Origin: an uncultured Chloroflexia bacterium
GTDB lineage: Bacteria; Chloroflexota; Anaerolineae; Anaerolineales; UBA4823
Reading direction: 5' to 3'
DNA: 64,000 bases
NCBI GenBank assembly: GCA_963829555.1
Contig: CAWHJB010000011.1
Location: 68,857 to 132,856 of the forward strand
Shown: positions 1 through 64,000 of the stretch, in pieces
How positions within the stretch are numbered: position 1 is the first letter of the stretch
Layout: every line of letters starts with the position of its first letter
Notes under the pieces: generated by a model
Databases searched by the model: none
Told to the model about the DNA's origin: nothing
What the model saw: only the letters and a program-made list of their open reading frames with translations
Translations under genes and position numbers: made by a program

Positions 1-357
1 TTTTCCATTTGGATCCAGCTTGAAGCTGCTGACAAGTTGGGCTGTATCCAGCACATCTTTGCCCGGTAGGGCGGGGAAGAGGGGCATCAATGAAACGCGG
101 TTGCTGCTCGACACATTCATCAGCAGCCATAAGCCTTCCAAATTGGGTCTGTCACTGTCCATTCGATCGATGCCGATCAGAAGGATATTCCGCTGTCCAT
201 TCGGTGCAGCGCCAGTCGAATCGAGCTTTATATTCGGGTGAAGTCCGGCCTGCCCGTCGGCGCTGCCTGAACCCGTAACTGCGGAAGCGGCCAAAATACC
301 GCCGACCATAAATCCGATAAAGATACCGAACATCAATAGTAACTTGATCACTCGCAT
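1..357 (-). CDS. membrane-anchored protein, C-terminal part outside window (possibly LytR/CpsA/Psr-like)
   Basis: Minus-strand frame opens at ATG 355-357 and runs off the window start, so it has no stop and is absent from the ORF track. It has an N-terminal TM helix (MRVIKLLLMFGIFIGFMVGGILAAS) followed by ...NILLIGIDRMDSDRPNLEGLWLLMNV..., which only loosely resembles LCP proteins. Confidence 0.45.
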   Translation of the reverse strand, partial: MRVIKLLLMFGIFIGFMVGGILAASAVTGSGSADGQAGLHPNIKLDSTGAAPNGQRNILLIGIDRMDSDRPNLEGLWLLMNVSSSNRVSLMPLFPALPGKDVLDTAQLVSSFKLDPNGK

Positions 358-361
358 CAGA

Positions 362-592
362 TTACCAGCTTCCAGCTTTGAATAAGCCAATCACAAAGCC
401 AACGAATAAACCCATTCCTGCCAGTAAAGCCACCTGCTGCCATGCTTTCAAATGCCGGACTTTTTCGGTCAGGATGTAAACCCGGGTGATGAGGTCTCCG
501 ATAACATTTGAATCTTTCATCATCGGTATCACTGCAATCCAGAAAGCGATCTCGAGACGTTGAGGAATTTGTGTAAATGTCATCTGTTTCAC
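362..592 (-). CDS. small hypothetical membrane protein (76 aa)
   Basis: ORF-track entry. Its start overlaps the stop of the upstream gene by 4 nt (ATGA coupling). It has two hydrophobic segments. No family recognised. Confidence 0.55.
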   Translation of the reverse strand: MKQMTFTQIPQRLEIAFWIAVIPMMKDSNVIGDLITRVYILTEKVRHLKAWQQVALLAGMGLFVGFVIGLFKAGSW

Positions 593-831
593 CTCGAAGT
601 TGTTACTTTAATGATTTTGCCATTTTCATCCGTCACCACGCGCAAATTCCGGGTCATCATCTTGCCGTCACCCAGGGTAACTTTCTTGGAGAAAATTACC
701 AGGTAGGTTTTGGACGGGTTGCGGGCGCCTTCGGGCGGCGTCTGAACCCTTGCTTTGGGTCGGACACCATCAAATTCCGGGTACCGGCGGTGGATCTGTT
801 TGGCGATCTGGTTGAGGATTTCAGCTTTCAT
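589..831 (-). CDS. hypothetical protein (80 aa)
   Basis: From ORF 589..906. I moved the start to ATG 829-831 (MKAEILNQ...) so that it does not overlap the ftsZ 3' end. No family recognised. Confidence 0.5.
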   Translation of the reverse strand: MKAEILNQIAKQIHRRYPEFDGVRPKARVQTPPEGARNPSKTYLVIFSKKVTLGDGKMMTRNLRVVTDENGKIIKVTTSR

Positions 832-895
832 AGTGAATGTATATTCGTTACCGGGAGGATCATGCCGACGTTGATAAGAAACGAACCATCGAGTG

Positions 896-2110
896 TTAGC
901 CTGCAAACCGGGCCTGGCGGCGCATGAAAGCGGGGATGTCCAGGTTCTGTTTCATAGCAGCCAGGTCAGACCCATTTGATGTCAATCCCGTGATGCTTCG
1001 GATCTTAGGTTGAGCAGGTTCTTTCTGGACGGCAGGTGCTTCGGTGATGAGTGGCTCATGGGGAGGTGCGGGCGGCAGGTCCTCTTTCTGGACGGGTTTA
1101 TTGACATTGGACATCGCTTCTTCCAGGGTTGGAGCGCCTAACCCGGTCATTACCAGGATAACCTGAACCCGGTCATCCATGCGGTCGTCGTTGATCACGC
1201 CCATTACGATTTCGGCCTGGTTGCCGGTTTGGGTCTGAATGTAGTTGAGGGATTCATAGACTTCGTTCAGGGTCAGATCCTGCCCACCGGTGAAGTTGAC
1301 GATCACGCCGGCAGCATTTTCAACCGGCACGTTATCCAGCAGCGGGTGATGGAGAGCCTGTTCGACGGCTTCGCGGGCTTTATTTTTACCCTGGCCATGC
1401 CCGATCGACATCAACGCGCCGCCGCCAAGCTGGATCAGCCTGCGAATGTGGGCAAAATCGACATTGATCATTCCAGGTTGGGTAATCAGTTCCGAGATCC
1501 CTTCCACCGATTGCCGCAGCACGTCATCGGCCAGGCAGAAGGCTGTTTCTAAAGTCAGCGTCTTTGGAGCCACATATAAAAGCTGATCGTTGGGAATAGA
1601 GATCAGGGTGTTGGTTTCTTTGCGGAGCCGCTCGAGACCTTCACGGGCGTTTTTCTGGCGGCGGCCCATTTCAAATGAGAATGGCGTCGTGACGATGGCG
1701 ATCGTGACAGCCCCGAGGGAACGGGCGATCTTTGCTGCAACTGGGATCGATCCGGTACCGGTGCCCCCGCCCATACCGGCCGTCAGAAAAACCATGTCAG
1801 CGCCTTTAAGCGCGGCTGCAATCTCGCGCCAGCTCTCTTCTGCCGCCGCTTTGCCCACAGCCGGATCACCACCTGCCCCTAATCCGCGGGTAACTTTTGG
1901 ACCGAGCTGGATTTTGACGTCCGCCGGGTTGGATTTGAGAGCCTGATGATCCGTATTGGCAGCAATAAATTCCATTCCGCGTAAGCCCAGCTCCATCATA
2001 CGGGCGACAGCATTGCTACCCCCACCACCCAGACCGAGAACTTTCAGCACCGGCTGGTGCATCTGATTAGATGGGGATTCAGGTCGTGCGGCGTTAGGAA
2101 ATTGGGACAT
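896..2110 (-). CDS. ftsZ: cell division protein FtsZ
   Basis: From ORF 896..2200. Start set at ATG 2108-2110 (MSQFPN...) behind the SD AGGAGAGG. Motifs: VLGLGGGGSNAV, the tubulin signature GMGGGTGTG, and the C-terminal DIPAFMRRQ peptide. Confidence 0.97.
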   Translation of the reverse strand: MSQFPNAARPESPSNQMHQPVLKVLGLGGGGSNAVARMMELGLRGMEFIAANTDHQALKSNPADVKIQLGPKVTRGLGAGGDPAVGKAAAEESWREIAAALKGADMVFLTAGMGGGTGTGSIPVAAKIARSLGAVTIAIVTTPFSFEMGRRQKNAREGLERLRKETNTLISIPNDQLLYVAPKTLTLETAFCLADDVLRQSVEGISELITQPGMINVDFAHIRRLIQLGGGALMSIGHGQGKNKAREAVEQALHHPLLDNVPVENAAGVIVNFTGGQDLTLNEVYESLNYIQTQTGNQAEIVMGVINDDRMDDRVQVILVMTGLGAPTLEEAMSNVNKPVQKEDLPPAPPHEPLITEAPAVQKEPAQPKIRSITGLTSNGSDLAAMKQNLDIPAFMRRQARFAG

Positions 2111-2138
2111 GTTTCTACCTCTCCTGGCAAAGATACGC

Positions 2139-3548
2139 TTATAAGTTATCCAATTGTGATGCAATACTCGTGCCATCTCCGCTGATCCGCTCGACTGCAC
2201 AGCCAGCGGCGCCTAATTTTAAGATAGTCTCATCATTGAAGATCAGCGGGTCTCCAATTACGGTCACTTTTTCAGCCAGTTTGGCTTCTTCCAGCGAATA
2301 GCCGATTGTGGGATGATACTTTCTTACAAAGTTGCGGATGATATCGAGATGCCATTCTGCAATACCCCATTCATACAACGGCAGCAGTAAATAATGACTG
2401 ATCGGATGTGGCTGGAGGGCTGCTGCGTCTTCAGCTGGTGAAGGTGTGATTGCCCCTTTGGATGCCCAGACCCGGGAGGGCGCCAGGCGTTTGGGCTGCT
2501 GAGCGACCCATTGACGAAAAGACGCAACCACCGGCAGGGTCGCGCCGTCCGCCTGATACCAGGCCTGAGATGCATGAGGGCTGTCTGCTTCTGATCCCAG
2601 TAACCAGAAATTGCATGCCAGAACTTCTGCGGGCACGGGTTCCAACTTCTCAACCTCAAATGGAGAGGCTTTTCCGGCTTGATTGGCCGGATTGGATTGG
2701 GCGCCATTGGCGCGCATTGCCTGGGCAATCTGTAAGTTTCGGGACATATGCGCAGCCCGGTCAACCGGCGGTAAGTCCTGCTCCGATTGGGCCCCCAGGG
2801 CGCTGCCGGCTTCCATCAGGATAATCGGCAAAGTTTGACCCAATTCAGCCTGTGCCAGCGTCAGATACCAGTCGAATATCCTCAAGCCGCGCTGATCCTG
2901 AGATCCGGTCGGGGTTGTGTAAGGACGTGCCCCCGGCCAGCGTTCCGGGCCGCCTGCGCCCCAGTTTAGCGGCCGGTTGCCGGCCCTGGCGTAAGCGCTT
3001 AATACCAGGCGATCGAGCAGTTCCGCCGAGCTCCGGCGCTTCATATTGTTGAGAGTAGCCCGCAAAAAGGCTGTGTCCCAATAATCTCCACCTGGCTCAA
3101 GGGGTGGGAGCACCGGGTACAGGCCGCTGGCGACCAGGCGGTCAGCCAGTGGAAGATAAATATCCAGAAACCGTTCGACCAGATCGCTTTGAGCCCAACT
3201 GGAAGCCGGCCAGGCACTGCGGGTATTGGGACGATCAAACAGGATTGCATAATGCACGCCCCAGCGGTTATAATTCTCGAACAGCAACTGTAAATTTTCC
3301 TGATCTAATTCTTTGTCCAACGGCAAACGGAAGTGTACAATCGGCTCGATCTGGGCGCCAAGTAATCCCTGAATAAACGGTTCAGGGATGGCTCGCTCAC
3401 TTGGAGCCTGGAGAACTATCCAGCTGGCGCCCATGGCCTGCAATTCTGGCAGCCAGGTATGTAGATCGCTCTCCCGGTAATGGTACGTATCAGGGAAATA
3501 ATGAAAGCCGATCCGGGTATTTTTGAGCGGGGAGGGTGTCAGTCGCAT
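2139..3548 (-). CDS. conserved hypothetical protein, possibly a TIM-barrel glycosidase-like fold
   Basis: Long ORF 2139..3557. In-frame ATG 3546-3548 (MRLTPS...) is preferred over TTG 3557. Coding-like composition throughout. The fold suggestion is weak and rests on the pattern of hydrophobic strands (WIVLQAP, ILMEAGS). Confidence 0.6.
   Translation of the reverse strand: MRLTPSPLKNTRIGFHYFPDTYHYRESDLHTWLPELQAMGASWIVLQAPSERAIPEPFIQGLLGAQIEPIVHFRLPLDKELDQENLQLLFENYNRWGVHYAILFDRPNTRSAWPASSWAQSDLVERFLDIYLPLADRLVASGLYPVLPPLEPGGDYWDTAFLRATLNNMKRRSSAELLDRLVLSAYARAGNRPLNWGAGGPERWPGARPYTTPTGSQDQRGLRIFDWYLTLAQAELGQTLPIILMEAGSALGAQSEQDLPPVDRAAHMSRNLQIAQAMRANGAQSNPANQAGKASPFEVEKLEPVPAEVLACNFWLLGSEADSPHASQAWYQADGATLPVVASFRQWVAQQPKRLAPSRVWASKGAITPSPAEDAAALQPHPISHYLLLPLYEWGIAEWHLDIIRNFVRKYHPTIGYSLEEAKLAEKVTVIGDPLIFNDETILKLGAAGCAVERISGDGTSIASQLDNL
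2160..2175 (-). promoter_or_regulatory. sigma-54 -24/-12 promoter candidate upstream of ftsZ
   Basis: The minus strand reads GA-TGGCAC-GAGTA-TTGCA-TC, an exact TGGCAC-N5-TTGCA. The -12 element lies 50 nt upstream of the ftsZ ATG, inside the last codons of the upstream gene. Confidence 0.7.
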
Positions 3549-3648
3549 GTTTTTCAATCCTGGTTATCTGGGATAAATAATAAGGGTTACCTTGAGGTAA
3601 GTTAATCGCACAAGAATTGCCCGAATTATGTTAAATTGCCATAAAAGA

Positions 3649-3664
3649 TGCAAGAGATGTGCCA
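3649..3664 (-). promoter_or_regulatory. sigma-54 -24/-12 promoter candidate upstream of gene 2139..3548
   Basis: The minus strand reads CG-TGGCAC-ATCTC-TTGCA-TC (exact consensus). It is intergenic, about 100 nt upstream of ATG 3548. Confidence 0.7.
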
Positions 3665-3808
3665 CGGGCCAATTAGATTAAGGTATAATGAGTTTTGAAA
3701 TCAAGCAGGCGAGTGGTGCACCTGCTAACCGGGTTGCTATCCTCTTTGGTGCAATTATCTTGCCAGGTGGGTGATCGATGAAATCAGGGAAGAGAAAATC
3801 ATACAATC

Positions 3809-5258
3809 ATGCGTAGCGCCGCCAAGTCTCTTTCTTTACTCTTCTTGATCAGCGTCTTTATTGCTGCCTGCAGTCCGCTCGATGATTCCCACATTCCCCT
3901 ACGCACCCTTCCGGTAACGAAATATCAGGTAGATCCTTCTTTCCGTGAAATTTATGATTTTTATGGCGGGCGGGGCATTTTTGGTGAACCGATTACCCAG
4001 ATTCTGGAAAAAGGGAACCAAAAATTTCAATTTACCGTTTCTGGGCTGTGGGTATTCGACCAGAATGCCCCCGCCAACCAGAAAGTTCGCCTGGCTCCGC
4101 TTGGCGCATTGATGATCGATCCCGAACAACCTGTATCCCCACCGGAAGATCCCAACCAGTATTACGTCGACGGTCACATCATTTATGATGAGTTTGTCCA
4201 ACTTTATCGCCGGGTTGGTGGCGCGGCATTTGTTGGCAAGCCCCTGACAGAAGTGCGCTACAACTCGGAACGCGATCGATACGAACAATTCTTTGAGAAC
4301 CTGGGCTTTTTTATCGATCGCCAGGATGGCTCAGAAGCCCATTTGTTAGCCTATGGATTGTGGCTGTGTGATGATAAATGCCGGGCGTCTACCCCGGTTA
4401 ACGGCATCATCGATCATGTCCATCAGGTAAAACCCCCATTTTCACAGGTTGTCGAGAAGTGGGGGGCAAGTTTTACCGGCGACCCGCTCACCGATGCTTA
4501 CCCGAATGCCGATGGCAAACTGATCCAGGTGTTTGGGAATATGGTCTTGGTGGCAGATCCGATCGATCCCACCAATCCGGACCTGGTTTCGACCTTACCG
4601 GTCCTGCAGATCATCGGTCACGTACCCGATCCTCTCCAGCCGGCTACGGATAACCCCTTGTTGTATTTTTACCCAATTGAAGGTGACCGCGGCTATAACA
4701 TCCCCCTGGTGTATGTCGGTTACCTGGATTCTCGCGGCGGTTTCAAGACCTCCGGGCCGCCGCTCGATGAATTGACTCGCATCGATGACGATCTGTGGCG
4801 GCAGTGTTTTACAAATCTATGCCTTGATTTTGAACCCAACGCACCCGAACTCGCTGCAGATACGGCCTGCTCCTGTTGGCGTCGATTACTTAAATTTAAG
4901 CGCCCAGCCTTCACCGACGGCGGCGCCAGAAACCGGTCCTCAAAACCAGGTGACCGTCCAGATCTGGCAGAGTTTCCCGCAGGTCTCTTCAGGCCAGCAG
5001 CAGGAGATCTGGGTCTATGTGATGGAAAATGAAGAACCGCTTCCGGGAATCACGCCCGACCTGATCCTGACTTTCCCGGATGGCAGCCAGCAGCAGTTCG
5101 CTTTTCCACCGACCGGCCCCGATGGCCAGACCCACCTGCTGCTTCCGCCGATCACGGCTTCGAATGGGACCTTAATTCCCTACCAGGTATGTCTGCCCAC
5201 CTCGGCGAATGAGCGCTTCTGTAACCTGAAAGATTACCTGATTCTCAATTCACCTTGA
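3809..5258 (+). pseudogene. secreted lipoprotein of unknown function, reading frame interrupted once
   Basis: ORFs 3809..5032 and 4785..5258 overlap in different frames, and both look coding on their respective sides of about 4850-4880. The N-terminus has a signal peptide plus lipobox (LISVFIAAC). A single 1-nt indel would join them. Confidence 0.6.
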
Positions 5259-5296
5259 TACCCGGTAAACTGGGTTTGAGTTGAAAAAAGTTAGGC

Positions 5297-5346
5297 CAAA
5301 ATAAGGCGTCAGCCTGGGCATTTGCCCAGGCTGACGCCTTATTTTG
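5297..5346. repeat. palindromic element, family A copy 1
   Basis: CAAAATAAGGCGTCAGCCTGGGCA-T-TGCCCAGGCTGACGCCTTATTTTG. It lies between convergent genes. Confidence 0.95.
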
Positions 5347-5374
5347 ACAGAACATCTAATTTCATGAGAAGGGG

Positions 5375-6538
5375 TTAGATCATCTCGGCCGGCAGGTTTG
5401 GAAGGTCAAGGTACAACTCGTCGCAAAACAGCATTGCCCGTTCGATCACATTGCGGAGCTCGCGAATATTGCCAGGCCAGTTGTGCCTGATCAAGGCTTC
5501 CATCGCCCGGGGGGTGACATCCTGAATGTTGAGGCCCATCGCGGGGTTCAGCTTGCGAATGAACAGGCCCACCAGGTCGGGGATATCCTCTTTACGCACT
5601 CGCAGGGGGGGCAGATCCAGATCGACCACCTTCAGACGGTAATAAAGGTCTTCCCGGAATTTACCTTCCTTCATCAAGGCTTGCAAGTCCCGGTTCGAGG
5701 CCGCCAGTATCTGAACGTCCACTTTGATCAGGTTGGTTCCGCCAACCCGCCGGAAAGCGCGCTCTTCCAGGGCCCGCAGCAATTTCGCCTGCATATCGAC
5801 CGGCATGGAAGAAATCTCGTCCAGGAACAGGATCCCGCCATCGGCCACTTCCATCAAGCCGGGCTTGCGTTTTTCCGCTCCCGTAAAAGCTCCCGCTTCG
5901 TAACCGAATAATTCGGATTCCATCACGGTGCTTTGCATGGCGGCGCAATTGATGGCAATGTAGGGTTTATTGTTGCGCGGCCCAAAACGGTGGATCGCGC
6001 TCGCCAATACTTCTTTCCCGGTGCCGGTTTCTCCGGTGATCAGAACGGAGACCGAGGCGCTGGCGGCCCTTTGGGCCTGTTCGATGACTGACTTCATGCG
6101 TGGGCTTTTTCCAATAATGAAATCAAGTTCTCCCTGCCGGGTGCTACGCAAATGGGCCAGCTCTCGTCTCAGCGCGACAGTTTCAGCTGCCCGTTGGATT
6201 GATTTTTCTAATTGCGCCAGCCGGATGGGTTTTTGCAGGAAATCCTGGGCGCCGTTTTTCATGGCGTCGACGGCCATATCGATATCGCCATAAGCGGTGA
6301 TCAGGATGATCGGTGGGCGGGCGGGCAGATGTGCAGTTTCCTCTAACAGGACCGGTCCATAGCCATCCGGTAGTTGCACATCCAACAGGATAATATCCGC
6401 TTCCCCGCGCTGCAGGCAGGTGCGAGCATCCTCCAGGGTGGCGACGCCATTAATCTCATAGCCGCGGGAGGTGAGAAATGTGCCGATATTCTGGCGGGCA
6501 TTATCTTCGTCATCAACAATTAATACTGTAGCGCTCAT
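5375..6538 (-). CDS. sigma-54-dependent response regulator (REC + AAA+), no C-terminal HTH
   Basis: Receiver domain (VLIVDDED...ILLDVQLPDG). AAA+ domain with Walker A GETGTGKE, the GAFTGA loop (EAGAFTGAEKR) and WPGNIRELRNVIERA. The protein ends 18 aa after that motif (387 aa), so there is no room for a Fis-type HTH. Confidence 0.92.
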   Translation of the reverse strand: MSATVLIVDDEDNARQNIGTFLTSRGYEINGVATLEDARTCLQRGEADIILLDVQLPDGYGPVLLEETAHLPARPPIILITAYGDIDMAVDAMKNGAQDFLQKPIRLAQLEKSIQRAAETVALRRELAHLRSTRQGELDFIIGKSPRMKSVIEQAQRAASASVSVLITGETGTGKEVLASAIHRFGPRNNKPYIAINCAAMQSTVMESELFGYEAGAFTGAEKRKPGLMEVADGGILFLDEISSMPVDMQAKLLRALEERAFRRVGGTNLIKVDVQILAASNRDLQALMKEGKFREDLYYRLKVVDLDLPPLRVRKEDIPDLVGLFIRKLNPAMGLNIQDVTPRAMEALIRHNWPGNIRELRNVIERAMLFCDELYLDLPNLPAEMI

Positions 6539-6615
6539 GCTTTCCTCTCACTTGCCTCGCAAAATAATATTCGATCGACTGGTGATTCTTCAGAATTGGT
6601 CTCTGTGGTAGGGTA

Positions 6616-6668
6616 CCAGATTTGGGGGCGTGAGCGTGCTGATGCACGCTCGCGCCCCCAAATCTTGG
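6616..6668. repeat. palindromic element, family B copy 1 (core)
   Basis: CCAGATTTGGGGGCGTGAGCGTGC-TGAT-GCACGCTCGCGCCCCCAAATCTTGG. It sits between the kinase stop and the response-regulator start. Confidence 0.95.
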
Positions 6669-6718
6669 GTAGCGCCACAGGAATTCTCAAAGTCACTCAG
6701 GATTTCCCAGGGATCCGA

Positions 6719-8741
6719 TTAACCTGCCGCTTCCTGGGCGGGAATTTCAACTGTAAACACGGTCCCACCCGGGAAGCTTTCAACCTGGATCCGGCCTTTA
6801 TGGGCTGTGATAATTCGTTTTGCGATCGGCAATCCCAGCCCCGTGCCGTCATGTTTGGTCGTATAAAATGGCTGGAATATTTTGTCCAGATTTTCTTTGG
6901 CGATACCTGGTCCCGTGTCAGCGATGCTGATTTTAACATAGGTTAAACCATGCGGGTAAGCGGCCTTATTCAATTTGACGACTAACTGGCCTCCGCTGCC
7001 GCGCATTGCCTGAACCGCATTGGTGATCAGGTTATTAAACACCTGCTCCAGCACCTTGGGGCTGCCCTCAACTTTGGGCAGGTTATCATCTGCCTGGATC
7101 CGGTATTGGACATTTTCTTTCACGATTCTGGGTTTCAAACGGTCGAGAAGCGATTCGAGCAGCCGTTTAAGATCGATGCTTTCCATATCGTATTCAGCGG
7201 TCCGGGCGAACGAGAGGACTTGCCGCATCTGGTCGGTGAGCCGGTCGCAATCGGTCTGGAGGCGCATGACCACTTCATGATTAGGATCAGGCTCTGGGAT
7301 GGTCATCTCTAAAAGCTGCAGGCCGGTGCTGATATTGTTGATTGGATTACGGACTTCGTGAGCAAAGACAGCCGTGAATTCCCCCAGAAAGGCCTGTTGC
7401 TCCAGCTGGCGGGTCCTGTCCTGATACTGTTCTTGCTCGGTCAGGTCTTCGAATTGAATAATGATGGCGGTCACCTGATCGCCGATCATGACGGGCATCG
7501 TGCGGAGTTGGGCCAGGAATGCCTCACCATTGCGGCGATAGAGCTGGAGCTTACCGACGTCGTAGGTCGGGCGGCCCTGTTGGGCAACTTGCAGGGCAGT
7601 TGAAAGCTCGCCTTTGCCGATGATCACATTTTCAATTGGGATCCCAACAACTTCACGGCTGGTATACCCAAGAGTCATTTCAGCGGACGGGTTGATTTTT
7701 GTGATGATGAGTTCCGGTGTTGTGATTAACAATCCGTCTTTGACCGAATTTACAGCCGTAGAATAAACCGCCAGTTCATTGGTATTCGCCTTTAACCTGG
7801 CTTCCAGGTTGTTCAGCAGGTCGTGTTGGCGGGTCAGGGTTGTGATCGCCGCGGCGATCAACTGTGCCAATCGCAGGATAAAGGGATTGGGCTGCTTTTC
7901 GGCTTCACCGATGACGATAAACCCGTCGATCTCGGGTAATCCGGTAGGCGCGGTGGCAATGAAGCTGTATTCCTTGGAGCGGGCGGTGCGATGCAGAACG
8001 GAGGTCATGCGTTTCCCTGCCGTCCAGAGCTGAGTCGAACGCATATTCACCAATTCTTGGGGGGGAAGCGATTCGGGTAAAACCGTGCCATCGCCGACGA
8101 AAACCTTGCGTTTCAAGTAACTCTCGGCCAGTGGTCGAACCAAATTGCCCCGATGTTTCTTCGTCGCTCATCGCTTCCAGGCGATAGTATCCGATAGCGC
8201 TGGCTTTGGTGAGATCGTGTGCCGCCTGGATCGCCCTGGATAAGGCTGTTTTATCCTCAGTCTCATTGATTGCGGCAGCCATCTGGTACAGATTTTGCCA
8301 GATTTGATCTTGAAACTGCAAATCAGCCAGCGGAAGCGTTTGTATTCTGGTTGGTTCGAATTGAACCAGTTCGAATCGATCGGACTGCCCGAGCGTATTG
8401 CGGTTAATTTGAACGGCAAGTTTGCTCCCGTTACGTTTGATCAACATGCCCTTGCTTGCATCTTGAACGCCGGGAACATCATCGGGGGAGGTGGATGGTT
8501 CTTCTGTTCCCGGGTGGGAGCGTCCAGTGAACAGTTCGTTAAATTTGAGCTGACATAATTCAGCCCGGGTATAGCTGGTCAGTGCAGCGACCCTGGTATT
8601 TGCAAAAAGAACCTGACCATTGTTCTTATCGATCAGGATCGATGCGGCCGGGAGAAGTTCGACAAGTGCCTCGATCTCCGCATGGGTTGGCCTGGTTTTA
8701 CGTCCGGGATTAAAGAAAGAGAGGGGCGATGGAGGTTTCAT
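6719..8741 (-). pseudogene. PAS/GAF sensor histidine kinase, frame interrupted once
   Basis: ORF 7905..8741 covers the N-terminal PAS region. ORF 6719..8143 covers PAS, HisKA (FAHEVRNP) and HATPase (DTGPGI...GTGLGL). The two frames meet near 8144-8167, next to the C4 run at 8148-8151. Confidence 0.85.
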
Positions 8742-8743
8742 TA

Positions 8744-10147
8744 TTATGGATGGGCTGCTCTTAATCTCGCTGGTAAGATCCCCTCCATTGTACGATATTT
8801 TGCGACAGTTCGGCGAGCAACCGGGTAACCTCTTTCACCCAGTATTTTCGCAATTTGGGTATCACTCAAAGGTTTGCGTTCTTTATCAACAATTTCGCGC
8901 AGGGCGGTGCGAACGTGCAGGCTGCGATCGAAGAGTTTCGAGATGGAGATAATCCGGCCGTTGGGGAGTTGGAGGGCTTTTCCTGACACTGCCCGCGAAA
9001 CGGTCAATTCGTGTACGCTCAGCTCTTCAGCAATTTTTGCCCTGGTTACCGGGATCAGGTGCGCGTCCCCTTTTAATAGAAAACGCCGCTGTAAAACGAC
9101 CATTCGGGCCATTAATCGCACCAGGGTGTGATTGCGCTGCTGTAAACACTTGACCAGGAGATTGGCTTGTTCAATATCTGCCTGCCATTGTTCGGCTTTA
9201 TCAGCTGGGGCGTCAGGCAATGCTTCCCGGAAAAGCGGGTTCACGCGCAGCCTCCCGGCATAAGGGGAAATGATTTCGACAACCAGCGGCGAGTCTGGCT
9301 TGTCGTTCAATCGTGAAACCAACACATCCGGGGTCTGGTAAACCGTGCGCGGCGCCGTGCTGTGGCGTTGATCGCCCCAGTGGGCACGAGCAGGATAGGG
9401 ATTCAGATTTTCGCTGATGAAGCGCGACAAATTCTGAGCCTGCTTGGTGGAGATTTTTAGCCTTCTCCCCAGCTCCATATAAGCGTGCCGGGAGAGTAGA
9501 TCCATGCAGGTGAGGATCGCTTCGGCTGCCAGGTGAGGCACCTGGTGATTTTCGGCCAACACATCCAGTTGAACCAATAAGGCTTGCTGAGGGCTCCGGG
9601 AACCAACGCCAACCGGCTCGGCCCGTTGGATTAACTGGAGAACGCTTTCCACTCGCGACAAGCGGACATGATGATACATTGCGATCTCAGCAATTTCGAT
9701 GGGCAGCAATCCGTCATCATCCAGGCTGGTGAGAATGTGGGCAGCTAATGGACGGTCTTCGGGCGCCAATTCAGCCGAGATCTGGCGCAGGATGAAGGAA
9801 GGCAGATCTTCAACTGCCGCGGCCCATTCTTCGTCGGGCATGTCCTCGCCCGAGCGCGTGCCAGAATAATTCCGGAAATCGTCGCGCGGCGAAATGAATA
9901 CGATCGGCTCCTCTGGTTCGGTTTTTGCTGGCTTACTGCAAACCGGGCAAGGGCCCTTTTCAGGCAATTTGCGATTACAATTTGGGCATGTGCGGGTTTC
10001 GATCAATTCCAGGGCCGGGTTGGAGGCCAGGTCTGCTTCGATCTTTTGACCCAGTTCAGCGGAGGTCAGTTCAAGCAGTGTCATGGTCTGAGCCAGATGA
10101 GCGGTGGTCATCGGCCGGAGTGCTTGGGATTGCGTTTGGATAATCAT
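8744..10147 (-). CDS. rpoN: RNA polymerase sigma-54 factor
   Basis: From ORF 8744..10195. Start set at ATG 10145-10147 (MIIQTQSQAL...) behind the SD GGGAGTA. It has a Gln/Leu-rich region I and the RpoN box ARRTVAKYR near the C-terminus. It also carries an unusual CPNC-X9-CPVC insertion. Confidence 0.95.
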   Translation of the reverse strand: MIIQTQSQALRPMTTAHLAQTMTLLELTSAELGQKIEADLASNPALELIETRTCPNCNRKLPEKGPCPVCSKPAKTEPEEPIVFISPRDDFRNYSGTRSGEDMPDEEWAAAVEDLPSFILRQISAELAPEDRPLAAHILTSLDDDGLLPIEIAEIAMYHHVRLSRVESVLQLIQRAEPVGVGSRSPQQALLVQLDVLAENHQVPHLAAEAILTCMDLLSRHAYMELGRRLKISTKQAQNLSRFISENLNPYPARAHWGDQRHSTAPRTVYQTPDVLVSRLNDKPDSPLVVEIISPYAGRLRVNPLFREALPDAPADKAEQWQADIEQANLLVKCLQQRNHTLVRLMARMVVLQRRFLLKGDAHLIPVTRAKIAEELSVHELTVSRAVSGKALQLPNGRIISISKLFDRSLHVRTALREIVDKERKPLSDTQIAKILGERGYPVARRTVAKYRTMEGILPARLRAAHP

Positions 10148-10183
10148 ATTTACTCCCTGCTTACTTGGTTCTATTATACCTGT

Positions 10184-10199
10184 TGCAAGAAGCATGCCA
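10184..10199 (-). promoter_or_regulatory. sigma-54 -24/-12 promoter candidate upstream of rpoN
   Basis: The minus strand reads G-TGGCAT-GCTTC-TTGCA-ACA. The -12 element is 37 nt upstream of the rpoN ATG 10147. Confidence 0.6.
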
Positions 10200-10265
10200 C
10201 ATTAATATTTCGGGGGGGCTTTAGGAGATCCTGCAGCCGAGGCTATATGTGGGGGTAATTTTCTG

Positions 10266-10292
10266 CACTACTCCAGAGATTCCGGAAGACCC
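10266..10292. repeat. dispersed ~30-nt unit
   Basis: CACTACTCCAGAGATTCCGGAAGACCC. Compare copy 28409-28439. Confidence 0.7.
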
Positions 10293-10326
10293 GTTTCGGG
10301 TTTAGGCTGCACGATATATTTGTAGA

Positions 10327-10374
10327 TTTGGAGTTCAATTTGTGCGGTCTCAGCTGCACAAATTGAACTCCAAA
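10327..10374. repeat. long perfect palindrome (singleton in this window)
   Basis: TTTGGAGTTCAATTTGTGC-(10 nt)-GCACAAATTGAACTCCAAA, in the divergent rpoN/proline-dehydrogenase intergenic region. Confidence 0.9.
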
Positions 10375-10492
10375 AATAATTTTCTACTACATCTTCGTGC
10401 ACCCCGGGTTTATGCTACAATTCAGGTTATCCGGTGCTGTGGTCCTTGTGGAGAAGCTCAGGCTTTTACCGAGGAACCATAACCATTCAATT

Positions 10493-10543
10493 GGGTCTCT
10501 GGGAAACTCTGCAGGAGAGTCCCCCCAGGAATTGCCAAAGAAC
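10493..10543. repeat. dispersed ~55-nt unit, copy 1
   Basis: GGGTCTCTGGGAAACTCTGCAGGAGAGTCCCCCCAGGAATTGCCAAAGAAC. Confidence 0.85.
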
Positions 10544-10632
10544 TATTCAATCTGTCAATCGGATTCGATCCGATACATATGCTTCATGACTAAATGGTTC
10601 TTTCGCTAAATACCTTTAGGAAAAAGAGCAAA

Positions 10633-10681
10633 TGTAATGTTCATTTTTATGCGGCGTCGCCGCACAAAAATGAACATTACA
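10633..10681. repeat. long palindrome (singleton)
   Basis: TGTAATGTTCATTTTTATGCGGCG-TC-GCCGCACAAAAATGAACATTACA, with one mismatch. Confidence 0.9.
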
Positions 10682-10796
10682 ATCACTTTTCAAAGAAAAA
10701 GGACTTAGCGAGAAAATCACGAAAAGGGTTCATTCGGAAACTGTGTGAGACACCACCCGATGAATTCCCAGAGATCTTCTGAAAGGTTGCACAAAA

Positions 10797-11759
10797 ATGC
10801 TTCGTTCTTTGTTAATCTACCTTTCGAAAGCAAGTTGGGCGCGCAGAATGGTCACTCACTGGTCATTTGCCTGGCGCGCGGCTTCCCGATTTGTCGCTGG
10901 TGAGAAGCTTACAGACGCTATCGAGGCCATTCGTATCCTCAACTTGAAGGGGATTGATGCGACGCTTGACCATTTGGGGGAAAATACGACGACTGTGGAC
11001 GGCGCTAACCAGGCAACCGCAGATATCCTGGAAGCGCTCGATGCAATCCACTCATCTGGGGTCAGAGCCAATGTTTCAATTAAATTGACTCAGATTGGTT
11101 TGAAATTAGATCGAGGGCTCTGTGCTCAAAATCTGAAAAAGATTCTGTTACACGCCGGAGAACTGAATAATTTCATTCGAATCGATATGGAAGATTCTCC
11201 TTTCGTGGATGATACCCTGGATTTGTTTTACACCATGCGGGATCAGGAGAGTTTGCTCAATACCGGGGTCGTCATCCAGGCATATCTTTATCGCAGCGAG
11301 AAGGATATTTTGAAAATTGTTGGCGCCCGCGGCCGGGTTAGGTTATGCAAAGGGGCCTATCAAGAACCGCCCGAGGTGGCATACCCCAAGAAAAGCGATG
11401 TCGACAGGAACTATGACCATTTGGCCGAGATGCTTTTGGATGGGGCGGTAGCTGCCGGCGCGCCTGCACTCTCGCCGGATGGCAAAATACCGCCGCTGCC
11501 GGGCATCGCCAGTCACGATCCAGCCAGATTGGCGCATGCCAAGGCTTATGCCCAACAAATTAAACTGCCCAAGCAATCTTTGGAATTCCAGATGCTGCAT
11601 GGGATCCGGCGAGATTTGCAGGAACAGTTGGTAAATGAGGGTTACCCTGTACGAGTTTACGTACCCTATGGCACGGAATGGTACCCTTATTTTGTGCGCC
11701 GCCTGGCAGAGCGGCCGGCCAACCTGTGGTTTTTCATCAGCAATTTCTTTCGAAAGTAA
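10797..11759 (+). CDS. proline dehydrogenase family protein
   Basis: 320 aa with motifs typical of monofunctional PutA-like proline dehydrogenases: ...ATLDHLGE..., IRIDMEDS, QAYLYRSE, RLCKGAY. Confidence 0.8.
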   Translation: MLRSLLIYLSKASWARRMVTHWSFAWRAASRFVAGEKLTDAIEAIRILNLKGIDATLDHLGENTTTVDGANQATADILEALDAIHSSGVRANVSIKLTQIGLKLDRGLCAQNLKKILLHAGELNNFIRIDMEDSPFVDDTLDLFYTMRDQESLLNTGVVIQAYLYRSEKDILKIVGARGRVRLCKGAYQEPPEVAYPKKSDVDRNYDHLAEMLLDGAVAAGAPALSPDGKIPPLPGIASHDPARLAHAKAYAQQIKLPKQSLEFQMLHGIRRDLQEQLVNEGYPVRVYVPYGTEWYPYFVRRLAERPANLWFFISNFFRK

Positions 11760-11781
11760 ACCCCCAGGGGGCGGGAAACAG

Positions 11782-11838
11782 AGACAAAATGTAGAGCTCG
11801 CAGGGGCAATTTGCCCCTGCGAGCTCTACATTTTGTCT
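11782..11838. repeat. long palindrome sharing the AGACAAAAT outer module with family A copy 3
   Basis: AGACAAAATGTAGAGCTCGCAGGGGCAA-T-TTGCCCCTGCGAGCTCTACATTTTGTCT. Confidence 0.9.
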
Positions 11839-11912
11839 TTCTTGGTAAAGCCCTGATCCTTGGGGCTGGCAAACTTGACAACCGATCTAATTTGGCTTAT
11901 GATTTTTTGTAT

Positions 11913-11932
11913 ATCTGAACAACTATTCAGAT
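11913..11932. promoter_or_regulatory. ArsR/SmtB-type operator (inverted repeat ATCTGAA-N6-TTCAGAT)
   Basis: Perfect 7-6-7 inverted repeat ATCTGAACAACTATTCAGAT, 38 nt upstream of the arsR-like ATG. The TGAACA...TATTCA core resembles known SmtB/CzrA 12-2-12 operators. Confidence 0.65.
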
Positions 11933-11969
11933 AAGATCAACCTTTCCGGCTTAGTTTGAAAGAGATCGT

Positions 11970-12284
11970 ATGGATGATCCAGACGCAACCCTGGCGGTAA
12001 TTGATGAAGAGACTGCCGCTCGTTTGGCGGAATTGTTCCGTACGCTAAGCGATCCCAGCCGAATACGGATCATATCCGTCCTGTCCGATTCCGCTTGCAG
12101 TGTTGGCAGCATCGCCCAGGCGGTGGGGATCAGTAAATCGGCGGTTTCGCATCACCTGCGTGGGTTAAGGCAAATGCGGCTGGTTCGGGCCCGTAAAGTG
12201 GGTCGCCAGGTGTTTTATTCGCTGGATGATGAACATATTGCCGACCTGTTCCGTCGCAGCCTCGATCATGTTTTACACGGTTGA
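11970..12284 (+). CDS. ArsR/SmtB-family metalloregulator with a CzrA-type alpha5 site
   Basis: wHTH region (LSDPSRIRIISVL...SVGSIAQAVGISKSAVSHHLRGL). The C-terminal DEH-X10-H-X2-H spacing matches the alpha5 metal site D-x-H-x10-H-x2-H. Confidence 0.85.
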   Translation: MDDPDATLAVIDEETAARLAELFRTLSDPSRIRIISVLSDSACSVGSIAQAVGISKSAVSHHLRGLRQMRLVRARKVGRQVFYSLDDEHIADLFRRSLDHVLHG

Positions 12285-12319
12285 GCTGCATAGAACACGC
12301 AACCCAAAATAGTTTGTCA

Positions 12320-12367
12320 GAAAACAGGCGTGATGGCCGGTGTATACCGGCCATCACGCCTGTTTTC
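12320..12367. repeat. long palindrome (singleton)
   Basis: GAAAACAGGCGTGATGGCCGG-TGTATA-CCGGCCATCACGCCTGTTTTC, downstream of the arsR-like gene. Confidence 0.9.
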
Positions 12368-12403
12368 CGATATTCTGCTTCCCTTCGGGATGAGTCATAT
12401 CTT

Positions 12404-12433
12404 GGGTACCATCCCAGGCATTCCCAATGATCC
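12404..12433. repeat. dispersed unit (second half of the 55-nt unit)
   Basis: GGGTACCATCCCAGGCATTCCCAATGATCC. Compare CACCATCCCAGGAATTCTCAAAGAACC at 52738-52764. Confidence 0.7.
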
Positions 12434-12568
12434 AACTTATCGGTCTGATCTGCCCGATCCCCGGGTAGGTGAGACTTTGCTTAATAGGCGGTCTCTAGAA
12501 TTACATCCTGAGGTTGGGATGTGGTATCATGAGCCATCGAGCGATAATATTTGAGGAGGAATTTCTTA

Positions 12569-13042
12569 ATGGCAACTCATCGTGCTAATCGGTCCCTTGG
12601 CCCGGTGGTTTTGATCGCTGCTGGTGTTGTTTTGATGATTGGTGTGGCCATTTGGGCGCTGGTCCCAGGCCTGACCGGGAATGATGCTGCTGCCCCTGCT
12701 GCAGTTTCTAACCTTCCATATCCCGATGTGCCGCGTATCAGCCTGGCAGATGCGCATGCAGCCTGGGTAACCGGTAATGCGGTTTTTGTGGATGTGCGCG
12801 GCGATTTATTTTACGAAACGGCCCATATCCCAGGGGCATTGTCGATTCCGGAAGAAAATTTGCCGGAACTGCAGGATCAACTCAGCAAGGACGATTGGAT
12901 CATCACTTACTGTACCTGACCGTCCGAAGAGAGCAGCGCCCGTGTGGCGAATGACTTGCTGGTTGCCGGATACACACGTGTTATGGCTATTAAGGGCGGC
13001 CTGGACGCCTGGATTAATGCTGGATATGAGATTGAACCCTGA
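12569..13042 (+). CDS. rhodanese-domain protein with in-frame TGA at 12917-12919 (Sec candidate or nonsense lesion)
   Basis: ATG 12569 lies behind the SD GAGGAGG. An N-terminal TM helix is followed by a rhodanese domain (VFVDVRGDLFYETAHIPGAL...WIITYCT). A TGA follows, and the same frame continues for 40 codons as PSEESSARVANDLLVAGYTRVMAIKGGLDAWINAGYEIEP. That stretch is the missing C-terminal half of the domain. Confidence 0.65.
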
Positions 13043-13053
13043 GGAAGGGCCGT

Positions 13054-13527
13054 ATGACCGATACCGCCTCACGCCTGGCCGAACGATTAGAGACGGAAGG
13101 GATGAAGTCACTGGAGATCTTCCGTGCCCTCAGCCCGGAACAGTGGGAAATTACGGTTTACACCGATGGTTCAGCCTGGACAATCCGGCAGCTGCTGGCC
13201 CATTTTGTGACTGCCGAGAACGGCTTTCTGGGGCTGATCGATGATATTGTTGCCGGTGGACCGGGCTCACCGGAGGATTTTGATATCGATCTGTTTAATG
13301 AAAGCAAAGTTTCGGCCGTTGGCGATGAGCGACCGGAAAGCTTGCTGGCACAATATGAACAGGTCAGGCGGGCTACGATTGAGAAGGTCAGGAGTTTGCA
13401 GGATGAGGACCTGGAAAGAGTGGGCCGGCATCCATTTTTGGGAGTGGCTTTACTTTCGGATATCATTAAGCTGATCTATCGTCACAACCAGATTCATCAG
13501 CGGGATTTTCGTAAATTAATCAGTTGA
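13054..13527 (+). CDS. DinB-family protein
   Basis: 157 aa. Four-helix DinB_2-like pattern with conserved His residues (LLAHF..., IYRHNQIHQRD). Confidence 0.7.
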   Translation: MTDTASRLAERLETEGMKSLEIFRALSPEQWEITVYTDGSAWTIRQLLAHFVTAENGFLGLIDDIVAGGPGSPEDFDIDLFNESKVSAVGDERPESLLAQYEQVRRATIEKVRSLQDEDLERVGRHPFLGVALLSDIIKLIYRHNQIHQRDFRKLIS

Positions 13528-13570
13528 GGGGGACCATACTTATACAACTTTAGACAGCAGGCAATCGTTT

Positions 13571-14494
13571 ATGAATGAACCAACCAAGCCAAATCCGATC
13601 GTCCTATATCTTCGCCTGGTGCGGCCACTGTTTTTAATAGGCGGCATCCTGCTGTATGCGCTCGGAGCCGGTATAGCGCGTTATTTGGGGACAGATATCA
13701 GTTGGAGCGCCTACCTGATTGGACAGTTCTGGGTCAGCGTATTACAACTCAGTGCTCAATTTTTAAACGAATATTTTGATGTGGCGGGTGACATCAACAA
13801 TGAAAATCGAACCATCCTGACCGGGGGCAGCGGTTCATTAGGCCCCGGCAAGCTGCCCAGACAGGTGGCATTATGGTCTGCCCTGGGCTGCCTGGTGGTA
13901 TTAACCTTTATCACCTTTGTGATGATCCTTCAGATCAGCTTGCCGCCAGTCGCGGTGCTGATCATGCTGCTGGCCTTCTTTGGGGCTATCTTTTATTCGA
14001 CTCCACCGGTCAGGTTAGCTGCCAGTGGATATGGGGAATTAACCGCCTCGATCATGGTCTCTTTCTTACTCCCCGCGTTTGCGTTTGTGTTGCAAACCGG
14101 GGATTTACATCGTTTATTGACGATGGCCGGTTTTCCATTAACTGGACTGAACATGGCGATGTTGATCGCTTTCGACATGCCCGACTTTGCAGCCGATATC
14201 AAGTTTGACAAGCGCACGCTGCTGGTTCGATTAGGCTGGCAGGCGGGCATGAATGTGCATAATATTTTACTTTTGACTTCATTTTTTTTGCTGGCAGCAG
14301 CCACAAGTTTTGGTATGCCGTTGATGATCGCTTTGCCGGCAATGGTTCCGCTGGTCCTGGCAGTGCTGCAGATCTGGATGATGCGCAGAATTGCGGCTGG
14401 CATGAAGCCGAATTGGAATGCGCTTACCATCAATGCCATGGCGATCTATGTGTCGGTAGCCTACCTGCTGACTTTTGCTTTCTGGACGCGTTGA
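13571..14494 (+). CDS. UbiA-family prenyltransferase (MenA-like)
   Basis: Polytopic membrane protein of 307 aa with the Asp-rich motif NEYFDVAGD. Confidence 0.8.
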   Translation: MNEPTKPNPIVLYLRLVRPLFLIGGILLYALGAGIARYLGTDISWSAYLIGQFWVSVLQLSAQFLNEYFDVAGDINNENRTILTGGSGSLGPGKLPRQVALWSALGCLVVLTFITFVMILQISLPPVAVLIMLLAFFGAIFYSTPPVRLAASGYGELTASIMVSFLLPAFAFVLQTGDLHRLLTMAGFPLTGLNMAMLIAFDMPDFAADIKFDKRTLLVRLGWQAGMNVHNILLLTSFFLLAAATSFGMPLMIALPAMVPLVLAVLQIWMMRRIAAGMKPNWNALTINAMAIYVSVAYLLTFAFWTR

Positions 14495-14537
14495 TTGTCG
14501 TTGCGCTGTCCCGCCATCGATTGAGGATTCGCCCATC

Positions 14538-15770
14538 ATGCCAGAATTTTTACACTTACTGCCGCCACAGGATGCGCTTCAATACTTCCTGGATGAGCTA
14601 AACCCACACCCCGAACCGGAAGAAGCGCTAACCAGCGAAGCCCTGGGAAGGGTGACGCTGGTTGAAGTTCAGGCTCCCCATCCCTTACCGTCTTTTCCGC
14701 GCTCGACTGTCGATGGTTTTGCGGTGTTGGCCGCGGATACGCATGGCGCCAGTGATTCACTCCCGGCTTACCTGACTTTGCTGGCTGAGGTGCCGATGGG
14801 CGCAGCGCCGCAATTCGAACTAAAGCGCGGCCAGTGCGCGTTGATCCACACTGGTGGAATGCTTCCCAATGGCGCTGACGCCGTGGTCATGGTCGAACAG
14901 ACCCAATCTGCCAGGCCCGAAGAAGTGGAAATATTGCGAGCGGTAGCCGTGGGCGAGAATGTCCTCAAGGTCGGCGAAGATGTCAAACGCGGCCAGACCG
15001 TGATCGAGCCGGGCACCCGGCTGCGCCCTGCGGAGATCGGGGGCTTGATGGCCCTGGGTTTGACCCATGTTCAGGTCGCCCGCCAGCCCAGGGTCGGCAT
15101 TCTGTCTTCCGGCGATGAAGTTGTGCCGCCTTCCAGCGGACTCCAGCCCGGACAGGTGCGGGATGTAAACGCTTACACGCTTAGCAGCCTGGTAACTGCA
15201 TCCGGCGCGATTCCGGTCCGTTACGGGATCATCCCAGACAAAGCTGCAGCAATGCGGGAGGCGGTCCGCAAGGCCTGGCAGGAGAATGATCTGGTTGTGG
15301 TAACGGCTGGTTCGTCCGCCAGCACTCGCGATCTGACCGCCCAGATTATCGATGAGCTTGGACGCCCCGGCGTTTTGGTTCATGGAGTGAATGTCAGGCC
15401 CGGGAAACCAACCATTTTAGCAGTTTGTGATGGCAAAGCGATGATCGGTCTGCCCGGCAACCCTGTGTCTGCGTTGGTGATCGCTTCGCTGTTTGTTGTA
15501 CCCGTGATCGATGCCCTTTTGGGATTGAAAAAGCACCGGCCGCGCCCCAGTGTGCAGGCCAGCCTGACAATCAACCTTTCTTCCCAATCCGGACGGGAAG
15601 ACTGGGTGGCGGTTCGCCTCTTGCCTGATGAGGGCGGCCAAAAGGCAGATCCTATTTTTGGTAAGAGTAACCTTATATTCACCCTGGCTCAGGCCGACGG
15701 CTTGATCCGGATTCCCCCGGATGCCAATGGATTGAGCGCAGGTACCCGGGTGGAGGTTTTTCTGTTCTGA
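14538..15770 (+). CDS. moeA: molybdopterin molybdenumtransferase MoeA
   Basis: From ORF 14475..15770, with the start at ATG 14538 (MPEFLHLL...). Motifs: SFPRSTVDGFAV, ILSSGDEVV, VVTAGSSASTRD and LPGNPVSAL. Confidence 0.9.
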   Translation: MPEFLHLLPPQDALQYFLDELNPHPEPEEALTSEALGRVTLVEVQAPHPLPSFPRSTVDGFAVLAADTHGASDSLPAYLTLLAEVPMGAAPQFELKRGQCALIHTGGMLPNGADAVVMVEQTQSARPEEVEILRAVAVGENVLKVGEDVKRGQTVIEPGTRLRPAEIGGLMALGLTHVQVARQPRVGILSSGDEVVPPSSGLQPGQVRDVNAYTLSSLVTASGAIPVRYGIIPDKAAAMREAVRKAWQENDLVVVTAGSSASTRDLTAQIIDELGRPGVLVHGVNVRPGKPTILAVCDGKAMIGLPGNPVSALVIASLFVVPVIDALLGLKKHRPRPSVQASLTINLSSQSGREDWVAVRLLPDEGGQKADPIFGKSNLIFTLAQADGLIRIPPDANGLSAGTRVEVFLF

Positions 15771-16186
15771 TGCATGCACCTCCGCTGGACCAACCCGATC
15801 GGAACCGCTATACTTTGCGGAAACTCCCAGAGCGGTTGGCGGTTTGCCAGCTTCCGGCCGGAAAGAGCATTCCGGAATGGGCCTTCCTGGGTGAGCTGGT
15901 CTCGATTACCGGCACACCCGTCGAATTGAGCATCGTTTGCGCCCAAAATTTTGTGCCTGCGGAGGTGAAGGCCGAGCGCGATTGGCGGGCTTTTGAGGTT
16001 GTTGGACCGCTCGATTTCAGCCTGGTTGGCGTCCTGGCATCCTTAGCTGGTACGCTGGCTGAAGTCGGGATCAGCATATTTGCAATATCGACCTACAACA
16101 CGGATTATCTGCTCGTCAAGGATACGGAGTTTGACAATGCCGCTGCAGCGCTTGTTGAAGCGGGTCATTCCTTGGTAGTTCAATGA
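15770..16186 (+). CDS. ACT-domain protein
   Basis: 138 aa. Its start overlaps the moeA stop (TGATG). The C-terminal ACT-like segment reads GVLASLAGTLAEVGISIFAISTYNTDYLLV. Confidence 0.7.
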   Translation: MHAPPLDQPDRNRYTLRKLPERLAVCQLPAGKSIPEWAFLGELVSITGTPVELSIVCAQNFVPAEVKAERDWRAFEVVGPLDFSLVGVLASLAGTLAEVGISIFAISTYNTDYLLVKDTEFDNAAAALVEAGHSLVVQ

Positions 16187-16190
16187 TCGG

Positions 16191-17177
16191 ATGCGAGGAC
16201 CAACCATGCGGCACAGATCGGTTTGGCTTCTGGCTTTTCTGGCGCTGGGCATCGTCCTGACTGGCTGGCCATCTCAGTTTGTCTCCGCCAACTTGACGGA
16301 AGTCAGCCTGGATGAGGCCTCTGAGCAAACCACCCATCGGGTGGCGATCCCGTTACTGCTTGATAATATTCGAGTTAAGTTGCACGAGGCTGCTGTCGAT
16401 ACGAACCTGGAACCCCAGGAGGATTTACCGCCTGCTGAGCCCCTCGAAGCGCCGCTCGTCTGGAATCCGCCGGGTGAAGCGGACGTACCGATCTTGATGT
16501 ACCATCATGTGGCTGACTTCGACCCGCCTTTTCGATATGCAGTATCCTTGCAGGCTTTTGAAGCGCAAATGCAAAGTCTCCAGAACTGGGGATACACAGC
16601 TATTCCGATTGCCCGACTGATTGAAGCGCTGACGGTGGGCGCTAATTTACCTGAACGCCCGGTGGTGATCACTTTTGATGATGGATATATGGATGTCTAC
16701 GAAAACGCTTTCCCGATTATGGAAGCTTACGGGTATCAGGGGGTGGCTTACATCATCGCGGGGCAAGTCGAAATCGGTGGCTTTATGCATGCTGACCAGC
16801 TCAAAGAAATGCAATCTGCCGGATGGGAAATTGGCAGTCATACCTATCATCATCTCGACCTGAGCCAACCGGACACCAATTTGCAAATCGAGATCATGGA
16901 CGCCAGGAACGACCTCGAAGCCCTGATCGATGGCCCGGTGGATACGTTCTCCTTCCCTTATGGCCTGACAACTCCATATGCAACCATGCTCGTTGAGCAG
17001 GCGGGTTTTCAGAGTGCCGTTGGTCTGGGTGGTTTCAGCCATCACGTTATGGCAACCCGTCTCTACCTCAGCCGGATTGAAGTTCAAGGTGATTTTGATT
17101 TGAATGCATTCGCCGAAACGCTTCCTTGGGTTGGACCGATCGGCTCAGACGATCCATTTAATGGATCGGATCAGTGA
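16191..17177 (+). CDS. polysaccharide deacetylase (NodB homology) family protein, secreted
   Basis: Signal or anchor sequence at the N-terminus. Motifs: PILMYHHV, VVITFDDGY and SHTYHHLDL. Confidence 0.85.
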   Translation: MRGPTMRHRSVWLLAFLALGIVLTGWPSQFVSANLTEVSLDEASEQTTHRVAIPLLLDNIRVKLHEAAVDTNLEPQEDLPPAEPLEAPLVWNPPGEADVPILMYHHVADFDPPFRYAVSLQAFEAQMQSLQNWGYTAIPIARLIEALTVGANLPERPVVITFDDGYMDVYENAFPIMEAYGYQGVAYIIAGQVEIGGFMHADQLKEMQSAGWEIGSHTYHHLDLSQPDTNLQIEIMDARNDLEALIDGPVDTFSFPYGLTTPYATMLVEQAGFQSAVGLGGFSHHVMATRLYLSRIEVQGDFDLNAFAETLPWVGPIGSDDPFNGSDQ

Positions 17178-17224
17178 TAGGCCTGCTGCCAGGCAAATCT
17201 ATAGAAAGGTACTTCCACACATTT

Positions 17225-19212
17225 ATGTCTGATTCCGTCTATTTACACGACATTCCACTCGCTCAGGCGAAAGATCGCCTGGATAACGCCCTGCGTGCGG
17301 CAGGGCTGATGGGAATTCTGGGTGCGGAGCTGATCCCGCTCTCTGAATTGGCTATTGGACGCGTCCTGTCGGAACCGGTATGGGCAAAAATATCGTCGCC
17401 CCATTATCACGCTTCGGCGATGGACGGTTTTGCCGTGCGAGCGGAAGACACTGAAGAGGCGCTGCAGACCAATCCCGTCATGCTGGTTTGCGGACCGGTG
17501 GAAACGCAGCCGCAAGCCGCATACCTGGATACAGGCGACCCGCTGCCGGCCTGGGCGAATGCGGTTATCCCGATCGAGAATGTTGAGCCGCTGGTAGCGG
17601 GTGAGCCGGCGCCAAAAGCCCGCCAGCCGGAACTTATCCGGATCAGGGCTGCAGTCCCCCCTGGAGTCACGTCCGGCCGATGGGCGAAGACATGGTCGCA
17701 ACCCAGCTGGTGCTCCCATCTGGGCATAGCTTGCGACCGGTGGATTTAGGCGCGATTGCCGGTTGTGGGCATACTTCGATTAAAGTTGCCCGTAAACCAC
17801 GGGTGGCCGTCTTGCCGACTGGCAGTGAGTTGGTTCCGGTAGGTGTGGATGTAAAGCCGGGCGATATTATCGAATACAACTCCCTGGTGCTGGCAGCCCA
17901 GATCGTTGAATGGGGTGGGGAGGCTGAACGTTACCCGATTACGGTGGATGATTTCGACTTGATTCGGGATCGGGTTGCCGATGCCGCCCGCGGACATGAT
18001 TTGATCTTACTCAATGCCGGGTCGTCGGCCGGATCTGAGGATTTCTCCGCCGGCGTGGTGCAATCCCTGGGGCAATTGCTGGTGCATGGCGTCGCGGTTC
18101 GCCCGGGACACCCGGTCATTTTGGGGGTCATCAGCCCCCCGGACCAGCCTGATAAAAAAGTGCCCATCATCGGTGTTCCAGGTTATCCGGTATCGGCTGC
18201 CCTGACGGGCGAAATTTTTGTGGCGCCGTTGATTGCCCGCTGGCTTGGCCGTCCTGCCCGCCAACCGCAAGAGGTCACGGCCACGCTGACCCGAAAAATC
18301 ACTTCGCCGGCAGGCGATGAAGATTACCTGCGGGTGGCGGTCGGGCGGGTGGGCGAGAAGCTCCTGGCTGCGCCGCTGGCGCGCGGATCGGGGGTGATCA
18401 CCTCGCTCGTGCGCGCCGATGGCATTGCCGTCCTGCCGAGCGGCACGCAAGGTTTGCCAGCCGGCGCTCAGATCAACGTGCAGTTATACCGGCCCCTGGC
18501 CGATCTGGAAAAAACTATTTTTGCGATCGGTTCCCACGACATCACTTTAGATGTTATCGCCCAGTACCTGGCCGAAAAGAACCGACGCCTGGCCTCAGCC
18601 AACGCCGGCAGCCTGGGAGGCCTGATTGCCTTACGGCGGGGTGAAGCCCACCTGGCTGGTTCTCACTTATTAGATCCTGAGACCGGCGAATATAATCTTT
18701 CGTATATCCGCCAGTATTTGCCGAATGTTCCGGTGCGGGTGGTCAAGCTGGTCGATCGCCAGCAGGGTCTGATCGTTCGCAAAGGCAATCCCGATCAGAT
18801 CCTCTCGTTGCAGGATCTGGCCCGACCGGGAATTTCCTACGTGAACCGCCAGCGTGGCGCGGGCACCAGGGTGCTGCTCGATTACCACCTCGCAAGATTG
18901 TCGATTAAGCCGGAAAACGTCCTGGGCTACAATCAAGAGGAATACACTCATCTGGCGGTTGCGGCCGCGATCGCTTCGGGCCGGGCAAATTGTGGGCTGG
19001 GGATTGCTGCAGCCGCTCAGGCGCTGGATTTGGATTTTGTGCCCTTATACCAGGAACGTTATGACCTGGTGATCCCTTTAGCCTATTGTGATAGCGCGCT
19101 GCTGGCGCCGCTGTTCGATTTGCTGGCCGACCCGGCTTTTCAACAAGCGGTTGCCGCCATGCCGGGCTATGGCGTCTCCGGTATGGGTACGGTCATTGCC
19201 GAGATAAGCTGA
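17225..19212 (+). pseudogene. MoeA fused to a C-terminal periplasmic-binding-protein-like domain, frame interrupted in a C6 run
   Basis: ORFs 17174..17749 and 17680..19212 are the two halves of one MoeA (HYHASAMDGFAV ... MGEDMVATQLVL ... LPTGSELV ... LNAGSSAGSEDF ... VPGYPVSA), followed by a ~240-aa PBP-like domain. The frames switch at the CCCCCC run at 17656-17661. Confidence 0.85.
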
Positions 19213-19484
19213 CCACATTATCTCTTGCTTGTTACAGTCCTGGGAATTCTGCTGGAAGGTTCTTTGGGAAACTTTGTGGGATCCGTCACAGTAATTCACA
19301 ATGGGCGTGCCGGAATGCGTTGGATTTGGGGCAATTGGTGTTATGATTAAGCCTGCCAGAATTGGCATACTGGAAACATTGTTAAGCCAGTATCATATAC
19401 TGTCAAACCCAAATTTGTGATCGCGAATAGCTTCAACCTGGGCAAGAATCCATTTTTGGGTTAACCGCAAAATGGAGGTAAATT

Positions 19485-19949
19485 ATGCCGATTTCCGCTG
19501 GGGTTACAGCCCCTGATTTTACCCTGCAAGATGAAACCGGGACTGAGCGAACCCTGTCCGATTATCGCGGCGCTCCGGTTGTTCTGTACTTTTATCCAAA
19601 GGATGATACCCCTGGATGCACGACCGAAGCCTGCAACTTCAGGGATGATTACAGCGCTTATGAGCAAGCCGGGGTCCGGATATTAGGCGTCAGCCCGGAT
19701 TCGCCCAAGTCCCATGCCAAGTTTAAAGCGAAATACGATCTGCCGTTCACGCTCCTGGCAGATGATGGGCACGAGGTTTGCAATGCCTACGGTGTCTGGG
19801 GCGTGAAAAAACGCTATGGCCGTGAGTATGAGGGCGTTTACCGCACCACTTTTCTGATTGATAAGGGTGGTCAAATCGCTAAAGTTTTTGAAAATGTCAA
19901 ACCAGCGGCCCACAGCGCCGAAATCCTGGAGGCCTTGCAGGCGGTTTGA
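19485..19949 (+). CDS. bcp: thioredoxin-dependent peroxiredoxin Bcp
   Basis: 154 aa with YFYPKDDTPGCTTEACNFRD (peroxidatic Cys in the PxxxTxxC context). Confidence 0.93.
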   Translation: MPISAGVTAPDFTLQDETGTERTLSDYRGAPVVLYFYPKDDTPGCTTEACNFRDDYSAYEQAGVRILGVSPDSPKSHAKFKAKYDLPFTLLADDGHEVCNAYGVWGVKKRYGREYEGVYRTTFLIDKGGQIAKVFENVKPAAHSAEILEALQAV

Positions 19950-20005
19950 TCAAGAAAGACCCGGACGTGTTCAGCGTCTTGGGGACACGGTATCCGAAGA
20001 ATGCT

Positions 20006-20052
20006 AAAAAAGTGCCGGCGTGGGTAGTGAATATCCACGCCGGCACTTTTTT
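20006..20052. terminator. bidirectional intrinsic terminator-like hairpin downstream of bcp
   Basis: AAAAAAGTGCCGGCGTGG-(11 nt)-CCACGCCGGCACTTTTTT. A 13-bp GC-rich stem flanked by an A-run and a T-run. Confidence 0.8.
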
Positions 20053-20105
20053 CGTGCGTTTATCGCTGGTCAATGAGCAGTTTGAAAATTGGATACAATT
20101 GGGCT

Positions 20106-20168
20106 CTTTGGTATTTTCTGTGGTGGTACCCCAAATCTGGAATAAATCACAGAATTCCCAATGAGCGC
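20106..20168. repeat. family-B flanks without the GC-rich core (core-less site)
   Basis: CTTTGGTATTTTCTGTGGTGGTAC-CCCAAATCTGG-AATAA-ATCACAGAATTCCCAATGAGCGC. The left and right flanks match those of family B copies 3 and 4, but only 11 nt of the core are present. Confidence 0.7.
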
Positions 20169-20344
20169 TACATTTGAGGGCTACTGAACCGGTCGGGGTA
20201 TAATACCAAAAGTCACAAATGGGCTGCCCAAGGACGCTTCAATTGTGCTGATAACAGCTTGCGACTTGGGACTCTATTATCTCTGTTCAGACAGAGTTGC
20301 TTGCCGGTCCTTCTTAGTTTGACCCTTAAGGCTACGGAGAAGAA

Positions 20345-20803
20345 ATGCACAAATATTTTCCACTTCTGTTTGCTTTACTATTGATCAGCAGTGCAGGGCT
20401 TGCGAGCTGCGCTGGAAGCGATGTGGATGCTATCGAATCTGGCAGCGTGAATAGCCCCACAGCAGTTCAGGCCACGCCGCCAGCCGAGTATGCCAGCCAG
20501 ACGAACCCATTTGGCGGCCAGGCTGCCGCCGCTGAAGATGGGAAAGCTATATACAAGGCGAATTGCGCTGCTTGCCATGGAGAATCGGCCCAGGGTGATG
20601 GCCCCGCGGCCATCTCGCTGGACCCAAAGCCTCAGGATCTGGCCAATACTGTGGCCAATCTGTCGGATGGATATCTGTTTTGGCGGATTTCAGAGGGTGG
20701 GGCAATGGCGCCTTTCCATTCCACCATGCCGGCCTGGAAGACCATCCTGACTCCAGATCAAATCTGGCAGGTCATTACCTATTTGCACACGTTAAGCGGA
20801 TAA
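20345..20803 (+). CDS. c-type cytochrome, lipoprotein-anchored
   Basis: Signal peptide with lipobox (GLASC). One CAACHG haem-binding motif and a distal Met region (HSTMPAW). Confidence 0.88.
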   Translation: MHKYFPLLFALLLISSAGLASCAGSDVDAIESGSVNSPTAVQATPPAEYASQTNPFGGQAAAAEDGKAIYKANCAACHGESAQGDGPAAISLDPKPQDLANTVANLSDGYLFWRISEGGAMAPFHSTMPAWKTILTPDQIWQVITYLHTLSG

Positions 20804-20880
20804 CCGAAATCTGCGGTCCTTTCCCAGGAATTCCTAAAGCTATCCACTGTCAGGAGTTATGGGTATTTCTGAAGTGGTAT

Positions 20881-20934
20881 CCCAGATCTAAGGGTGTGAG
20901 CGTGCATCCGCACGCTCACACCCTCAAATTTGGG
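20881..20934. repeat. palindromic element, family B copy 2 (core)
   Basis: CCCAGATCTAAGGGTGTGAGCGTGC-ATCC-GCACGCTCACACCCTCAAATTTGGG. Confidence 0.95.
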
Positions 20935-20962
20935 ACTCTCCCACAGAGTTTCCTAGGGAGCC
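20932..20962. repeat. dispersed ~30-nt unit abutting family B copy 2
   Basis: GGGACTCTCCCACAGAGTTTCCTAGGGAGCC. Confidence 0.8.
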
Positions 20963-21009
20963 CCACAGCCCCATTTTGAGTAGGTAACGTTTTCGGGTAA
21001 AATAGGCCT

Positions 21010-22878
21010 GTGAAGATCAAAAATGTATTCAAGCCATTCAAAGAAAATCCCGGCCATCTCAGATGGCTGGCTCTGGCGGTATTCATTGTTGTACTGTCCT
21101 TCGTTTGGACGAGTTTGCCTTACCTTTTTGGCGAATTCGTCGATCACCGGGTTTTGGGGATCTGGCTGTCGGTTATTTTGGCTGCCCTGGCCGCATTCCT
21201 GACAGACTTGTTCATACGGATGCGGTTGGAGCGAACACGATTGTTGGGGGAAGCCAACCAGGCCCAAAAGCTGGCTGAAGATACCAGCCTGCGCCTGGCA
21301 ACTGTTTTCCAGTTGAGCAAGAAATTTGTGGAAGCGGATGATGAGGATCAGATCATCACCCAGCTGCTCAAGATCAGTATCGATCTGGTTGGCGCCCGGG
21401 GGGCCTCGTTTGTCCCGATCGACGAGCGCGGCCAACCCTTTGCTGCCGTAAGCCAGGGCGAGTTGCCGTTTCCGGCCCTGGATGCCTGGGTGGAATACCT
21501 GGCATCTCCAACCATCCGCCAGCGGTGCACCACCTGTGAGCACCATGGCAGATTAATGACGGTTTGTCCGCTGCTCAAAGGCCCGTATGCCGATGTAATC
21601 GGTCTGTATTGCCTGCCTCTGAAACTTGGGGACCGGGAAATGGGGGTCCTGAATCTGTACATGCCCGATTCGGATGGTTTCGAGGCCGGAGTCCAGGATT
21701 TTTTGCTGGCCATGTTGGATGAAACCGCCCTGGCTTTGGAGAGCGTCCGGCTGAGGCAGCGTGAATTGGCGGCGCTGCGCCAAATGCAATCCGTCCGGCG
21801 TAAGACCGACCTGACCGGGATGCTCACCAGCCTGCTGGTCGATGTACAAAGCAATCTGGAGTCGGATTTCGCCCGCCTGGAATTGAGCGATGCCCATCCG
21901 GATCAATCCACGCTGGTGGTTGGTAATCTCCCGCAGCAGGTCACACCTTTCCTGGACGGGATCGCCCAGGGGGTGCGCGCGACCGGTGAGCCGGTGTTAT
22001 TAGGGGATGTTGCCGGTGATCCAGCTTCAAGCCCGGCCGTGCGGTCTCTGCTGGCAGTGCCACTCATCTCCTCGAAAAATGAGACCTTCGGCGTGCTGCT
22101 GGTTGGCAACCGGCGATCCCAGAGCTTCCAATCCCGGCAGCTCACGCTTTTACAAACCGTATGTGACCAGGCTGCCATGATTATCGAGAACGCCAGCCTG
22201 TTGGCCGAACTCGAATACAAAACCATGATCCAGGAACGCACCCGCCTGGCGCGTGAGATCCACGATGGCCTGGCGCAGACACTCGGCTTTCTTAAATTAC
22301 AGACTTCCCAGATGGGCAACTATCTCAACCGGGGCGAAACGGAACGTTTGCGCCAGGCGCTGCAGATCTGTTATTCAACTCTGAGTGATGCTTACCAGGA
22401 TGCCCGATTGGCGATCGATGGTTTGCGGATTAACTCATCGGAACAAGGTCTGCGTGGCTGGTTGGAACAGACGGTGGTTGAGTTCCAGGAACTTACCGAG
22501 ACGAAAGTCCTGCTGGAAGAAGTCGATATCCATATCGAACTACCGCCGGAAATTCACGCTCAACTGATCCGGATCGTTCAAGAAGCCCTGAACAATGTCC
22601 GAAAACATGCCCAGGCCAGCCGCGTTCTGGTCAGCTTCAAACAGGTTAATGAAGATCTTTGGTTGGAAATTAAGGACGATGGTGTGGGGTTTTCGCCCCT
22701 GGATGTACCCGAACTTTCTCGATATGGGCTGCGCGGCATGCGCGAACGGGCTGAACTCATGGGCGCTGACTTTCAAGTGATCAGCCGTCCGGATGATGGG
22801 ACCTCTGTGCGGGTCCGGCTGCCGTTGATTGCGATAAATCGCTATTCTGGCTTTGGCCAGGAAGAGGTGAATGGATGA
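21010..22878 (+). CDS. GAF-domain sensor histidine kinase (HisKA_3/NarL-type)
   Basis: GTG start. Two TM helices, GAF-like regions, the HisKA_3 box LAREIHDGLAQTL, and HATPase (NNVRKHA...DDGVGF...GLRGMRER). Confidence 0.9.
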   Translation: MKIKNVFKPFKENPGHLRWLALAVFIVVLSFVWTSLPYLFGEFVDHRVLGIWLSVILAALAAFLTDLFIRMRLERTRLLGEANQAQKLAEDTSLRLATVFQLSKKFVEADDEDQIITQLLKISIDLVGARGASFVPIDERGQPFAAVSQGELPFPALDAWVEYLASPTIRQRCTTCEHHGRLMTVCPLLKGPYADVIGLYCLPLKLGDREMGVLNLYMPDSDGFEAGVQDFLLAMLDETALALESVRLRQRELAALRQMQSVRRKTDLTGMLTSLLVDVQSNLESDFARLELSDAHPDQSTLVVGNLPQQVTPFLDGIAQGVRATGEPVLLGDVAGDPASSPAVRSLLAVPLISSKNETFGVLLVGNRRSQSFQSRQLTLLQTVCDQAAMIIENASLLAELEYKTMIQERTRLAREIHDGLAQTLGFLKLQTSQMGNYLNRGETERLRQALQICYSTLSDAYQDARLAIDGLRINSSEQGLRGWLEQTVVEFQELTETKVLLEEVDIHIELPPEIHAQLIRIVQEALNNVRKHAQASRVLVSFKQVNEDLWLEIKDDGVGFSPLDVPELSRYGLRGMRERAELMGADFQVISRPDDGTSVRVRLPLIAINRYSGFGQEEVNG

Positions 22879-23531
22879 GTAGATTGCGCCTGGTTGTAGT
22901 GGATGATCATTCTTTATTCCGGGCAGGTTTAATTAATTTGCTGGAAGAGATGCAGGATTTTGTGGTTGTGGGGGAGGCAGGTGAAGGCGCCGAAGCCCTG
23001 GAAATCATCCTCGAAAAACAACCCGACGTGGTGCTGCTGGATGTGAATATGCCCGGGGTGGGGGGCGTAGAAACGGTGACTGCGTTACGCAAAAATCCTG
23101 CTACCCGATCGATCCATATCCTGATGTTGACGATCTCTAAAAGTGAGCAGGACCTGTTTGGCGCGATCGATGCCGGCGCTGATGGCTATTTGCTGAAAAA
23201 TGCTGAGCCCACGGAACTGCGTAAAGCGATCCATCAGGTTCACCAGGGAAACGCTGTGCTGGCGCCTCAGGTGACCCGCCAGGTGCTTCAGGCGGTGAAT
23301 ACCGGACCGGACAGGCGCCTGGATTACGGATTGAGCGATCGCGAAATGGACGTTTTAGAGACCCTGGCGCATGGTATGACCACGACTCAGATCGCCGACG
23401 AACTGGTCATTTCAGAAAATACCGTCAAGACGCACGTGCGCCATATCCTGGAAAAATTGCAGGCTTCCAATCGGGCCGAGGCCGTCAGTAAGGCCATCCA
23501 AATGGGCCTGATTGGCAAAAAAAATGGGTGA
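22875..23531 (+). CDS. LuxR/NarL-family response regulator
   Basis: ATGA overlap with the kinase gene. REC domain (VVVDDH...LLDVNMPG) plus a C-terminal LuxR HTH (REMDVLETLAHGMTTTQIADELVISENTVKTHV). Confidence 0.93.
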   Translation: MSRLRLVVVDDHSLFRAGLINLLEEMQDFVVVGEAGEGAEALEIILEKQPDVVLLDVNMPGVGGVETVTALRKNPATRSIHILMLTISKSEQDLFGAIDAGADGYLLKNAEPTELRKAIHQVHQGNAVLAPQVTRQVLQAVNTGPDRRLDYGLSDREMDVLETLAHGMTTTQIADELVISENTVKTHVRHILEKLQASNRAEAVSKAIQMGLIGKKNG

Positions 23532-23539
23532 TGCGGCAG

Positions 23540-24304
23540 TCAGGTCCCGATCACCATACCCCCATCTACCCGTAATGTAATCCCGTGAATAAATGAAGCT
23601 TCGTCCGACGCCAGGAACAGGTACGCGCTGGCGATTTCGTGCGGTTGACCGAGACGGGCTAACGGCGTGCGGGCCAACATGCCGTCCAAAATTTTCTTTG
23701 GCATTGAATGGACCAATTCCGTGGCCGTGAAACCGGGGGCAACGGCATTGACGCGAATATTGTAACGGCCCAGCTCACGCGCCCATACGCGGGTCATCCC
23801 GATGATGCCGGCTTTGCTGGCGGCATAATTGGTCTGGCCGAAATTGCCGTCCAGCCCGATGATCGAACTGGCATTCAGGATTACACCGCTCCGCTGCCGG
23901 ATCATGATTGGAGCGACTGCCTGGGTCACATTGAAGGTCCCTTTGAGGTTGACGGAGATGACCATGTCAAAGTCCATTTCGGACATTTGCCTGACCAGCT
24001 CGCCGTTCTGCATTTTGACCAGGGTATCATCCCGGATGATGCCGGCATTGTTCACCACGATATCGATGCGATCAAAACGAGCGATCACTTCGTCGATCAT
24101 CACCTGGACAGCCTGACGGTCGGCGATGTTGACTGGGAAAAACACCGCCGGAGGGCCGAGTGCAGCCACGATTTCCGGGCCGGCCTCGTCATTAATGTCC
24201 GCAACGATAACGATTGCGCCCTCCTGGGCAAATCTTTCAGCAGTCGCTTTGCCGATACCTGCGGCGCCTCCAGTGATGATAGCTACCCGGTCTTTCAATC
24301 GCAT
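23540..24304 (-). CDS. short-chain dehydrogenase/reductase (3-oxoacyl-ACP reductase-like)
   Basis: Motifs TGGAAGIGKA, NNAG and Y-AASK. 254 aa. Confidence 0.88.
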   Translation of the reverse strand: MRLKDRVAIITGGAAGIGKATAERFAQEGAIVIVADINDEAGPEIVAALGPPAVFFPVNIADRQAVQVMIDEVIARFDRIDIVVNNAGIIRDDTLVKMQNGELVRQMSEMDFDMVISVNLKGTFNVTQAVAPIMIRQRSGVILNASSIIGLDGNFGQTNYAASKAGIIGMTRVWARELGRYNIRVNAVAPGFTATELVHSMPKKILDGMLARTPLARLGQPHEIASAYLFLASDEASFIHGITLRVDGGMVIGT

Positions 24305-24369
24305 TGCCTACCTCGCAATCTCTCCTGTCATCAGGATTGGGAAAGGATCCTTCAATGCCTGAGAACCGG

Positions 24370-24423
24370 GGGCGAAATAGGTGTGCGTGGGGGTGTACAC
24401 CCCCACGCACACCTATTTCGCCC
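24370..24423. repeat. palindromic element, family D copy 1
   Basis: GGGCGAAATAGGTGTGCGTGGGGG-TGTACA-CCCCCACGCACACCTATTTCGCCC. Confidence 0.95.
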
Positions 24424-24524
24424 ATCTCCCGTAATCATGCCTGAGTAGATCCGCTAAATTTAGTATAAACCATATTCCTGGAGGGCGCGGGATGAACTTT
24501 TGCCGCAACTCACCACGGGTTATG

Positions 24525-24576
24525 GCAAAATCAGGGGGCAGCGTGGGCATTTGCCCACGCTGCCCCCTGATTTTGC
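24525..24576. repeat. palindromic element, family A variant (copy 5)
   Basis: GCAAAATCAGGGGGCAGCGTGGGCA-T-TGCCCACGCTGCCCCCTGATTTTGC. It shares the GCGTGGGCA/TGCCCACGC core and the AAAAT/ATTTT ends with family A. Confidence 0.9.
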
Positions 24577-24609
24577 TAGATCCTCCCGAACCAATGAGCT
24601 GTACCTGAA

Positions 24610-26868
24610 TTATGGTTGGGATGGGCGCAGCACAGGCTGTGGGCGTTCACGCACATCCTCGATATCGGGCAGCGGCATCGGCTTGTATTCCGCCCCGGTG
24701 CCCAGGCTCCCGTACGGGATCATATAAATCCTGGTCACGCTGTCCGCGCCCAGGCGTAGATCTTGAAAAGCTACAACCAGGAAATTACCATCCGGGCTCC
24801 AGGATGCATCCCGATAGCAGCAAACATTATCCACTGGATTCGCGGCTTTTTGGACTTTATGCAGGTCGGTATTATAGATGTAAAGATCGCCAAACCCATC
24901 GTTCCGGATGTTATTGTTCAGAGTGAACAGGAAACTTCCATCCCATCCAAAATTCTGCAGATTGGGGGATTTCTCGTAACCCGACATCTCAAACCGTGGT
25001 GGTGGGAAATTGTCCAGGATCTTTGGGCTGGCAGAGCAGGCGCTCACGTCGAGCAGTTGGATGATATCCGCCCGGATCCCATCTTTGACGCCCATCACCA
25101 TCGCTGCCAGCGTCTGTCCATCTGTCGACCAGCGCGCCAATTTGACCGCATTCCTGCCATACGGAGCGTAATCTTGGCAGGCCGCCATGGCGATCAAATT
25201 ATTGCGGTTGGAGACCTGATTGAGCGCCGCAAGATCGTAGGGCACGATATAAAGCTGATTGTCCAGGCTGATGGCCACCTGGCTCATATCCGGGGAAATG
25301 GAAAAGCCGGTCAGGTAATCCACGAAGTTGAAACAGCTGATGTTGTCCACCCGCCCCGTTGTCATTTCTACAGATTGAATGCACTTGCCCGTAATATAGG
25401 TCAAGGCCTGTCCATCCGGTGTCCAGCTCAAATCGGTTTTGACAGTTCCGTCTGTTGTCAATTGTTGCAGGTCAGTGCCATCCAGGTTGGCGATCCACAG
25501 GTTGCGTCCGGCCAGGTAGGCGATTTTATCCGATCCGCCCAGTACCGGCGCTTGAGGCGCTTCGGTTGGCGTGATGGTTGGGCTGGGAGCGGGTGTGTCG
25601 GTTGGGCTGGATGTTTCTGACGGCGCGGGCGCTTGGGTCGCGACAACCACGATGGTTTCGGTTGGCGCAGGGGGCGGGAGGGTCGGGGAAGGGGGCGGCT
25701 GCGTGGGCGCCGGGGTAGGGCTGGCTGTGGGCTGGGCCAACATGGCCAAAGGGCCATTGCCCTGAACGCCCATCGCTCCCAGAATTCCAACGACCACAAC
25801 GCCGATGCACAGCAGCGCCACGACCGGTATGGCTGTGGCCAGCCAGCGCGAGCGTTTCGGTTGTGCCGGCAAAGGGGCTGGCCCGGCTGGAATATCCGGG
25901 CGGGCGGCTACCACGGTTGCGGCAGGCTGGTCCGGATCGAGAACGGGCCGGCCGGCAATCCGGGTCGCACCGGCAACGATGGTCGCATCGGCACCGATGG
26001 TTGCATCGGCACCGATGGTTGCATCCATGGCTGATTGTGGAAGAGGCGTTTCGCCTCGCAAACTTTTTTCGAGGGCCTCGGCAAAATCAGCCGCAGTCTG
26101 GAAACGGTCGTCCGGATTCTTGGCCATAGCCCTGGAAATAACGGCCTGGACTGCTTCAGGCAGATCTGCTTTGCTTTGACGAATATCGGGAACCGGCTCA
26201 AGCAGATGCATCATCATGAGCTTGGTGGGCGTATCGCTGTGATACGGCGCTTGCCCGGTCAACATCTGGAATGTCAGCACGCCGAAAGCATACAGATCGC
26301 TTCGGCCATCTACCGCCCGGTCTCCCTGAACCTGTTCGGGGCTCATATAGGCCGGCGTGCCAACAATATTACTGCCGGTCAGGGTAGCCGAACCCTCCTG
26401 AGCCAACCGGGCGATCCCAAAATCAGACAGGAAGGCGTTGTCATATTGATCGAACAGGATATTGCCCGGTTTCAGGTCGCGGTGAACGATGCCGCGCGCA
26501 TGAGCGGCGTCCAGGGCTGGTGCTAACCGGGTTATGATCCGGGCAGTTTCATCCGGCGGGATCGCGCCTTGCTTGATCCGGTCCGCCAGCGAGCCACCGG
26601 ACATATATCGCATGACAATGTACGGCTGTTGGTTGTGTTCGCCAAAATCATAGACCGGAACGATCGCGGGATGTTCCAGCAGGGCGATCATTTTAGCTTC
26701 ACGCTGAAAACGAGTTCGAAATTCCGGGTCGTGAAGAAAGGCTTGTGGTAAAACTTTGATGGCAACGTTGCGCTCGAAACTGGGGTCGTAAGCATTGTAA
26801 ACAGTCGCCATGCCCCCGCGTCCAAGTTCTGCTTTGATTTCGTAGCGGCCAATGGTTTCAGCGATCAT
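24610..26868 (-). CDS. Ser/Thr protein kinase with TM helix, Pro/Thr-rich linker and C-terminal beta-propeller-like domain
   Basis: Hanks kinase motifs (GRGGMATVY, VAIK, HRDLKPGNIL, DFG, TPAYMSPE). An internal ATIGAD tandem repeat, a TM segment, a PT-rich linker, then a ~330-aa repeat-like domain (TolB/PD40-like; weak call). Confidence 0.9.
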   Translation of the reverse strand: MIAETIGRYEIKAELGRGGMATVYNAYDPSFERNVAIKVLPQAFLHDPEFRTRFQREAKMIALLEHPAIVPVYDFGEHNQQPYIVMRYMSGGSLADRIKQGAIPPDETARIITRLAPALDAAHARGIVHRDLKPGNILFDQYDNAFLSDFGIARLAQEGSATLTGSNIVGTPAYMSPEQVQGDRAVDGRSDLYAFGVLTFQMLTGQAPYHSDTPTKLMMMHLLEPVPDIRQSKADLPEAVQAVISRAMAKNPDDRFQTAADFAEALEKSLRGETPLPQSAMDATIGADATIGADATIVAGATRIAGRPVLDPDQPAATVVAARPDIPAGPAPLPAQPKRSRWLATAIPVVALLCIGVVVVGILGAMGVQGNGPLAMLAQPTASPTPAPTQPPPSPTLPPPAPTETIVVVATQAPAPSETSSPTDTPAPSPTITPTEAPQAPVLGGSDKIAYLAGRNLWIANLDGTDLQQLTTDGTVKTDLSWTPDGQALTYITGKCIQSVEMTTGRVDNISCFNFVDYLTGFSISPDMSQVAISLDNQLYIVPYDLAALNQVSNRNNLIAMAACQDYAPYGRNAVKLARWSTDGQTLAAMVMGVKDGIRADIIQLLDVSACSASPKILDNFPPPRFEMSGYEKSPNLQNFGWDGSFLFTLNNNIRNDGFGDLYIYNTDLHKVQKAANPVDNVCCYRDASWSPDGNFLVVAFQDLRLGADSVTRIYMIPYGSLGTGAEYKPMPLPDIEDVRERPQPVLRPSQP
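25969..26027. repeat. 18-nt tandem repeat inside the Ser/Thr kinase gene
   Basis: CATCGGCACCGATGGTTG occurs twice exactly, plus a diverged copy. It encodes (ATIGAD)n. Confidence 0.85.
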
Positions 26869-27103
26869 AGTATTTTATCCATGGAGACAACAAGGCTGGT
26901 TAAGTACGGAGGCACAGAGAAGCCGCTCAAACCCAACATCAAGGCACTTCCAAGTTAAGGCCGGGGGATCAGCTTACAGCTCCTTTCCGGCAGGCCCCAA
27001 TGAAATTATAATTCGGAGGCATCTTGAGATACATAAAAGTTGTGTGAAATGCATTCGTTTGAAGGGTAATGGGCCCTTGCAAATTTATCAGAATCCAATT
27101 TCA

Positions 27104-27158
27104 GGGTCTCTGGGTAACTCCATGGGAGAATTCCATCTCAGGAATTCCCAAAGGATCC
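27104..27158. repeat. dispersed ~55-nt unit, copy 2
   Basis: GGGTCTCTGGGTAACTCCATGGGAGAATTCCATCTCAGGAATTCCCAAAGGATCC. Confidence 0.85.
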
Positions 27159-27184
27159 AATTTTAAGCTGGGGAAAGAGTTGAA

Positions 27185-27802
27185 ATGAAGCATAAACTAT
27201 TCATCGATAGCAATAAAGGCTTTACACCGATATTTTTTCTGATTCTTATGGCGGTTTTCAATCAGTGGCAAAATCCAACCGCTTTTATCTATCTGGCGCT
27301 GCATGGTTCCTACGGCATTCTGTGGGTCGTTAAAAGCAAGATTTTCCCGGATAGAAGCTGGGAAAAACCGGTGAGCTGGTCGTATGGGCTGCTAAGCTGG
27401 TTCAGTTTATGCCTTTACTGGGTTGCCGGATGGATCATCTTCAGCCGCTCTGTCCAGGCCCCGGCCTGGTGGTTGGGATTGTGTGTAACCAGCTATATTT
27501 TTGGTGTATTTTTTCAGTTCACGGCTGACATGCAAAAATATGTAAGTCTGCAGCTTCGTCCGGGGCACCTGATCACAGACGGCTTGTTCGGCCGGATCCG
27601 CAATATCAATTATTTCGGTGAATTCCTGATCTATGCCGGGTTTGGTCTGCTGGCTATGCATTGGCTGCCGATCGCCATTTTGCTTTTATGGGTGGCTGTG
27701 GTCTGGTTGCCGAATATGATCCGAAAGGACCGTTCTTTGGCGCGCTATCCCGACTTCGATGCCTACCGGCAGCGGACCAGCCTGTTTCTCCCATTCTTAT
27801 AG
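27185..27802 (+). CDS. DUF1295 / isoprenylcysteine carboxyl methyltransferase-like membrane protein
   Basis: Polytopic protein of 205 aa with the C-terminal motif RNINYFGEFLIYAGFGL. Confidence 0.65.
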   Translation: MKHKLFIDSNKGFTPIFFLILMAVFNQWQNPTAFIYLALHGSYGILWVVKSKIFPDRSWEKPVSWSYGLLSWFSLCLYWVAGWIIFSRSVQAPAWWLGLCVTSYIFGVFFQFTADMQKYVSLQLRPGHLITDGLFGRIRNINYFGEFLIYAGFGLLAMHWLPIAILLLWVAVVWLPNMIRKDRSLARYPDFDAYRQRTSLFLPFL

Positions 27803-28357
27803 GCAGGACAGCCTTAGGACTTCATCCACGGTGCCTGACCACAGAGTGCCTCACTAATCAGAGTTACAGTTCCTTAGGATTTCCTCCACAGCGCCGCAGC
27901 GCCCTTCTTTCTCAATGAAACTGTTTTTGCGAGGAGGGCGTTCTTTGCCCAAGCCGGCACTTCACGGCCAAGCAATCTATCTTATTATTGCGATAGGATC
28001 GGTTATGAAGATTGCTTGCCAAAGAGAACACGGCATGCCCAAGTTCGGCTCCTAAGGAACTGTCATTACCATTTCGAGGCACCCTGAGTGGAAGCTGAAG
28101 GAGCGTTCTTTGCTCTGGAGGCTGTAATCGCAGAGCGGTTTCTAATTCAAACCTGGTCATCCTTCGATTACGTTCGGTGAGCAAAAAACGCTCACCTCTC
28201 TCCACTCAGGATGCCTGCTTTCTGGCACTGTCAGGTTCCTTTCTGATTGAAATGTGCGCCAGCATTGTGGAGTTACTCGCAAAGACATTACCAACAAGAA
28301 CAGTTTCCAAAGATCTTGTTGGCGAAGGGGGTCTTTGGGGAATTCCTGTGGTGCTAC

Positions 28358-28411
28358 CCCAGATTTGGGGGTGTGAGCGTGCATCCGCACGCTCACACCC
28401 CCAAATCTGGG
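28358..28411. repeat. palindromic element, family B copy 3 (core)
   Basis: CCCAGATTTGGGGGTGTGAGCGTGC-ATCC-GCACGCTCACACCCCCAAATCTGGG. Confidence 0.95.
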
Positions 28412-28439
28412 ACCCTCCCACAGAGATTCCGGAAGAGCC
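28409..28439. repeat. dispersed ~30-nt unit abutting family B copy 3
   Basis: GGGACCCTCCCACAGAGATTCCGGAAGAGCC. Confidence 0.8.
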
Positions 28440-28496
28440 GGCGAAGGCCGGTCCGTTTTCCGATTGTTGCCTTTAATTTCTAAAAAACGGTTGAAG

Positions 28497-28540
28497 AATA
28501 AAAAACGGCGGGTACTGCTGTTACTCAGCACCCACCGTTT
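28497..28540 (-). terminator. intrinsic terminator downstream of upp
   Basis: The minus strand reads ACGGUGGGUGCUG-(8 nt)-CAGUACCCGCCGU followed by UUUUUU, 22 nt after the upp stop. Confidence 0.8.
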
Positions 28541-28561
28541 GAAAACGAGGTGAAAGCGTCT

Positions 28562-29188
28562 TTATCCGGTGCCAAACTGGCGATCCCCGGCATCCCCTAG
28601 CCCGGGTAAGATGTAGCCGTGTTCGTTTAGCCGTTCGTCGATGGCTGCCAGGTAAATCGGGACCTCGGGATGATGCAACTGCATCAATCGAATACCTTCC
28701 GGCGCGCCGATGATGCCGACAAACTTGATTTTCTTCACGCCCCAGCGTTTGAGCACATCCACGGTAGCAACCGCAGAGCCACCGGTTGCCAGCATGGGAT
28801 CCAGAATCAGGCAGACCGAGACGGTCGGTTCAACCGGCAGCTTGTTGTAATATTCGACCGGTTTGAGCGTGCGCTCATCCCGGTAAAGCCCAATATGCCA
28901 TACTTCTGCACTGGGCATTAACCCCCAGACCCCTTCAACCATCCCCAGGCCGGCCCTCAAGATTGGCACCAAACCAATTTTTTCTTCCAACTCAAACCCG
29001 TTGGTAACTGCCAGCGGCGTCTGCACGCTCCGGGTTTTAATAGCCAGATCATCCGTCGCTTCGTATGCCAGTAATGCGCTGATCTCCCGGATAAGCTCCC
29101 GAAATTTCTTCGGGTTCGTGCGCGTATCTCGCAGGCGGCTTAATTTGTGCTTGACAAGGGGGTGGCTGGATGCAAAAACATTGGACAT
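28562..29188 (-). CDS. upp: uracil phosphoribosyltransferase
   Basis: From ORF 28562..29221, with the start at ATG 29186-29188 ([21 protein letters not shown]). PRPP loop: [13 protein letters not shown]. Confidence 0.95.
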
Positions 29189-29298
29189 AGCTGTGCTCCT
29201 CCTGGTGGCCGGTTCTTTCAAAGCGAAGCTTATGAGCAGCGAGATACTGCCCTGCAGTGTTTCCTAAAACGCACTTTCAATGGCTCCTTGGCAAATCC

Positions 29299-29330
29299 GG
29301 GGACTCTCCCACAGCGTTTTCCAAAGACCC
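29299..29330. repeat. dispersed ~30-nt unit (CCCACAGAGTTTCC type)
   Basis: GGGGACTCTCCCACAGCGTTTTCCAAAGACCC. This is the reverse-complement orientation of the first half of the 55-nt unit. Confidence 0.8.
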
Positions 29331-29373
29331 GTCCTTTCAATTATAGCTGCAAATCCGAGTTATAATCAGGCTT

Positions 29374-30399
29374 ATGAGTGAAATGCCTGATCGGATTGTC
29401 AATCCAAATTCGCAAACTGAAGACCGTCTCGACCAGACTATCCGTCCTAAAATGATGGTAGATCTGATTGGCCAGGATCGGGTCAAAGAGAATTTAAAGA
29501 TCCTGATTGAAGCAGCCCGCCAGCGCCAGGAACCCCTGGATCACGTTCTTTTCTACGGGCCACCCGGCCTGGGAAAGACCACCCTGGCGCACATCCTGGC
29601 GAATGAGATGAACGTCAACATCAAAATAACCGCCGGTCCGGCGATCGAGCGGCCCGGCGACCTGGCTGCCATCTTAACCAATCTGCGCGCCGGGGACATC
29701 CTGTTCATCGATGAAGTCCATCGATTGGGACGTTCGATCGAAGAAGTTCTCTACCCGGCTATGGAGGATTTTGCCCTCGATATTGTGATTGGTAAAGGCC
29801 CCTCAGCCCGTTCGATTCGTTTAAAACTGCCGCGTTTCACCGTGATCGGCGCCACAACCCGATTGGCGCTGGTCACAGCGCCTTTGAGAGCCCGCTTTGG
29901 AGCGGTCTATCGCTTAAATTTCTATGAATTGCCCGCCATGGAAGCCATCGTCAAACGTGCCGCGGGTGTTTTGGGGGTGGAAACCGAGACTGAAGGCGTC
30001 GGTGAAATTGCCCGGCGAGGCCGTGGAACGCCACGCGTGGCGTTGCGCTTACTGCGCAGGGTGCGCGACTACGCGGAAGTGCGTGGAGAAGGCGTGATCT
30101 CACAACAGGCAGCCAAAGAGGCGTTGGATCTGCTTGAGGTTGATGCGCTGGGATTGGATGATATCGATCGCCGTGTCCTCCAGACTGTCATTGAAAAGTA
30201 TAATGGCGGCCCCGTTGGCCTTAGCACGATTGGCGCTTCGATCAGCGAGGAACCGGATACGATCATGGATGTTGTCGAACCCTATCTGCTCCAATTGGGT
30301 TTTCTCGAACGCACGCCCCAGGGCCGGGTTGCTACCCGGCGGGCCTATGACCACCTCAAGCTGCCCTATCGCGAAGATGGCCAAAAGCGATTGTTTTAA
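29374..30399 (+). CDS. ruvB: Holliday junction branch migration helicase RuvB
   Basis: Motifs: [19 protein letters not shown] and the sensor region [16 protein letters not shown]. 341 aa. Confidence 0.97.
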
Positions 30400-30460
30400 G
30401 CCATTGCGGGAAGTCTGGTACTTTCCCACAGTGTCGCACAAAAACCCTGTTTGAGTATCG

Positions 30461-30694
30461 ATGAATCTGGATGCAATTGCTCGTTTGCTGGTAATTCTGG
30501 GAGTTATTCTGATCCTGGCTGGAGGGGCAGTCTGGCTGGCGGCGCGCTTTAACCTGCCGCTCGGACGTCTGCCGGGAGATATCCTCGTTCAGCGGGGGAA
30601 TTTCACCTGCGCGTTTCCGGTCGTCACCATGATTTTATTGTCGATCGTGCTTACCGTTATTCTGAATATCATTGTGCGTTTGCTCAACAAATAA
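30461..30694 (+). CDS. DUF2905-like small membrane protein
   Basis: 77 aa with two TM helices flanking LGRLPGDI. Confidence 0.7.
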   Translation: MNLDAIARLLVILGVILILAGGAVWLAARFNLPLGRLPGDILVQRGNFTCAFPVVTMILLSIVLTVILNIIVRLLNK

Positions 30695-30733
30695 TCCCCC
30701 TTGTCTTAACTCAGAAATGAGAGAAAGCGTTCA

Positions 30734-30783
30734 GCGAAATATGTGTGCGTGGGGGCGTACGCCCCCACGCACACATATTTCGC
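30734..30783. repeat. palindromic element, family D copy 2
   Basis: GCGAAATATGTGTGCGTGGGGG-CGTACG-CCCCCACGCACACATATTTCGC. The AGG-to-ATG change in one arm is mirrored in the other. Confidence 0.95.
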
Positions 30784-30823
30784 CTTATTTTTCCTGAAAA
30801 CGATTGATTATACAAAAAACCTG

Positions 30824-31846
30824 ATGAAAACTGACGATTTCAATTACGACCTGCCTCCGGAACATATTGCTCAGACCCCGGCTACCCCGCGTGACGCTTC
30901 TCGTTTGCTGGTGTTGAACCGCCAGACGGGTATGGTTCAGCACAGCATATTCCATCAATTGCCCGAATTTTTACAGCCGGGTGATTTGCTGGTTTTGAAT
31001 GAAACCCGGGTCATCCCCGCCCGCATTTTTGCTCGTAAAGTTCCAACCGGTGGGCGAGTGGAAATATTACTGCTCCACCAGGAAAATGAACGAACCTGGG
31101 AATGCCTGGTCGGCGGGAAAGGCCTTTCCGCAGGCAGGCAGCTCCAACTGGAGGACGGACCGGCTGCCCAAATTCTCGAGGTGCTGGATGGACCGCGCCG
31201 CCTGGTTCGGTTCGAACAAGCCCTGGATACTTATCTGGCCGGTTCCGGGCAGATGCCGCTTCCGCCGTATATCCATACGCCGCTGGCAGACCCGGAACGA
31301 TACCAGACGGTTTATGCCCGCCAACCCGGTTCAGCGGCTGCTCCGACCGCCGGGCTGCACTTCACACCTGGCCTTCTGGAGCATCTGCGTGAAATCGGGA
31401 TCGGTCTGACGACGGTTACCCTGCATGTCGGCCTCGATACTTTTGCTCCCGTGACCGAAGAATCCCCAGAAGAGCACAAAATCCACACAGAATGGTGCCA
31501 GCTTTCATCCCAAGCCGCCGAACTTATCAACCGTACCCACCAGCAAGGCGGGCGTATCATCGCAGTTGGCACGACCAGCGTGCGCACACTGGAGACTGCC
31601 GCCCAAAGGGCCCTTCCGGGGGAACTGGTCAAACCCTTCAGTGGTTCAACCGACTTATTCATCCTACCCGGCTATCAATTTAAAGCTATTGATGCTATGA
31701 TCACCAATTTCCATTTGCCCCGTTCGACCCTGATCATGCTGGTGAGCGCGTTTGCAGGTCGCGAAAAAATTCTCGACACCTACCAACTGGCAGTTCAGGC
31801 GGGCTATCGTTTTTACTCTTTTGGCGATGCCATGCTGATTCTATAA
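30824..31846 (+). CDS. queA: S-adenosylmethionine:tRNA ribosyltransferase-isomerase
   Basis: From ORF 30743..31846. Start moved to ATG 30824 (MKTDDFNYDLPPEHIAQ), because the upstream part of the ORF is only the family-D palindrome. Motifs: GSAAAPTAGLHFT and AVGTTSVRTLE. Confidence 0.95.
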   Translation: MKTDDFNYDLPPEHIAQTPATPRDASRLLVLNRQTGMVQHSIFHQLPEFLQPGDLLVLNETRVIPARIFARKVPTGGRVEILLLHQENERTWECLVGGKGLSAGRQLQLEDGPAAQILEVLDGPRRLVRFEQALDTYLAGSGQMPLPPYIHTPLADPERYQTVYARQPGSAAAPTAGLHFTPGLLEHLREIGIGLTTVTLHVGLDTFAPVTEESPEEHKIHTEWCQLSSQAAELINRTHQQGGRIIAVGTTSVRTLETAAQRALPGELVKPFSGSTDLFILPGYQFKAIDAMITNFHLPRSTLIMLVSAFAGREKILDTYQLAVQAGYRFYSFGDAMLIL

Positions 31847-31964
31847 GAATCCCCAGTCATGTCTTGCTCGCGATTTATATCTGAGCGATTTCGGCACGAT
31901 ATTTCAGAGTACTGTATATTTCGTTCTACAAATTCATCAACACCCTACTGATATGCAATGATAA

Positions 31965-32018
31965 GGAAAAATTAGGCGTCAGCCTGGGCATTCGCCCACG
32001 CTGACGCCTAATTTTTCC
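31965..32018. repeat. palindromic element, family A copy 2
   Basis: GGAAAAATTAGGCGTCAGCCTGGGCATTCGCCCACGCTGACGCCTAATTTTTCC. One arm position is unpaired (CCTGGG vs CCCACG). Confidence 0.95.
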
Positions 32019-32087
32019 AGAATTCCCGCATATTTCATGCTATGCTGATCCTGTAAGGGCGCACGAAAATGCTGTAGAAAATTATTT

Positions 32088-32133
32088 TTGGTATTCGATT
32101 TGGGCGGCCTCAGCCGTCCAAATCGAATACCAA
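32088..32133. repeat. long palindrome (singleton)
   Basis: TTGGTATTCGATTTGGGCGG-CCTCAG-CCGTCCAAATCGAATACCAA, with one G-T position. Confidence 0.9.
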
Positions 32134-32162
32134 TCTACAGGATCATTCTCTAAGGAGAAACG

Positions 32163-33645
32163 ATGCCAATTTTTAATGACGCTCGTCTCAGCCCGTTCGT
32201 TGATATTCCCCTCTACCAGCAAGTGTACGCAAACCTGCGAGCATCCATTCTCTCGGGAGAGCTAAAAGCAGGGTTGAAGCTGCCATCGACACGTGCCCTG
32301 GCGGAGGAACTCAACGTATCCCGCAACACCATTCTCAATGCCTACCAACAATTAGTCGCGGAAGGCTATGTAGAAAGTGTCGAGGGTAGTGGCACCTATG
32401 TTGCCCAGATTGCCCCCGACCGTTTATTGGCGCCACAGATAAAGGAAGCTTCTTCGGATGAAGGCTGCTCCTGAGCCTCCCAAACCGCGTTTTTCGGATC
32501 ATGCCAGGCTGCAACTGGCAGCCCCTCAAATGTCCCGGTTGGCTCCATCGCCGATCGAAGTGTCACGACGTCCCTTTCGTTTCGGTATACCGGCCTTGAT
32601 GAACTTCCCTTACAAACTCTGGACGAGGCTGGTCGTTCGCCAGGCCAGGCGGTTGCCCGCCAGTGCCTTTACCTACCAGCATGCGGCCGGTTATCTCCCC
32701 TTGCGGGAAGCGATCGCCGCTCATGCCGTAGCTTCCCGTGGGGTCCATTGCTCTCCAGAACAAATCATCATCGTGCCGGGCGCTCAGGGAGGGCTCGATC
32801 TGGTTACCCGGTTGCTGATCAATGCCGGCGATCCGGTTTGGATGGAAGACCCCGGTTATCTCAAAGCGCGCGGCGCTTTCCTGGGATCAGGGGCGAAAAT
32901 CATCCCTGTTCCGGTGGATCAAGAAGGTATCGTTGTCGAGGTAGGCATTGATCGCGCTCCGCAGGCGCGCCTTGCTTACCTGACTCCCTCGCACCAATTC
33001 CCGCTGGGGGTAACGCTCAGCTTGCCGCGCCGGCTGGCCCTGCTCGACTGGGCCAAACACGCCAACGCATTCCTGATCGAGGACGATTACGACAGCGAAT
33101 ATCACTACACCGAACGTCCCCTGCCGGCTTTGCAGGGGTTGGACAGCGCCGGTCGAGTGATTTATATCGGTACGTTCAGTAAAGTACTCTTTCCGGCTTT
33201 GCGCCTGGGCTATCTGATCCTGCCTCCCAGCCTGGTCGAAGCCTTCCAGACTGTACGCAATCTCATCGATTTACATCCTCCAATTTTGGAACAGGCGGTG
33301 CTCACAGATTTCATTGTTGATGGGCATCTGGCGCGCCATCTGCGCAGAATGCGCAGGTTGTACGCAGAGCGAAGATCGACTTTGCTCGAAGCTGCCCAAG
33401 AGCTACCGCTGGAAATCCGTTCTGCGGAGGCGGGCATGCACTGTGTTGGCTGGCTGCCAGCCGGTATGGATGAGCGTTCGCTGGTTCGGGCAGCTGCCTC
33501 CCGGGAAGTCGATCTTGTGCCAGTTGCCAACTTCAGCATTGAGCCCATGGAGCGCAAGGGGGTCTTGCTGGGCTACAGCGAATACACCGTGGAACAGATC
33601 CGGGAAGGGATGCGTCGGCTGGCCGAAGCGATGCGCTCCCTCTGA
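32163..33645 (+). pseudogene. MocR/GabR-type regulator (GntR wHTH + class-I aminotransferase-like domain), split into two frames
   Basis: ORF 32163..32474 is a GntR HTH (LPSTRALAEELNVSRNTILNAYQQLVAEGYVESVEGSGTYV). ORF 32458..33645 is the aminotransferase-like domain. The frames can only switch within 32440-32474. Confidence 0.8.
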
Positions 33646-33675
33646 CGCTACCGATCATTGAGAATTTCTATGATA

Positions 33676-33704
33676 GGGTACTCCTCAGAGTTTCCCAAAG
33701 ACTT
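33676..33704. repeat. dispersed ~30-nt unit
   Basis: GGGTACTCCTCAGAGTTTCCCAAAGACTT. Confidence 0.75.
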
Positions 33705-33759
33705 GACTATACGGGTGTTATCCTTGAAGTGGTACCATGGTTTGGTCACAAACTGGTGC

Positions 33760-33787
33760 TTGTCAGTTTGAAGTGGTACTATATAAT
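33760..33787 (+). promoter_or_regulatory. sigma-70-like promoter candidate (TTGTCA-N16-TATAAT) overlapping a direct repeat
   Basis: TTGTCA at 33760-33765 and TATAAT at 33782-33787. The spacer contains copy 2 of the direct repeat TTGAAGTGGTAC (33768-33779); copy 1 is at 33724-33735. Confidence 0.4.
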
Positions 33788-34163
33788 CCATTTAAGATGA
33801 AAAATATCTGATATAGCGCTTATACTTCAAACAGGTTTGCTGGTTTGTAGATTTTGTGTTTGGAAAGATCTTGATCGGTCAAACACCCTAATCATTGAAC
33901 ATCTGGGCTTTCACAAAATCCACAGAATGAGCAATTTGGTGTTGGGATCGGGGATTGCGATTTAGATCGAGGTTGTGTGTTTAGATTTCGAAATCGAACA
34001 GCCTGGAGGGTGGGATGAATTCGCAAGGGGGAAAGAATCAATGACGGGCAAAATAGCCGCTTGAACTTCGTATCCCCACAATATGCTTTTCATTCCGAGC
34101 ACAGTGAAAGATCTGGATTCGTGGTTGCACACAGAATGACTCTTATCAAATAGGACAGTAACG

Positions 34164-34748
34164 ATGAGTAAAGTTATTTTCGATATCAGCATGTCCCTGG
34201 ATGGATTTATCACTGGGGCGAACAGAACTTCCGCACAACCACTGGGAGATGGGGGCGAACACCTTCATGATTGGGCGTTCAACAGCCAGGACGAGTATAA
34301 CCGCAGCCTGATTTCTCAAAGTGTGAGTAGGCTTGGAGCGGTTATTTGTGGGCGGCGAACATATGATGATTCGCTCTCAGGTTGGGGCGCAGATGGGCCG
34401 ACCGGCGCTGCCCGAGTGCCGGTATTCGTCGTCACTCATAAGTCACCTGAAGGATCACCAGAAGCCGGTGTTTATACCTTCGTGACGGACGGAATTGAAA
34501 GCGCACTACAAAATGCGAAAAGGGCGGCCGGCGACAAAAATGTCACCGTGATGGGGGGCGCGGATATCGGCCAGCAGTACATCCTGGCCGGATTGCTAGA
34601 CGAGCTTTCCATTCATCTTGTCCCCATACTCTTCGGGAGCGGAACACCGATGTTTGCAAACCCTGGAGAGGCGAATATCCAGCTCGAATCCGCGGAAACG
34701 ATTGGAACTCCTGAAGCCACTCATCTACGGCTTCGAATTGTCAAATAG
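34164..34748 (+). CDS. RibD C-terminal domain / dihydrofolate-reductase-like protein (paralog 1)
   Basis: Motifs: MSKVIFDISMSLDGFITG..., GRRTYD, MGGADIGQQYI, DELSIHLVPILFGSG. Confidence 0.85.
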   Translation: MSKVIFDISMSLDGFITGANRTSAQPLGDGGEHLHDWAFNSQDEYNRSLISQSVSRLGAVICGRRTYDDSLSGWGADGPTGAARVPVFVVTHKSPEGSPEAGVYTFVTDGIESALQNAKRAAGDKNVTVMGGADIGQQYILAGLLDELSIHLVPILFGSGTPMFANPGEANIQLESAETIGTPEATHLRLRIVK

Positions 34749-34764
34749 GTAGAGGAGTTGCTGG

Positions 34765-35241
34765 ATGGTTCAGCAGGCAGATTTTACAGCCATGGCAAAA
34801 ACGATCATCGACTCAATATTTTACTTGGTGCTTGGAACGGCCGATGAGTTTGGGCAACCCTGGGTTTCGCCCGTCTATTTCACAGCTGCAAAATACAAGG
34901 AGTTCTACTGGATCTCATCTCCGGAGGCGAAGCATTCGCGCAACATTGCGAAGTATTCATACATCAGCATTGTAATTTTCAACTCGCAGTTGCCGGTTGG
35001 CGAAGCGCAGGCTGTTTGCATGGTTGCCGAGGCTGAAGAATTGACTGGCAAAGACCTTGAGCGCGGTCTCCTTGTCTACAGTGGACGGTTCCCGGACCCT
35101 GCCCAGTATGGTGTGCGGGAAACCAGACTGGAAGAAGTGCGCCCACCTGGCCTTTATCGCCTGTACCGTGCCGTTGCGCTGGAGCATTGGGTACTCGATC
35201 CATATACTTCACCGGATCGCAGGGCGCCGGCGACTTTATAG
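34765..35241 (+). CDS. pyridoxamine 5'-phosphate oxidase family protein
   Basis: 158 aa. Split-barrel PNPOx-like N-terminus (YLVLGTADEFGQPWVSPVYF). Confidence 0.7.
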   Translation: MVQQADFTAMAKTIIDSIFYLVLGTADEFGQPWVSPVYFTAAKYKEFYWISSPEAKHSRNIAKYSYISIVIFNSQLPVGEAQAVCMVAEAEELTGKDLERGLLVYSGRFPDPAQYGVRETRLEEVRPPGLYRLYRAVALEHWVLDPYTSPDRRAPATL

Positions 35242-35264
35242 GAGCAAGAAAAGGAGGTGTATCG

Positions 35265-35726
35265 ATGACCTTGCTAACCTGGTTAAGATTTGGTCATATC
35301 CTGGGCGCCATCATTTGGATTGGTGGAGGAGTGATGCTCAGTTTAATCGGTATTCGCACGCGACAAAGCGAAGATCCCAACTACATTCGGGAGTTCTCCC
35401 AGACTCTATCTTATGTCGGCTTGCGTGTGCTTATGCCCGCCGTAATCGCAGTGCTGGTTTTTGGCGTCTGGATGGTTCTGGCATTCTCGGGCTGGCGGTT
35501 TACGCAATTGTGGATTTTGCTGGCGCTCGGAGCGTTCGCACTGGCCTTCGTGATTGGCGCAATGTACCTGAGCCGCATCGCGCTGGCGCTGGATAAACTC
35601 ACCGCTACAGATTTTGATTTGGAGACAGCCCGCGCTCTGTTCAGCCGCTGGATCGTCGGCTACCAGATCGTACTGATCGTTCTCATCTTTGCTGTGTGGG
35701 ACATGGTTTTTAAACCAGGTCTTTAG
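35265..35726 (+). CDS. DUF2269-like integral membrane protein
   Basis: From ORF 35187..35726, with the start at ATG 35265 (MTLLTWLRFGHILGAIIWIGGG). Four predicted TM helices. Confidence 0.6.
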   Translation: MTLLTWLRFGHILGAIIWIGGGVMLSLIGIRTRQSEDPNYIREFSQTLSYVGLRVLMPAVIAVLVFGVWMVLAFSGWRFTQLWILLALGAFALAFVIGAMYLSRIALALDKLTATDFDLETARALFSRWIVGYQIVLIVLIFAVWDMVFKPGL

Positions 35727-35790
35727 AAAGAAAGTGAAATGAATCCGGCCTCGTAGGTTTACAGTTCATTTATTATGAGGATAAATCGAT

Positions 35791-36347
35791 ATGAGAAAAA
35801 TAATTGTAGAAGCTGAAGTATCTGTTGATGGGATCTATGGGTACGGAAAACACGGATTTTTGGGAACAGGTCTTCCCATTCCATACCCCTGATGTTCAGG
35901 AGTATCTCGATGAACTCTTGTTCATGCCAGACGCGCTTTTGATGGGTCAGAAAACATACACGTTCTTCGCCCAGGTCTGGCCAGAAAGGCAAGGAGAACA
36001 GGCGGATAGGATCAACAGTATGCCTAAGTATGTCGCCCTCCCGAACCCTGAAGGAGCCGCTTCAATGGAATGCTACGCTCCTAAAGGGGGATGTCGCTGA
36101 GAAAATCAGGAAGCTCAAACAAGAGCCGGGCAAGAACTTGCTGCAATATGGCGTGGGCGAGCTGACAAGTACGATGCTCAAGCATAACCTCGTGGATGAG
36201 TTTCACCTTCTCGTGTTTCCATTCACCTTCGGAGAAGGGCCGCGCATTTTTGAGGGAATGGAGATCAATACGTTGAAACACTTAAATACCAGGACATTCA
36301 GTTCAGGGGCTGTTGCGCTCGTTTACCAACCTGCAAAAACTGAGTGA
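35791..36347 (+). pseudogene. RibD C-terminal domain / DHFR-like protein (paralog 2), two frame interruptions
   Basis: ATG 35791 gives MRKIIVEAEVSVDG. The family then continues in a second frame (TENTDFWEQVF...LLMGQKTYTFF...NSMPKYVA) and a third (RTLKEPLQWNATLLKGD...). The switches lie near 35833-35845 and 36030-36045. Confidence 0.75.
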
Positions 36348-36447
36348 ATCGATTTTCGGCTTATTCGAATTTAGCAGCTACCCGGCCCTTTTAGGTTTAG
36401 ATCTTTCACATGAGGTCGGGTAGTTACCATTTTATAGGAGTAAATCT

Positions 36448-37095
36448 ATGTCTAAACTTCGTGTCCACGGTTTCTCAATATCCATCGATGGATACGGCGC
36501 CGGACCAAATCGAACTCTCGAAAATCCGCTTGGCGTCGGAGGCGAAGCTCTGCACGAGTGGATCGTCGCAACCCGAACATTTCAACAGATGTCTGGAAAA
36601 GAAAGCGGCACTACAGGCGAGGATGACGGGTTTGTAGCCCGCGGTTTCGAAAACATCGGCGCCTGGATTTTGGGTCGCAACATGTTCGGCCCGGTCCGAG
36701 GCTTCTGGCCGGATGATAGCTGGAAGGGATGGTGGGGCGATACACCTCCTTACCATACCCAGGTGTTCGTGCTAACCCATTATCCCCGTGAGTCTTTTGC
36801 TATGGATGGCGGCACTACCTTCCACTTCGTCACCGACGGCATTCACGCTGCGTTAGCCCACGCTCGCCAGGCAGCCAACGGTAAAGACGTTCGGCTGGGC
36901 GGGGGTGTGGCAACAATCCGCCAATATCTTGAAACCGGGCTCATCGATGAAATCCATATCGCCATCAGTCCGATTCTGTTGGGTTCAGGCGAACACCTAT
37001 TCGCAAACCTCAATGCGGTCGCACTGGGCTATCAATGTACCGAGCAAGTTGCCACTGCCAGTGCGATGCACTACGTTCTGACGAAGCAGTCATAA
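36448..37095 (+). CDS. RibD C-terminal domain / DHFR-like protein (paralog 3)
   Basis: Motifs: MSKLRVHGFSISIDGYGAGP..., LGGGVATIRQYL, DEIHIAISPILLGSG. Confidence 0.85.
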   Translation: MSKLRVHGFSISIDGYGAGPNRTLENPLGVGGEALHEWIVATRTFQQMSGKESGTTGEDDGFVARGFENIGAWILGRNMFGPVRGFWPDDSWKGWWGDTPPYHTQVFVLTHYPRESFAMDGGTTFHFVTDGIHAALAHARQAANGKDVRLGGGVATIRQYLETGLIDEIHIAISPILLGSGEHLFANLNAVALGYQCTEQVATASAMHYVLTKQS

Positions 37096-37174
37096 GGGAA
37101 TGCCGGTAACGCACCCGAAGAAAACTTGATCTTTTGGTATGGAATACTTCATAAATGATCGAAAGGAGAGCAAT

Positions 37175-37762
37175 ATGAAATCTGTATCCGTGCTCTACAT
37201 GTCGATGTCACTGGACGGGTATATCGCCGGTCCGAACGACGAACCGGGCAATCCTGGCGGCGACGGTTTCATGCGGCTGCACGAGTGGTACGGGATCGAA
37301 GGACAACCCCCCAACACGAAGGAGACCGGCTGGGGGGCGTATTTCATCGACGAAGGCAATGCGACGGGCGCAGTGCTTGCCGGCCGGCGTACTGTTGAGC
37401 AGGTCGATCACTGGGGTGGAAATCATCACGGCGTCCCGATTTTCGTGCCAAGTCACCGGCCACCTGGCCCTTCCGTTGCAAAGTATCCGCTGGTGACATA
37501 CGTGACCGATGGGATCGTCAGCGCGATGGCACAGGCCAGGGCCGCCGCAAAAGACAAGAACGTCATGGTGCACGGCGCATATACGGCCCAACGCGCCCTG
37601 GAGGCCGGCGTGCTGGATGAGTTGCAGATCCATCAGTTCCCGGTGCTGTTTGGTGGTGGCCGGCAGCTGTTCGAGGGGCTGAAAAAACACATCGAGTTGG
37701 AGATCGTCCGGGTGATCGACACCCCGGAAGCCACCCACATCCGCTACCGTGTCCGCCGCTGA
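37175..37762 (+). CDS. RibD C-terminal domain / DHFR-like protein (paralog 4)
   Basis: From ORF 37139..37762, with the start at ATG 37175 behind the SD AGGAGAG. Motifs: MKSVSVLYMSMSLDGYIAGP..., GRRTVE, DELQIHQFPVLFGGG. Confidence 0.85.
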   Translation: MKSVSVLYMSMSLDGYIAGPNDEPGNPGGDGFMRLHEWYGIEGQPPNTKETGWGAYFIDEGNATGAVLAGRRTVEQVDHWGGNHHGVPIFVPSHRPPGPSVAKYPLVTYVTDGIVSAMAQARAAAKDKNVMVHGAYTAQRALEAGVLDELQIHQFPVLFGGGRQLFEGLKKHIELEIVRVIDTPEATHIRYRVRR

Positions 37763-37860
37763 CCCGGTCGACCAGCAGTTTGTTGATGCACCCATTTGAT
37801 TTTGTCGACGGCGACATTGTCAAAATAATCAACCGGGCTAAACAATCAACCACAGCGTAT

Positions 37861-40800
37861 TTATCGAACGGCAATCCGGTTGCGCCCGGCGTGTTTGGCA
37901 TCATAGAGCGCCTGATCGGCCAGATCGATCAGGGCAGCCAGGTCCGGTGTGCCTGAATGATTGCTGGCAATCCCCAGGCTGATCGAAATATTGAATAAAA
38001 AGCCTCTTGCCGTGAATGGTGTGTGGCTGATTTCCTTGCGAATCCGCTCGGCAATTGCAATCGCCTCCACGGCATTTGTTTCTGGCACCAGGATTGTAAA
38101 TTCTTCGCCCCCATATCGGGCCAGGATGTCGATATCGCGGGTGATGGCTTGCATTCGTTGGGCCAATTCAATCAGCACTTCATCGCCGGTAGCGTGGCCG
38201 AAATTGTCATTCACCCGTTTGAAATGATCGATGTCAATCATGATGGCAGTGATTGGACGTTTAAACCGCAGTGCTCGAAAAAATTCGCGCTGGCCCAACT
38301 CAAACAGGTGCCGGCGATTAAATATCCCCGTCAACGGGTCGGTGATGGCCAATTGTTGAACGGTTTGGAACAGGTACGTATTGGACAACGCAATGGCTGC
38401 ATAAGATGCCAGCATTTCTATTAAATACTGGTCTTCGGATGAATAGGCAAAAGGCGAATAGCTTTGGGTGGATAATACCCCCATAACCTGATTGCCCAGG
38501 CGCATTGGCACAGCCAGAACCGAGCGAACGGTGTCTTTTGAACCAAAATGAATTCCCTGGACCGGCGTGGCTGGGTTCTCAAGGTCCGGGATATTCAAAG
38601 ATCGTCCGGTTTGAAGAACATAACCGCTCAGGCCCTGCTCGATTGGTACCCGGCGGGAAGGAGTTCTCCCGCCTCGATCAACCAGGTAGACGGCCTCGAT
38701 TTCATTCTTTTCGTAATCGACCAGAGAAATCACAAATGATTCACAAACCGTCAGCTGGCTGGCAGCTTTGTGGATCGCGAAATAAATATTCTCCGGCTCG
38801 AGATTCGCGGTGACAATTTCCTGGCTGATCGAATGTAAGATAGCGCGTCTTTCAGCAGCTTCTCTAGCCGATTGGTACAAACGGGCATTCTCTACGGCGA
38901 TGGCTGCTTGTTGAGCGAAAAGGTTCAACAACTTCTGATCGTCCTGGGTAAATTTCCGCTTTTGGTGGAGATCGACGATACCAATACATCCCACCAGGCG
39001 ACCACCAATCAATAAAGGCGTCGCCAGGGCGGCCTGCCAGGGTTCATCTGGAAGATTCGGTATGCGACCCAGCCAATTCGGATAATTATTCAGTAAAAGC
39101 GGCTGCAGGGAGGCGGCTACCTTTCCAAGGATGCCCTCCCCAATATCCAAACGATTGCCGGATCGATCGATGCCCATGTTGTGGCTGGCGACAATGACAA
39201 GATCGTTCTGATTTTCCTGATACAAGGCCAAATCGCCCCCGCTGGCATTCAACAAGCCGATTGCCCGGATCAGAATCGCCCGCAGTAATTTCGATAGCTC
39301 CAGTTCGGAAGAAATATCCGTCATCGTCGCTCGCAGTGCATCCAATTGGCGGACCCGGCCCTGTTCAGCCATGTACATACGTGCGTTTTCAATTGCAATA
39401 GCTACCTGGTCGGCGAACAGGGACACCAGATGGGAGTCTTCTTCGTTGTAAAAATTCTCTTTATGGTGGTCGAGTACCAGCACGCCAATCAAATGCTCGT
39501 GGACAATCAGCGGAACCCCCAGCCAGGAGCGAATAGGTTGGTGTTGGGCAGTTTGCATACCTGGAAATTTGATGCTGGCGCTGCCGGTAAAATAGGGCTG
39601 GCGAGTTTCGATAACAAGCGTGTTGGGGTTGTCACCCGGGATCGGGAAGCGCATCCCAATAACCGCGTCTTGATCCAACCATCCGCGCCCGCCTACGATG
39701 ACGAGTTCATGGTCTTCGTAAATTTGCACCGAAGCGCTGTCATAAGGGATCACTTTTTCGAGCTGAACCAGGATGCGTTCAATCGCTTCTTCCTGGTCGA
39801 GCGTGCTGACAATCGCAGAGGTTGTCTCGCGCAGGGTCTCTGCCTGTTCGCGCTGTTTCCTTTCAAAGTCGAGTAAGCGATTGTTTTCAATCACTATTGC
39901 GGCCTGATTTGCAATGGCTACTAACAGCTCCTGATCCTGAAGTGTAAATTGGTTTTGATCGGATCGCTTAATGGCGGTGATGGTCCCAAGTTTTTTCGTC
40001 TGAAAAAGCAAAGGGGCTACCAATATGGAACCGGATTGGGTCTTGATTCTCCTTTGCCGAACACTGGCTGATTCCCTCGCATCCGGTTGGCAACCATCGG
40101 AAATGGCCGGCCGAGCTTCCCGCAGACACCAGCCGGTCAACCCATTCATCAACTCCTGGTAAGAAACGACTTCAATGTGAGATTTTCCCTCGCCGCCCAC
40201 AAATTGCTTGAGAATGGTTTCTCGTTTCGTGTCTAAAAGTATCAGGCTTACCCGGTCGCTGTTCAGCACCTGAGCCACTTTCGCCAAAATAGATTGCAGG
40301 GCGGTATCCAAAGTGCCAATGCTGATCAATGTGCGGCTGATGTCATACAAAGTTTCAGTGATGGCCAGTCGCTCGGTTATTTTTTGTTTGGCTGCTTTCT
40401 CTTCGCTGATATCTCTAACATGAACGACCAGCCGGGGTTCCCCTGAAATATTCATCAGCCGGCTGCGTACCTTGGAGGGGAAGACGCTCCCATCCTTGCG
40501 TCTTCCCAGGCTTTCCTTGACAATTTCTTGATCTTCCAGGATGGTTTTGAACTCGTACATAAGCGCTTCATGCTGCTCATCCGGAACCAGTTCGGTAACA
40601 TTAATGGCCTGGAATTCACTCAATGTATAATCGTAGGTTTCACAAGCAGCGGCATTGCAATCCAGGATGTTTCCTGCCAAATCCTCAATAAAAATACATT
40701 CGTTGGTCGATTCAAATAAGGTTCGGTATTTAAGTTCACTTTCCTCGACTGCTTTTTGGGTATTGATATATGCGCTGATCTGGTGATTGATGATGATTTC

Positions 40801-41787
40801 GCCAATTTCCTTATCAGACGAATCCGTTAACTGCCTGACCAGCATCTCATAATAGTTGTGATTGTGTTCATGCTGCCAGATGACTTCATGATGGGTGTTT
40901 TTAGCCACTTGAAACCCATTGTAAAAACTCTGGAGAGCTTGAACTGCATGTTCCAATAATTGTCCGGCATAAAGTTTGCCCTCATCATCGATCATTTGAT
41001 TGGCGGCTGGATTAAAACTGATGATCTGTTCATCCATATCCAGAATGATGATCGCTGCACTGAGGTTGTTGATAATCGTATGATAAGAAATGGGTAAATT
41101 TTTGAAAGCTGATTTGCGGAACAATATCCAGGCGATCACGCATCCAGATACAGCAAAGATTGCCGGCGTAGGATCGATTTGGAACGGGCGGAAGATGCTG
41201 GTGATAAACAGCAAGTTGGCGACCATTGGCAGACTAATGGCTGACACCAATGCCAGGATTGGAAATTGGTAATACTTCGGGCTGGAAAACGAGAATTTTA
41301 TTAGAATGAGATTTGCAGCCAGCAATAAGCCGTAAGAATACAAGGCATGTACCCAGAATAGCGGCTTGAATATGGTCAGCCAGTTGGCATGCAGGATTCC
41401 TGGGCTGATATCGACATTGACCCAAAGGAGATGGTGTTGCGCATTGGTCCATGCCAGGATGACTGTTGCCAGCGGAATGATCGCAAGCACAGCCAGTTTC
41501 TTAAAGCTGATCCACTCAGACTGACCTGTGTAAATTAAAGCAATCAGGAACCAGTTGGTTGGGATCAAAACAATCCCGATGTACTCAAACTGAATTGCAA
41601 AAAGCTTCAGGTTTGCCTGGGTAGCGCTGATCTCGATCAGGTTGCCCAATGACCAGATTGCGGCGCCAAGCATAAAGAAAATAAAGGGCTTTGCCGCTGG
41701 TCTGTGGGAATTGCGAGCGCCCAGGATTGCCAGGGTTAAAGCAATCCCACAGGTAATGGTCAAAGAGATAATCATCGGATCAGACAT
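37861..41787 (-). CDS. multidomain diguanylate cyclase (N-terminal 7-TM sensor, PAS, several GAF domains, GGDEF)
   Basis: 1308 aa. About 230 aa of TM helices, then PAS regions and at least four GAF-like blocks. C-terminal GGDEF domain (RYGGEEFTIL) with an RxxD-like I-site context. Confidence 0.9.
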   Translation of the reverse strand: MSDPMIISLTITCGIALTLAILGARNSHRPAAKPFIFFMLGAAIWSLGNLIEISATQANLKLFAIQFEYIGIVLIPTNWFLIALIYTGQSEWISFKKLAVLAIIPLATVILAWTNAQHHLLWVNVDISPGILHANWLTIFKPLFWVHALYSYGLLLAANLILIKFSFSSPKYYQFPILALVSAISLPMVANLLFITSIFRPFQIDPTPAIFAVSGCVIAWILFRKSAFKNLPISYHTIINNLSAAIIILDMDEQIISFNPAANQMIDDEGKLYAGQLLEHAVQALQSFYNGFQVAKNTHHEVIWQHEHNHNYYEMLVRQLTDSSDKEIGEIIINHQISAYINTQKAVEESELKYRTLFESTNECIFIEDLAGNILDCNAAACETYDYTLSEFQAINVTELVPDEQHEALMYEFKTILEDQEIVKESLGRRKDGSVFPSKVRSRLMNISGEPRLVVHVRDISEEKAAKQKITERLAITETLYDISRTLISIGTLDTALQSILAKVAQVLNSDRVSLILLDTKRETILKQFVGGEGKSHIEVVSYQELMNGLTGWCLREARPAISDGCQPDARESASVRQRRIKTQSGSILVAPLLFQTKKLGTITAIKRSDQNQFTLQDQELLVAIANQAAIVIENNRLLDFERKQREQAETLRETTSAIVSTLDQEEAIERILVQLEKVIPYDSASVQIYEDHELVIVGGRGWLDQDAVIGMRFPIPGDNPNTLVIETRQPYFTGSASIKFPGMQTAQHQPIRSWLGVPLIVHEHLIGVLVLDHHKENFYNEEDSHLVSLFADQVAIAIENARMYMAEQGRVRQLDALRATMTDISSELELSKLLRAILIRAIGLLNASGGDLALYQENQNDLVIVASHNMGIDRSGNRLDIGEGILGKVAASLQPLLLNNYPNWLGRIPNLPDEPWQAALATPLLIGGRLVGCIGIVDLHQKRKFTQDDQKLLNLFAQQAAIAVENARLYQSAREAAERRAILHSISQEIVTANLEPENIYFAIHKAASQLTVCESFVISLVDYEKNEIEAVYLVDRGGRTPSRRVPIEQGLSGYVLQTGRSLNIPDLENPATPVQGIHFGSKDTVRSVLAVPMRLGNQVMGVLSTQSYSPFAYSSEDQYLIEMLASYAAIALSNTYLFQTVQQLAITDPLTGIFNRRHLFELGQREFFRALRFKRPITAIMIDIDHFKRVNDNFGHATGDEVLIELAQRMQAITRDIDILARYGGEEFTILVPETNAVEAIAIAERIRKEISHTPFTARGFLFNISISLGIASNHSGTPDLAALIDLADQALYDAKHAGRNRIAVR

Positions 41788-41894
41788 GCCAACCAGGCGC
41801 GTGTCCTCAACTCATTTAAGGTGAGGAATCAGAATAATTATCAATTCTAACCAGTTTACAGAGGGGGAAACCTACCAAATATGCAAAATGTTCT

Positions 41895-43322
41895 TTAAGC
41901 TGCGACCGTGCGGTCTCTTCCGTCGGATTTTGCCCGGTATAAAGCCTGGTCGGCCAGTTCCAACAGGCTTTTCAAATCCCCCATATCATCGGTGATACCG
42001 GCGATGCCCAGGCTGATGCTCACCGCGATGCGGGCTATCGGTGTTTTGAGCGCGGTTGTCTTTATCCTTTCACGCAGCCGATCCGCGACAATCTGGCCTC
42101 CCGACATGTCAATTTCCGGCAGGAGCACAACGAATTCATCCCCGCCATAACGCCCGATGATATCTACCTTGCGGACGCTGTTCGTCAGGGCAACTGCAAC
42201 CAATTTGAGAACATCATCGCCGACCGAATGCCCAAAGTTATCGTTAACTTGTTTGAAGAAATCGATATCGCCCATGATCGCGGTCAAGGGTCTCCCAAAT
42301 CGGTGAGCACGCTCAATTTCCCGTTCGCCCAGTTCGAACAATCCTCGGCGATTATATAAGCCGGTCAGTGCATCGGTAATCGCCAGTTTTTGAACTTCCG
42401 TGTGCAATTGCGCATTGTGGATCGCGGCCGTCACGGTGGCTGCAAAGCTGACCAGCAAACTCAAATCTGACTGGCTGAAAGCCGATTCGGTATTCGCCTC
42501 GAGGGATACTGCCCCTAATACATCCCCTTCCAGGATTAAAGGCGCAACGATTGCGGATTGCGACAATTCCAGTTCATCAGCTTTTTCCTGAACATCATTG
42601 GGCAGGTTTCCGTTTTCTATTTTGGGAATCAGTAAAGGTTTCCGGGTCCGCACGGATTGGGCCACAAAGCCGCGGCTGGTCTGGGTGGACAGCCTTTGAA
42701 TCCTGGGATTATGCTCTCCATATCCAAGCGTGGCGCGCATTTCCAGTTTGCCGGTATCCTTGGCAATGATGTGCAGGGTACCCTTATGGGCTGCCGGGAT
42801 GGCATTCGTCGCTGCATCCAGGATTTGATTCAAGAGATCTTCGAGGTTAAGCGTCGTCAGTAAAGCCCGTGTGGCTGTGTACAGCCCCTCGATCTTGCGG
42901 TTGACATATTTTTGGGCGATATCTTGAACTTGCTGTTCATTAAAGGGAACACCGACCGCCATCACTTCCTGCAAATTCCCATCCTCAGAAAATTTACCAG
43001 ATAATTTCCAATGCAGGATGTCGTGATGGCTTTCAGAGAATTTATCCGTTCGGTTAACTTCGAGCTGGGGGTGATCTTCGACCAGAGCGGTAAAATGGGT
43101 TTGAATTTCGGTGTGCTGTTCCTTTGGAAGCGCCTTAAAGACATTCAAACCAATAATTTTCTCAGCCGGGATGGCATAATATTCCTCAAATGCCGGATTT
43201 ACGTAAAGAACGGTCCCATCTGGCTTTAGCTGGCAGATGAGTTGGGTCTGATCTTCGACGATCGCACGGAACTGCGCGTCGTCATCGTGCTTTCGTCTGT
43301 CATTATGGAAAGATCGCAGCAT
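41895..43322 (-). CDS. PAS-GAF-GGDEF diguanylate cyclase
   Basis: 475 aa. C-terminal GGDEF domain (RYGGDEFVVLL) preceded by LTGLYNRRG. Confidence 0.9.
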   Translation of the reverse strand: MLRSFHNDRRKHDDDAQFRAIVEDQTQLICQLKPDGTVLYVNPAFEEYYAIPAEKIIGLNVFKALPKEQHTEIQTHFTALVEDHPQLEVNRTDKFSESHHDILHWKLSGKFSEDGNLQEVMAVGVPFNEQQVQDIAQKYVNRKIEGLYTATRALLTTLNLEDLLNQILDAATNAIPAAHKGTLHIIAKDTGKLEMRATLGYGEHNPRIQRLSTQTSRGFVAQSVRTRKPLLIPKIENGNLPNDVQEKADELELSQSAIVAPLILEGDVLGAVSLEANTESAFSQSDLSLLVSFAATVTAAIHNAQLHTEVQKLAITDALTGLYNRRGLFELGEREIERAHRFGRPLTAIMGDIDFFKQVNDNFGHSVGDDVLKLVAVALTNSVRKVDIIGRYGGDEFVVLLPEIDMSGGQIVADRLRERIKTTALKTPIARIAVSISLGIAGITDDMGDLKSLLELADQALYRAKSDGRDRTVAA

Positions 43323-43418
43323 TATATCCTGGGCCCCGGATGATTTGATTATTCCAAAGTGACCTGATTATAATCTATCATCGTATCTACTTCGACAATA
43401 TCACATTAAAAAAAGATA

Positions 43419-43473
43419 CCCAAATTTTGATGTGTGTGGCGGGAGTTGCCCGCCACACACATCAAAATTTGGG
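43419..43473. repeat. palindromic element, family C copy 1
   Basis: CCCAAATTTTGATGTGTGTGGCGGG-AGTTG-CCCGCCACACACATCAAAATTTGGG. Confidence 0.95.
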
Positions 43474-43500
43474 CTAATCGTAATAGTTGGCTGGTTGAAG

Positions 43501-44052
43501 TCAGGCTACCACGCGGTGGGCAAACGCGACCACATCCCGTTTCGCCAGCGCCATCGGTACCCGGATGACTCCCATCGCAGGGATTGCTGGCTGGCTGATC
43601 GCGACTTCGTAGATCATGGTGTAGCGTTCGGAAGTAACATCCAGGTAGCGTTCAAGGTTGGTCTGGTTGGACATTCGCAGGGTACCATCAAACCGGAAAC
43701 TGCCGACCAGCGCGGTGATTGGTTCCATTTTTCGGTTGGGCTCATCAGGATCATAATCCAGGGGTTCGCGATCCGGGGGTTTGATGTGAAACGCGAACAC
43801 CTGCGGCGTGGGAATGTGCAATTCGGCATAACTGTATGGCTTGATCGGCCCTGCGCCACCAAGGGTGATCACCTGGGCCTGCCGCAGGGTGATATATTGG
43901 GGGGCCATGGCGGTACGCAGCCAGACACTGACTTTGATCGCCTCCCTGGTGTACAGGTCTCCCCAAACCATCGTATTGAGTGTATAGATCATCACGGGGG
44001 TTAGCTTTTCCCCGGCGGCTGGTCCAGTAGAAGTGCTGGGGATTTGATCCAT
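43501..44052 (-). CDS. hypothetical protein (183 aa) behind a sigma-54-type promoter
   Basis: From ORF 43501..44253. Start set at ATG 44050-44052 (MDQIPST...), which has the SD AAAGGAG 8 nt upstream. The longer ORF would include the promoter motif (44166-44181) and a repeat element. No family recognised. Confidence 0.6.
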   Translation of the reverse strand: MDQIPSTSTGPAAGEKLTPVMIYTLNTMVWGDLYTREAIKVSVWLRTAMAPQYITLRQAQVITLGGAGPIKPYSYAELHIPTPQVFAFHIKPPDREPLDYDPDEPNRKMEPITALVGSFRFDGTLRMSNQTNLERYLDVTSERYTMIYEVAISQPAIPAMGVIRVPMALAKRDVVAFAHRVVA

Positions 44053-44165
44053 GTCCACGGCTCCTTTCGCAAGCGGGTGCAAGGTTTCAACTGAGAAGCT
44101 CAACTTGACGGAGGTCCAGGCGCCTGCCGGGTTGAGCTGAGTCTCTTCAATCTTGGTGTTTACAT

Positions 44166-44181
44166 TGCAACCGTCGTGCCA
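44166..44181 (-). promoter_or_regulatory. sigma-54 -24/-12 promoter candidate upstream of hypothetical gene 43501..44052
   Basis: The minus strand reads CC-TGGCAC-GACGG-TTGCA-AT (exact consensus). It lies 114 nt upstream of ATG 44052. Confidence 0.7.
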
Positions 44182-44248
44182 GGGACCATTCCACGGAGTT
44201 TCCAAAGACTCTTTCCTGATTCTCTGGGAAATTCTGTGGGAGGGTACC
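44182..44248. repeat. inverted pair of ~30-nt units directly upstream of the sigma-54 promoter candidate at 44166-44181
   Basis: GGGACCATTCCACGGAGTTTCCAAAGACTC ... TCTCTGGGAAATTCTGTGGGAGGGTACC. Confidence 0.75.
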
Positions 44249-44402
44249 ACCACAGAAATACCGATAGATTCCCTTTCCTGAACGGCTGCATGAACGGTTA
44301 AGAGATTATAATGAGCCTGGTCAAAATTTGGATAAATTCCTCAAATCGGGAACTATCCATCATGATACCAGACAGGTTATCAATCTTATTTCGGAGAACA
44401 AC

Positions 44403-45710
44403 ATGCGCGCAGTAGATATCATCATTAAAAAACGTGATCGAGGAGAATTGACTCGTCAAGAGATTGACTATTTCATTCAGGGATATACCAGCGGTCAGAT
44501 ACCGGACTATCAGGCAGCTGCCTTCGCGATGGCAGTCTTGTTAAACGATATGACCGAGGAGGAAACGACTAACCTGACTTTAGCGATGGCTGCTTCGGGT
44601 GATATTCTGGATTTTTCCGATGTCGTGCCGATTGCAGTCGATAAACACTCAACCGGTGGGGTGGGCGATAAGACGACCCTGGTCGTCGAACCGGTGGTGG
44701 CTGCCTGCGGACTGCCGGTGGGCAAGATGTCTGGCCGGGGCTTAGGCTTCAGCGGTGGGACGCTGGACAAGATGGAATCGATCCCTGGCTACCGTACGGA
44801 CCTCACGACCGCCGAGTTTATGCACCAGCTTGGCGATATTGGTCTGGTACTGACTGGCCAAACCGGCGACCTGGCCCCGGCAGATGGCAAGCTCTATGCG
44901 TTGCGGGATGTCACCGGGACGGTTCAATCGATCCCATTGATCGCCTCATCCGTGATGAGTAAAAAAATCGCGGCTGGAGCCGATGCGATTGTGTTGGATG
45001 TCAAATTGGGAGCGGGCGCGTTTATGAAGAATTTGGAGCAGGCCCGCAAGTTAGCCTCTCTGATGGTTTCGATCGCCCGGCTTGCTCGCCGGAGAGCGGT
45101 CGCGTTGCTTGCAGATATGAACCAGCCGCTTGGCCAGGCAGTGGGGAATGCCCTGGAAGTGCAGGAATCCATCGAAACCTTGCATGGCGGCGGCCCGGCG
45201 GACTTTCGGGAACACTGCCTCATCGTAGCCGCTCATATGTTGTCTTTGGGCGGTAAAGCCGTTTCCGAAGCAGAAGGACGCCAGTTGGCGGAACAGGCGC
45301 TCGCCGATGGGCGGGCCTGGGAAAAATTTGTCGAGCTGGTCAATGCCCAGGGCGGGGATGTCAGTACGGTTGAAAACCCTGACAGGCTGCCTAAGGCAAA
45401 CCTGATCGAAACCATCAAGGCGCCTCGGGCCGGCTATTTGAGCGAGATTAACGCCCGCATGATTGGTGAATCGGCTGTAACGCTGGGAGCTGGCAGGCTG
45501 CGTTTAGAGGATCCCATCGATCACTCGGTTGGCATCGAGATTCTGCATAAGGTTGGCGATTGGATTGCCAGTGGCGATGCGCTGTTTGTGATCCATGCCC
45601 GTCAGCAGGATGAGCTGGAGGAAGCCTGCCATCGAATCCTGGCTGCGCATAGCTGGTCGGATTCGCCGGTGGAGCCGCTGCCGCTTTTTTATGAGGTCAT
45701 TAAAGAATAG
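44403..45710 (+). CDS. pdp: pyrimidine-nucleoside (thymidine) phosphorylase
   Basis: From ORF 44328..45710, with the start at ATG 44403 (MRAVDIIIKKRDRGELT). Motifs: DKHSTGGVGDKT and SGRGLGFSGGTLDK. Confidence 0.93.
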   Translation: MRAVDIIIKKRDRGELTRQEIDYFIQGYTSGQIPDYQAAAFAMAVLLNDMTEEETTNLTLAMAASGDILDFSDVVPIAVDKHSTGGVGDKTTLVVEPVVAACGLPVGKMSGRGLGFSGGTLDKMESIPGYRTDLTTAEFMHQLGDIGLVLTGQTGDLAPADGKLYALRDVTGTVQSIPLIASSVMSKKIAAGADAIVLDVKLGAGAFMKNLEQARKLASLMVSIARLARRRAVALLADMNQPLGQAVGNALEVQESIETLHGGGPADFREHCLIVAAHMLSLGGKAVSEAEGRQLAEQALADGRAWEKFVELVNAQGGDVSTVENPDRLPKANLIETIKAPRAGYLSEINARMIGESAVTLGAGRLRLEDPIDHSVGIEILHKVGDWIASGDALFVIHARQQDELEEACHRILAAHSWSDSPVEPLPLFYEVIKE

Positions 45711-45723
45711 CCTGAAAACGTGT

Positions 45724-45763
45724 CGGTGGTATGTTAGGCGATCCCCTGCCCAACATACCACCG
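45724..45763. repeat. palindrome between convergent pdp and panE
   Basis: CGGTGGTATGTTAGGC-GATCCCCT-GCCCAACATACCACCG. The inner end of the stem is imperfect. Confidence 0.85.
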
Positions 45764-45794
45764 AATTCTTCTTGCTCGCCCAAATCCGGCCGGG

Positions 45795-46868
45795 TCAGGG
45801 TTTGAACCTGCGGGCGTAATCGGACAGGAATTTTTCCGGTTGGCGGGTATACGTATCCCGGGGCAGATCACCCCGGGTGAGCGCCAGCAGGGTTTCATTT
45901 AGCATTGTGTTGGCTGGCGCCGGAAGGCCGAGCTCTGTGGCCCGGCGCACGACTGCCCCGTTCAGGTAATCGACTTCGCTTTTACCGCGCCCGCTGACCA
46001 GATCGATATGGAAAGAAGGCATTTTGCCGCCCCGTCCGCCGCCCACCGCCCGGGTTAACAACGGCCTGGAAAGCGCCAGGGGCAGCCGCTCGACGCCGAA
46101 GGCCAGTAAGCGCACAGGTGTGCCGGGCAGGTCGACCACGTCGATATTGAGAGACTGCATCACCCGCAGCGCTTCCCTTATCTGCGTGTTTTCCAATCGA
46201 TACAGACCGGGATGCGAGAAGATCTCCCCGGGGGTCATATCCAGGATCGCAGAACTGGCATTTGCCAGTAAATTGGTCAACATTTTGGACCATTTCATCG
46301 GCGCAGGTTGGGGGTAAAGCCGGGCATTCAGGCCTGCCTGGTTCAAAGCTGCCACCAGCGCTTCGGATAGCGGGTGACCGCCGGCGACGCCCATGCCTCT
46401 TAATCGCTCTAATACGATGTTACCGGCAGCTCGCCTGCCAATTGCGCTGGTGACCGTGCCGGCGATGACCCGCTCCGCTCCCAGAACACCCGCCAGGGAA
46501 GCTTCGTTCTCAACCCCATTTTGCAGGCATAAAACCGGCGGAAACCGGTCAGCAAGCGGAGCGATTGCCTTTAATGCTGACTCTGTGTCGAAAGATTTCA
46601 GCGCAAAGAGGACGACATCCACCGGCGCAATATCCAGGGCCTCTTCCAATGAGCCTGCTACCAGGGGTTGGTGGATGGCGTGGGTCTGGCCGTTGATGGT
46701 CAACTGCAGGCCGCGCTGTTTCAGTTCTTCAGCTACCTCCGGCCTTTCCAGAAAGATCACCCGGTTACCATGCAGCGCCAGGCTGCCGCCGATATAACTG
46801 CCGATGGCCCCGGCTCCAAAAGAAAGCACAGACAATGGTTGAAGCATACTTTTGGCGTTCGATTCCAT
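45795..46868 (-). CDS. panE: 2-dehydropantoate 2-reductase (ketopantoate reductase family)
   Basis: N-terminal Rossmann motif (FGAGAIGSYIGG) and an ApbA/PanE-like C-terminal domain. An alternative start is ATG 46847. Confidence 0.75.
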   Translation of the reverse strand: MESNAKSMLQPLSVLSFGAGAIGSYIGGSLALHGNRVIFLERPEVAEELKQRGLQLTINGQTHAIHQPLVAGSLEEALDIAPVDVVLFALKSFDTESALKAIAPLADRFPPVLCLQNGVENEASLAGVLGAERVIAGTVTSAIGRRAAGNIVLERLRGMGVAGGHPLSEALVAALNQAGLNARLYPQPAPMKWSKMLTNLLANASSAILDMTPGEIFSHPGLYRLENTQIREALRVMQSLNIDVVDLPGTPVRLLAFGVERLPLALSRPLLTRAVGGGRGGKMPSFHIDLVSGRGKSEVDYLNGAVVRRATELGLPAPANTMLNETLLALTRGDLPRDTYTRQPEKFLSDYARRFKP

Positions 46869-46940
46869 CTTGGATCCTCGTTTCTGGGCTAACCAATCAG
46901 ATGTCTGCTTAACGATACGATCGATCGAAAGCTTACGGCG

Positions 46941-47591
46941 TTATCGTTTGTTCGCCCAATGAGCCTGGTCGTTGGCCCCTTCCAGAGTCCAGTGATGGGA
47001 ACCGGGCGAATAAACGAAAGTCGCAAAGGCTGTGTTCCGAAAGCGAAACTGCGGCCCCAGGAAATCGGCCTGGGGGGTTAACCCAAGAATCGTATACATG
47101 ACCATTTGCAGCAGTCCGCCGTGGGAAACAACCAGGTATCTGCCAGGTGGCCGAACCATGATTTCCCGGATAGCCTGGCCGGCGCGCAGGTAGAGGTCCC
47201 ATTGGCTCTCACCGGTTTCACCGATCGGCATATAAGGGTGGATGAATTTCGGGCGCGGATAGCGTTCGGCAGCCTCATTCGGATGTAATCCGGCCAGCTG
47301 GCCGTTATCCCGCTCCATCCAGAGCGGATTCAGTTCCAGCTGGAGCTCAAGCGCGGCGGCGATGATCTCAGCCGTTTGGCGGGCGCGTGCCAGGGGACTG
47401 GTGATTGCGGTGTCGAATTGGACCCCCTCGCATTTCCAGCGCTCCGCCAGCGCATGAGCCTGGGCCCGGCCGCGTTCATTCAGCTCAAAATCTGCCTGCC
47501 CCTGGTAATAGCCTAACGCATTACCAACCGATTCGCCATGCCGGACCAAAACTAAACGGTAACGTTGTTCATCAACAGCCTTCGTAAACAT
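46941..47591 (-). CDS. histidine phosphatase (phosphoglycerate mutase-like) family protein
   Basis: From ORF 46941..47627, with the start at ATG 47591 (MFTKAV...). RHG motif LVLVRHGES and a later VVSHGG. Confidence 0.85.
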   Translation of the reverse strand: MFTKAVDEQRYRLVLVRHGESVGNALGYYQGQADFELNERGRAQAHALAERWKCEGVQFDTAITSPLARARQTAEIIAAALELQLELNPLWMERDNGQLAGLHPNEAAERYPRPKFIHPYMPIGETGESQWDLYLRAGQAIREIMVRPPGRYLVVSHGGLLQMVMYTILGLTPQADFLGPQFRFRNTAFATFVYSPGSHHWTLEGANDQAHWANKR

Positions 47592-47681
47592 CGACAAGCC
47601 CTCATCGAAGAAAGATTTTTCGCCCAAGGTTCGTACATAGGCTTGAGTAGTGTGAAAATGTCATATTAATATACAGGATAC

Positions 47682-47735
47682 CCAAATTTTGATGTGTGTG
47701 GCGGCCGCCCGCCCGCCACACACATCAAAATTTGG
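47682..47735. repeat. palindromic element, family C copy 2
   Basis: CCAAATTTTGATGTGTGTGGCGG-CCGCCCGC-CCGCCACACACATCAAAATTTGG. The left flank CAGGATAC is shared with copy 3. Confidence 0.95.
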
Positions 47736-47791
47736 ACGATTTCTTCGAATGTGACATTGTCAAGGTAGATACGAATTTTCTCAGCCCAGTT

Positions 47792-49130
47792 TCAGGTTAT
47801 CATTCGGTCTTGCCGGAGTAAATCGTCGGGCTTTTCCCGCTCCTGGATCAGGCTGGCCTGCTGCCTTTCCAGCCACAGCACTGCCGGCCGCAAAGCCCCA
47901 TTATAATGGCTGCTCATGCTGAGCTGGTAGGCGCCGGATGCGGGGACAGCCAGCAGTTCACCGGAAGATAGCTTGGGCAAGGCCAAATCCTTGGCCAGGA
48001 TATCGCCGCTCTCACAGGCCGGACCACCCAGCCAAAACGCGCCTGCAGCCGGTCGCCTAATTGCCTCAACTGGCAGCGCGCTGTATTGGCTACCATATAA
48101 GGCCGGCCTGGGGTTATCAGCCAGCCCGCCATCCAGCAAGATCCAATGCCGGTCGCCGCTCTGTTTCAGAGTGCCTACCCGGTAAAGCGCCACGCCGGCT
48201 CGTCCAACCAGGCTGCGTCCCGGTTCAAGTTGCAGGTGGGGTAAGGGCAGGGCATAGTTCTGGCAGACTTTCTGTAAATTGGAAGCGATGGTATGTACAA
48301 ATGTCTCGATGGAAGTACCCGGCAGATCGCTTTCATGATAGGCAATTCCTAACCCGCCGCCGGGGCAAAAATACCTGGCTGTCCAGCCGGTTGAAGTGCG
48401 CAGGGCAGCCAGCAGCCGGCCTCCTTTTTGAATGGCAACTTCAAGCGGGGTTAAATTCTTGCATATTCGAGCCGAGATGGAAGTGCAACCCGGTCAATGG
48501 TAAGCTGCTCTCCAGGCAAAGCCGTACAGCCTGAAAGATCTCCTCACTGGAAAAGCCAAATTTACTTTCCGCCCGGGCTGTCTGTACGTGGCTGTGGGTT
48601 TCAACGCTCAATCCTGGACGCCACCGGAGCCAGATTTCAGGAAAAGTCGTCAACCCGGAACGGAACTGCTCCCGAAGCATGATTAACTCTTCCATGTGAT
48701 CCACGACCAGGATACCCGCCTGCCGGATGCCGGCCAGGATATCCTGCCTGCGCTTGTTCACACCATGCTGAACGGTCAGCTCGCGGGGTACCCCGGCTTG
48801 TTTAACGATGTGAAGTTCGCTGGCACCGCTGCAATCGATCTTGATACCCTGGGCGCTCATCCAGTGCGCAATGGCCAGGCACAGGTAAGCTTTACCGGCA
48901 TAGGTAAGCCCACTGGCGGCGGGATATTCCCGGTCCAGTGCCTGACGATAGCGCTGAACAGCATCCAGAATGGTAGCCTGGTCATAGATGTATAAAGGCG
49001 TGCCATATTCTTCCGCCAGCCTCCCAAGTTCTAAACCCCCAATCTGCAAGGAATTCTTCTCTGAATGGATGGCTGCACTGATCGGAAATAAGGCCAGGCG
49101 CTGGTCGATTGGATAATTGCTATTGGCCAT
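47792..49130 (-). pseudogene. lysA: diaminopimelate decarboxylase, frame interrupted at a C4 (plus-strand G4) run
   Basis: N-terminal ORF 48441..49130 (TPLYIYD, YAGKAYL). The other frame reads straight through from about 48440 to 47792 (CPGGGLGIAYHE, EPGRSLVGRAG, ...LAVPASGAYQLSMSS). The switch is at GGGG 47-50 of 48447-48450. Confidence 0.9.
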
Positions 49131-49135
49131 TACGA

Positions 49136-50050
49136 TTATGAAGAGCTCCAGTCCCGGGCGCCGCGCAGGAAGATCTCTCCGGGCATGGAACGTTTTCCAG
49201 CCGGTTGGACTTCGTCCAGGACCAGCACATTCTGGGCTGTCCCGATGGCCGGCCGGTCCTCCACGACCAGTTTTTTCCCCGGTTGGGCCGGTCCCTGCGC
49301 AACATGGGCTTGATGCACCTTAAAGGGCTGATCCTGCCAGGTGGTGAAAGCGCCTGGCCAGGGCTGCATGGCTCGTACCCGGCGTTCGAGTTCGGCGGCT
49401 GTCTGGGTAAAATCCAAAAGACCATCCTCCTTTTGCAGCATGGGAGCGTAAGTGGCAGCCTCTTCATTCTGAGGAACCGGTTGAAGCCTGCCCTGTAAAT
49501 AATCCGGCAGGGTCTCTATGAGCAGTTCAGCCCCGCTCTGGGCCAGGCGCTGGCTGAGGCTTTCGGCAGTATCCGTCGGAAGAATAGGCAGCACTCGCTG
49601 GCTCAAAATAGCGCCGGTATCAATGCCCGCATCCATCTTCATGATGGTAATGCCGGTTTCCGCATCGCCATGCAGGATCGCAGCGTTGATGGGCGCTGCT
49701 CCCCGCCAGCGAGGCAGCAGGGAGGCATGCACGTTTATGCAGCCGAAAGGAGGCAAAGTCAGCACCTCCTGGCGCAGGATCTGTCCAAAAGCGGCAACCA
49801 CAATCACATCCGGCTGCCAGGCAGTTAGCTGCTGCATGGCATCTGGCTCTCGTAACCGGCGCGGCTGGATCACAGGTAGGCCCAGCATTTCGGCCAGCAC
49901 TTTGACAGGCGGCGGGGTCAGGACACGGCCCCGTCCAGCCGGCCGGTCAGGCTGAGTGACCACCCCGGCCAGCTGGTATTGATCGGCCAGATTCTTTAGG
50001 GTTGGCAGTGAAAATTCTGGTGAGCCCATGAAAACAATGCGAGTATTCAT
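49136..50050 (-). CDS. fmt: methionyl-tRNA formyltransferase
   Basis: From ORF 49136..50119, with the start at ATG 50048-50050 (MNTRIVFMGSPEF). Motifs: INVHASLLPRWRGAAPI and the SLKD-like region. Confidence 0.95.
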   Translation of the reverse strand: MNTRIVFMGSPEFSLPTLKNLADQYQLAGVVTQPDRPAGRGRVLTPPPVKVLAEMLGLPVIQPRRLREPDAMQQLTAWQPDVIVVAAFGQILRQEVLTLPPFGCINVHASLLPRWRGAAPINAAILHGDAETGITIMKMDAGIDTGAILSQRVLPILPTDTAESLSQRLAQSGAELLIETLPDYLQGRLQPVPQNEEAATYAPMLQKEDGLLDFTQTAAELERRVRAMQPWPGAFTTWQDQPFKVHQAHVAQGPAQPGKKLVVEDRPAIGTAQNVLVLDEVQPAGKRSMPGEIFLRGARDWSSS

Positions 50051-50113
50051 GGGCCTGATTTTAACATAATCAGGTACGCAATATGAGCGACGTTCCCATA
50101 AAATAGACATTAA

Positions 50114-50170
50114 AGACAAAATAAGGCGTCAGCCTGGGCATTGCGCCCAGGCTGACGCCTTATTTTGTCT
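50114..50170. repeat. palindromic element, family A copy 3
   Basis: AGACAAAATAAGGCGTCAGCCTGGGC-ATTGC-GCCCAGGCTGACGCCTTATTTTGTCT. Confidence 0.95.
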
Positions 50171-50209
50171 CATTATCGGTTTATTAAGAACCTATCCGAT
50201 AATTGTTAT

Positions 50210-50250
50210 TGTGGTTGTTGATGCGTGCGGAGCACGCATCAACAACCACA
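50210..50250. repeat. long palindrome (singleton)
   Basis: TGTGGTTGTTGATGCGTGC-GGA-GCACGCATCAACAACCACA, 40 nt from family A copy 3. Confidence 0.9.
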
Positions 50251-50277
50251 TACCCTTTCGAATTTTCGGATAGATAT

Positions 50278-52464
50278 TTAATTAGAGGAGGAATGAACTT
50301 CTTCGCCGGGACGATAGGAACGCTCAAGATTTGCTTCGATCATTGAACGGTCCATCCAGGCCGGCTTGAGTTGATGGGCAGCGAACAGGGGCGATTGATC
50401 GGCGTAGTGAGGGGAGTCAGAATCGAGCGTCGCGCTGCCATACTGGTGAATGCTGAAAGCCTGCAGTTCTCCGTTTCGATCCCATTTTGCGAGTAATACA
50501 TACAAATCGCCGGTGTATCCGATCAGGCGGCCGTCTTCCGCCAGATGACCATAAACAGCTCGCAGGATATCCGGGCCCCCGTCCAGCCCAATATCGACCG
50601 AACCACGTACCAACCGGTTCGCTTCGCTCCAGGGGACATCGATGGTGCCGTATTTTTGCCGGATCAGTTTAACGGCTTCGGTCAGAGAGTTCAACAAGGC
50701 TTTATCGGGGATCATTGTATTGACCATTGCCGAGGCGTTAATGGGCAGATCATTTTCCAACATGCGAACCAGGGTGAAAACCCAGATCGTTGCAGCCGGG
50801 CTATCGGCCGACATACGCAGGTCCCAGCTGGTCAGCAGATCGAGGGCGTGTTGGAGATCGGGATCATCCGGTATCTTCATGTGGGAAAGATGTTCGATGA
50901 AATGAGGCGGATCGGAAAATCTGGAGTAGCTGTTATCGAACTTATATCCGATGAATTCCTCAAAGCCAATCGATGGGTCACCTCCAAACAGTTCCAGGGC
51001 CCTTAAGGCGCGGTTGCTCATATTCTTTTCAATGCCCAGAGTCTCCGAGTACTGGTTGGGATCCGGGTTCCAGGGATCCAGGGTTGTCTGGAAGGGAGTG
51101 CTGTTTGCGTTTTGAACGAATCCAGAGGGGGGATTAAGCACCTGGGGCAGCGCATCGAACGGCAGGGTCTCCGTCCAGAGCGTCTCCGAGGTGTTCCCCG
51201 GCAGGTAAAGCGACCAATCGTAGCCTTCCTGACGGATAGGCAGCAAAGCATTGTAAACATAATAAATATTGCCATCCCGATCTGCATAACCGACATTGAA
51301 GCTTGGCAGACCGCCATCACTCAGGGCGTCTCGCCACTCTTCAAAATTTGTGGCTTTATTCATCCGGTACAGCTGTTGAAAAATATCCACCCGTCCGTAA
51401 CCGGCATACCTCAGTGCATATGTCCCGTGTTTCTGGCGCACGACCGGACCGTAGACAGACCAGTAGACCTTTTCTTTGACCGTCCAGGTTAACCGACCCA
51501 ACAGCTTAACCTTGATGGGGGCATCGCGTTCTTCCAGGGTTAACCAATCGCCATCGAACTGGTAGCGTTTGGGCTGGTAATAATCTGTTTCCAGGACATA
51601 AACGTCGGTCAGGTCGGGATGATTGACTGTGAAAGCCCAGCCCAGGTTACGGTTGGCGCCGTGAATAATGACCGGTGTGGCGGGAAAAGTTGCCCCGGTC
51701 ATATCCCAGCCGGTCTCGCTGTGGACGTGGGCTTCATACCAGGTGGTGGGCCCTTCCCAGGGCTGATGCGAGTTGACCGCCAGAAAGGTTGACCCGTCTT
51801 CACTCCGCCCGGGACCGATGCTAAAGGTGTTGGAACCGAAGCGTTCATCCACGTTGAACAACCCACTGGTTGGAGAGGGGGATAATTCGCTCTGGCGGCT
51901 GTCGGCAAACAATTCGGCCAGGGTATCGTCCAGACCGAAGAAAAGCGGTGATTTATGGATCGAGGCAGCCGCCAGGTCGCGGCCGGTGACCGGGTAGAGG
52001 CCGGCTGTCAGCACTTCTTTGGGATGCAGGGCGGCATAAACATTGACCCCATCCGCATACGCTTCCAACAAGGCCCGCGTGTCCGGCGTCAAATCCCGCT
52101 CGTAAGTCTCGGCGACCACATCCCAGATCCGTAGAAGCTGGACCATGTAATCGTTCGGGGCGGCATCTTTACCATAGACGCTGGCAAGCTGCCCGCGGGC
52201 AGCCAGGAGGGTTTGTTGGATGGTGAGAAAATCATCCTCGGCGTGCGCATATGCCAGACCATAAGCCGCATCCGCGTCCGTCTGTCCAAAAATATGTGGT
52301 ACCCCCCAGGTGTCCCGTAAGATTTCGACTTGATAAGCTTCACCGCGCTGAGCCAGGTCCGATAAATCGACGCGTTCCGGGCTCAAAATGAACACGATGG
52401 CTGCAACGCAGACCACGATCAAGACGAAACCGATGCGTTTTATCAGTGAGAGGTAGTTTTTCAT
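50278..52464 (-). CDS. penicillin/acyl-homoserine-lactone acylase family (Ntn hydrolase) protein
   Basis: From ORF 50278..52557, with the start at ATG 52462-52464 (MKNYLSL..., TM/signal anchor). Candidate Ser nucleophile context GSNTFSIG. Size and domain order are typical of the penicillin amidase family. Confidence 0.8.
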   Translation of the reverse strand: MKNYLSLIKRIGFVLIVVCVAAIVFILSPERVDLSDLAQRGEAYQVEILRDTWGVPHIFGQTDADAAYGLAYAHAEDDFLTIQQTLLAARGQLASVYGKDAAPNDYMVQLLRIWDVVAETYERDLTPDTRALLEAYADGVNVYAALHPKEVLTAGLYPVTGRDLAAASIHKSPLFFGLDDTLAELFADSRQSELSPSPTSGLFNVDERFGSNTFSIGPGRSEDGSTFLAVNSHQPWEGPTTWYEAHVHSETGWDMTGATFPATPVIIHGANRNLGWAFTVNHPDLTDVYVLETDYYQPKRYQFDGDWLTLEERDAPIKVKLLGRLTWTVKEKVYWSVYGPVVRQKHGTYALRYAGYGRVDIFQQLYRMNKATNFEEWRDALSDGGLPSFNVGYADRDGNIYYVYNALLPIRQEGYDWSLYLPGNTSETLWTETLPFDALPQVLNPPSGFVQNANSTPFQTTLDPWNPDPNQYSETLGIEKNMSNRALRALELFGGDPSIGFEEFIGYKFDNSYSRFSDPPHFIEHLSHMKIPDDPDLQHALDLLTSWDLRMSADSPAATIWVFTLVRMLENDLPINASAMVNTMIPDKALLNSLTEAVKLIRQKYGTIDVPWSEANRLVRGSVDIGLDGGPDILRAVYGHLAEDGRLIGYTGDLYVLLAKWDRNGELQAFSIHQYGSATLDSDSPHYADQSPLFAAHQLKPAWMDRSMIEANLERSYRPGEEVHSSSN

Positions 52465-52567
52465 CGGATAGCTTCCATGTAGCAGTAAGGTTGACTGACA
52501 GGCTGCGGCGACTGATTGCTCTGATAACGGACAGAAGCAATATGAACGTTGATACAATGAAGGTCAT

Positions 52568-52583
52568 TGCAATGCTTATGCCA
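52568..52583 (-). promoter_or_regulatory. sigma-54 -24/-12 promoter candidate upstream of the acylase gene
   Basis: The minus strand reads AC-TGGCAT-AAGCA-TTGCA-AT. It lies 104 nt upstream of ATG 52464. Confidence 0.6.
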
Positions 52584-52709
52584 GTTCGTTTTGATGGTAG
52601 AGATAAGTATTCATTTATTGAACCACATCTCTGGCAAAGCGATCGTGGGATGTATCTCCTCCCATGAACGGGATTCCGGCAATTTTGCTGGAGGGTCGAA
52701 AGAATGCTT

Positions 52710-52764
52710 GGGGACTCTGGGAAACTCTGCGGAAGAGCACCATCCCAGGAATTCTCAAAGAACC
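52710..52764. repeat. dispersed ~55-nt unit, copy 3
   Basis: GGGGACTCTGGGAAACTCTGCGGAAGAGCACCATCCCAGGAATTCTCAAAGAACC. Confidence 0.85.
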
Positions 52765-52857
52765 AATGCTTGCATCACGAAGATGATTCTGCTATAGTGA
52801 TATCGAAGGGGATAATCGATAAATCCTGACGGCGCCTTTCTAAACTGGAGGTGGACG

Positions 52858-53775
52858 ATGTGCAGTGCAATGAATCAGCAACCTCGTCATATAGTGCTTG
52901 CCCTGGATGGATCTGAACACTCTCAAGCTGGTATTCAACTCATCGCCGATTTGCCCTTGCCGCCCGGCAGTAAACTGACCGCTGTGACGGTCTATAGCGC
53001 TGGCGGGCCGGCGGTTTCGATCGCCTTACAGGCTTCATTCCGGCAGCGTTCTCATGGGATTTTCCAGGATAGACAGGTGGAGGTTGAAACCCAGGTCCTG
53101 GAAGGGCATCCGGCTGAAGCGCTGATCGGGTATGTAGATCAGGTCCATCCGGATTTACTGGTCATGGGCGCGAAAGGCCTGCGGGCCACTTTGGGCATTT
53201 TGTTGGGTGGGATCGCCCAGCAGGTGGTGGAATATGCTCACCGGCCCGTTCTGGTTGTGAGAGCGCCTTATCGCGGCTTGCAGCGAATCCTGTTTGTCAA
53301 TGATGGTTCGCTTCACAGCCAGGAGGCTGAGAGCTTCCTGGGTGATTTTCCACTGCCAACCGATGTGGATCTTCGGGTGTTACACATTTTACCACCTCCG
53401 CCCAGCCAGGATTTGCTCGCCCAGGCCTGGCCATTAGGTCCGGAGCTGCAGGTGCCTATGCCGCCAAATCTGTTAAAAGAAAACCAGGAGTGGTTGCAGG
53501 AAGAAGAGAAGCGGGCTCAGGCGCTGGTGGAGCGGTCGGTACAGGCGCTCCGTTCCCAGGGGTTGAAGCGCGTCAGGGGTGAAGTCCGGCGGGGAGATGC
53601 TGCCACGGTGGTGCTGGCGTACGCCAGCGAGCACGAGATTGATTTGATTGTGGCCGGCTCTCGGGGGTTGAGCCGCATTCAGGGATGGTTATTGGGCAGC
53701 GTTTCGCGCAAGCTTGTCCATTACGCCAGCTGCTCGGTGCTGATCATCAAGTCGCCGGAGATGAACTCCAAATAA
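52858..53775 (+). CDS. tandem universal stress protein (2 x UspA domain)
   Basis: Two Usp-like halves ending in ...LLVMGAKG...VVEYAHRPVLVV and ...LIVAGSRG...LVHYASCSVLII. Confidence 0.88.
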   Translation: MCSAMNQQPRHIVLALDGSEHSQAGIQLIADLPLPPGSKLTAVTVYSAGGPAVSIALQASFRQRSHGIFQDRQVEVETQVLEGHPAEALIGYVDQVHPDLLVMGAKGLRATLGILLGGIAQQVVEYAHRPVLVVRAPYRGLQRILFVNDGSLHSQEAESFLGDFPLPTDVDLRVLHILPPPPSQDLLAQAWPLGPELQVPMPPNLLKENQEWLQEEEKRAQALVERSVQALRSQGLKRVRGEVRRGDAATVVLAYASEHEIDLIVAGSRGLSRIQGWLLGSVSRKLVHYASCSVLIIKSPEMNSK

Positions 53776-53791
53776 CAACCTCGCACATTTA

Positions 53792-53820
53792 GCTCCACTC
53801 TCAGAGTTTCCCATGGACCC
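53792..53820. repeat. dispersed ~30-nt unit
   Basis: GCTCCACTCTCAGAGTTTCCCATGGACCC. Confidence 0.75.
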
Positions 53821-53847
53821 GAAGGATTGCCCTCCGTTCGTGGTCAA

Positions 53848-54099
53848 TCAGATCCGCGTTGATGCACCCAGGTTTCCTTCGTGGTGATGCGCCTGGCTGT
53901 CGCCCGGTATAAACAGCTCATCCCGGGGACAGCGTTCACAACCGGAACCATCCTGGATAATCACGATGGCCGGGCAGGCTGAATAGGCGATAAATTGCAC
54001 CGGATGCATCTGGTCTGCGTTCGGATTGTTTATCCTGCGAAGATAGATCCCGCCGAATTCCAGACTTGCAGGACGGGTAAAAACCTGTTGGTGAGTCAT
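53848..54099 (-). CDS. hypothetical protein (83 aa)
   Basis: ORF-track entry with coding-like composition. No family recognised. Confidence 0.4.
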   Translation of the reverse strand: MTHQQVFTRPASLEFGGIYLRRINNPNADQMHPVQFIAYSACPAIVIIQDGSGCERCPRDELFIPGDSQAHHHEGNLGASTRI

Positions 54100-54178
54100 T
54101 GCGCTGCTCCAATCTTGTTTGAAACCGTTTTCTTTTCCCAGCTTAGCACGATAAAAATTTGAAAACGATCACCTGCGC

Positions 54179-54215
54179 GGGGGATTTAGGGGTGGATTCG
54201 GGGGGATCAAGGGGG
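54179..54215 (+). other. G-quadruplex-forming motif (G5-N5-G4-N7-G6-N5-G5)
   Basis: GGGGGATTTAGGGGTGGATTCGGGGGGATCAAGGGGG, in the divergent intergenic region 54100-54450. Confidence 0.6.
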
Positions 54216-54233
54216 CGCAGTCAAAATGTGTAG

Positions 54234-54283
54234 ATCCAGCGTTCGGTTTGGCCGGCGGATGCCGGCCAAACCGAACGCTGGAT
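54234..54283. repeat. long palindrome (singleton) with GGAT loop
   Basis: ATCCAGCGTTCGGTTTGGCCGGC-GGAT-GCCGGCCAAACCGAACGCTGGAT, 48 nt from family B copy 4. Confidence 0.9.
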
Positions 54284-54330
54284 TTCATTTTCTGCAACTT
54301 TTGGGTCTTTAGGAAAATCTTTGGAATAGT

Positions 54331-54384
54331 CCCAGATTTGGGGGTGTGAGCGTGCGGATGCACGCTCACACCCCCAAATCTGGG
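54331..54384. repeat. palindromic element, family B copy 4 (core, loop inverted)
   Basis: Arms are identical to copy 3, but the loop is GGAT, the reverse complement of ATCC. This copy is therefore inserted in the opposite orientation. Confidence 0.95.
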
Positions 54385-54450
54385 GCACCACCACAGAAAT
54401 TCCCAATGGGCGCACCTTTGAGCGCTTCCTTATGAGGGCCGTCATGTATA

Positions 54451-55320
54451 ATGGGGCTTTCTATAACGATGAAATGGATAACAGGTGCGATGACCGGAAT
54501 CATTTTTGCCATCTTAAGTGCGATCACCTGGGGGACCGGGGATTTTTGTGGCGGCCTGGCCACCCGTCGAAACTCACAATTCCAGGTGCTTGTGCTGGTT
54601 TCGATCATCGGGACCGGGCTGATGCTGGCGGCGGGATTGATCCTGCGAGAATCCTGGCCAAGCTTGTTGGATGTATTTTGGGCGGCTGGCGCTGGACTGG
54701 GCGGGGCAATTGGCATTTTGGCCCTGTATTACGGCCTATCGCGCGGCAACGCTGCCCTGGTGTCTCCGGTAGCGGCTGTTTTGAGCACGGCTTTGCCCCT
54801 GGTGATCAGTTTGCTGGTCGAGGGTCTCCCAGCTCCGCTTAAGCTGGCCGGCCTGTTCATCGCTATTCCAGGCATCTGGCAGGTGACGCGTTCAACTGAA
54901 CGTAGCGGGGGCGCCCAGGAAAGCAGCCTGGGATTGGCCATTCTGGCCGGGGTCGGTTTTGCAGCTTTTTTCGTCCTGATCGCTCAAATCAATGAAGGCC
55001 AGGTCTTTATGCCGTTGGTGATCTCGAAGCTGACTGCCGTTGGGGTGGGGCTGTTGTTTCTGGTGAGACGCCAGGAACGCTTAGCCCTGGCGGGCGGCAG
55101 ATCGGCAGTGGTTCTGGCAGCGATTTTTGATTCGGGGGGCAATGTATTTTTTCTGCTGGCGGAACAGAGCACGCGCCTGGATATCGCCGCAGTGCTTGCT
55201 TCGATGTATGCAGCTGTTACCGTCCTGTTATCTCGAAACTTATTAAAAGAAAACGTGACCTCTGGCCAGTGGCTGGGTGTCGGTCTGTGTCTGCTGGCCA
55301 TAGGTCTGATTGTGGTTTAA
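54451..55320 (+). CDS. EamA/DMT-family transporter
   Basis: About 10 TM helices with the two-EamA-repeat architecture. An alternative start is ATG 54469. Confidence 0.8.
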   Translation: MGLSITMKWITGAMTGIIFAILSAITWGTGDFCGGLATRRNSQFQVLVLVSIIGTGLMLAAGLILRESWPSLLDVFWAAGAGLGGAIGILALYYGLSRGNAALVSPVAAVLSTALPLVISLLVEGLPAPLKLAGLFIAIPGIWQVTRSTERSGGAQESSLGLAILAGVGFAAFFVLIAQINEGQVFMPLVISKLTAVGVGLLFLVRRQERLALAGGRSAVVLAAIFDSGGNVFFLLAEQSTRLDIAAVLASMYAAVTVLLSRNLLKENVTSGQWLGVGLCLLAIGLIVV

Positions 55321-55367
55321 TCGTCCCGATCCAACGCTCATGATTTAAACAGCAGTGCTTGAAAATT

Positions 55368-55405
55368 AAAGTACCAGCGTGGGCGTTCGCTCAGGCTGGT
55401 ACTTT
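55368..55405. repeat. imperfect palindrome with a family-A-like core
   Basis: AAAGTACCAGCGTGGGC-GTTC-GCTCAGGCTGGTACTTT, with two mismatches. Confidence 0.8.
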
Positions 55406-55560
55406 ATTTGTGGGTGCATTCGAGATGTTTTAACCACCACAGGTATTCCCAATGAGGCATTTGTTTGCCTCTGGCATTTTTGGCAGCGATCGATTATAAT
55501 TAGAACAAATGTACTAATCTCTAAGAATATTGGTATCTGCTTTGACAATGTCATCTTAAT

Positions 55561-55620
55561 AAACAGGATACCCAAATTTTGAGGTGTGTGGCGGGCAGCC
55601 GCCCGCCACACACCTGTTTC
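55561..55620. repeat. chimeric palindromic element (family C left half, family-D-like right half)
   Basis: AAACAGGATACCCAAATTTTG-AGGTGTGTGGCGGG-CAGCC-GCCCGCCACACACCT-GTTTCGCC. Only the 14-bp inner stem pairs. Confidence 0.85.
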
Positions 55621-55783
55621 GCCACCAATCCCAGGCAATGGCTGGGTAGTTACGAATATTGGTAAATTTTGACCACACAGTGAGCAAATCACTGCTTTGT
55701 TCGTTCGCTGCAATCCGTACAATTCCTGCCTGTGCTCTTCATTACCAAATACCGGATTGTCTGATCGTTGAGGTCAACCTTCT

Positions 55784-57187
55784 ATGCAAGGTCGTGTTAA
55801 ACAAACCAACCGGGCATGGCCTGGTTTGATAGGATGGCTTTTTCTCCTCGCACTGGTTGGAACCTGGCTGGCGCAGCCCGCTAAAACCCTCGCTCAGGCC
55901 GGTGTCCCTCCGGGATTCAGGCTGCTCGCCCAGCAGCCAGGAGTGGCGTTGTATCGCAAGGACTACCCGGGCGGCTCACCTGACTTCGTCCAGGTGGTCA
56001 ATCTAGCAGCCGGCGCCTCGATCGATTTATTGCACGGGAATCCGGTAGCCATGAACAACGCCCATAATCAGGGTGAATTTGGCGGTCCAAATCCATCCTT
56101 CCATCAAAAATCGATCCAATCGTACTGGCAGGCATACGCCTCCGACCGCGAGAACGCTTTCTGTGTCACCAATGGCACGTTCTTTTATATGCCCGAAAGC
56201 CCGACGCCGCTGGCTCTGCCGCTGCTGGTCGATCATCAACTTCTGGCGGAAGGATTCGGATACCCGCAATATCCGGAGAAGCAGTTGATCCTGGCCTTGT
56301 GGGCCGGCCGGGCCGATATTCTCCCGCTCACGCCCGAGATTTTGGCCTCAATCGATGCTGACCAGGTCATTGGCGGCCTGACTGAAGAGGCCAACAAGAA
56401 ACCGAAAAACGCGGTTGGAAGGACTTTCGTTGGGATCTGGGATAACGACGGCGACCAAATTACTGAAACCGTCGCGATTTACACGACCCAGACCGCTACC
56501 CAGGCTGAAGCCGCCCGAACGGTGCGCAGTTTTGGCGCCAGTAAAGTGATGATGCTGGATGGGGGTGGGTCAACCCAATTGATCTGTCAGGGACAAGCCT
56601 ATATCGATACCACCCGGGCGATCCCACAGGCTTTAGGTGTGTCTGCCGGCGTTCAGGCCGGCCTCGTCAGGGCGGATTCAGCGCCCACGGTTCGTGAGGA
56701 TCCGCCACCCTCAGGCGAGGTCGCCTCCTTGGCGGTTGAAAACCTCGGCCCTGAAAATTCGACTGCCCAAGCGGTTCCCCAGGCGCCAACCCAGGAATCG
56801 GGCGCCGGGCTGGATTCCGGGCTGTCGCCACAAGCACCCTTACCGGTTGAAGTTCATCCGGTTGAGAAAGGCCAGGTTCAGCCAGGGAGCCAGGCAATTA
56901 TGCCAACAGCCGTGCCTGATTCGTCCGGCCCGATGGACGAGCCAGCTCTGTCTCAAGCGCCGGATGAGCCAGCTCTCGCTCAGCCCCAGGATGAACCCTC
57001 TGTTGGAAATGTCAGCCCCACCAGTTCAGCTCTGAGCGCCTCTGCTCCAGCAGCTTCCGGGAGCCTGGTAAAAGCTCAAGCCAATGGTTTGGATGTGCTC
57101 TTGTTGCCGGCGATCATTTCTCCGCTTTCGGTACTGCTGATCGTTATCGTTCGTAAACAAATCTTCTTGCTTTACCGGGATGGTTGA
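55784..57187 (+). CDS. secreted phosphodiester-glycosidase-like protein with Pro-rich spacer and C-terminal TM anchor
   Basis: Signal peptide, then the core ending ...VMMLDGGGSTQL (NAGPA/DUF2233-like; moderate call). This is followed by a Pro/Ala/Gln-rich low-complexity region with DEPAL repeats and a terminal TM helix. Confidence 0.6.
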   Translation: MQGRVKQTNRAWPGLIGWLFLLALVGTWLAQPAKTLAQAGVPPGFRLLAQQPGVALYRKDYPGGSPDFVQVVNLAAGASIDLLHGNPVAMNNAHNQGEFGGPNPSFHQKSIQSYWQAYASDRENAFCVTNGTFFYMPESPTPLALPLLVDHQLLAEGFGYPQYPEKQLILALWAGRADILPLTPEILASIDADQVIGGLTEEANKKPKNAVGRTFVGIWDNDGDQITETVAIYTTQTATQAEAARTVRSFGASKVMMLDGGGSTQLICQGQAYIDTTRAIPQALGVSAGVQAGLVRADSAPTVREDPPPSGEVASLAVENLGPENSTAQAVPQAPTQESGAGLDSGLSPQAPLPVEVHPVEKGQVQPGSQAIMPTAVPDSSGPMDEPALSQAPDEPALAQPQDEPSVGNVSPTSSALSASAPAASGSLVKAQANGLDVLLLPAIISPLSVLLIVIVRKQIFLLYRDG

Positions 57188-57198
57188 ACGGCAATGTC

Positions 57199-57246
57199 AA
57201 AACAAGGCGTCAGCGTGGGCAAACGCCCACGCTGACGCCTTGTTTT
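57199..57246. repeat. palindromic element, family A copy 4
   Basis: AAAACAAGGCGTCAGCGTGGGC-AAAC-GCCCACGCTGACGCCTTGTTTT. Confidence 0.95.
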
Positions 57247-57389
57247 AACAGAACCTCTGGGATCAGAAACTGGAGGTATAATTAATCCGATATAGTTGAT
57301 CGGAAATAGGCTGGGGGACAGCCCGCGGCAGGGAACGGCCTGCTGGTTCGTTTGTTCTCAAATGGGGGAAGAAACATGAGAGGTTCATA

Positions 57390-59348
57390 ATGGATATGAA
57401 TGTGTCGCAAAAGATTATCAAGGCGCATCTGCTCAACGGAGAGATGAAGCCCGGGGTTGAGATTGGGATCCGGATCGATCAAACCCTGACCCAGGATGCC
57501 ACCGGCACGCTGGTGATGTTGGAACTCGAAGCCATGGATCTTGACCGCACAAAGACGGAAGTTTCCGTCCAGTATGTCGATCATAATCTGATCCAGGCCG
57601 ACTTCAAAAATCCCGATGACCACCTGTTCCTGCTGAGCGCCTGCCAGCGGTTTGGCTTGTGGTTCAGCCGCCCTGGCAACGGGGTCAGCCACCCACTGCA
57701 TATGCAAAGGTTTGGCAAGCCGGGCAAGACTTTATTGGGTTCAGACAGCCATACCCCGGCGGCTGGCTCTTTGGGCATGCTGGCGATTGGGGCCGGCGGG
57801 CTGGACGTCGCCATGGCGATGGCTGGAGAACCTTTCTATGTGAAAATGCCGCTTATCTGGGGCGTCAGGCTGACCGGTGCACTGCCTGATTGGGTCAGCG
57901 CCAAAGATGTCGTCCTGGAGATGCTGCGCCGTCATGATGTGGATGGCGGCGTGGGCGCCATCTTTGAATACTATGGCCCGGGCCTTGCCTCACTTTCGGC
58001 GATGGACCGCCACGTGATTGCCAATATGGGCACTGAAATGGGCGCCACCTCCACAGTGTTTCCCTCGGATGCAGTTGTGCGGCAGTTTCTGGAATCGCAG
58101 GGCAGGGGCGAAGATTGGGTCGAGCTATCGGCCGATCGCGACGCAAGCTATGACCGTCATGATGAGCTTGACCTGTCTGCAATCGAACCGATGATTGCGA
58201 AACCCAGCAGCCCCGGAGCGGTCGTGCCGGTGCGCGCAGTCGCCGGCGCCCCGATTTACCAGGCTTACATCGGTTCTTCGGCTAACCCCGGGTATCGCGA
58301 TTTCGCGGTCGCAGCTGAGATCGTCAAGAGTCAAAAGGTGGCTCAGGATGTCTCTTTCGATATCAACCCCACTTCGCGCCAGCTGTTGGAAGAGCTGGCC
58401 CAATCCGGTGAACTTAATCATTTAATCCATGCCGGCGCCCGGCTGCATCAAGCCGGGTGTAACGGCTGCATTGGGATGGGTCAGGCGCCTGCCAGTGGCA
58501 GGATCAGCCTGCGTACAGTTCCACGTAACTTCCCTGGGCGGTCTGGCACCAAGGAAGATCAGGTCTACCTGTGCAGCCCTGAAACTGCTGCAGCCTCAGC
58601 GCTGACCGGGAAGATCACCGACCCGCGCCGGCTGGGCCAGGCTTACCCGCGAGTGAAGCTTCCTGAACAGCGTATCACCAATCCAGACAGCTTTGTGCCG
58701 CCCCTTCCTGTTGAGCAGGCGCGCCAGGTTGAGCTTGTGAAGGGCCCCAATATCGCATCTCTGCCAGAATTAGAGCCGCTGCCCGATGAATTTACCTTAC
58801 CGATTTTACTGAAAGTTGGCGATAATATTTCCACCGATGAAATCATGCCGGCCGGGGCGCGCGTGCTGCCCTTCCGGAGCAATATCCCGAGAATCAGCGA
58901 TTTCGTCTTTGAAATTATCGACCCGGACTATACCAACCGGGCCAGGCAAGCAAAACTCACGGGTGGCCATGCAGTTATCGGTGGTTTGAACTATGGGCAG
59001 GGTTCCAGTCGTGAACACGCGGCCCTGGCGCCGCGCTACCTTGGTTTGCGGGTCGTGATCGCAAAGAGCTATGCCCGGATCCATCGCAAGAATTTGATCA
59101 ACTACGGCATCCTGCCCTTGACCTTTGATGACCCTGGCGTCTATGCACAATTAGAGCAAGGGGATACATTGATACTGAAGGGTTTACGCTCGCTTTTAGC
59201 GGAAGAGGCTGAAAAGGATGCTTTGAAAGTCCAGGTCCCTGAAAAGGGGTTGTCATTTTCTGTCAGCCATCTTCTGACCCCGCATATGGCCAGGGTGATG
59301 CTCGCCGGCGGCTTAACCAACTGGGTGCGTGTAAAGAATAAGGGTTGA
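57390..59348 (+). CDS. aconitate hydratase (aconitase family, ~650-aa type)
   Basis: Motifs: IDQTLTQDATG, GSDSHT, and the Fe-S cluster ligand region CNGCIGMG. The swivel domain is fused at the C-terminus. Confidence 0.85.
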   Translation: MDMNVSQKIIKAHLLNGEMKPGVEIGIRIDQTLTQDATGTLVMLELEAMDLDRTKTEVSVQYVDHNLIQADFKNPDDHLFLLSACQRFGLWFSRPGNGVSHPLHMQRFGKPGKTLLGSDSHTPAAGSLGMLAIGAGGLDVAMAMAGEPFYVKMPLIWGVRLTGALPDWVSAKDVVLEMLRRHDVDGGVGAIFEYYGPGLASLSAMDRHVIANMGTEMGATSTVFPSDAVVRQFLESQGRGEDWVELSADRDASYDRHDELDLSAIEPMIAKPSSPGAVVPVRAVAGAPIYQAYIGSSANPGYRDFAVAAEIVKSQKVAQDVSFDINPTSRQLLEELAQSGELNHLIHAGARLHQAGCNGCIGMGQAPASGRISLRTVPRNFPGRSGTKEDQVYLCSPETAAASALTGKITDPRRLGQAYPRVKLPEQRITNPDSFVPPLPVEQARQVELVKGPNIASLPELEPLPDEFTLPILLKVGDNISTDEIMPAGARVLPFRSNIPRISDFVFEIIDPDYTNRARQAKLTGGHAVIGGLNYGQGSSREHAALAPRYLGLRVVIAKSYARIHRKNLINYGILPLTFDDPGVYAQLEQGDTLILKGLRSLLAEEAEKDALKVQVPEKGLSFSVSHLLTPHMARVMLAGGLTNWVRVKNKG

Positions 59349-59413
59349 TTTTTCGGATTGAGAGATCACCTGCCCACCTGGCCAGTAGAAAACAGGCCAG
59401 ACGGCTACGGCCG

Positions 59414-59445
59414 AACTCCCCCTGAGACCGGGGGAGTTTGGCGTT
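59414..59445 (+). terminator. terminator-like hairpin downstream of the aconitase gene
   Basis: AACTCCCCC-TGAGACC-GGGGGAGTT followed by TGGCGTTT. The T-tract is weak. Confidence 0.5.
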
Positions 59446-59499
59446 TAAAGAGCTATGATATGGATAGAATATTCAACATCATTTGAAAGAAGGCAAACT

Positions 59500-59916
59500 A
59501 TGGATAACCAGTATTTCGATCAAAATGACCAATCTGAAACGGTTGACTACGATGGGATGCGCCCGCGCCGGCGGGATCGCTCTCGAATGGGTTCGTCTGG
59601 CGGCTGGCTGGGGGGCGCTTTTCTCGTTGCCTTAGGTTTGATCTTGATGCTCCAAAACCTGGGGACCCTGCCAAACGCCAACTGGTGGGCCTTATTCATC
59701 TTGCTGCCTGCGGCCGGAGCCTTCACCAAGGCCTTTAGCATCTATCAGACGACCGGCAGCTTCACCACCCAGGCCCGCGGCTCCCTATGGGCCGGGCTGA
59801 TGTTCTCGGTTGTAGCCGGGATGTTCCTGTTTGATCTGAATTGGGTGATCCTCGGACCGGTATTGCTTATTCTGGCGGGCGCCGGCCTCCTGATCAATGC
59901 AGTCCTGCCGGGATAG
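59500..59916 (+). CDS. small membrane protein (LiaF/DUF5668-like)
   Basis: From ORF 59455..59916, with the start at ATG 59500 (MDNQYF...). Charged N-terminus followed by four TM helices. Confidence 0.5.
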   Translation: MDNQYFDQNDQSETVDYDGMRPRRRDRSRMGSSGGWLGGAFLVALGLILMLQNLGTLPNANWWALFILLPAAGAFTKAFSIYQTTGSFTTQARGSLWAGLMFSVVAGMFLFDLNWVILGPVLLILAGAGLLINAVLPG

Positions 59917-59971
59917 GACTGCGCCAGCAGCATAAACAATATGGTCATTACTCAGCCACAGCAGAATAGAC

Positions 59972-60025
59972 GCCTAAATGGGTGTAGGTGGTAGGCGTAC
60001 GACCACCACGTACACCCATTTAGGC
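59972..60025. repeat. long palindrome (singleton)
   Basis: GCCTAAATGGGTGTAGGTGGTAGGCGTACGACCACCACGTACACCCATTTAGGC. The outer 15 bp pair perfectly; the inner part is imperfect. Confidence 0.85.
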
Positions 60026-60149
60026 CACATTTTTACATCCGGCTGAGATGAACCAAAATATTATTGCGGATTTCTAAAAGATTGGCCTTTCAGAAATTCG
60101 CATGTTCTTTACTGCTGAAAATATGAGGCTGACCAGAGTAGAACCTACC

Positions 60150-61652
60150 ATGAAAAAATTCATCCGCGAGAATATTCACTTGTTGATCCTTGGCCTGGTG
60201 GTAACGATGATCCATGGCCTTACGAACGGTCAATATGGCTTTCATCGGGATGAGCTGGATATTATCCTGAACGCCCGCCAGCTGGATTGGGGGTATGTTG
60301 CCTATCCGCCCTTCACACCCTGGATAGCCAGTCTGGGCCTGGCCTTATTTGGCAATTCCCTGCAGGGGCTGCGGTTGTTTTCAGCCTTGGGCCAGGGTAT
60401 TTGTGTTGTGTTGGTTGGATTGATAGCCCGTGATTTGGGCGGCAGCCGGTCGGCTCAGATCATGGCAGCCATCGCGGCTGCGGTTGCGCCGGTGGCGCTG
60501 ACTGCCGGCACCATGATCCAGTATATGTCCTTCGATTATCTCTGGTGGGTGGCAATCGCTTTCTGCTTCGTGCGCCTGCTGGCAAGCGAGAATCCTCGCT
60601 GGTGGCTGGGTGTTGGGATTGCCATTGGCATGGGCATGATGACCAAATACACGGTGGTTTTCTTTGTCGCCGGATTGGTGGCGGCAACCCTGCTCACCGG
60701 GTATCGCCGCTATTTGCGCTCACCCTGGCTGTGGGCAGGCGCCGGATTGGCCGTATTGATCTGGCTTCCCAACCTGCTCTGGCAGATCCGGCACGACTTT
60801 ATTTCGCTGGAGTTCCTGAGCGCCATCCACGCCCGTGACATCGAGTGGGGCCGTACCCAGGGCTTTCTGCCCGAGCAGCTCTATATCGCCGCGAATCCAC
60901 TCACGCTGCCGCTGTGGCTGCTTGGATTGTACCTGATCTTGTTTACCCGGCGCATGCGGCGATTTTTCGTCCTGGGTGTCGCCTTCCTGATAACATTTAT
61001 TTTATTGTGGGCTTCGCAGGGCAGATCCTACTATGTCGGCCCGGCTTACACCCTGCTGTTGGCCGCCGGGGCGGTGGGCCTGGAGGGCTGGATCCGACAA
61101 CTGCGTGCTCCCTGGCAGAAGCTCGGACAATCACTGGCCTGGGGTTTGTTAGGGTTGGCAGCCGTACTTGGCGTCGCCCTGGTCAAGCCTATTCCACCCA
61201 TCCAATCCGCCTGGTGGGATGTGCTCGCTTCCGTCAATGGCGAGGTGGTGGAAATGGTCGGCTGGCAGGATCTGACCGCCCAGGTGGCCGATATCTACGC
61301 CGGGCTGCCATCCGAGGAAAAAGCACGCACTGCCATCCTGGCAGGAAATTACGGCGAAGCCGGGGCTCTGGATCTATACGGTCGGGACTACGGTTTGCCC
61401 CTGGTTATCAGCGGCTCGAACAGTTTGTGGGCGCGGGGGTATGGCAGCATCGATCCGGAGACGATCATCGTGGTTGGGTTTGAAGCCGCCTACGCCAGTT
61501 ATTTTTTCAAAGAATGCGATTACGCCGGGCGAGTGACAAACCAGTACAATGTCTCCAATGAGGAAACCAGCGATCATACCGGGTTGTATGTGTGCCGCCA
61601 GCCTCGTAACCCCTGGGCGGAAATGTGGCCGCAAATGCAGTGGTTTCAATAA
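60150..61652 (+). CDS. glycosyltransferase family 39 (ArnT/PMT-like) membrane protein
   Basis: From ORF 60102..61652, with the start at ATG 60150. The polytopic N-terminal two-thirds begins with the first-loop motif FHRDELD. Soluble C-terminal domain. Confidence 0.75.
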   Translation: MKKFIRENIHLLILGLVVTMIHGLTNGQYGFHRDELDIILNARQLDWGYVAYPPFTPWIASLGLALFGNSLQGLRLFSALGQGICVVLVGLIARDLGGSRSAQIMAAIAAAVAPVALTAGTMIQYMSFDYLWWVAIAFCFVRLLASENPRWWLGVGIAIGMGMMTKYTVVFFVAGLVAATLLTGYRRYLRSPWLWAGAGLAVLIWLPNLLWQIRHDFISLEFLSAIHARDIEWGRTQGFLPEQLYIAANPLTLPLWLLGLYLILFTRRMRRFFVLGVAFLITFILLWASQGRSYYVGPAYTLLLAAGAVGLEGWIRQLRAPWQKLGQSLAWGLLGLAAVLGVALVKPIPPIQSAWWDVLASVNGEVVEMVGWQDLTAQVADIYAGLPSEEKARTAILAGNYGEAGALDLYGRDYGLPLVISGSNSLWARGYGSIDPETIIVVGFEAAYASYFFKECDYAGRVTNQYNVSNEETSDHTGLYVCRQPRNPWAEMWPQMQWFQ

Positions 61653-61662
61653 TTAAGACAGG

Positions 61663-61707
61663 CCCGAACGGGATGGATGGCGTACCTCGCCATCCATCCC
61701 GTTCGGG
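61663..61707. repeat. long palindrome between convergent genes
   Basis: CCCGAACGGGATGGATGGCG-TACCT-CGCCATCCATCCCGTTCGGG. Confidence 0.9.
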
Positions 61708-61745
61708 AAATTTCCTGGAAGTTGTATTCTAGCGGTAATGGCTTT

Positions 61746-62315
61746 TTAGGGGTTGAGATAGGGCGCTACGATTTCCTGGAGGGTTTCCGCTTCTTTGATG
61801 CCATAATCCAATAAATGAACGCTGCCCGCCCGGTCGATGATCAGCATGGGAGACAGGGGAGGATTGAGATACTGGGCGCTGTACAGGTTGCCCAGGGCGC
61901 GGGCAACCTGGCGCGGCGCTACGGCAAAATGCCAATCAAAGCGATAACCGGCCGCAAAATCCTTGAGGGAGGCCTCATCTTCGTTCGCATCGACATCCAG
62001 GCTGATCGAAATCAGGTCATCCGGATAACCGAGCGCTTCATGCAGTTTACCCACCTGGCTGGCCTGAATGACGCAGTTTGGGCACCAGATAGCCATGGTC
62101 TCGACCAGCACAACCTTGCCGGTAAAGTCGTTCATCGTAAAGGTCGCACCGGTCTGCACGTCGGTCAGTTCAACGTCGAACCATTCCGGCGTCGTCGTTG
62201 GGGAAGGCTGAACCGTTTGCAGTGCGGGATTAAGCGTATCTGCCTGTGCACCCGCACAGGCAGATATCACGAACACCCATCCAAGGAGAATTAGGAAGAC
62301 TCGAACTCTATTCAC
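61746..62315 (-). CDS. TlpA-like thiol:disulfide oxidoreductase lipoprotein
   Basis: Lipobox (FVISAC) and the thioredoxin-fold motif WCPNC. Confidence 0.85.
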   Translation of the reverse strand: MNRVRVFLILLGWVFVISACAGAQADTLNPALQTVQPSPTTTPEWFDVELTDVQTGATFTMNDFTGKVVLVETMAIWCPNCVIQASQVGKLHEALGYPDDLISISLDVDANEDEASLKDFAAGYRFDWHFAVAPRQVARALGNLYSAQYLNPPLSPMLIIDRAGSVHLLDYGIKEAETLQEIVAPYLNP

Positions 62316-62365
62316 GATCTTTCTCCGGTTTAATAATTACCAATAAAGCAGCATCTAAATCAGCA

Positions 62366-63400
62366 CTACGAGTGTTTTTTCCGCATGTAAAACAGGCTTT
62401 GGATGCCGATAAAGATCAGAGTTAGCAAGCCAACCCCGATCCGCGTCCACCAGGAGCTCAATGTGCCGTTGAACTGCAAAATGGTGACGATCGTACCGTT
62501 GATCAATACCCCAAACAACGTACCGATCACGTTGCCCACGCCGCCTGTCAGCAGGGTACCACCGATCACAACGGATGAAATCGCATCCAATTCCATCCCC
62601 GGGGCGTAGCCGCCGTAGCCTGAAAGCAACGAGATACTCCAGACAATCCCGGCCAGGGCGGAGCAAAAGCCGCCGAAGGCGTACACTGCGATTTTTGTAC
62701 GCCCAACCGGCAAGCCCATCAGCCTGGCGGACTGCTCGTTATTACCGATCGCATAGACGGTCCGGCCAAAGCGGGTAAAAAAAGACAGATAAATGACCAC
62801 CAACAACAGGATCGGCCCGATCAGTGTCGGTATATACACATACACTTTTTCGAGAAACGGGATCGGGATTTTCGTCAGCGCCAGGTAGCGATAGAAAGGA
62901 TTGGTGATCGGCAGCGCGGACAGTGTGATAATGTAGGCCATACCGCGGGCAAAAAAGAGGCCCATCAGGGTTACGATAAAGGGCTCGACCTTGAAGAAGT
63001 GAATGATACTACCCAGGGTGAACCCAAACACAATCCCCATAATTAACATCGACGGCATAACGACTGCAGGACTCATGCCTTTTTCCAGCAGGGCGGCTGA
63101 GGCAGCCGAGGTCAGAGCAATCATGCCAGCCACCGAAAGGTCAATTCCTTTCGAGATGATCACCAAAGTCGTCCCGATGGAAACAATCATCAGACTGGCG
63201 GTGTTAATAAACAGGTTGACAAATACCTGAGGTTTCTGCATGGCGGGATATAATCGCCCACCGATATTATAGACCAGGATAAAGACGATGATGGTGGTCA
63301 GCAGTGGGGCATTATTCACCACAAAGATCTTGATCCGTTGGGCGACGCTGGTCAATTGAGAACTGGTATCCATTCCAATGGACTTAGTTTGTTGCGCCAT
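62366..63400 (-). CDS. sugar ABC transporter permease (ribose/YjfF-like)
   Basis: From ORF 62366..63421, with the start at ATG 63398-63400 (MAQQTKS...). Polytopic BPD_transp_2-type permease. Confidence 0.85.
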   Translation of the reverse strand: MAQQTKSIGMDTSSQLTSVAQRIKIFVVNNAPLLTTIIVFILVYNIGGRLYPAMQKPQVFVNLFINTASLMIVSIGTTLVIISKGIDLSVAGMIALTSAASAALLEKGMSPAVVMPSMLIMGIVFGFTLGSIIHFFKVEPFIVTLMGLFFARGMAYIITLSALPITNPFYRYLALTKIPIPFLEKVYVYIPTLIGPILLLVVIYLSFFTRFGRTVYAIGNNEQSARLMGLPVGRTKIAVYAFGGFCSALAGIVWSISLLSGYGGYAPGMELDAISSVVIGGTLLTGGVGNVIGTLFGVLINGTIVTILQFNGTLSSWWTRIGVGLLTLIFIGIQSLFYMRKKHS

Positions 63401-64000
63401 GTCGGGAGCCTCTCCGTTCAAGAAATTGATTGATGAAACGCCGGGTGTAATCGGAATAAAGCAGGATCACAACCAGAACTAGTGCAGCCCTGCCTGCCAA
63501 CAAGGCGTTTGCCGGTACGCCGAAAGTGTACATGGTGATGGTAAAGGTCCAGATAATCAGCGCCCCAAGCACGCTTGCAAACAAAGAGAAACGCCCGCCG
63601 GTCATCATCGTACCACCGATGACGACTGCCAGGATCGCGTCCAGTTCGTAGTTAAGCCCAATATTGTTCGCGTCGGCGCTGTGAACATAAGAACTCAAAA
63701 TCAGTCCGGCGATGGCTGCGCAAAAGCCGCAGAAAGTGTAAACAAAGAGTTTGATATTTTTTTCGCTGATACCGCTGTAATATGTGGCTTTGGCGTTGAC
63801 GCCTACGGATTCGATGAACAAACCGATGGATGTTTTCCGAACCAGCATCCAGGCAAATATAAATACGGCGGCGACGATATAAATGGATACCGGCAGCCCC
63901 AGGATAAATCCATTGCCAAAGAAGAAATAAGGCGTGTAATAAATGGTCATGATTTGACCGTTCGTGATCAATTGGGCAATCCCGCGGCCAGCCACCATCA
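63384..64000 (-). CDS. sugar ABC transporter permease (ribose/YtfT-like), N-terminal part outside window
   Basis: The ORF reaches the window end. It is a paralog of the downstream permease and overlaps it by 17 nt. Confidence 0.8.
   Translation of the reverse strand, partial: MVAGRGIAQLITNGQIMTIYYTPYFFFGNGFILGLPVSIYIVAAVFIFAWMLVRKTSIGLFIESVGVNAKATYYSGISEKNIKLFVYTFCGFCAAIAGLILSSYVHSADANNIGLNYELDAILAVVIGGTMMTGGRFSLFASVLGALIIWTFTITMYTFGVPANALLAGRAALVLVVILLYSDYTRRFINQFLERRGSRHGATN

Follow-up and report, generated by a model that had tools for sequence, protein, structure and literature searches.

The 64-kb stretch of DNA analysed here (the window) carries four copies of a long palindrome, family B, each bracketed by inverted copies of a short unit that is also dispersed elsewhere in the same stretch, and the question is whether palindrome and flanks make up one element and, if so, of what kind. 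The palindromes lie at 6615-6668, 20881-20934, 28358-28411 and 54331-54384 (copies 1 to 4 respectively). The core half-arm CCCAGATTTGGGGGTGTGAGCGTGC matches eight times with three or fewer mismatches, corresponding to both arms at each of the four sites, where shuffled sequences give an expectation of 0.00. A degenerate pattern for the flanking unit matches 11 times in the window (0.01 expected), and both reading of the sites and repeat detection bear out the claim of the preliminary description that inverted copies of this ~25-30-nt unit flank the core in four of four cases. The same description took the core to be a perfect 54-nt palindrome throughout, which is true of copies 3 and 4 (25 + 4 + 25 nt), whereas the arms differ at three positions in copy 2 and at 1-2 in copy 1. 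The whole element does form a long hairpin as proposed; copy 3, folded from end to end as ssDNA, has an energy of -46.2 kcal/mol (z = -11.9).

The loop of the palindrome is ATCC in copies 2 and 3, GGAT on the + strand in copy 4, and TGAT/ATCA in copy 1, in agreement with the loops given earlier for copies 2 to 4. When the copies are oriented by their loops (ATCC/ATCA), the flanks ...GGAATTCCTGTGGTGSTAC on the left and ...GACYCTCCCACAGAGWTTCC on the right are common to all four, so that loop orientation is coupled to the left/right asymmetry of the flanks in 4/4 window copies. Given this consistent asymmetry the element has one polarity and is found on both strands, and the earlier proposal of a definable orientation with insertion both ways is confirmed. 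B-type elements are 106-112 bp long and have no coding capacity, and all four in the window are intergenic.

Copy 3 is a 111-bp element at 28329..28439 (+ strand) composed of a left terminal inverted repeat (TIR), the perfect 54-nt palindrome with an ATCC loop, and a right TIR; its neighbours are a DUF1295 gene and upp, and it lies downstream of the upp gene's own terminator. It is bordered at 28321..28328 on the left and 28440..28447 on the right by the same octamer, GGCGAAGG, identical at 8/8 positions. Copy 4 (54303..54411, - strand), with its perfect palindrome and GGAT loop on the + strand, is between Usp and EamA genes and has a 7/8 duplication (GCAACTTT at 54294-54301 and GCACCTTT at 54412-54419). 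Copy 2 (20852..20962, + strand), between cytochrome c and GAF kinase genes, is decaying, with its three arm mismatches, a degenerate left end and a 6/8 duplication (CCACTGTC at 20844-20851 and CCACAGCC at 20963-20970). Copy 1 (6587..6697, - strand; loop TGAT on the + strand) is old, has degenerate ends and no recognisable duplication, and occupies a 180-nt spacer between a PAS/HisKA kinase gene and a sigma-54 activator gene. The sites are thus those reported before and the limits are tighter; in particular, the span 20821-20975 previously assigned to copy 2 runs into a solo end remnant (20806-20839) that is distinct from it.

Whether the core and its flanks belong together can be asked of other genomes. 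Representative genomes were scanned with a loose pattern for the central part of the B core, and although the source genome is not among the matches, many are found in MAGs of Anaerolineales and 'Chloroflexia', nearly all with the same flanks on both sides (e.g. GGTTCTTTGGGAATCCCCGTGGTGAACTCCC | core | GGGGACCTTTCACGGTAAATCCCAATGAGCC). Core and both flanks recur, with constant spacing, more than 25 times across many genomes, and the element is found dozens of times among the genomes and metagenomes of other Anaerolineae/Chloroflexi. Window copies are 78-90% identical to those in other genomes over 72-112 nt; the sole other match between the window and those loci, 31660-31840 with locus L006 (181 nt at 72%), is read as coding similarity. 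When 33 full copies are aligned, similarity starts and stops abruptly at GGYTCTYTGGG...CCCARAGARCC, which supplies the termini that the preliminary description had sought from such an alignment. The reading in which palindrome and unit are independent abundant repeats adjoining by coincidence draws on the occurrence of the unit without the palindrome and on a few palindromes elsewhere that have no recognisable flanks (L056 and L060). It had been tied beforehand to dissimilar flanks around further copies, and these are similar in other genomes; recurrence of core and flanks together with sharp ends refutes it, the duplications lie outside the flanks, loop orientation and flank asymmetry are coupled, and the unit-only forms are the products expected from deletion between ACCC or TCCCA direct repeats. 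We regard coincidence as having virtually no chance of being correct: core and flanks are a single mobile unit.

The ends of this unit are those of a transposon. The TIR consensus from 212 arms is GGCTCTTTGGGAATTGCCGTGGTG, ~24 nt in length, with ~19% of arms beginning GGG. Perfect 8-bp duplications are present at a fixed offset in 14 of the 33 aligned copies and duplications with one mismatch in nine more. Scanning metagenomes for the end pattern, together with one viral-contig match, supplied further elements with the same ends and other interiors, and among all end pairs the 8-bp duplication is perfect in 64/116 and has one mismatch in 23/116, as compared with 0/116 with one mismatch or fewer for the adjoining 8 nt further out. 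A+T makes up 72% of the duplicated 8-mers, versus 46% of the surrounding DNA. In all, 106 elements with duplications range from 38 to 198 nt and combine the same ends with varied interiors, falling into length classes of 38-39, ~50-55, ~105-112, ~118-122, 130-154 and 172-198 nt.

Measured against the definition of bacterial MITEs (PMC3733652), for which lengths of tens to a few hundred bp and TIRs of about 15-30 bp are expected, the elements are short and non-coding, share TIRs, have a target-site duplication of fixed length, and are present in many dispersed copies, some of them absent from the syntenic sites of related genomes. The family-B composite is thus very probably a ~110-bp MITE mobilised in trans, and the earlier preference for a MITE over a simple terminator is sustained by the sharp ends, the 8-bp duplications outside the flanks, and the lack of a T run after the hairpin. 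The dispersed 30-nt unit of the preliminary description does flank the core and is indeed dispersed, but it is not an independent abundant repeat: it is the TIR of the same transposon family, and the B palindrome is an internal module of one widespread subfamily. A DDE transposase acting in trans would bind and cleave at the TIRs and would cut AT-rich targets with an 8-bp stagger, repair leaving the 8-bp target-site duplications; the B palindrome and TIRs together make the whole element a long hairpin-forming palindrome.

The window contains at least 12 members of the family, a density of ~1 element per 5 kb, comprising the four B-type copies, about six coreless elements of ~52 nt, one of 78 nt, one with a partial core, and several solo ends. 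Coreless derivatives, which retain both TIRs and lack the palindrome, are found on the - strand at 10493..10544 (~52 nt; duplication ATTCAATT / ATTCAATC), 27104..27157 (~54 nt; CAATTTCA / CAATTTTA), 52711..52764 (54 nt; perfect duplication AATGCTTG) and 44220..44272 (~52 nt; TTTCCTGA on both sides), the last with a solo right-end remnant (44182-44212) just upstream. Two others are on the + strand, at 19258..19307 (~50 nt; TGCTGGAA / TGCCGGAA) and, in degenerate form, at 33654..33706 (~52 nt), and several of these coreless pairs have duplications that agree at 7/8 or 8/8 positions. The 78-nt member (10215..10292, +; duplication ATTTCGGG / GTTTCGGG) has a different interior, and a partial-deletion derivative at 20102..20166 (+) consists of a left TIR, the B-palindrome remnant CCCCAAATCTGG and a right TIR. 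Solo TIR remnants, all on the - strand, are located at 20806..20839 (repeat family D4), abutting copy 2, at 29300..29330 (repeat family D10), between upp and ruvB, and at 12403..12430 and 55430..55458.

These solo and paired occurrences of the unit represent remnants or products of deletion. Loss of the palindrome between its flanking ACCC direct repeats would leave precisely the coreless form, and deletion between the TCCCA(G) repeats of the left arm and right terminus would leave the 38-39-nt minis. Deletion between short direct repeats would accordingly be a common origin for the ~52-nt coreless pairs, the 38-39-nt minis and the solo ends, and deletions of this kind are expected for long palindromes. 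Three other palindrome families considered as relatives (A, C and D) are without these ends and are separate elements. Several apparent solo ends in the metagenomes are coding false positives, such as the GyrA motif GIAVGMATNIPPHNL, and a sequence considered as the zinc-finger N-terminus of a transposase (L124) is another MITE of ~150 nt.

Comparison with related genomes shows that the sites can be empty. Three relatives have loci syntenic around ruvB (L086-L088), with RuvB 95-96% identical and DNA ~70-82% identical, and copies 2 and 3 are absent from these loci. Only 8 nt separate the DUF1295 and upp genes in L086, where copy 3 is absent, and the spacer between the cytochrome c and kinase genes is 77 nt as compared with 206 nt in the window, the site of copy 2 being empty. 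Because these relatives are only ~70-82% identical, insertion and loss look alike at these sites, except where the intact duplication of copy 3 distinguishes them. A much closer comparison is provided by the ENA metagenome contig ERZ25039549:contig_12767, which is 97-99.7% identical to the window and encodes an identical sigma-54 activator protein; it is a strain variant and not the same sequence as the window. The closest named relatives of the RuvB protein (82-84% identity) belong to Anaerolineales/Chloroflexi MAGs, and FtsZ is encoded on the contig, which places the window in the Chloroflexota, class Anaerolineae, and rules against an origin in the planctomycetes. Copy 3 is identical in the near-identical strain (L210), copies 2 and 3 differ by 0 or 1 nt, and copy 1 is present in strain L085 with 16 differences, within a locally divergent tract. 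No B copy differs in presence or absence between the window and the near-identical strain, and there is thus no evidence for very recent movement. The agreement of copies 2 and 3 between assemblies (to within 1 nt) also argues that paired changes in the palindromes are not a general artefact of nanopore consensus errors, although such errors may lie behind the paired changes in palindrome family A.

The palindrome itself is maintained. A comparison of 28 copies shows the 24-bp core stem to be conserved, with two-sided compensatory changes at 11/27 pairs and almost no one-sided (G:U-type) changes; the central 20 bp are invariant across genomes, partly because the scan pattern forced this. A very stable hairpin with a stem kept intact by compensatory changes is what would be seen if these were regulatory or structural RNAs of the host (terminators, attenuators, RNase targets or small RNAs) conserved for function, and copy 1 is placed inside a kinase/regulator operon, while MITE hairpins are known to alter the fate of mRNAs (PMC3733652). 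Equal RNA folding energies are however predicted for the two strands (-74.1 versus -73.8 kcal/mol; 7 versus 9 copies), which gives no sign of strand-specific RNA selection and, with the scarcity of one-sided changes, points to symmetry at the DNA level or selection on both strands and not to an RNA of one strand. No T run follows the B hairpins, and a terminator scan of 19000-30000 calls none of them, the upp terminator being a separate hairpin at 28503-28540. Rfam 15 has no match in the whole window at the gathering score, and no tRNA was found there. Such an RNA is also at odds with the flanking 8-bp duplications, the presence of elements in both orientations relative to genes, and their absence from orthologous sites of relatives, and we consider it very unlikely. 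Since MITE hairpins can change what becomes of an mRNA, effects on neighbouring genes are possible, the kinase/regulator operon around copy 1 among them, but attenuation or processing of that operon's mRNA by copy 1, as was suggested from its position, is speculation. These elements are best read as selfish DNA, mobilised in trans, that inserts into AT-rich intergenic sites.

Which transposase would move them is less clear. If the elements are MITEs, we somewhat favour an enzyme of the ISL3 family, an assignment drawn only from duplication length and end similarity. In the ISL3-family element ISArsp7 the inverted repeats are GGCTCTTCGCGGTTGGTGGTGAAT and the direct repeats are 8 bp long (PMC6305408), and both were confirmed in the plasmid sequence (L211). 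The MITE end consensus agrees with the left repeat of ISArsp7 at 19/24 positions (shuffle p = 0.0015), with GGCTCTT and GTGGTGAA as common blocks, and its similarity to the left repeat of ISPst2 is weaker (p = 0.035). ISL3 transposases have moreover been held responsible for a Microcystis MITE whose ends are GGCTCTTCG and whose duplications are 8 nt long (PMC11448079).

Searches for the enzyme or an autonomous element gave nothing. Within ~1.5 Mb of Anaerolineae DNA no pair of GGCTCTTTGGGAAT-type ends with a duplication is spaced 600-5000 bp apart, and a tblastn search of this DNA with the ISArsp7 transposase as query finds no ISL3 transposase (PF01610) homologue at E < 2. Pairs of ends identified with an end HMM in 89 + 120 loci include no autonomous element, blastn of the mini-element against plasmids is negative, and no transposase is encoded among the window genes scanned. 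Open reading frames adjoining solo ends, considered as transposases, are ordinary genes, e.g. kinases and ABC ATPases.

As 1.5 Mb yielded neither an ISL3 transposase nor an autonomous copy, there is room for another DDE family as the mover of the MITE. GG ends together with 8-bp duplications are also a feature of IS6, ISKra4 and ISH6, ISKra4 was first named in a Chloroflexi genome, and the first six nucleotides, GGYTCT, resemble IS6-type ends, to which may be added the ~19% of arms that start GGG. These families are possible movers, if on balance unlikely ones, as the two-block likeness GGCTCTT...GTGGTGAA to ISArsp7 is closer than that to the repeats of the other families in PMC6305408, and the Microcystis MITE offers an ISL3 precedent for both ends and duplications (PMC11448079). 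A mover outside the DDE group is far less probable still. The elements do resemble REP/REPIN-type sequences moved by RAYT (IS200/IS605-like), or palindrome-associated IS200/IS605 derivatives, in being palindromic, intergenic, highly repeated and without a visible linked transposase, and an IS605-type TnpB insertion is present at the related locus L088. That insertion has unrelated ends, however, and HUH/RAYT transposition leaves no target duplication, as against the fixed 8-bp duplications here. REP/REPINs are defined by a GTAG or CGTC tag at one end of the stem-loop (PMC3733652); no such conserved tag appears in the 33-copy alignment, and long conserved TIRs are typical of DDE elements. We thus consider REP/RAYT-type movement extremely unlikely, and prefer a trans-acting DDE transposase.

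The family, which is ordinary selfish DNA spread across the Anaerolineae (Chloroflexota), does not seem to have been described; literature searches found no account of MITEs in Anaerolineae or Chloroflexi. It is somewhat unusual in that its interior is a perfect palindrome, some of its derivatives are very short, its density is high, and it has spread through the class with no autonomous partner in view. By analogy with REPIN-RAYT systems, it could be a long-lived, lineage-wide commensal kept in the Anaerolineae by a single-copy or domesticated DDE transposase, and the palindrome would then be an adaptive part of the element; for example, DNA of 38-110 bp would not be long enough to bend into a double-stranded synapse or circle, and the palindrome could fold it back so that the ends meet. 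We consider this doubtful. Three observations fit such a commensal: the compensatory stem changes, the lack of an autonomous copy in 1.5 Mb, and the 78-90% identity of elements across genomes as compared with ~70-82% for housekeeping coding DNA in the syntenic relatives.

Most of the short dispersed repeats of the window are explained as members of a single transposon family that have decayed to different degrees, and no new biological principle is involved. Anaerolineae are very abundant and poorly studied, and these elements mark intergenic insertion hot spots in their genomes; they will break short-read assemblies and confuse predictions of repeats and small RNAs. The sharp ends and 8-bp duplication provide a direct handle for locating the responsible transposase, and the minimum length of a DDE transposon substrate could be learned from the naturally occurring series of 38-198 bp.

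Among known systems, the closest in kind is the ISL3-derived MITE of Microcystis aeruginosa (PMC11448079), which is likewise short and non-coding, starts with GGCTCTT, has 8-nt duplications, and is presumed, as here, to be mobilised in trans by an ISL3 transposase. The present family differs in its host phylum (Chloroflexota/Anaerolineae), its longer ends (~24 nt), its interior of a 54-nt (near-)perfect palindrome, and its series of 38-198-nt variants, and its cognate ISL3 element was not found in the ~1.5 Mb searched. ISArsp7 of the ISL3 family (PMC6305408) shares 8-bp direct repeats and has a repeat, GGCTCTTCGCGGTTGGTGGTGAAT, comparable to the MITE consensus GGCTCTTTGGGAATTGCCGTGGTG(A/G)A, although it is 1,451 bp long with a 430-aa transposase, whereas the present elements encode nothing. 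Correia/NEMIS (of Neisseria), ERIC, RUP and BOX are also ~100-150-nt intergenic repeats that form long hairpins, are found in both orientations and may be co-transcribed with neighbouring genes, with no sequence similarity to the present elements. The likeness to Correia and BOX elements drawn in the preliminary description stands as an analogy only, since Correia elements duplicate TA, as against 8 bp here, and have unrelated ends (of 26 bp), and BOX elements are modular, with neither TIRs nor duplications. REP/REPIN-RAYT systems are similar in their abundant intergenic palindromes, lineage-wide persistence and lack of a transposase gene nearby, but REPs are distinguished by GTAG/CGTC tags and the absence of target duplication, whereas the present family has DDE-type ends and 8-bp duplications.

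Five palindromes of family A are present in the window (5287-5352, 24516-24581, 31957-32022, 50107-50172 and 57188-57253), each built of a G+C-rich stem with an A run before it and a T run behind it, and each lying at the 3' end of a gene. The copies differ from one another by compensatory changes, and they look like bidirectional intrinsic terminators forming a single sequence family. One of them (31957-32022) lies within a ~190-nt segment (window 31847-32037) that is missing from a 98-99% identical strain (locus L210, 12445-12465). A direct repeat of 16-19 nt (ATGCTGATYCTRTAAG) is found on both sides of this segment and duplicates the 3' end of the queuosine-synthesis (PF02547) gene upstream of it. 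The segment has the appearance of an insertion, either site-specific or with a long duplication.

Comparison of the window with locus L085 of a 99.55% identical strain shows two perfectly compensatory pair differences (5306/5337 and 5308/5335) within the family-A palindrome at 5298-5349. These may be genuine, through paired evolution or gene conversion of the palindrome, or they may be an artefact of the long-read consensus. Over 16.5 kb the same two sequences have 74 differences, 45 of which fall in a ~2.2-kb tract (5306-7478) spanning the activator gene, MITE copy 1 (6587-6697) and the 3' end of the kinase gene, a clustering that is consistent with recombination import.

Family-C-type palindromes (GAAATAGGTGTGCGTGGG...CCCACGCACACCTATTTC) also distinguish the window from the strain of L210, with one of them having the palindrome and the other lacking it or having it replaced, both at window 36389-36433 (L210 16791-16916) and at window 24352-24453 (L210 4791-4947). 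Families A and C therefore vary between near-identical strains, and are possibly mobile between them. Palindromes of neither family carry the MITE ends.

The three family-D palindromes (43381-43443, 47653-47735 and 55543-55623; CCAAATTTTGAKGTGTGTGGCGG...) have in common a further conserved flank of ~30 nt (TGAMAATGTCATMTTAATAWACAGGATACC), which suggests that palindrome and flank together constitute another composite repeat. A D-like palindrome also occurs inside an 80-nt element of the MITE family at a further locus (L169), and a MITE-family element with a C-like core (GGGGTGTGCGTGGGC...GCCCACGCACACCCC) is present in the syntenic locus L088 (18373-18655), where it is broken by a nested insertion of ~170 nt carrying yet another palindrome.

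A 108-nt insertion in L210 (~5105-5212; the window is uninterrupted at 24614) is a member of a second, MITE-like family. It has the ends CGAGCATTCAATTTGTGTAGA and TCTACAACATTTGCATGCTC, a palindromic core (TGTGGTGTTCGGTTTGGGCG...CGCCCAAACCGAACACCACA), and the direct repeat CCTGAATTATG on both sides; a similar palindrome is located at window 54238-54285.

In the DUF1295-upp spacer, the ~500 nt from DUF1295 to MITE copy 3 (27803-28328) are without an equivalent in any of the three syntenic relatives, and contain a single ORF of 97 aa (27912-28205, - strand) with no Pfam match. In L088 this spacer holds an IS200/IS605-type insertion (L088 6100-7900), which contains a degenerate TnpA-like ORF and a 405-aa OrfB_IS605/TnpB. 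The insertion adjoins a hairpin that the uninterrupted relative L087 has as well.

Follow-up and report, generated by a model that had tools for sequence, protein, structure and literature searches.

The consensus of canonical sigma-54 (-24/-12) promoters is YTGGCACGrNNNTTGCW, as reported by Barrios et al. (1999). The FlgS/FlgR system of H. pylori is similar to the CtcB/CtcC-sigma-54 system of Chlamydia. The Chlamydia activator CtcC consists of a receiver and an AAA+ ATPase and has no DNA-binding domain (PMC7482065). Sigma-54 has been recorded in 'some Chloroflexi' by Francke et al. (PMC3162934), and no experimental work on sigma-54 in Chloroflexota was found in the literature searched. Regulation by sigma-54 is hardly explored in this phylum; the promoter described here is well supported and open to experiment, and comparison with relatives gives it a clean footprint.

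The window, i.e., the whole 64,000 nt stretch of DNA that was analyzed, has an exact -24/-12 sequence on the minus strand (TGGCACGACGGTTGCA, positions 44166–44181). It reads TGGCAC-GACGG-TTGCA and is a 12/12 match to the motif. The GG (44180–44179) and GC (44168–44167) elements are exactly 10 nt apart, and the context is that of canonical promoters, with a C before TGGCAC and a G after it. The last base, 44166, is 113 nt 5' of the ATG at 44052. The first-pass annotation had given this distance as 114 nt; the position of the motif is correct, but 114 is the plain difference of the coordinates and 113 nt intervene. Exact matches to TGGCAC-N5-TTGCW are found three times in the window where 0.08 are expected from shuffled sequences, an enrichment of approximately 40-fold, and sites with at most one mismatch are found 11 times (2.83 expected). 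All three exact sites are on the sense strand, 50–113 nt 5' of a start codon. The sequence at 44181–44166 is very likely a genuine, evolutionarily conserved sigma-54 promoter of the short gene downstream. The sigma-54 motif proposed in the first-pass annotation is upheld by the exact match, by the presence of RpoN and a bacterial enhancer-binding protein (bEBP) in the host, and by a footprint in seven lineages.

The footprint comes from close relatives with 72–87% protein identity, which represent six lineages (P0002, P0003, P0004, P0005, P0006 and P0010; loci L043–L047 and L049–L052). In all six, CTGGCA[CT][GA]ACGNTTGCA is located 28–108 nt before the ATG. The spacers are largely unalignable, and this sequence is almost the sole conserved block within them. 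The alignment of the seven lineages shows 15 of the 17 motif columns to be invariant, compared with a mean column identity of 44%. The motif is present in every lineage with at least 72% identity, and in five relatives' loci (4–16.5 kb) it is the only site with at most one mismatch on either strand. The gene order, i.e., a divergent pyrimidine-nucleoside phosphorylase (PYNP) gene, the 183-aa gene and a GGDEF gene, is maintained in the relatives where enough flank was recovered; P0010 is on a short contig, and neither the PYNP nor the GGDEF neighbor is visible there. Homologues with 65% identity or less (43 loci) do not have the sigma-54 motif. A search with 13 sequences gave 42 loci of GTDB species representatives (33–60% identity), all but one labelled Anaerolineae/Chloroflexota, and these have a single match with two mismatches, which is the background level. 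The homologue with 65% identity (L048) has no motif and shows TTGCTA-17-TACAAT instead.

The gene for the 183-aa protein is at positions 43501–44052 of the minus strand (ATG at 44052–44050, stop codon at 43503–43501). Its start follows the N-termini of homologues: in an alignment of 26 sequences, 25 of 25 homologues begin at the position of ATG 44052, and the length is approximately 180 aa in 49 homologues. A longer open reading frame starts at 44253. This start is wrong because all 25 aligned homologues begin at the shorter position, and the 44253 reading frame and the 234-aa version on record (P0001) are, by this alignment, over-calls. An in-frame GTG at 44058 aligns with the ATG of relatives, so the protein is either 183 or 185 aa. 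The Shine-Dalgarno sequence AAAGGAG is at 44067–44061, 8 nt ahead of the ATG. The first-pass annotation had identified both this sequence and the shorter gene correctly.

The predicted 5' UTR, positions 44053–44155 of the minus strand, includes the Shine-Dalgarno sequence; its start is placed by the usual distance past the GC of the -12 element. It is conserved neither in sequence nor in length, and the distance from the -12 element to the ATG is 28–113 nt across the window and its relatives. An Rfam search for a riboswitch or leader gave only hairpin artefacts on the palindrome described below and no match to the 5' UTR, and the folding of the 5' UTR is close to that of shuffled sequence (z-score of 0.2). 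A riboswitch or structured leader was rejected on these two results. On the promoter side, the PYNP gene is on the plus strand with its ATG at 44406. As it is divergent, positions 44053–44405 represent a divergent promoter region, a point absent from the first-pass annotation. The 183-aa gene is also overlapped by an antisense open reading frame of 190 aa on the plus strand (43432–44004). Similar ones are present in many homologous loci, in some of which they continue into the PYNP reading frame; the 190-aa frame is treated as a shadow of the codon structure.

The divergent region has a palindromic sigma-70-type -10 box, cATTATAATc, at positions 44304–44313 (ATTATAAT), which is invariant in the close relatives and is also present in distant syntenic loci. 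Seven distant loci with a divergent PYNP gene (L004, L017, L019, L020, L023, L028 and L038) have a spacer of approximately 90 nt and a single cATTATAATc box 30–45 nt before the ATG of the family gene. In the window's clade the box is invariant, the spacer has grown to 235–460 nt, the box is 135–430 nt from the ATG, and the sigma-54 element is between the box and the gene. Read in the PYNP direction, the box is [AG]GATTATAAT, the same form as the box of the GGDEF gene (see below). As judged from these spacers, the promoter box that the PYNP/gene spacer had ancestrally is cATTATAATc. In the window this box probably works for the divergent PYNP gene and may also be a distal promoter for the 183-aa gene. 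We infer a single, recent acquisition of the sigma-54 promoter in one Anaerolineae subclade (homologues with at least 72% identity), beside the ancestral promoter, because these homologues carry the motif, those with 65% identity or less lack it, and the syntenic ones keep the short cATTATAATc spacer. The retained box could drive the gene constitutively, in which case sigma-54 would be only one of two inputs. The first-pass annotation had noticed neither the restriction of the promoter to one subclade nor the ancestral box upstream of it. The gain of a sigma-54 promoter beside an ancestral sigma-70-type box is clearly illustrated by this locus, which is useful for studying recruitment into alternative-sigma regulons. 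A reading of TTGCAA in the motif as a sigma-70 -35 element was considered and rejected; by our own reading of the aligned sequences, the relatives have no conserved -10 sequence at suitable spacing.

No enhancer is conserved approximately 80–150 nt upstream of the promoter; in the aligned spacers of the relatives, the cATTATAATc box is the only sequence upstream of the -24 element that is kept. This is not disqualifying for the promoter, as activators that have no DNA-binding domain, e.g., CtcC, do not depend on enhancers and the bEBP of the window is of this type (see below), and the absence of a conserved enhancer fits an activator of this type. The region upstream of the -24 element is occupied by three REP/MITE-like units with the core CCACAGARTTTCCCAGAG (positions 44191–44271). 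Two of them (44218–44239 and 44250–44271) are the arms of an inverted pair and are 77% complementary, and a third, degenerate copy (44191–44209) stops 9 nt short of the -24 element on its upstream side. The first-pass annotation had drawn attention to an inverted repeat at the promoter. The pair is present, but a role at the promoter is not supported, as the repeat is a generic intergenic one with a position that varies in relatives. For the same reasons, its wide dispersal and its shifting position, it was rejected as an enhancer. Hairpin-forming repeats are inserted between the box and the -24 element in four lineages, and their positions and forms differ.

The 18–22 nt unit CCACAGARTTTCCCAGAG has 15 copies in the window, compared with 0.4 in shuffled sequences, and nearly all are intergenic. 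Copies are present, e.g., at 6675–6712, 10497–10514, 19262–19279, 20106–20123, 20941–20958, 27108–27125, 29309–29326, 33683–33700, 52715–52732 and 54307–54408. A second family of repeats, palindromes with 25-nt arms, is found at 43419–43473, 47681–47736 and 55571–55595. The first of these is the "family C" palindrome that had been noted between the genes, and it is indeed a dispersed element with other copies. In L050, two units of the CCACAGARTTTCCCAGAG type flank a long palindrome of this kind, and this arrangement suggests a composite MITE/REP-like element. Some dispersed repeat copies stand where terminators would be expected.

Two GGDEF genes are downstream of the 183-aa gene on the same strand, as had been reported. 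The nearer one encodes a PAS-GAF-GGDEF diguanylate cyclase (41895–43322, minus strand, ATG at 43322), and the second is at 37861–41787. The spacer before the nearer gene has a terminator-like sequence (43408–43473, minus strand), which consists of the perfect 25-bp palindrome at 43419–43473, TATC and a run of seven T residues at 43414–43408. The hairpin has a delta G of -48.4 kcal/mol. The whole resembles an intrinsic terminator; a terminator scan passed over it, as its T-run begins 4 nt past the stem. A sigma-70-type box that belongs to the GGDEF gene itself, GATGATAGATTATAATCA, is at 43365–43382 of the minus strand. This box is kept in all five lineages compared (the window, L043, L044, L045 and L050) across otherwise unalignable, repeat-filled spacers of 178–790 nt.

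Comparison of 47 family loci shows no universal partner gene when conserved neighbors are analyzed. A PAS-GAF-GGDEF gene is the downstream neighbor in approximately 10 of the 47, and the order SecD-SecF-epimerase-gene-HtpG is found in approximately 13. In two loci, L001 and L004, the start of the GGDEF gene overlaps or abuts the stop of the family gene, and both are without the sigma-54 promoter. The GGDEF gene is probably transcribed independently of the 183-aa gene. Their adjacency looks like inherited synteny because of the hairpin and T-run, the separate GATGATAGATTATAATCA box, the variable neighbors and the abutting loci that have no promoter. The first-pass annotation had suggested a link between sigma-54 and c-di-GMP signaling. 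This link is not supported by the comparison, given the hairpin with its T-run, the GGDEF gene's own box in five lineages and the GGDEF neighbor in only about 10 of the 47 loci; on present evidence the locus does not connect the two systems.

Pfam, NCBIfam and PDB sequence searches with the 183-aa protein find no relative, which agrees with the earlier statement that no family was recognized, and none of the 26 aligned members has a Pfam match even at E ≤ 1. A profile search of 1.84 billion proteins (cluster representatives) gave 184 cluster representatives, nearly all of them standalone proteins of approximately 180 aa, and no distant families. No fusion among the longer members was informative, and one of these members appears to be a chimera produced by assembly. 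By these searches the family is small and confined to Anaerolineae. The AlphaFold2 model has a pLDDT of 91 and a pTM of 0.85 and displays two beta-beta-alpha-beta-beta-beta modules (residues 15–90 and 107–179), modelled as two small Sm/SH3-like beta-barrels. The most conserved stretch in the 26-sequence alignment is the linker between the barrels, HxxPPxxxPxDYDxxExNRKMEP. A comparison of one half with the other by hhalign, for internal duplication, shows no sequence similarity. A search of a viral fold library was uninformative.

HMM and Foldseek searches had been proposed for this protein in the first-pass annotation. They give no HMM family and only a weak structural resemblance: the top-ranked Foldseek matches in the PDB are all Sm/LSm chains, each over one half of the protein, with E values of at least 4.6e-3. 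The alignments have 75–88 columns and TM-scores of 0.5–0.69 when normalized to the target. Foldseek gives no match at E ≤ 1e-3 and no full-length match among solved structures. While each half of the model aligns with Sm/LSm (Hfq-like) chains, the family sequences match neither Pfam LSM nor any PDB sequence and give no sign of the Sm1/Sm2 motifs. The short helix is between strands 2 and 3 in the model and is N-terminal in canonical Sm proteins, and the family has two barrels in one chain, joined by its most conserved motif. The protein also resembles the PilZ/YcgR c-di-GMP receptors in that it is a two-barrel protein of a size in the range of approximately 180–240 aa beside diguanylate cyclase genes; however, neither RxxxR nor D/NxSxxG is present in the conserved columns of the family. 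A PilZ receptor was rejected on the absence of these motifs, of a Pfam PilZ match and of any PilZ structure among the top 50 Foldseek matches. Judging by the model, the protein would most likely act in the cytoplasm by binding RNA or another ligand, or as an adaptor, and is less likely to be an enzyme. The family, found only in Anaerolineae, merits attention as one with a confident two-barrel model and no full-length match among solved structures.

The window also encodes sigma-54 itself. The rpoN gene (8744–10147, minus strand) encodes an intact protein of 467 aa with three Pfam domains (activator-interacting, core-binding and DNA-binding) and the RpoN box ARRTVAKYR. The bEBP, a receiver and AAA+ activator of 387 aa, is encoded at 5375–6538 of the minus strand and has GAFTGA at residue 216 and Walker A and B motifs. 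It matches NtrC/AtoC models only to approximately position 380 of 460, and therefore has no DNA-binding domain. Activators of 387–395 aa without this domain are found in four genomes (the window, L053, L054 and L055). The bEBP of the window is a candidate for the activator of the promoter at 44181–44166, and the genome may encode further bEBPs outside the window. Anaerolineales have RpoN homologues in abundance, and one contig of 2.5 Mb carries both a close homologue of the 183-aa gene and an RpoN with 84% identity. A possible zinc ribbon, CxxC-x10-CxxC (CPNCNRKLPEKGPCPVC), is inserted in the RpoN of the window at approximately residues 54–70 (9940–9990 in the window), behind the activator-interacting region.

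The rpoN gene, a PAS histidine kinase gene and the bEBP gene form one apparent operon (5375–10199, minus strand), and in relatives the start of the kinase gene overlaps the stop of rpoN. The kinase is found as two open reading frames, 7905–8741 and 6719–8143, with a frame switch at approximately 8100–8150, and is a single gene of 666–695 aa in relatives. The switch is either a real frameshift (a pseudogene) or an assembly error, and unless it is an assembly error the local sigma-54 module may be impaired. A sigma-54-type site, TGGCATGCTTCTTGCA, is located at 10199–10184, 36 nt before the rpoN ATG at 10147; in L053, L054 and L055 the flanks have diverged and the site is an exact consensus. The arrangement suggests autoregulation by sigma-54 and activation without an enhancer.

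Other sites of this type are present in the window. The exact consensus TGGCACGAGTATTGCA is at 2160–2175 of the minus strand, 50 nt before the ftsZ ATG at 2109, and TGGCACAAGTATTGCA is at the corresponding place in L053 and L055. The ftsZ site falls within the final codons of the 472-aa open reading frame upstream, so coding constraint could explain its conservation. Transcription of ftsZ from sigma-54 would be unusual; ftsZ is probably part of the regulon. The 472-aa frame is directly upstream of ftsZ (ATG at 3548), has no Pfam or NCBIfam match and is preceded by two tandem sites (3649–3664 and 3750–3765, minus strand) at 100 and 201 nt. L053 has both of these, and only the proximal one is seen in L055. 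Relatives with an RpoN identity as low as 68% keep the sites at rpoN, the approximately 470-aa frame and ftsZ, and therefore this core regulon predates the recruitment of the 183-aa gene. Sites with one mismatch are found at 52568–52583 (minus strand), just upstream of a penicillin amidase gene (50278–52557), and at 32390–32405 (plus strand), 52 nt before an aminotransferase gene (ATG at 32458).

A mechanism can be proposed in which the RpoN holoenzyme would bind the GG and GC elements as a closed complex, which an AAA+ activator would then open. The best candidate for this step is the receiver-AAA+ protein encoded with rpoN in the window. Lacking a DNA-binding domain, this protein would act from solution in the manner proposed for Chlamydia CtcC, and its activity would be set by the partner PAS histidine kinase. 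Transcription would start near 44155, a predicted position, and would stop at the hairpin and T-run at 43473–43408. The product would be a single-gene mRNA for a cytoplasmic protein of 183 (possibly 185) aa, with the GGDEF genes outside the transcription unit. The sigma-54 promoter would have been inserted between the gene and the ancestral cATTATAATc box, which persists, and its acquisition would have joined the 183-aa gene to an older sigma-54 regulon of rpoN itself, the approximately 470-aa frame and probably ftsZ.

The main competitor of this reading is that the gene is driven chiefly by the sigma-70-type box at 44313–44304 and that the -24/-12 element is secondary or modulatory, for example as a conditional boost or as a closed complex that blocks distal read-through. 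The box is 30–45 nt before the ATG in the seven distant syntenic loci and is invariant in the window's clade, and since its core is palindromic it could fire in either direction. However, in that clade it is 135–430 nt from the ATG, and four lineages have hairpin-forming repeats between it and the -24 element. Its [AG]GATTATAAT form towards PYNP, like that of the GGDEF gene's box, suggests that it now serves PYNP, and the -24/-12 element is conserved strongly enough to speak for its use. A gene driven mainly by the box is a possibility to be taken seriously, although an unlikely one. The idea that the sigma-54 promoter drives an operon with the GGDEF genes and gates c-di-GMP synthesis draws on the shared strand, on the adjacency in approximately 10 loci, and on L001 and L004, where the GGDEF start overlaps or abuts the stop of the family gene. 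Those two loci are the ones without the sigma-54 promoter, though, and in the sigma-54 clade the spacer is 178–790 nt, with a hairpin of -48 kcal/mol and seven T residues in the window. With the GATGATAGATTATAATCA box before the GGDEF gene in five of five lineages and many family loci without a GGDEF neighbor, a shared operon appears improbable.

The remaining alternatives concern the motif itself. Conservation of A-C-G in its spacer is beyond what sigma-54 strictly requires, so a second protein could share the site, and the 17-mer might even be the operator of an unrelated DNA-binding regulator, its resemblance to sigma-54 promoters being a coincidence. Yet invariance falls exactly on TGGCA and TTGCA at the 10 nt GG–GC spacing, the variable positions (the sixth base, C/T, and the spacer) are the ones that also differ between known sigma-54 promoters, and the site lacks palindromic symmetry. 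RpoN is encoded in the genome, a conserved copy of this consensus precedes rpoN, ftsZ and another open reading frame, and exact matches are enriched approximately 40-fold. An operator of this kind is very improbable. A chance occurrence without function is hardly credible: scanning many windows does yield some exact matches, but this one is conserved in seven lineages within unalignable flanks, is on the correct strand at the correct distance to a gene, has sigma-54 machinery in the same window, and is the only such site in the relatives' loci. The comparative data effectively refute chance.

The preferred reading, a conserved sigma-54 promoter of the 183-aa gene, can be extended to the whole system. 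In a filamentous Anaerolineae subclade there could be a compact, enhancer-independent and self-activating module, an operon of rpoN, kinase and an activator devoid of a DNA-binding domain, with a small regulon that includes ftsZ and with the 183-aa protein as a newly recruited effector. This extension is speculative and somewhat doubtful. If it is true, the two-barrel 183-aa effector would, e.g., bind RNA or a ligand and have a part in division, stress or the differentiation of filaments, and a switch of promoter class from sigma-70 to sigma-54 would have been caught in progress. A compact, apparently self-regulated and enhancer-independent sigma-54 module with its regulon in Anaerolineae is of more interest than the promoter of the 183-aa gene itself.

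In comparison with canonical sigma-54 promoters, the promoter of the window has the exact TGGCAC-N5-TTGCA on the sense strand upstream of a gene, in a host with RpoN and a GAFTGA AAA+ activator. It differs in that it has no conserved upstream activator site and in that it is specific to one subclade, where it was added downstream of a retained sigma-70-type box. The closest likeness in regulatory design is to CtcB/CtcC-sigma-54 of Chlamydia, which also has an activator without a DNA-binding domain, a histidine kinase partner and a small regulon defined by promoters alone. The differences are that rpoN, the kinase and the activator are here in one apparent operon behind their own conserved sigma-54 site, and that the putative regulon consists of the 183-aa protein, the approximately 470-aa open reading frame of no recognized family and possibly ftsZ.
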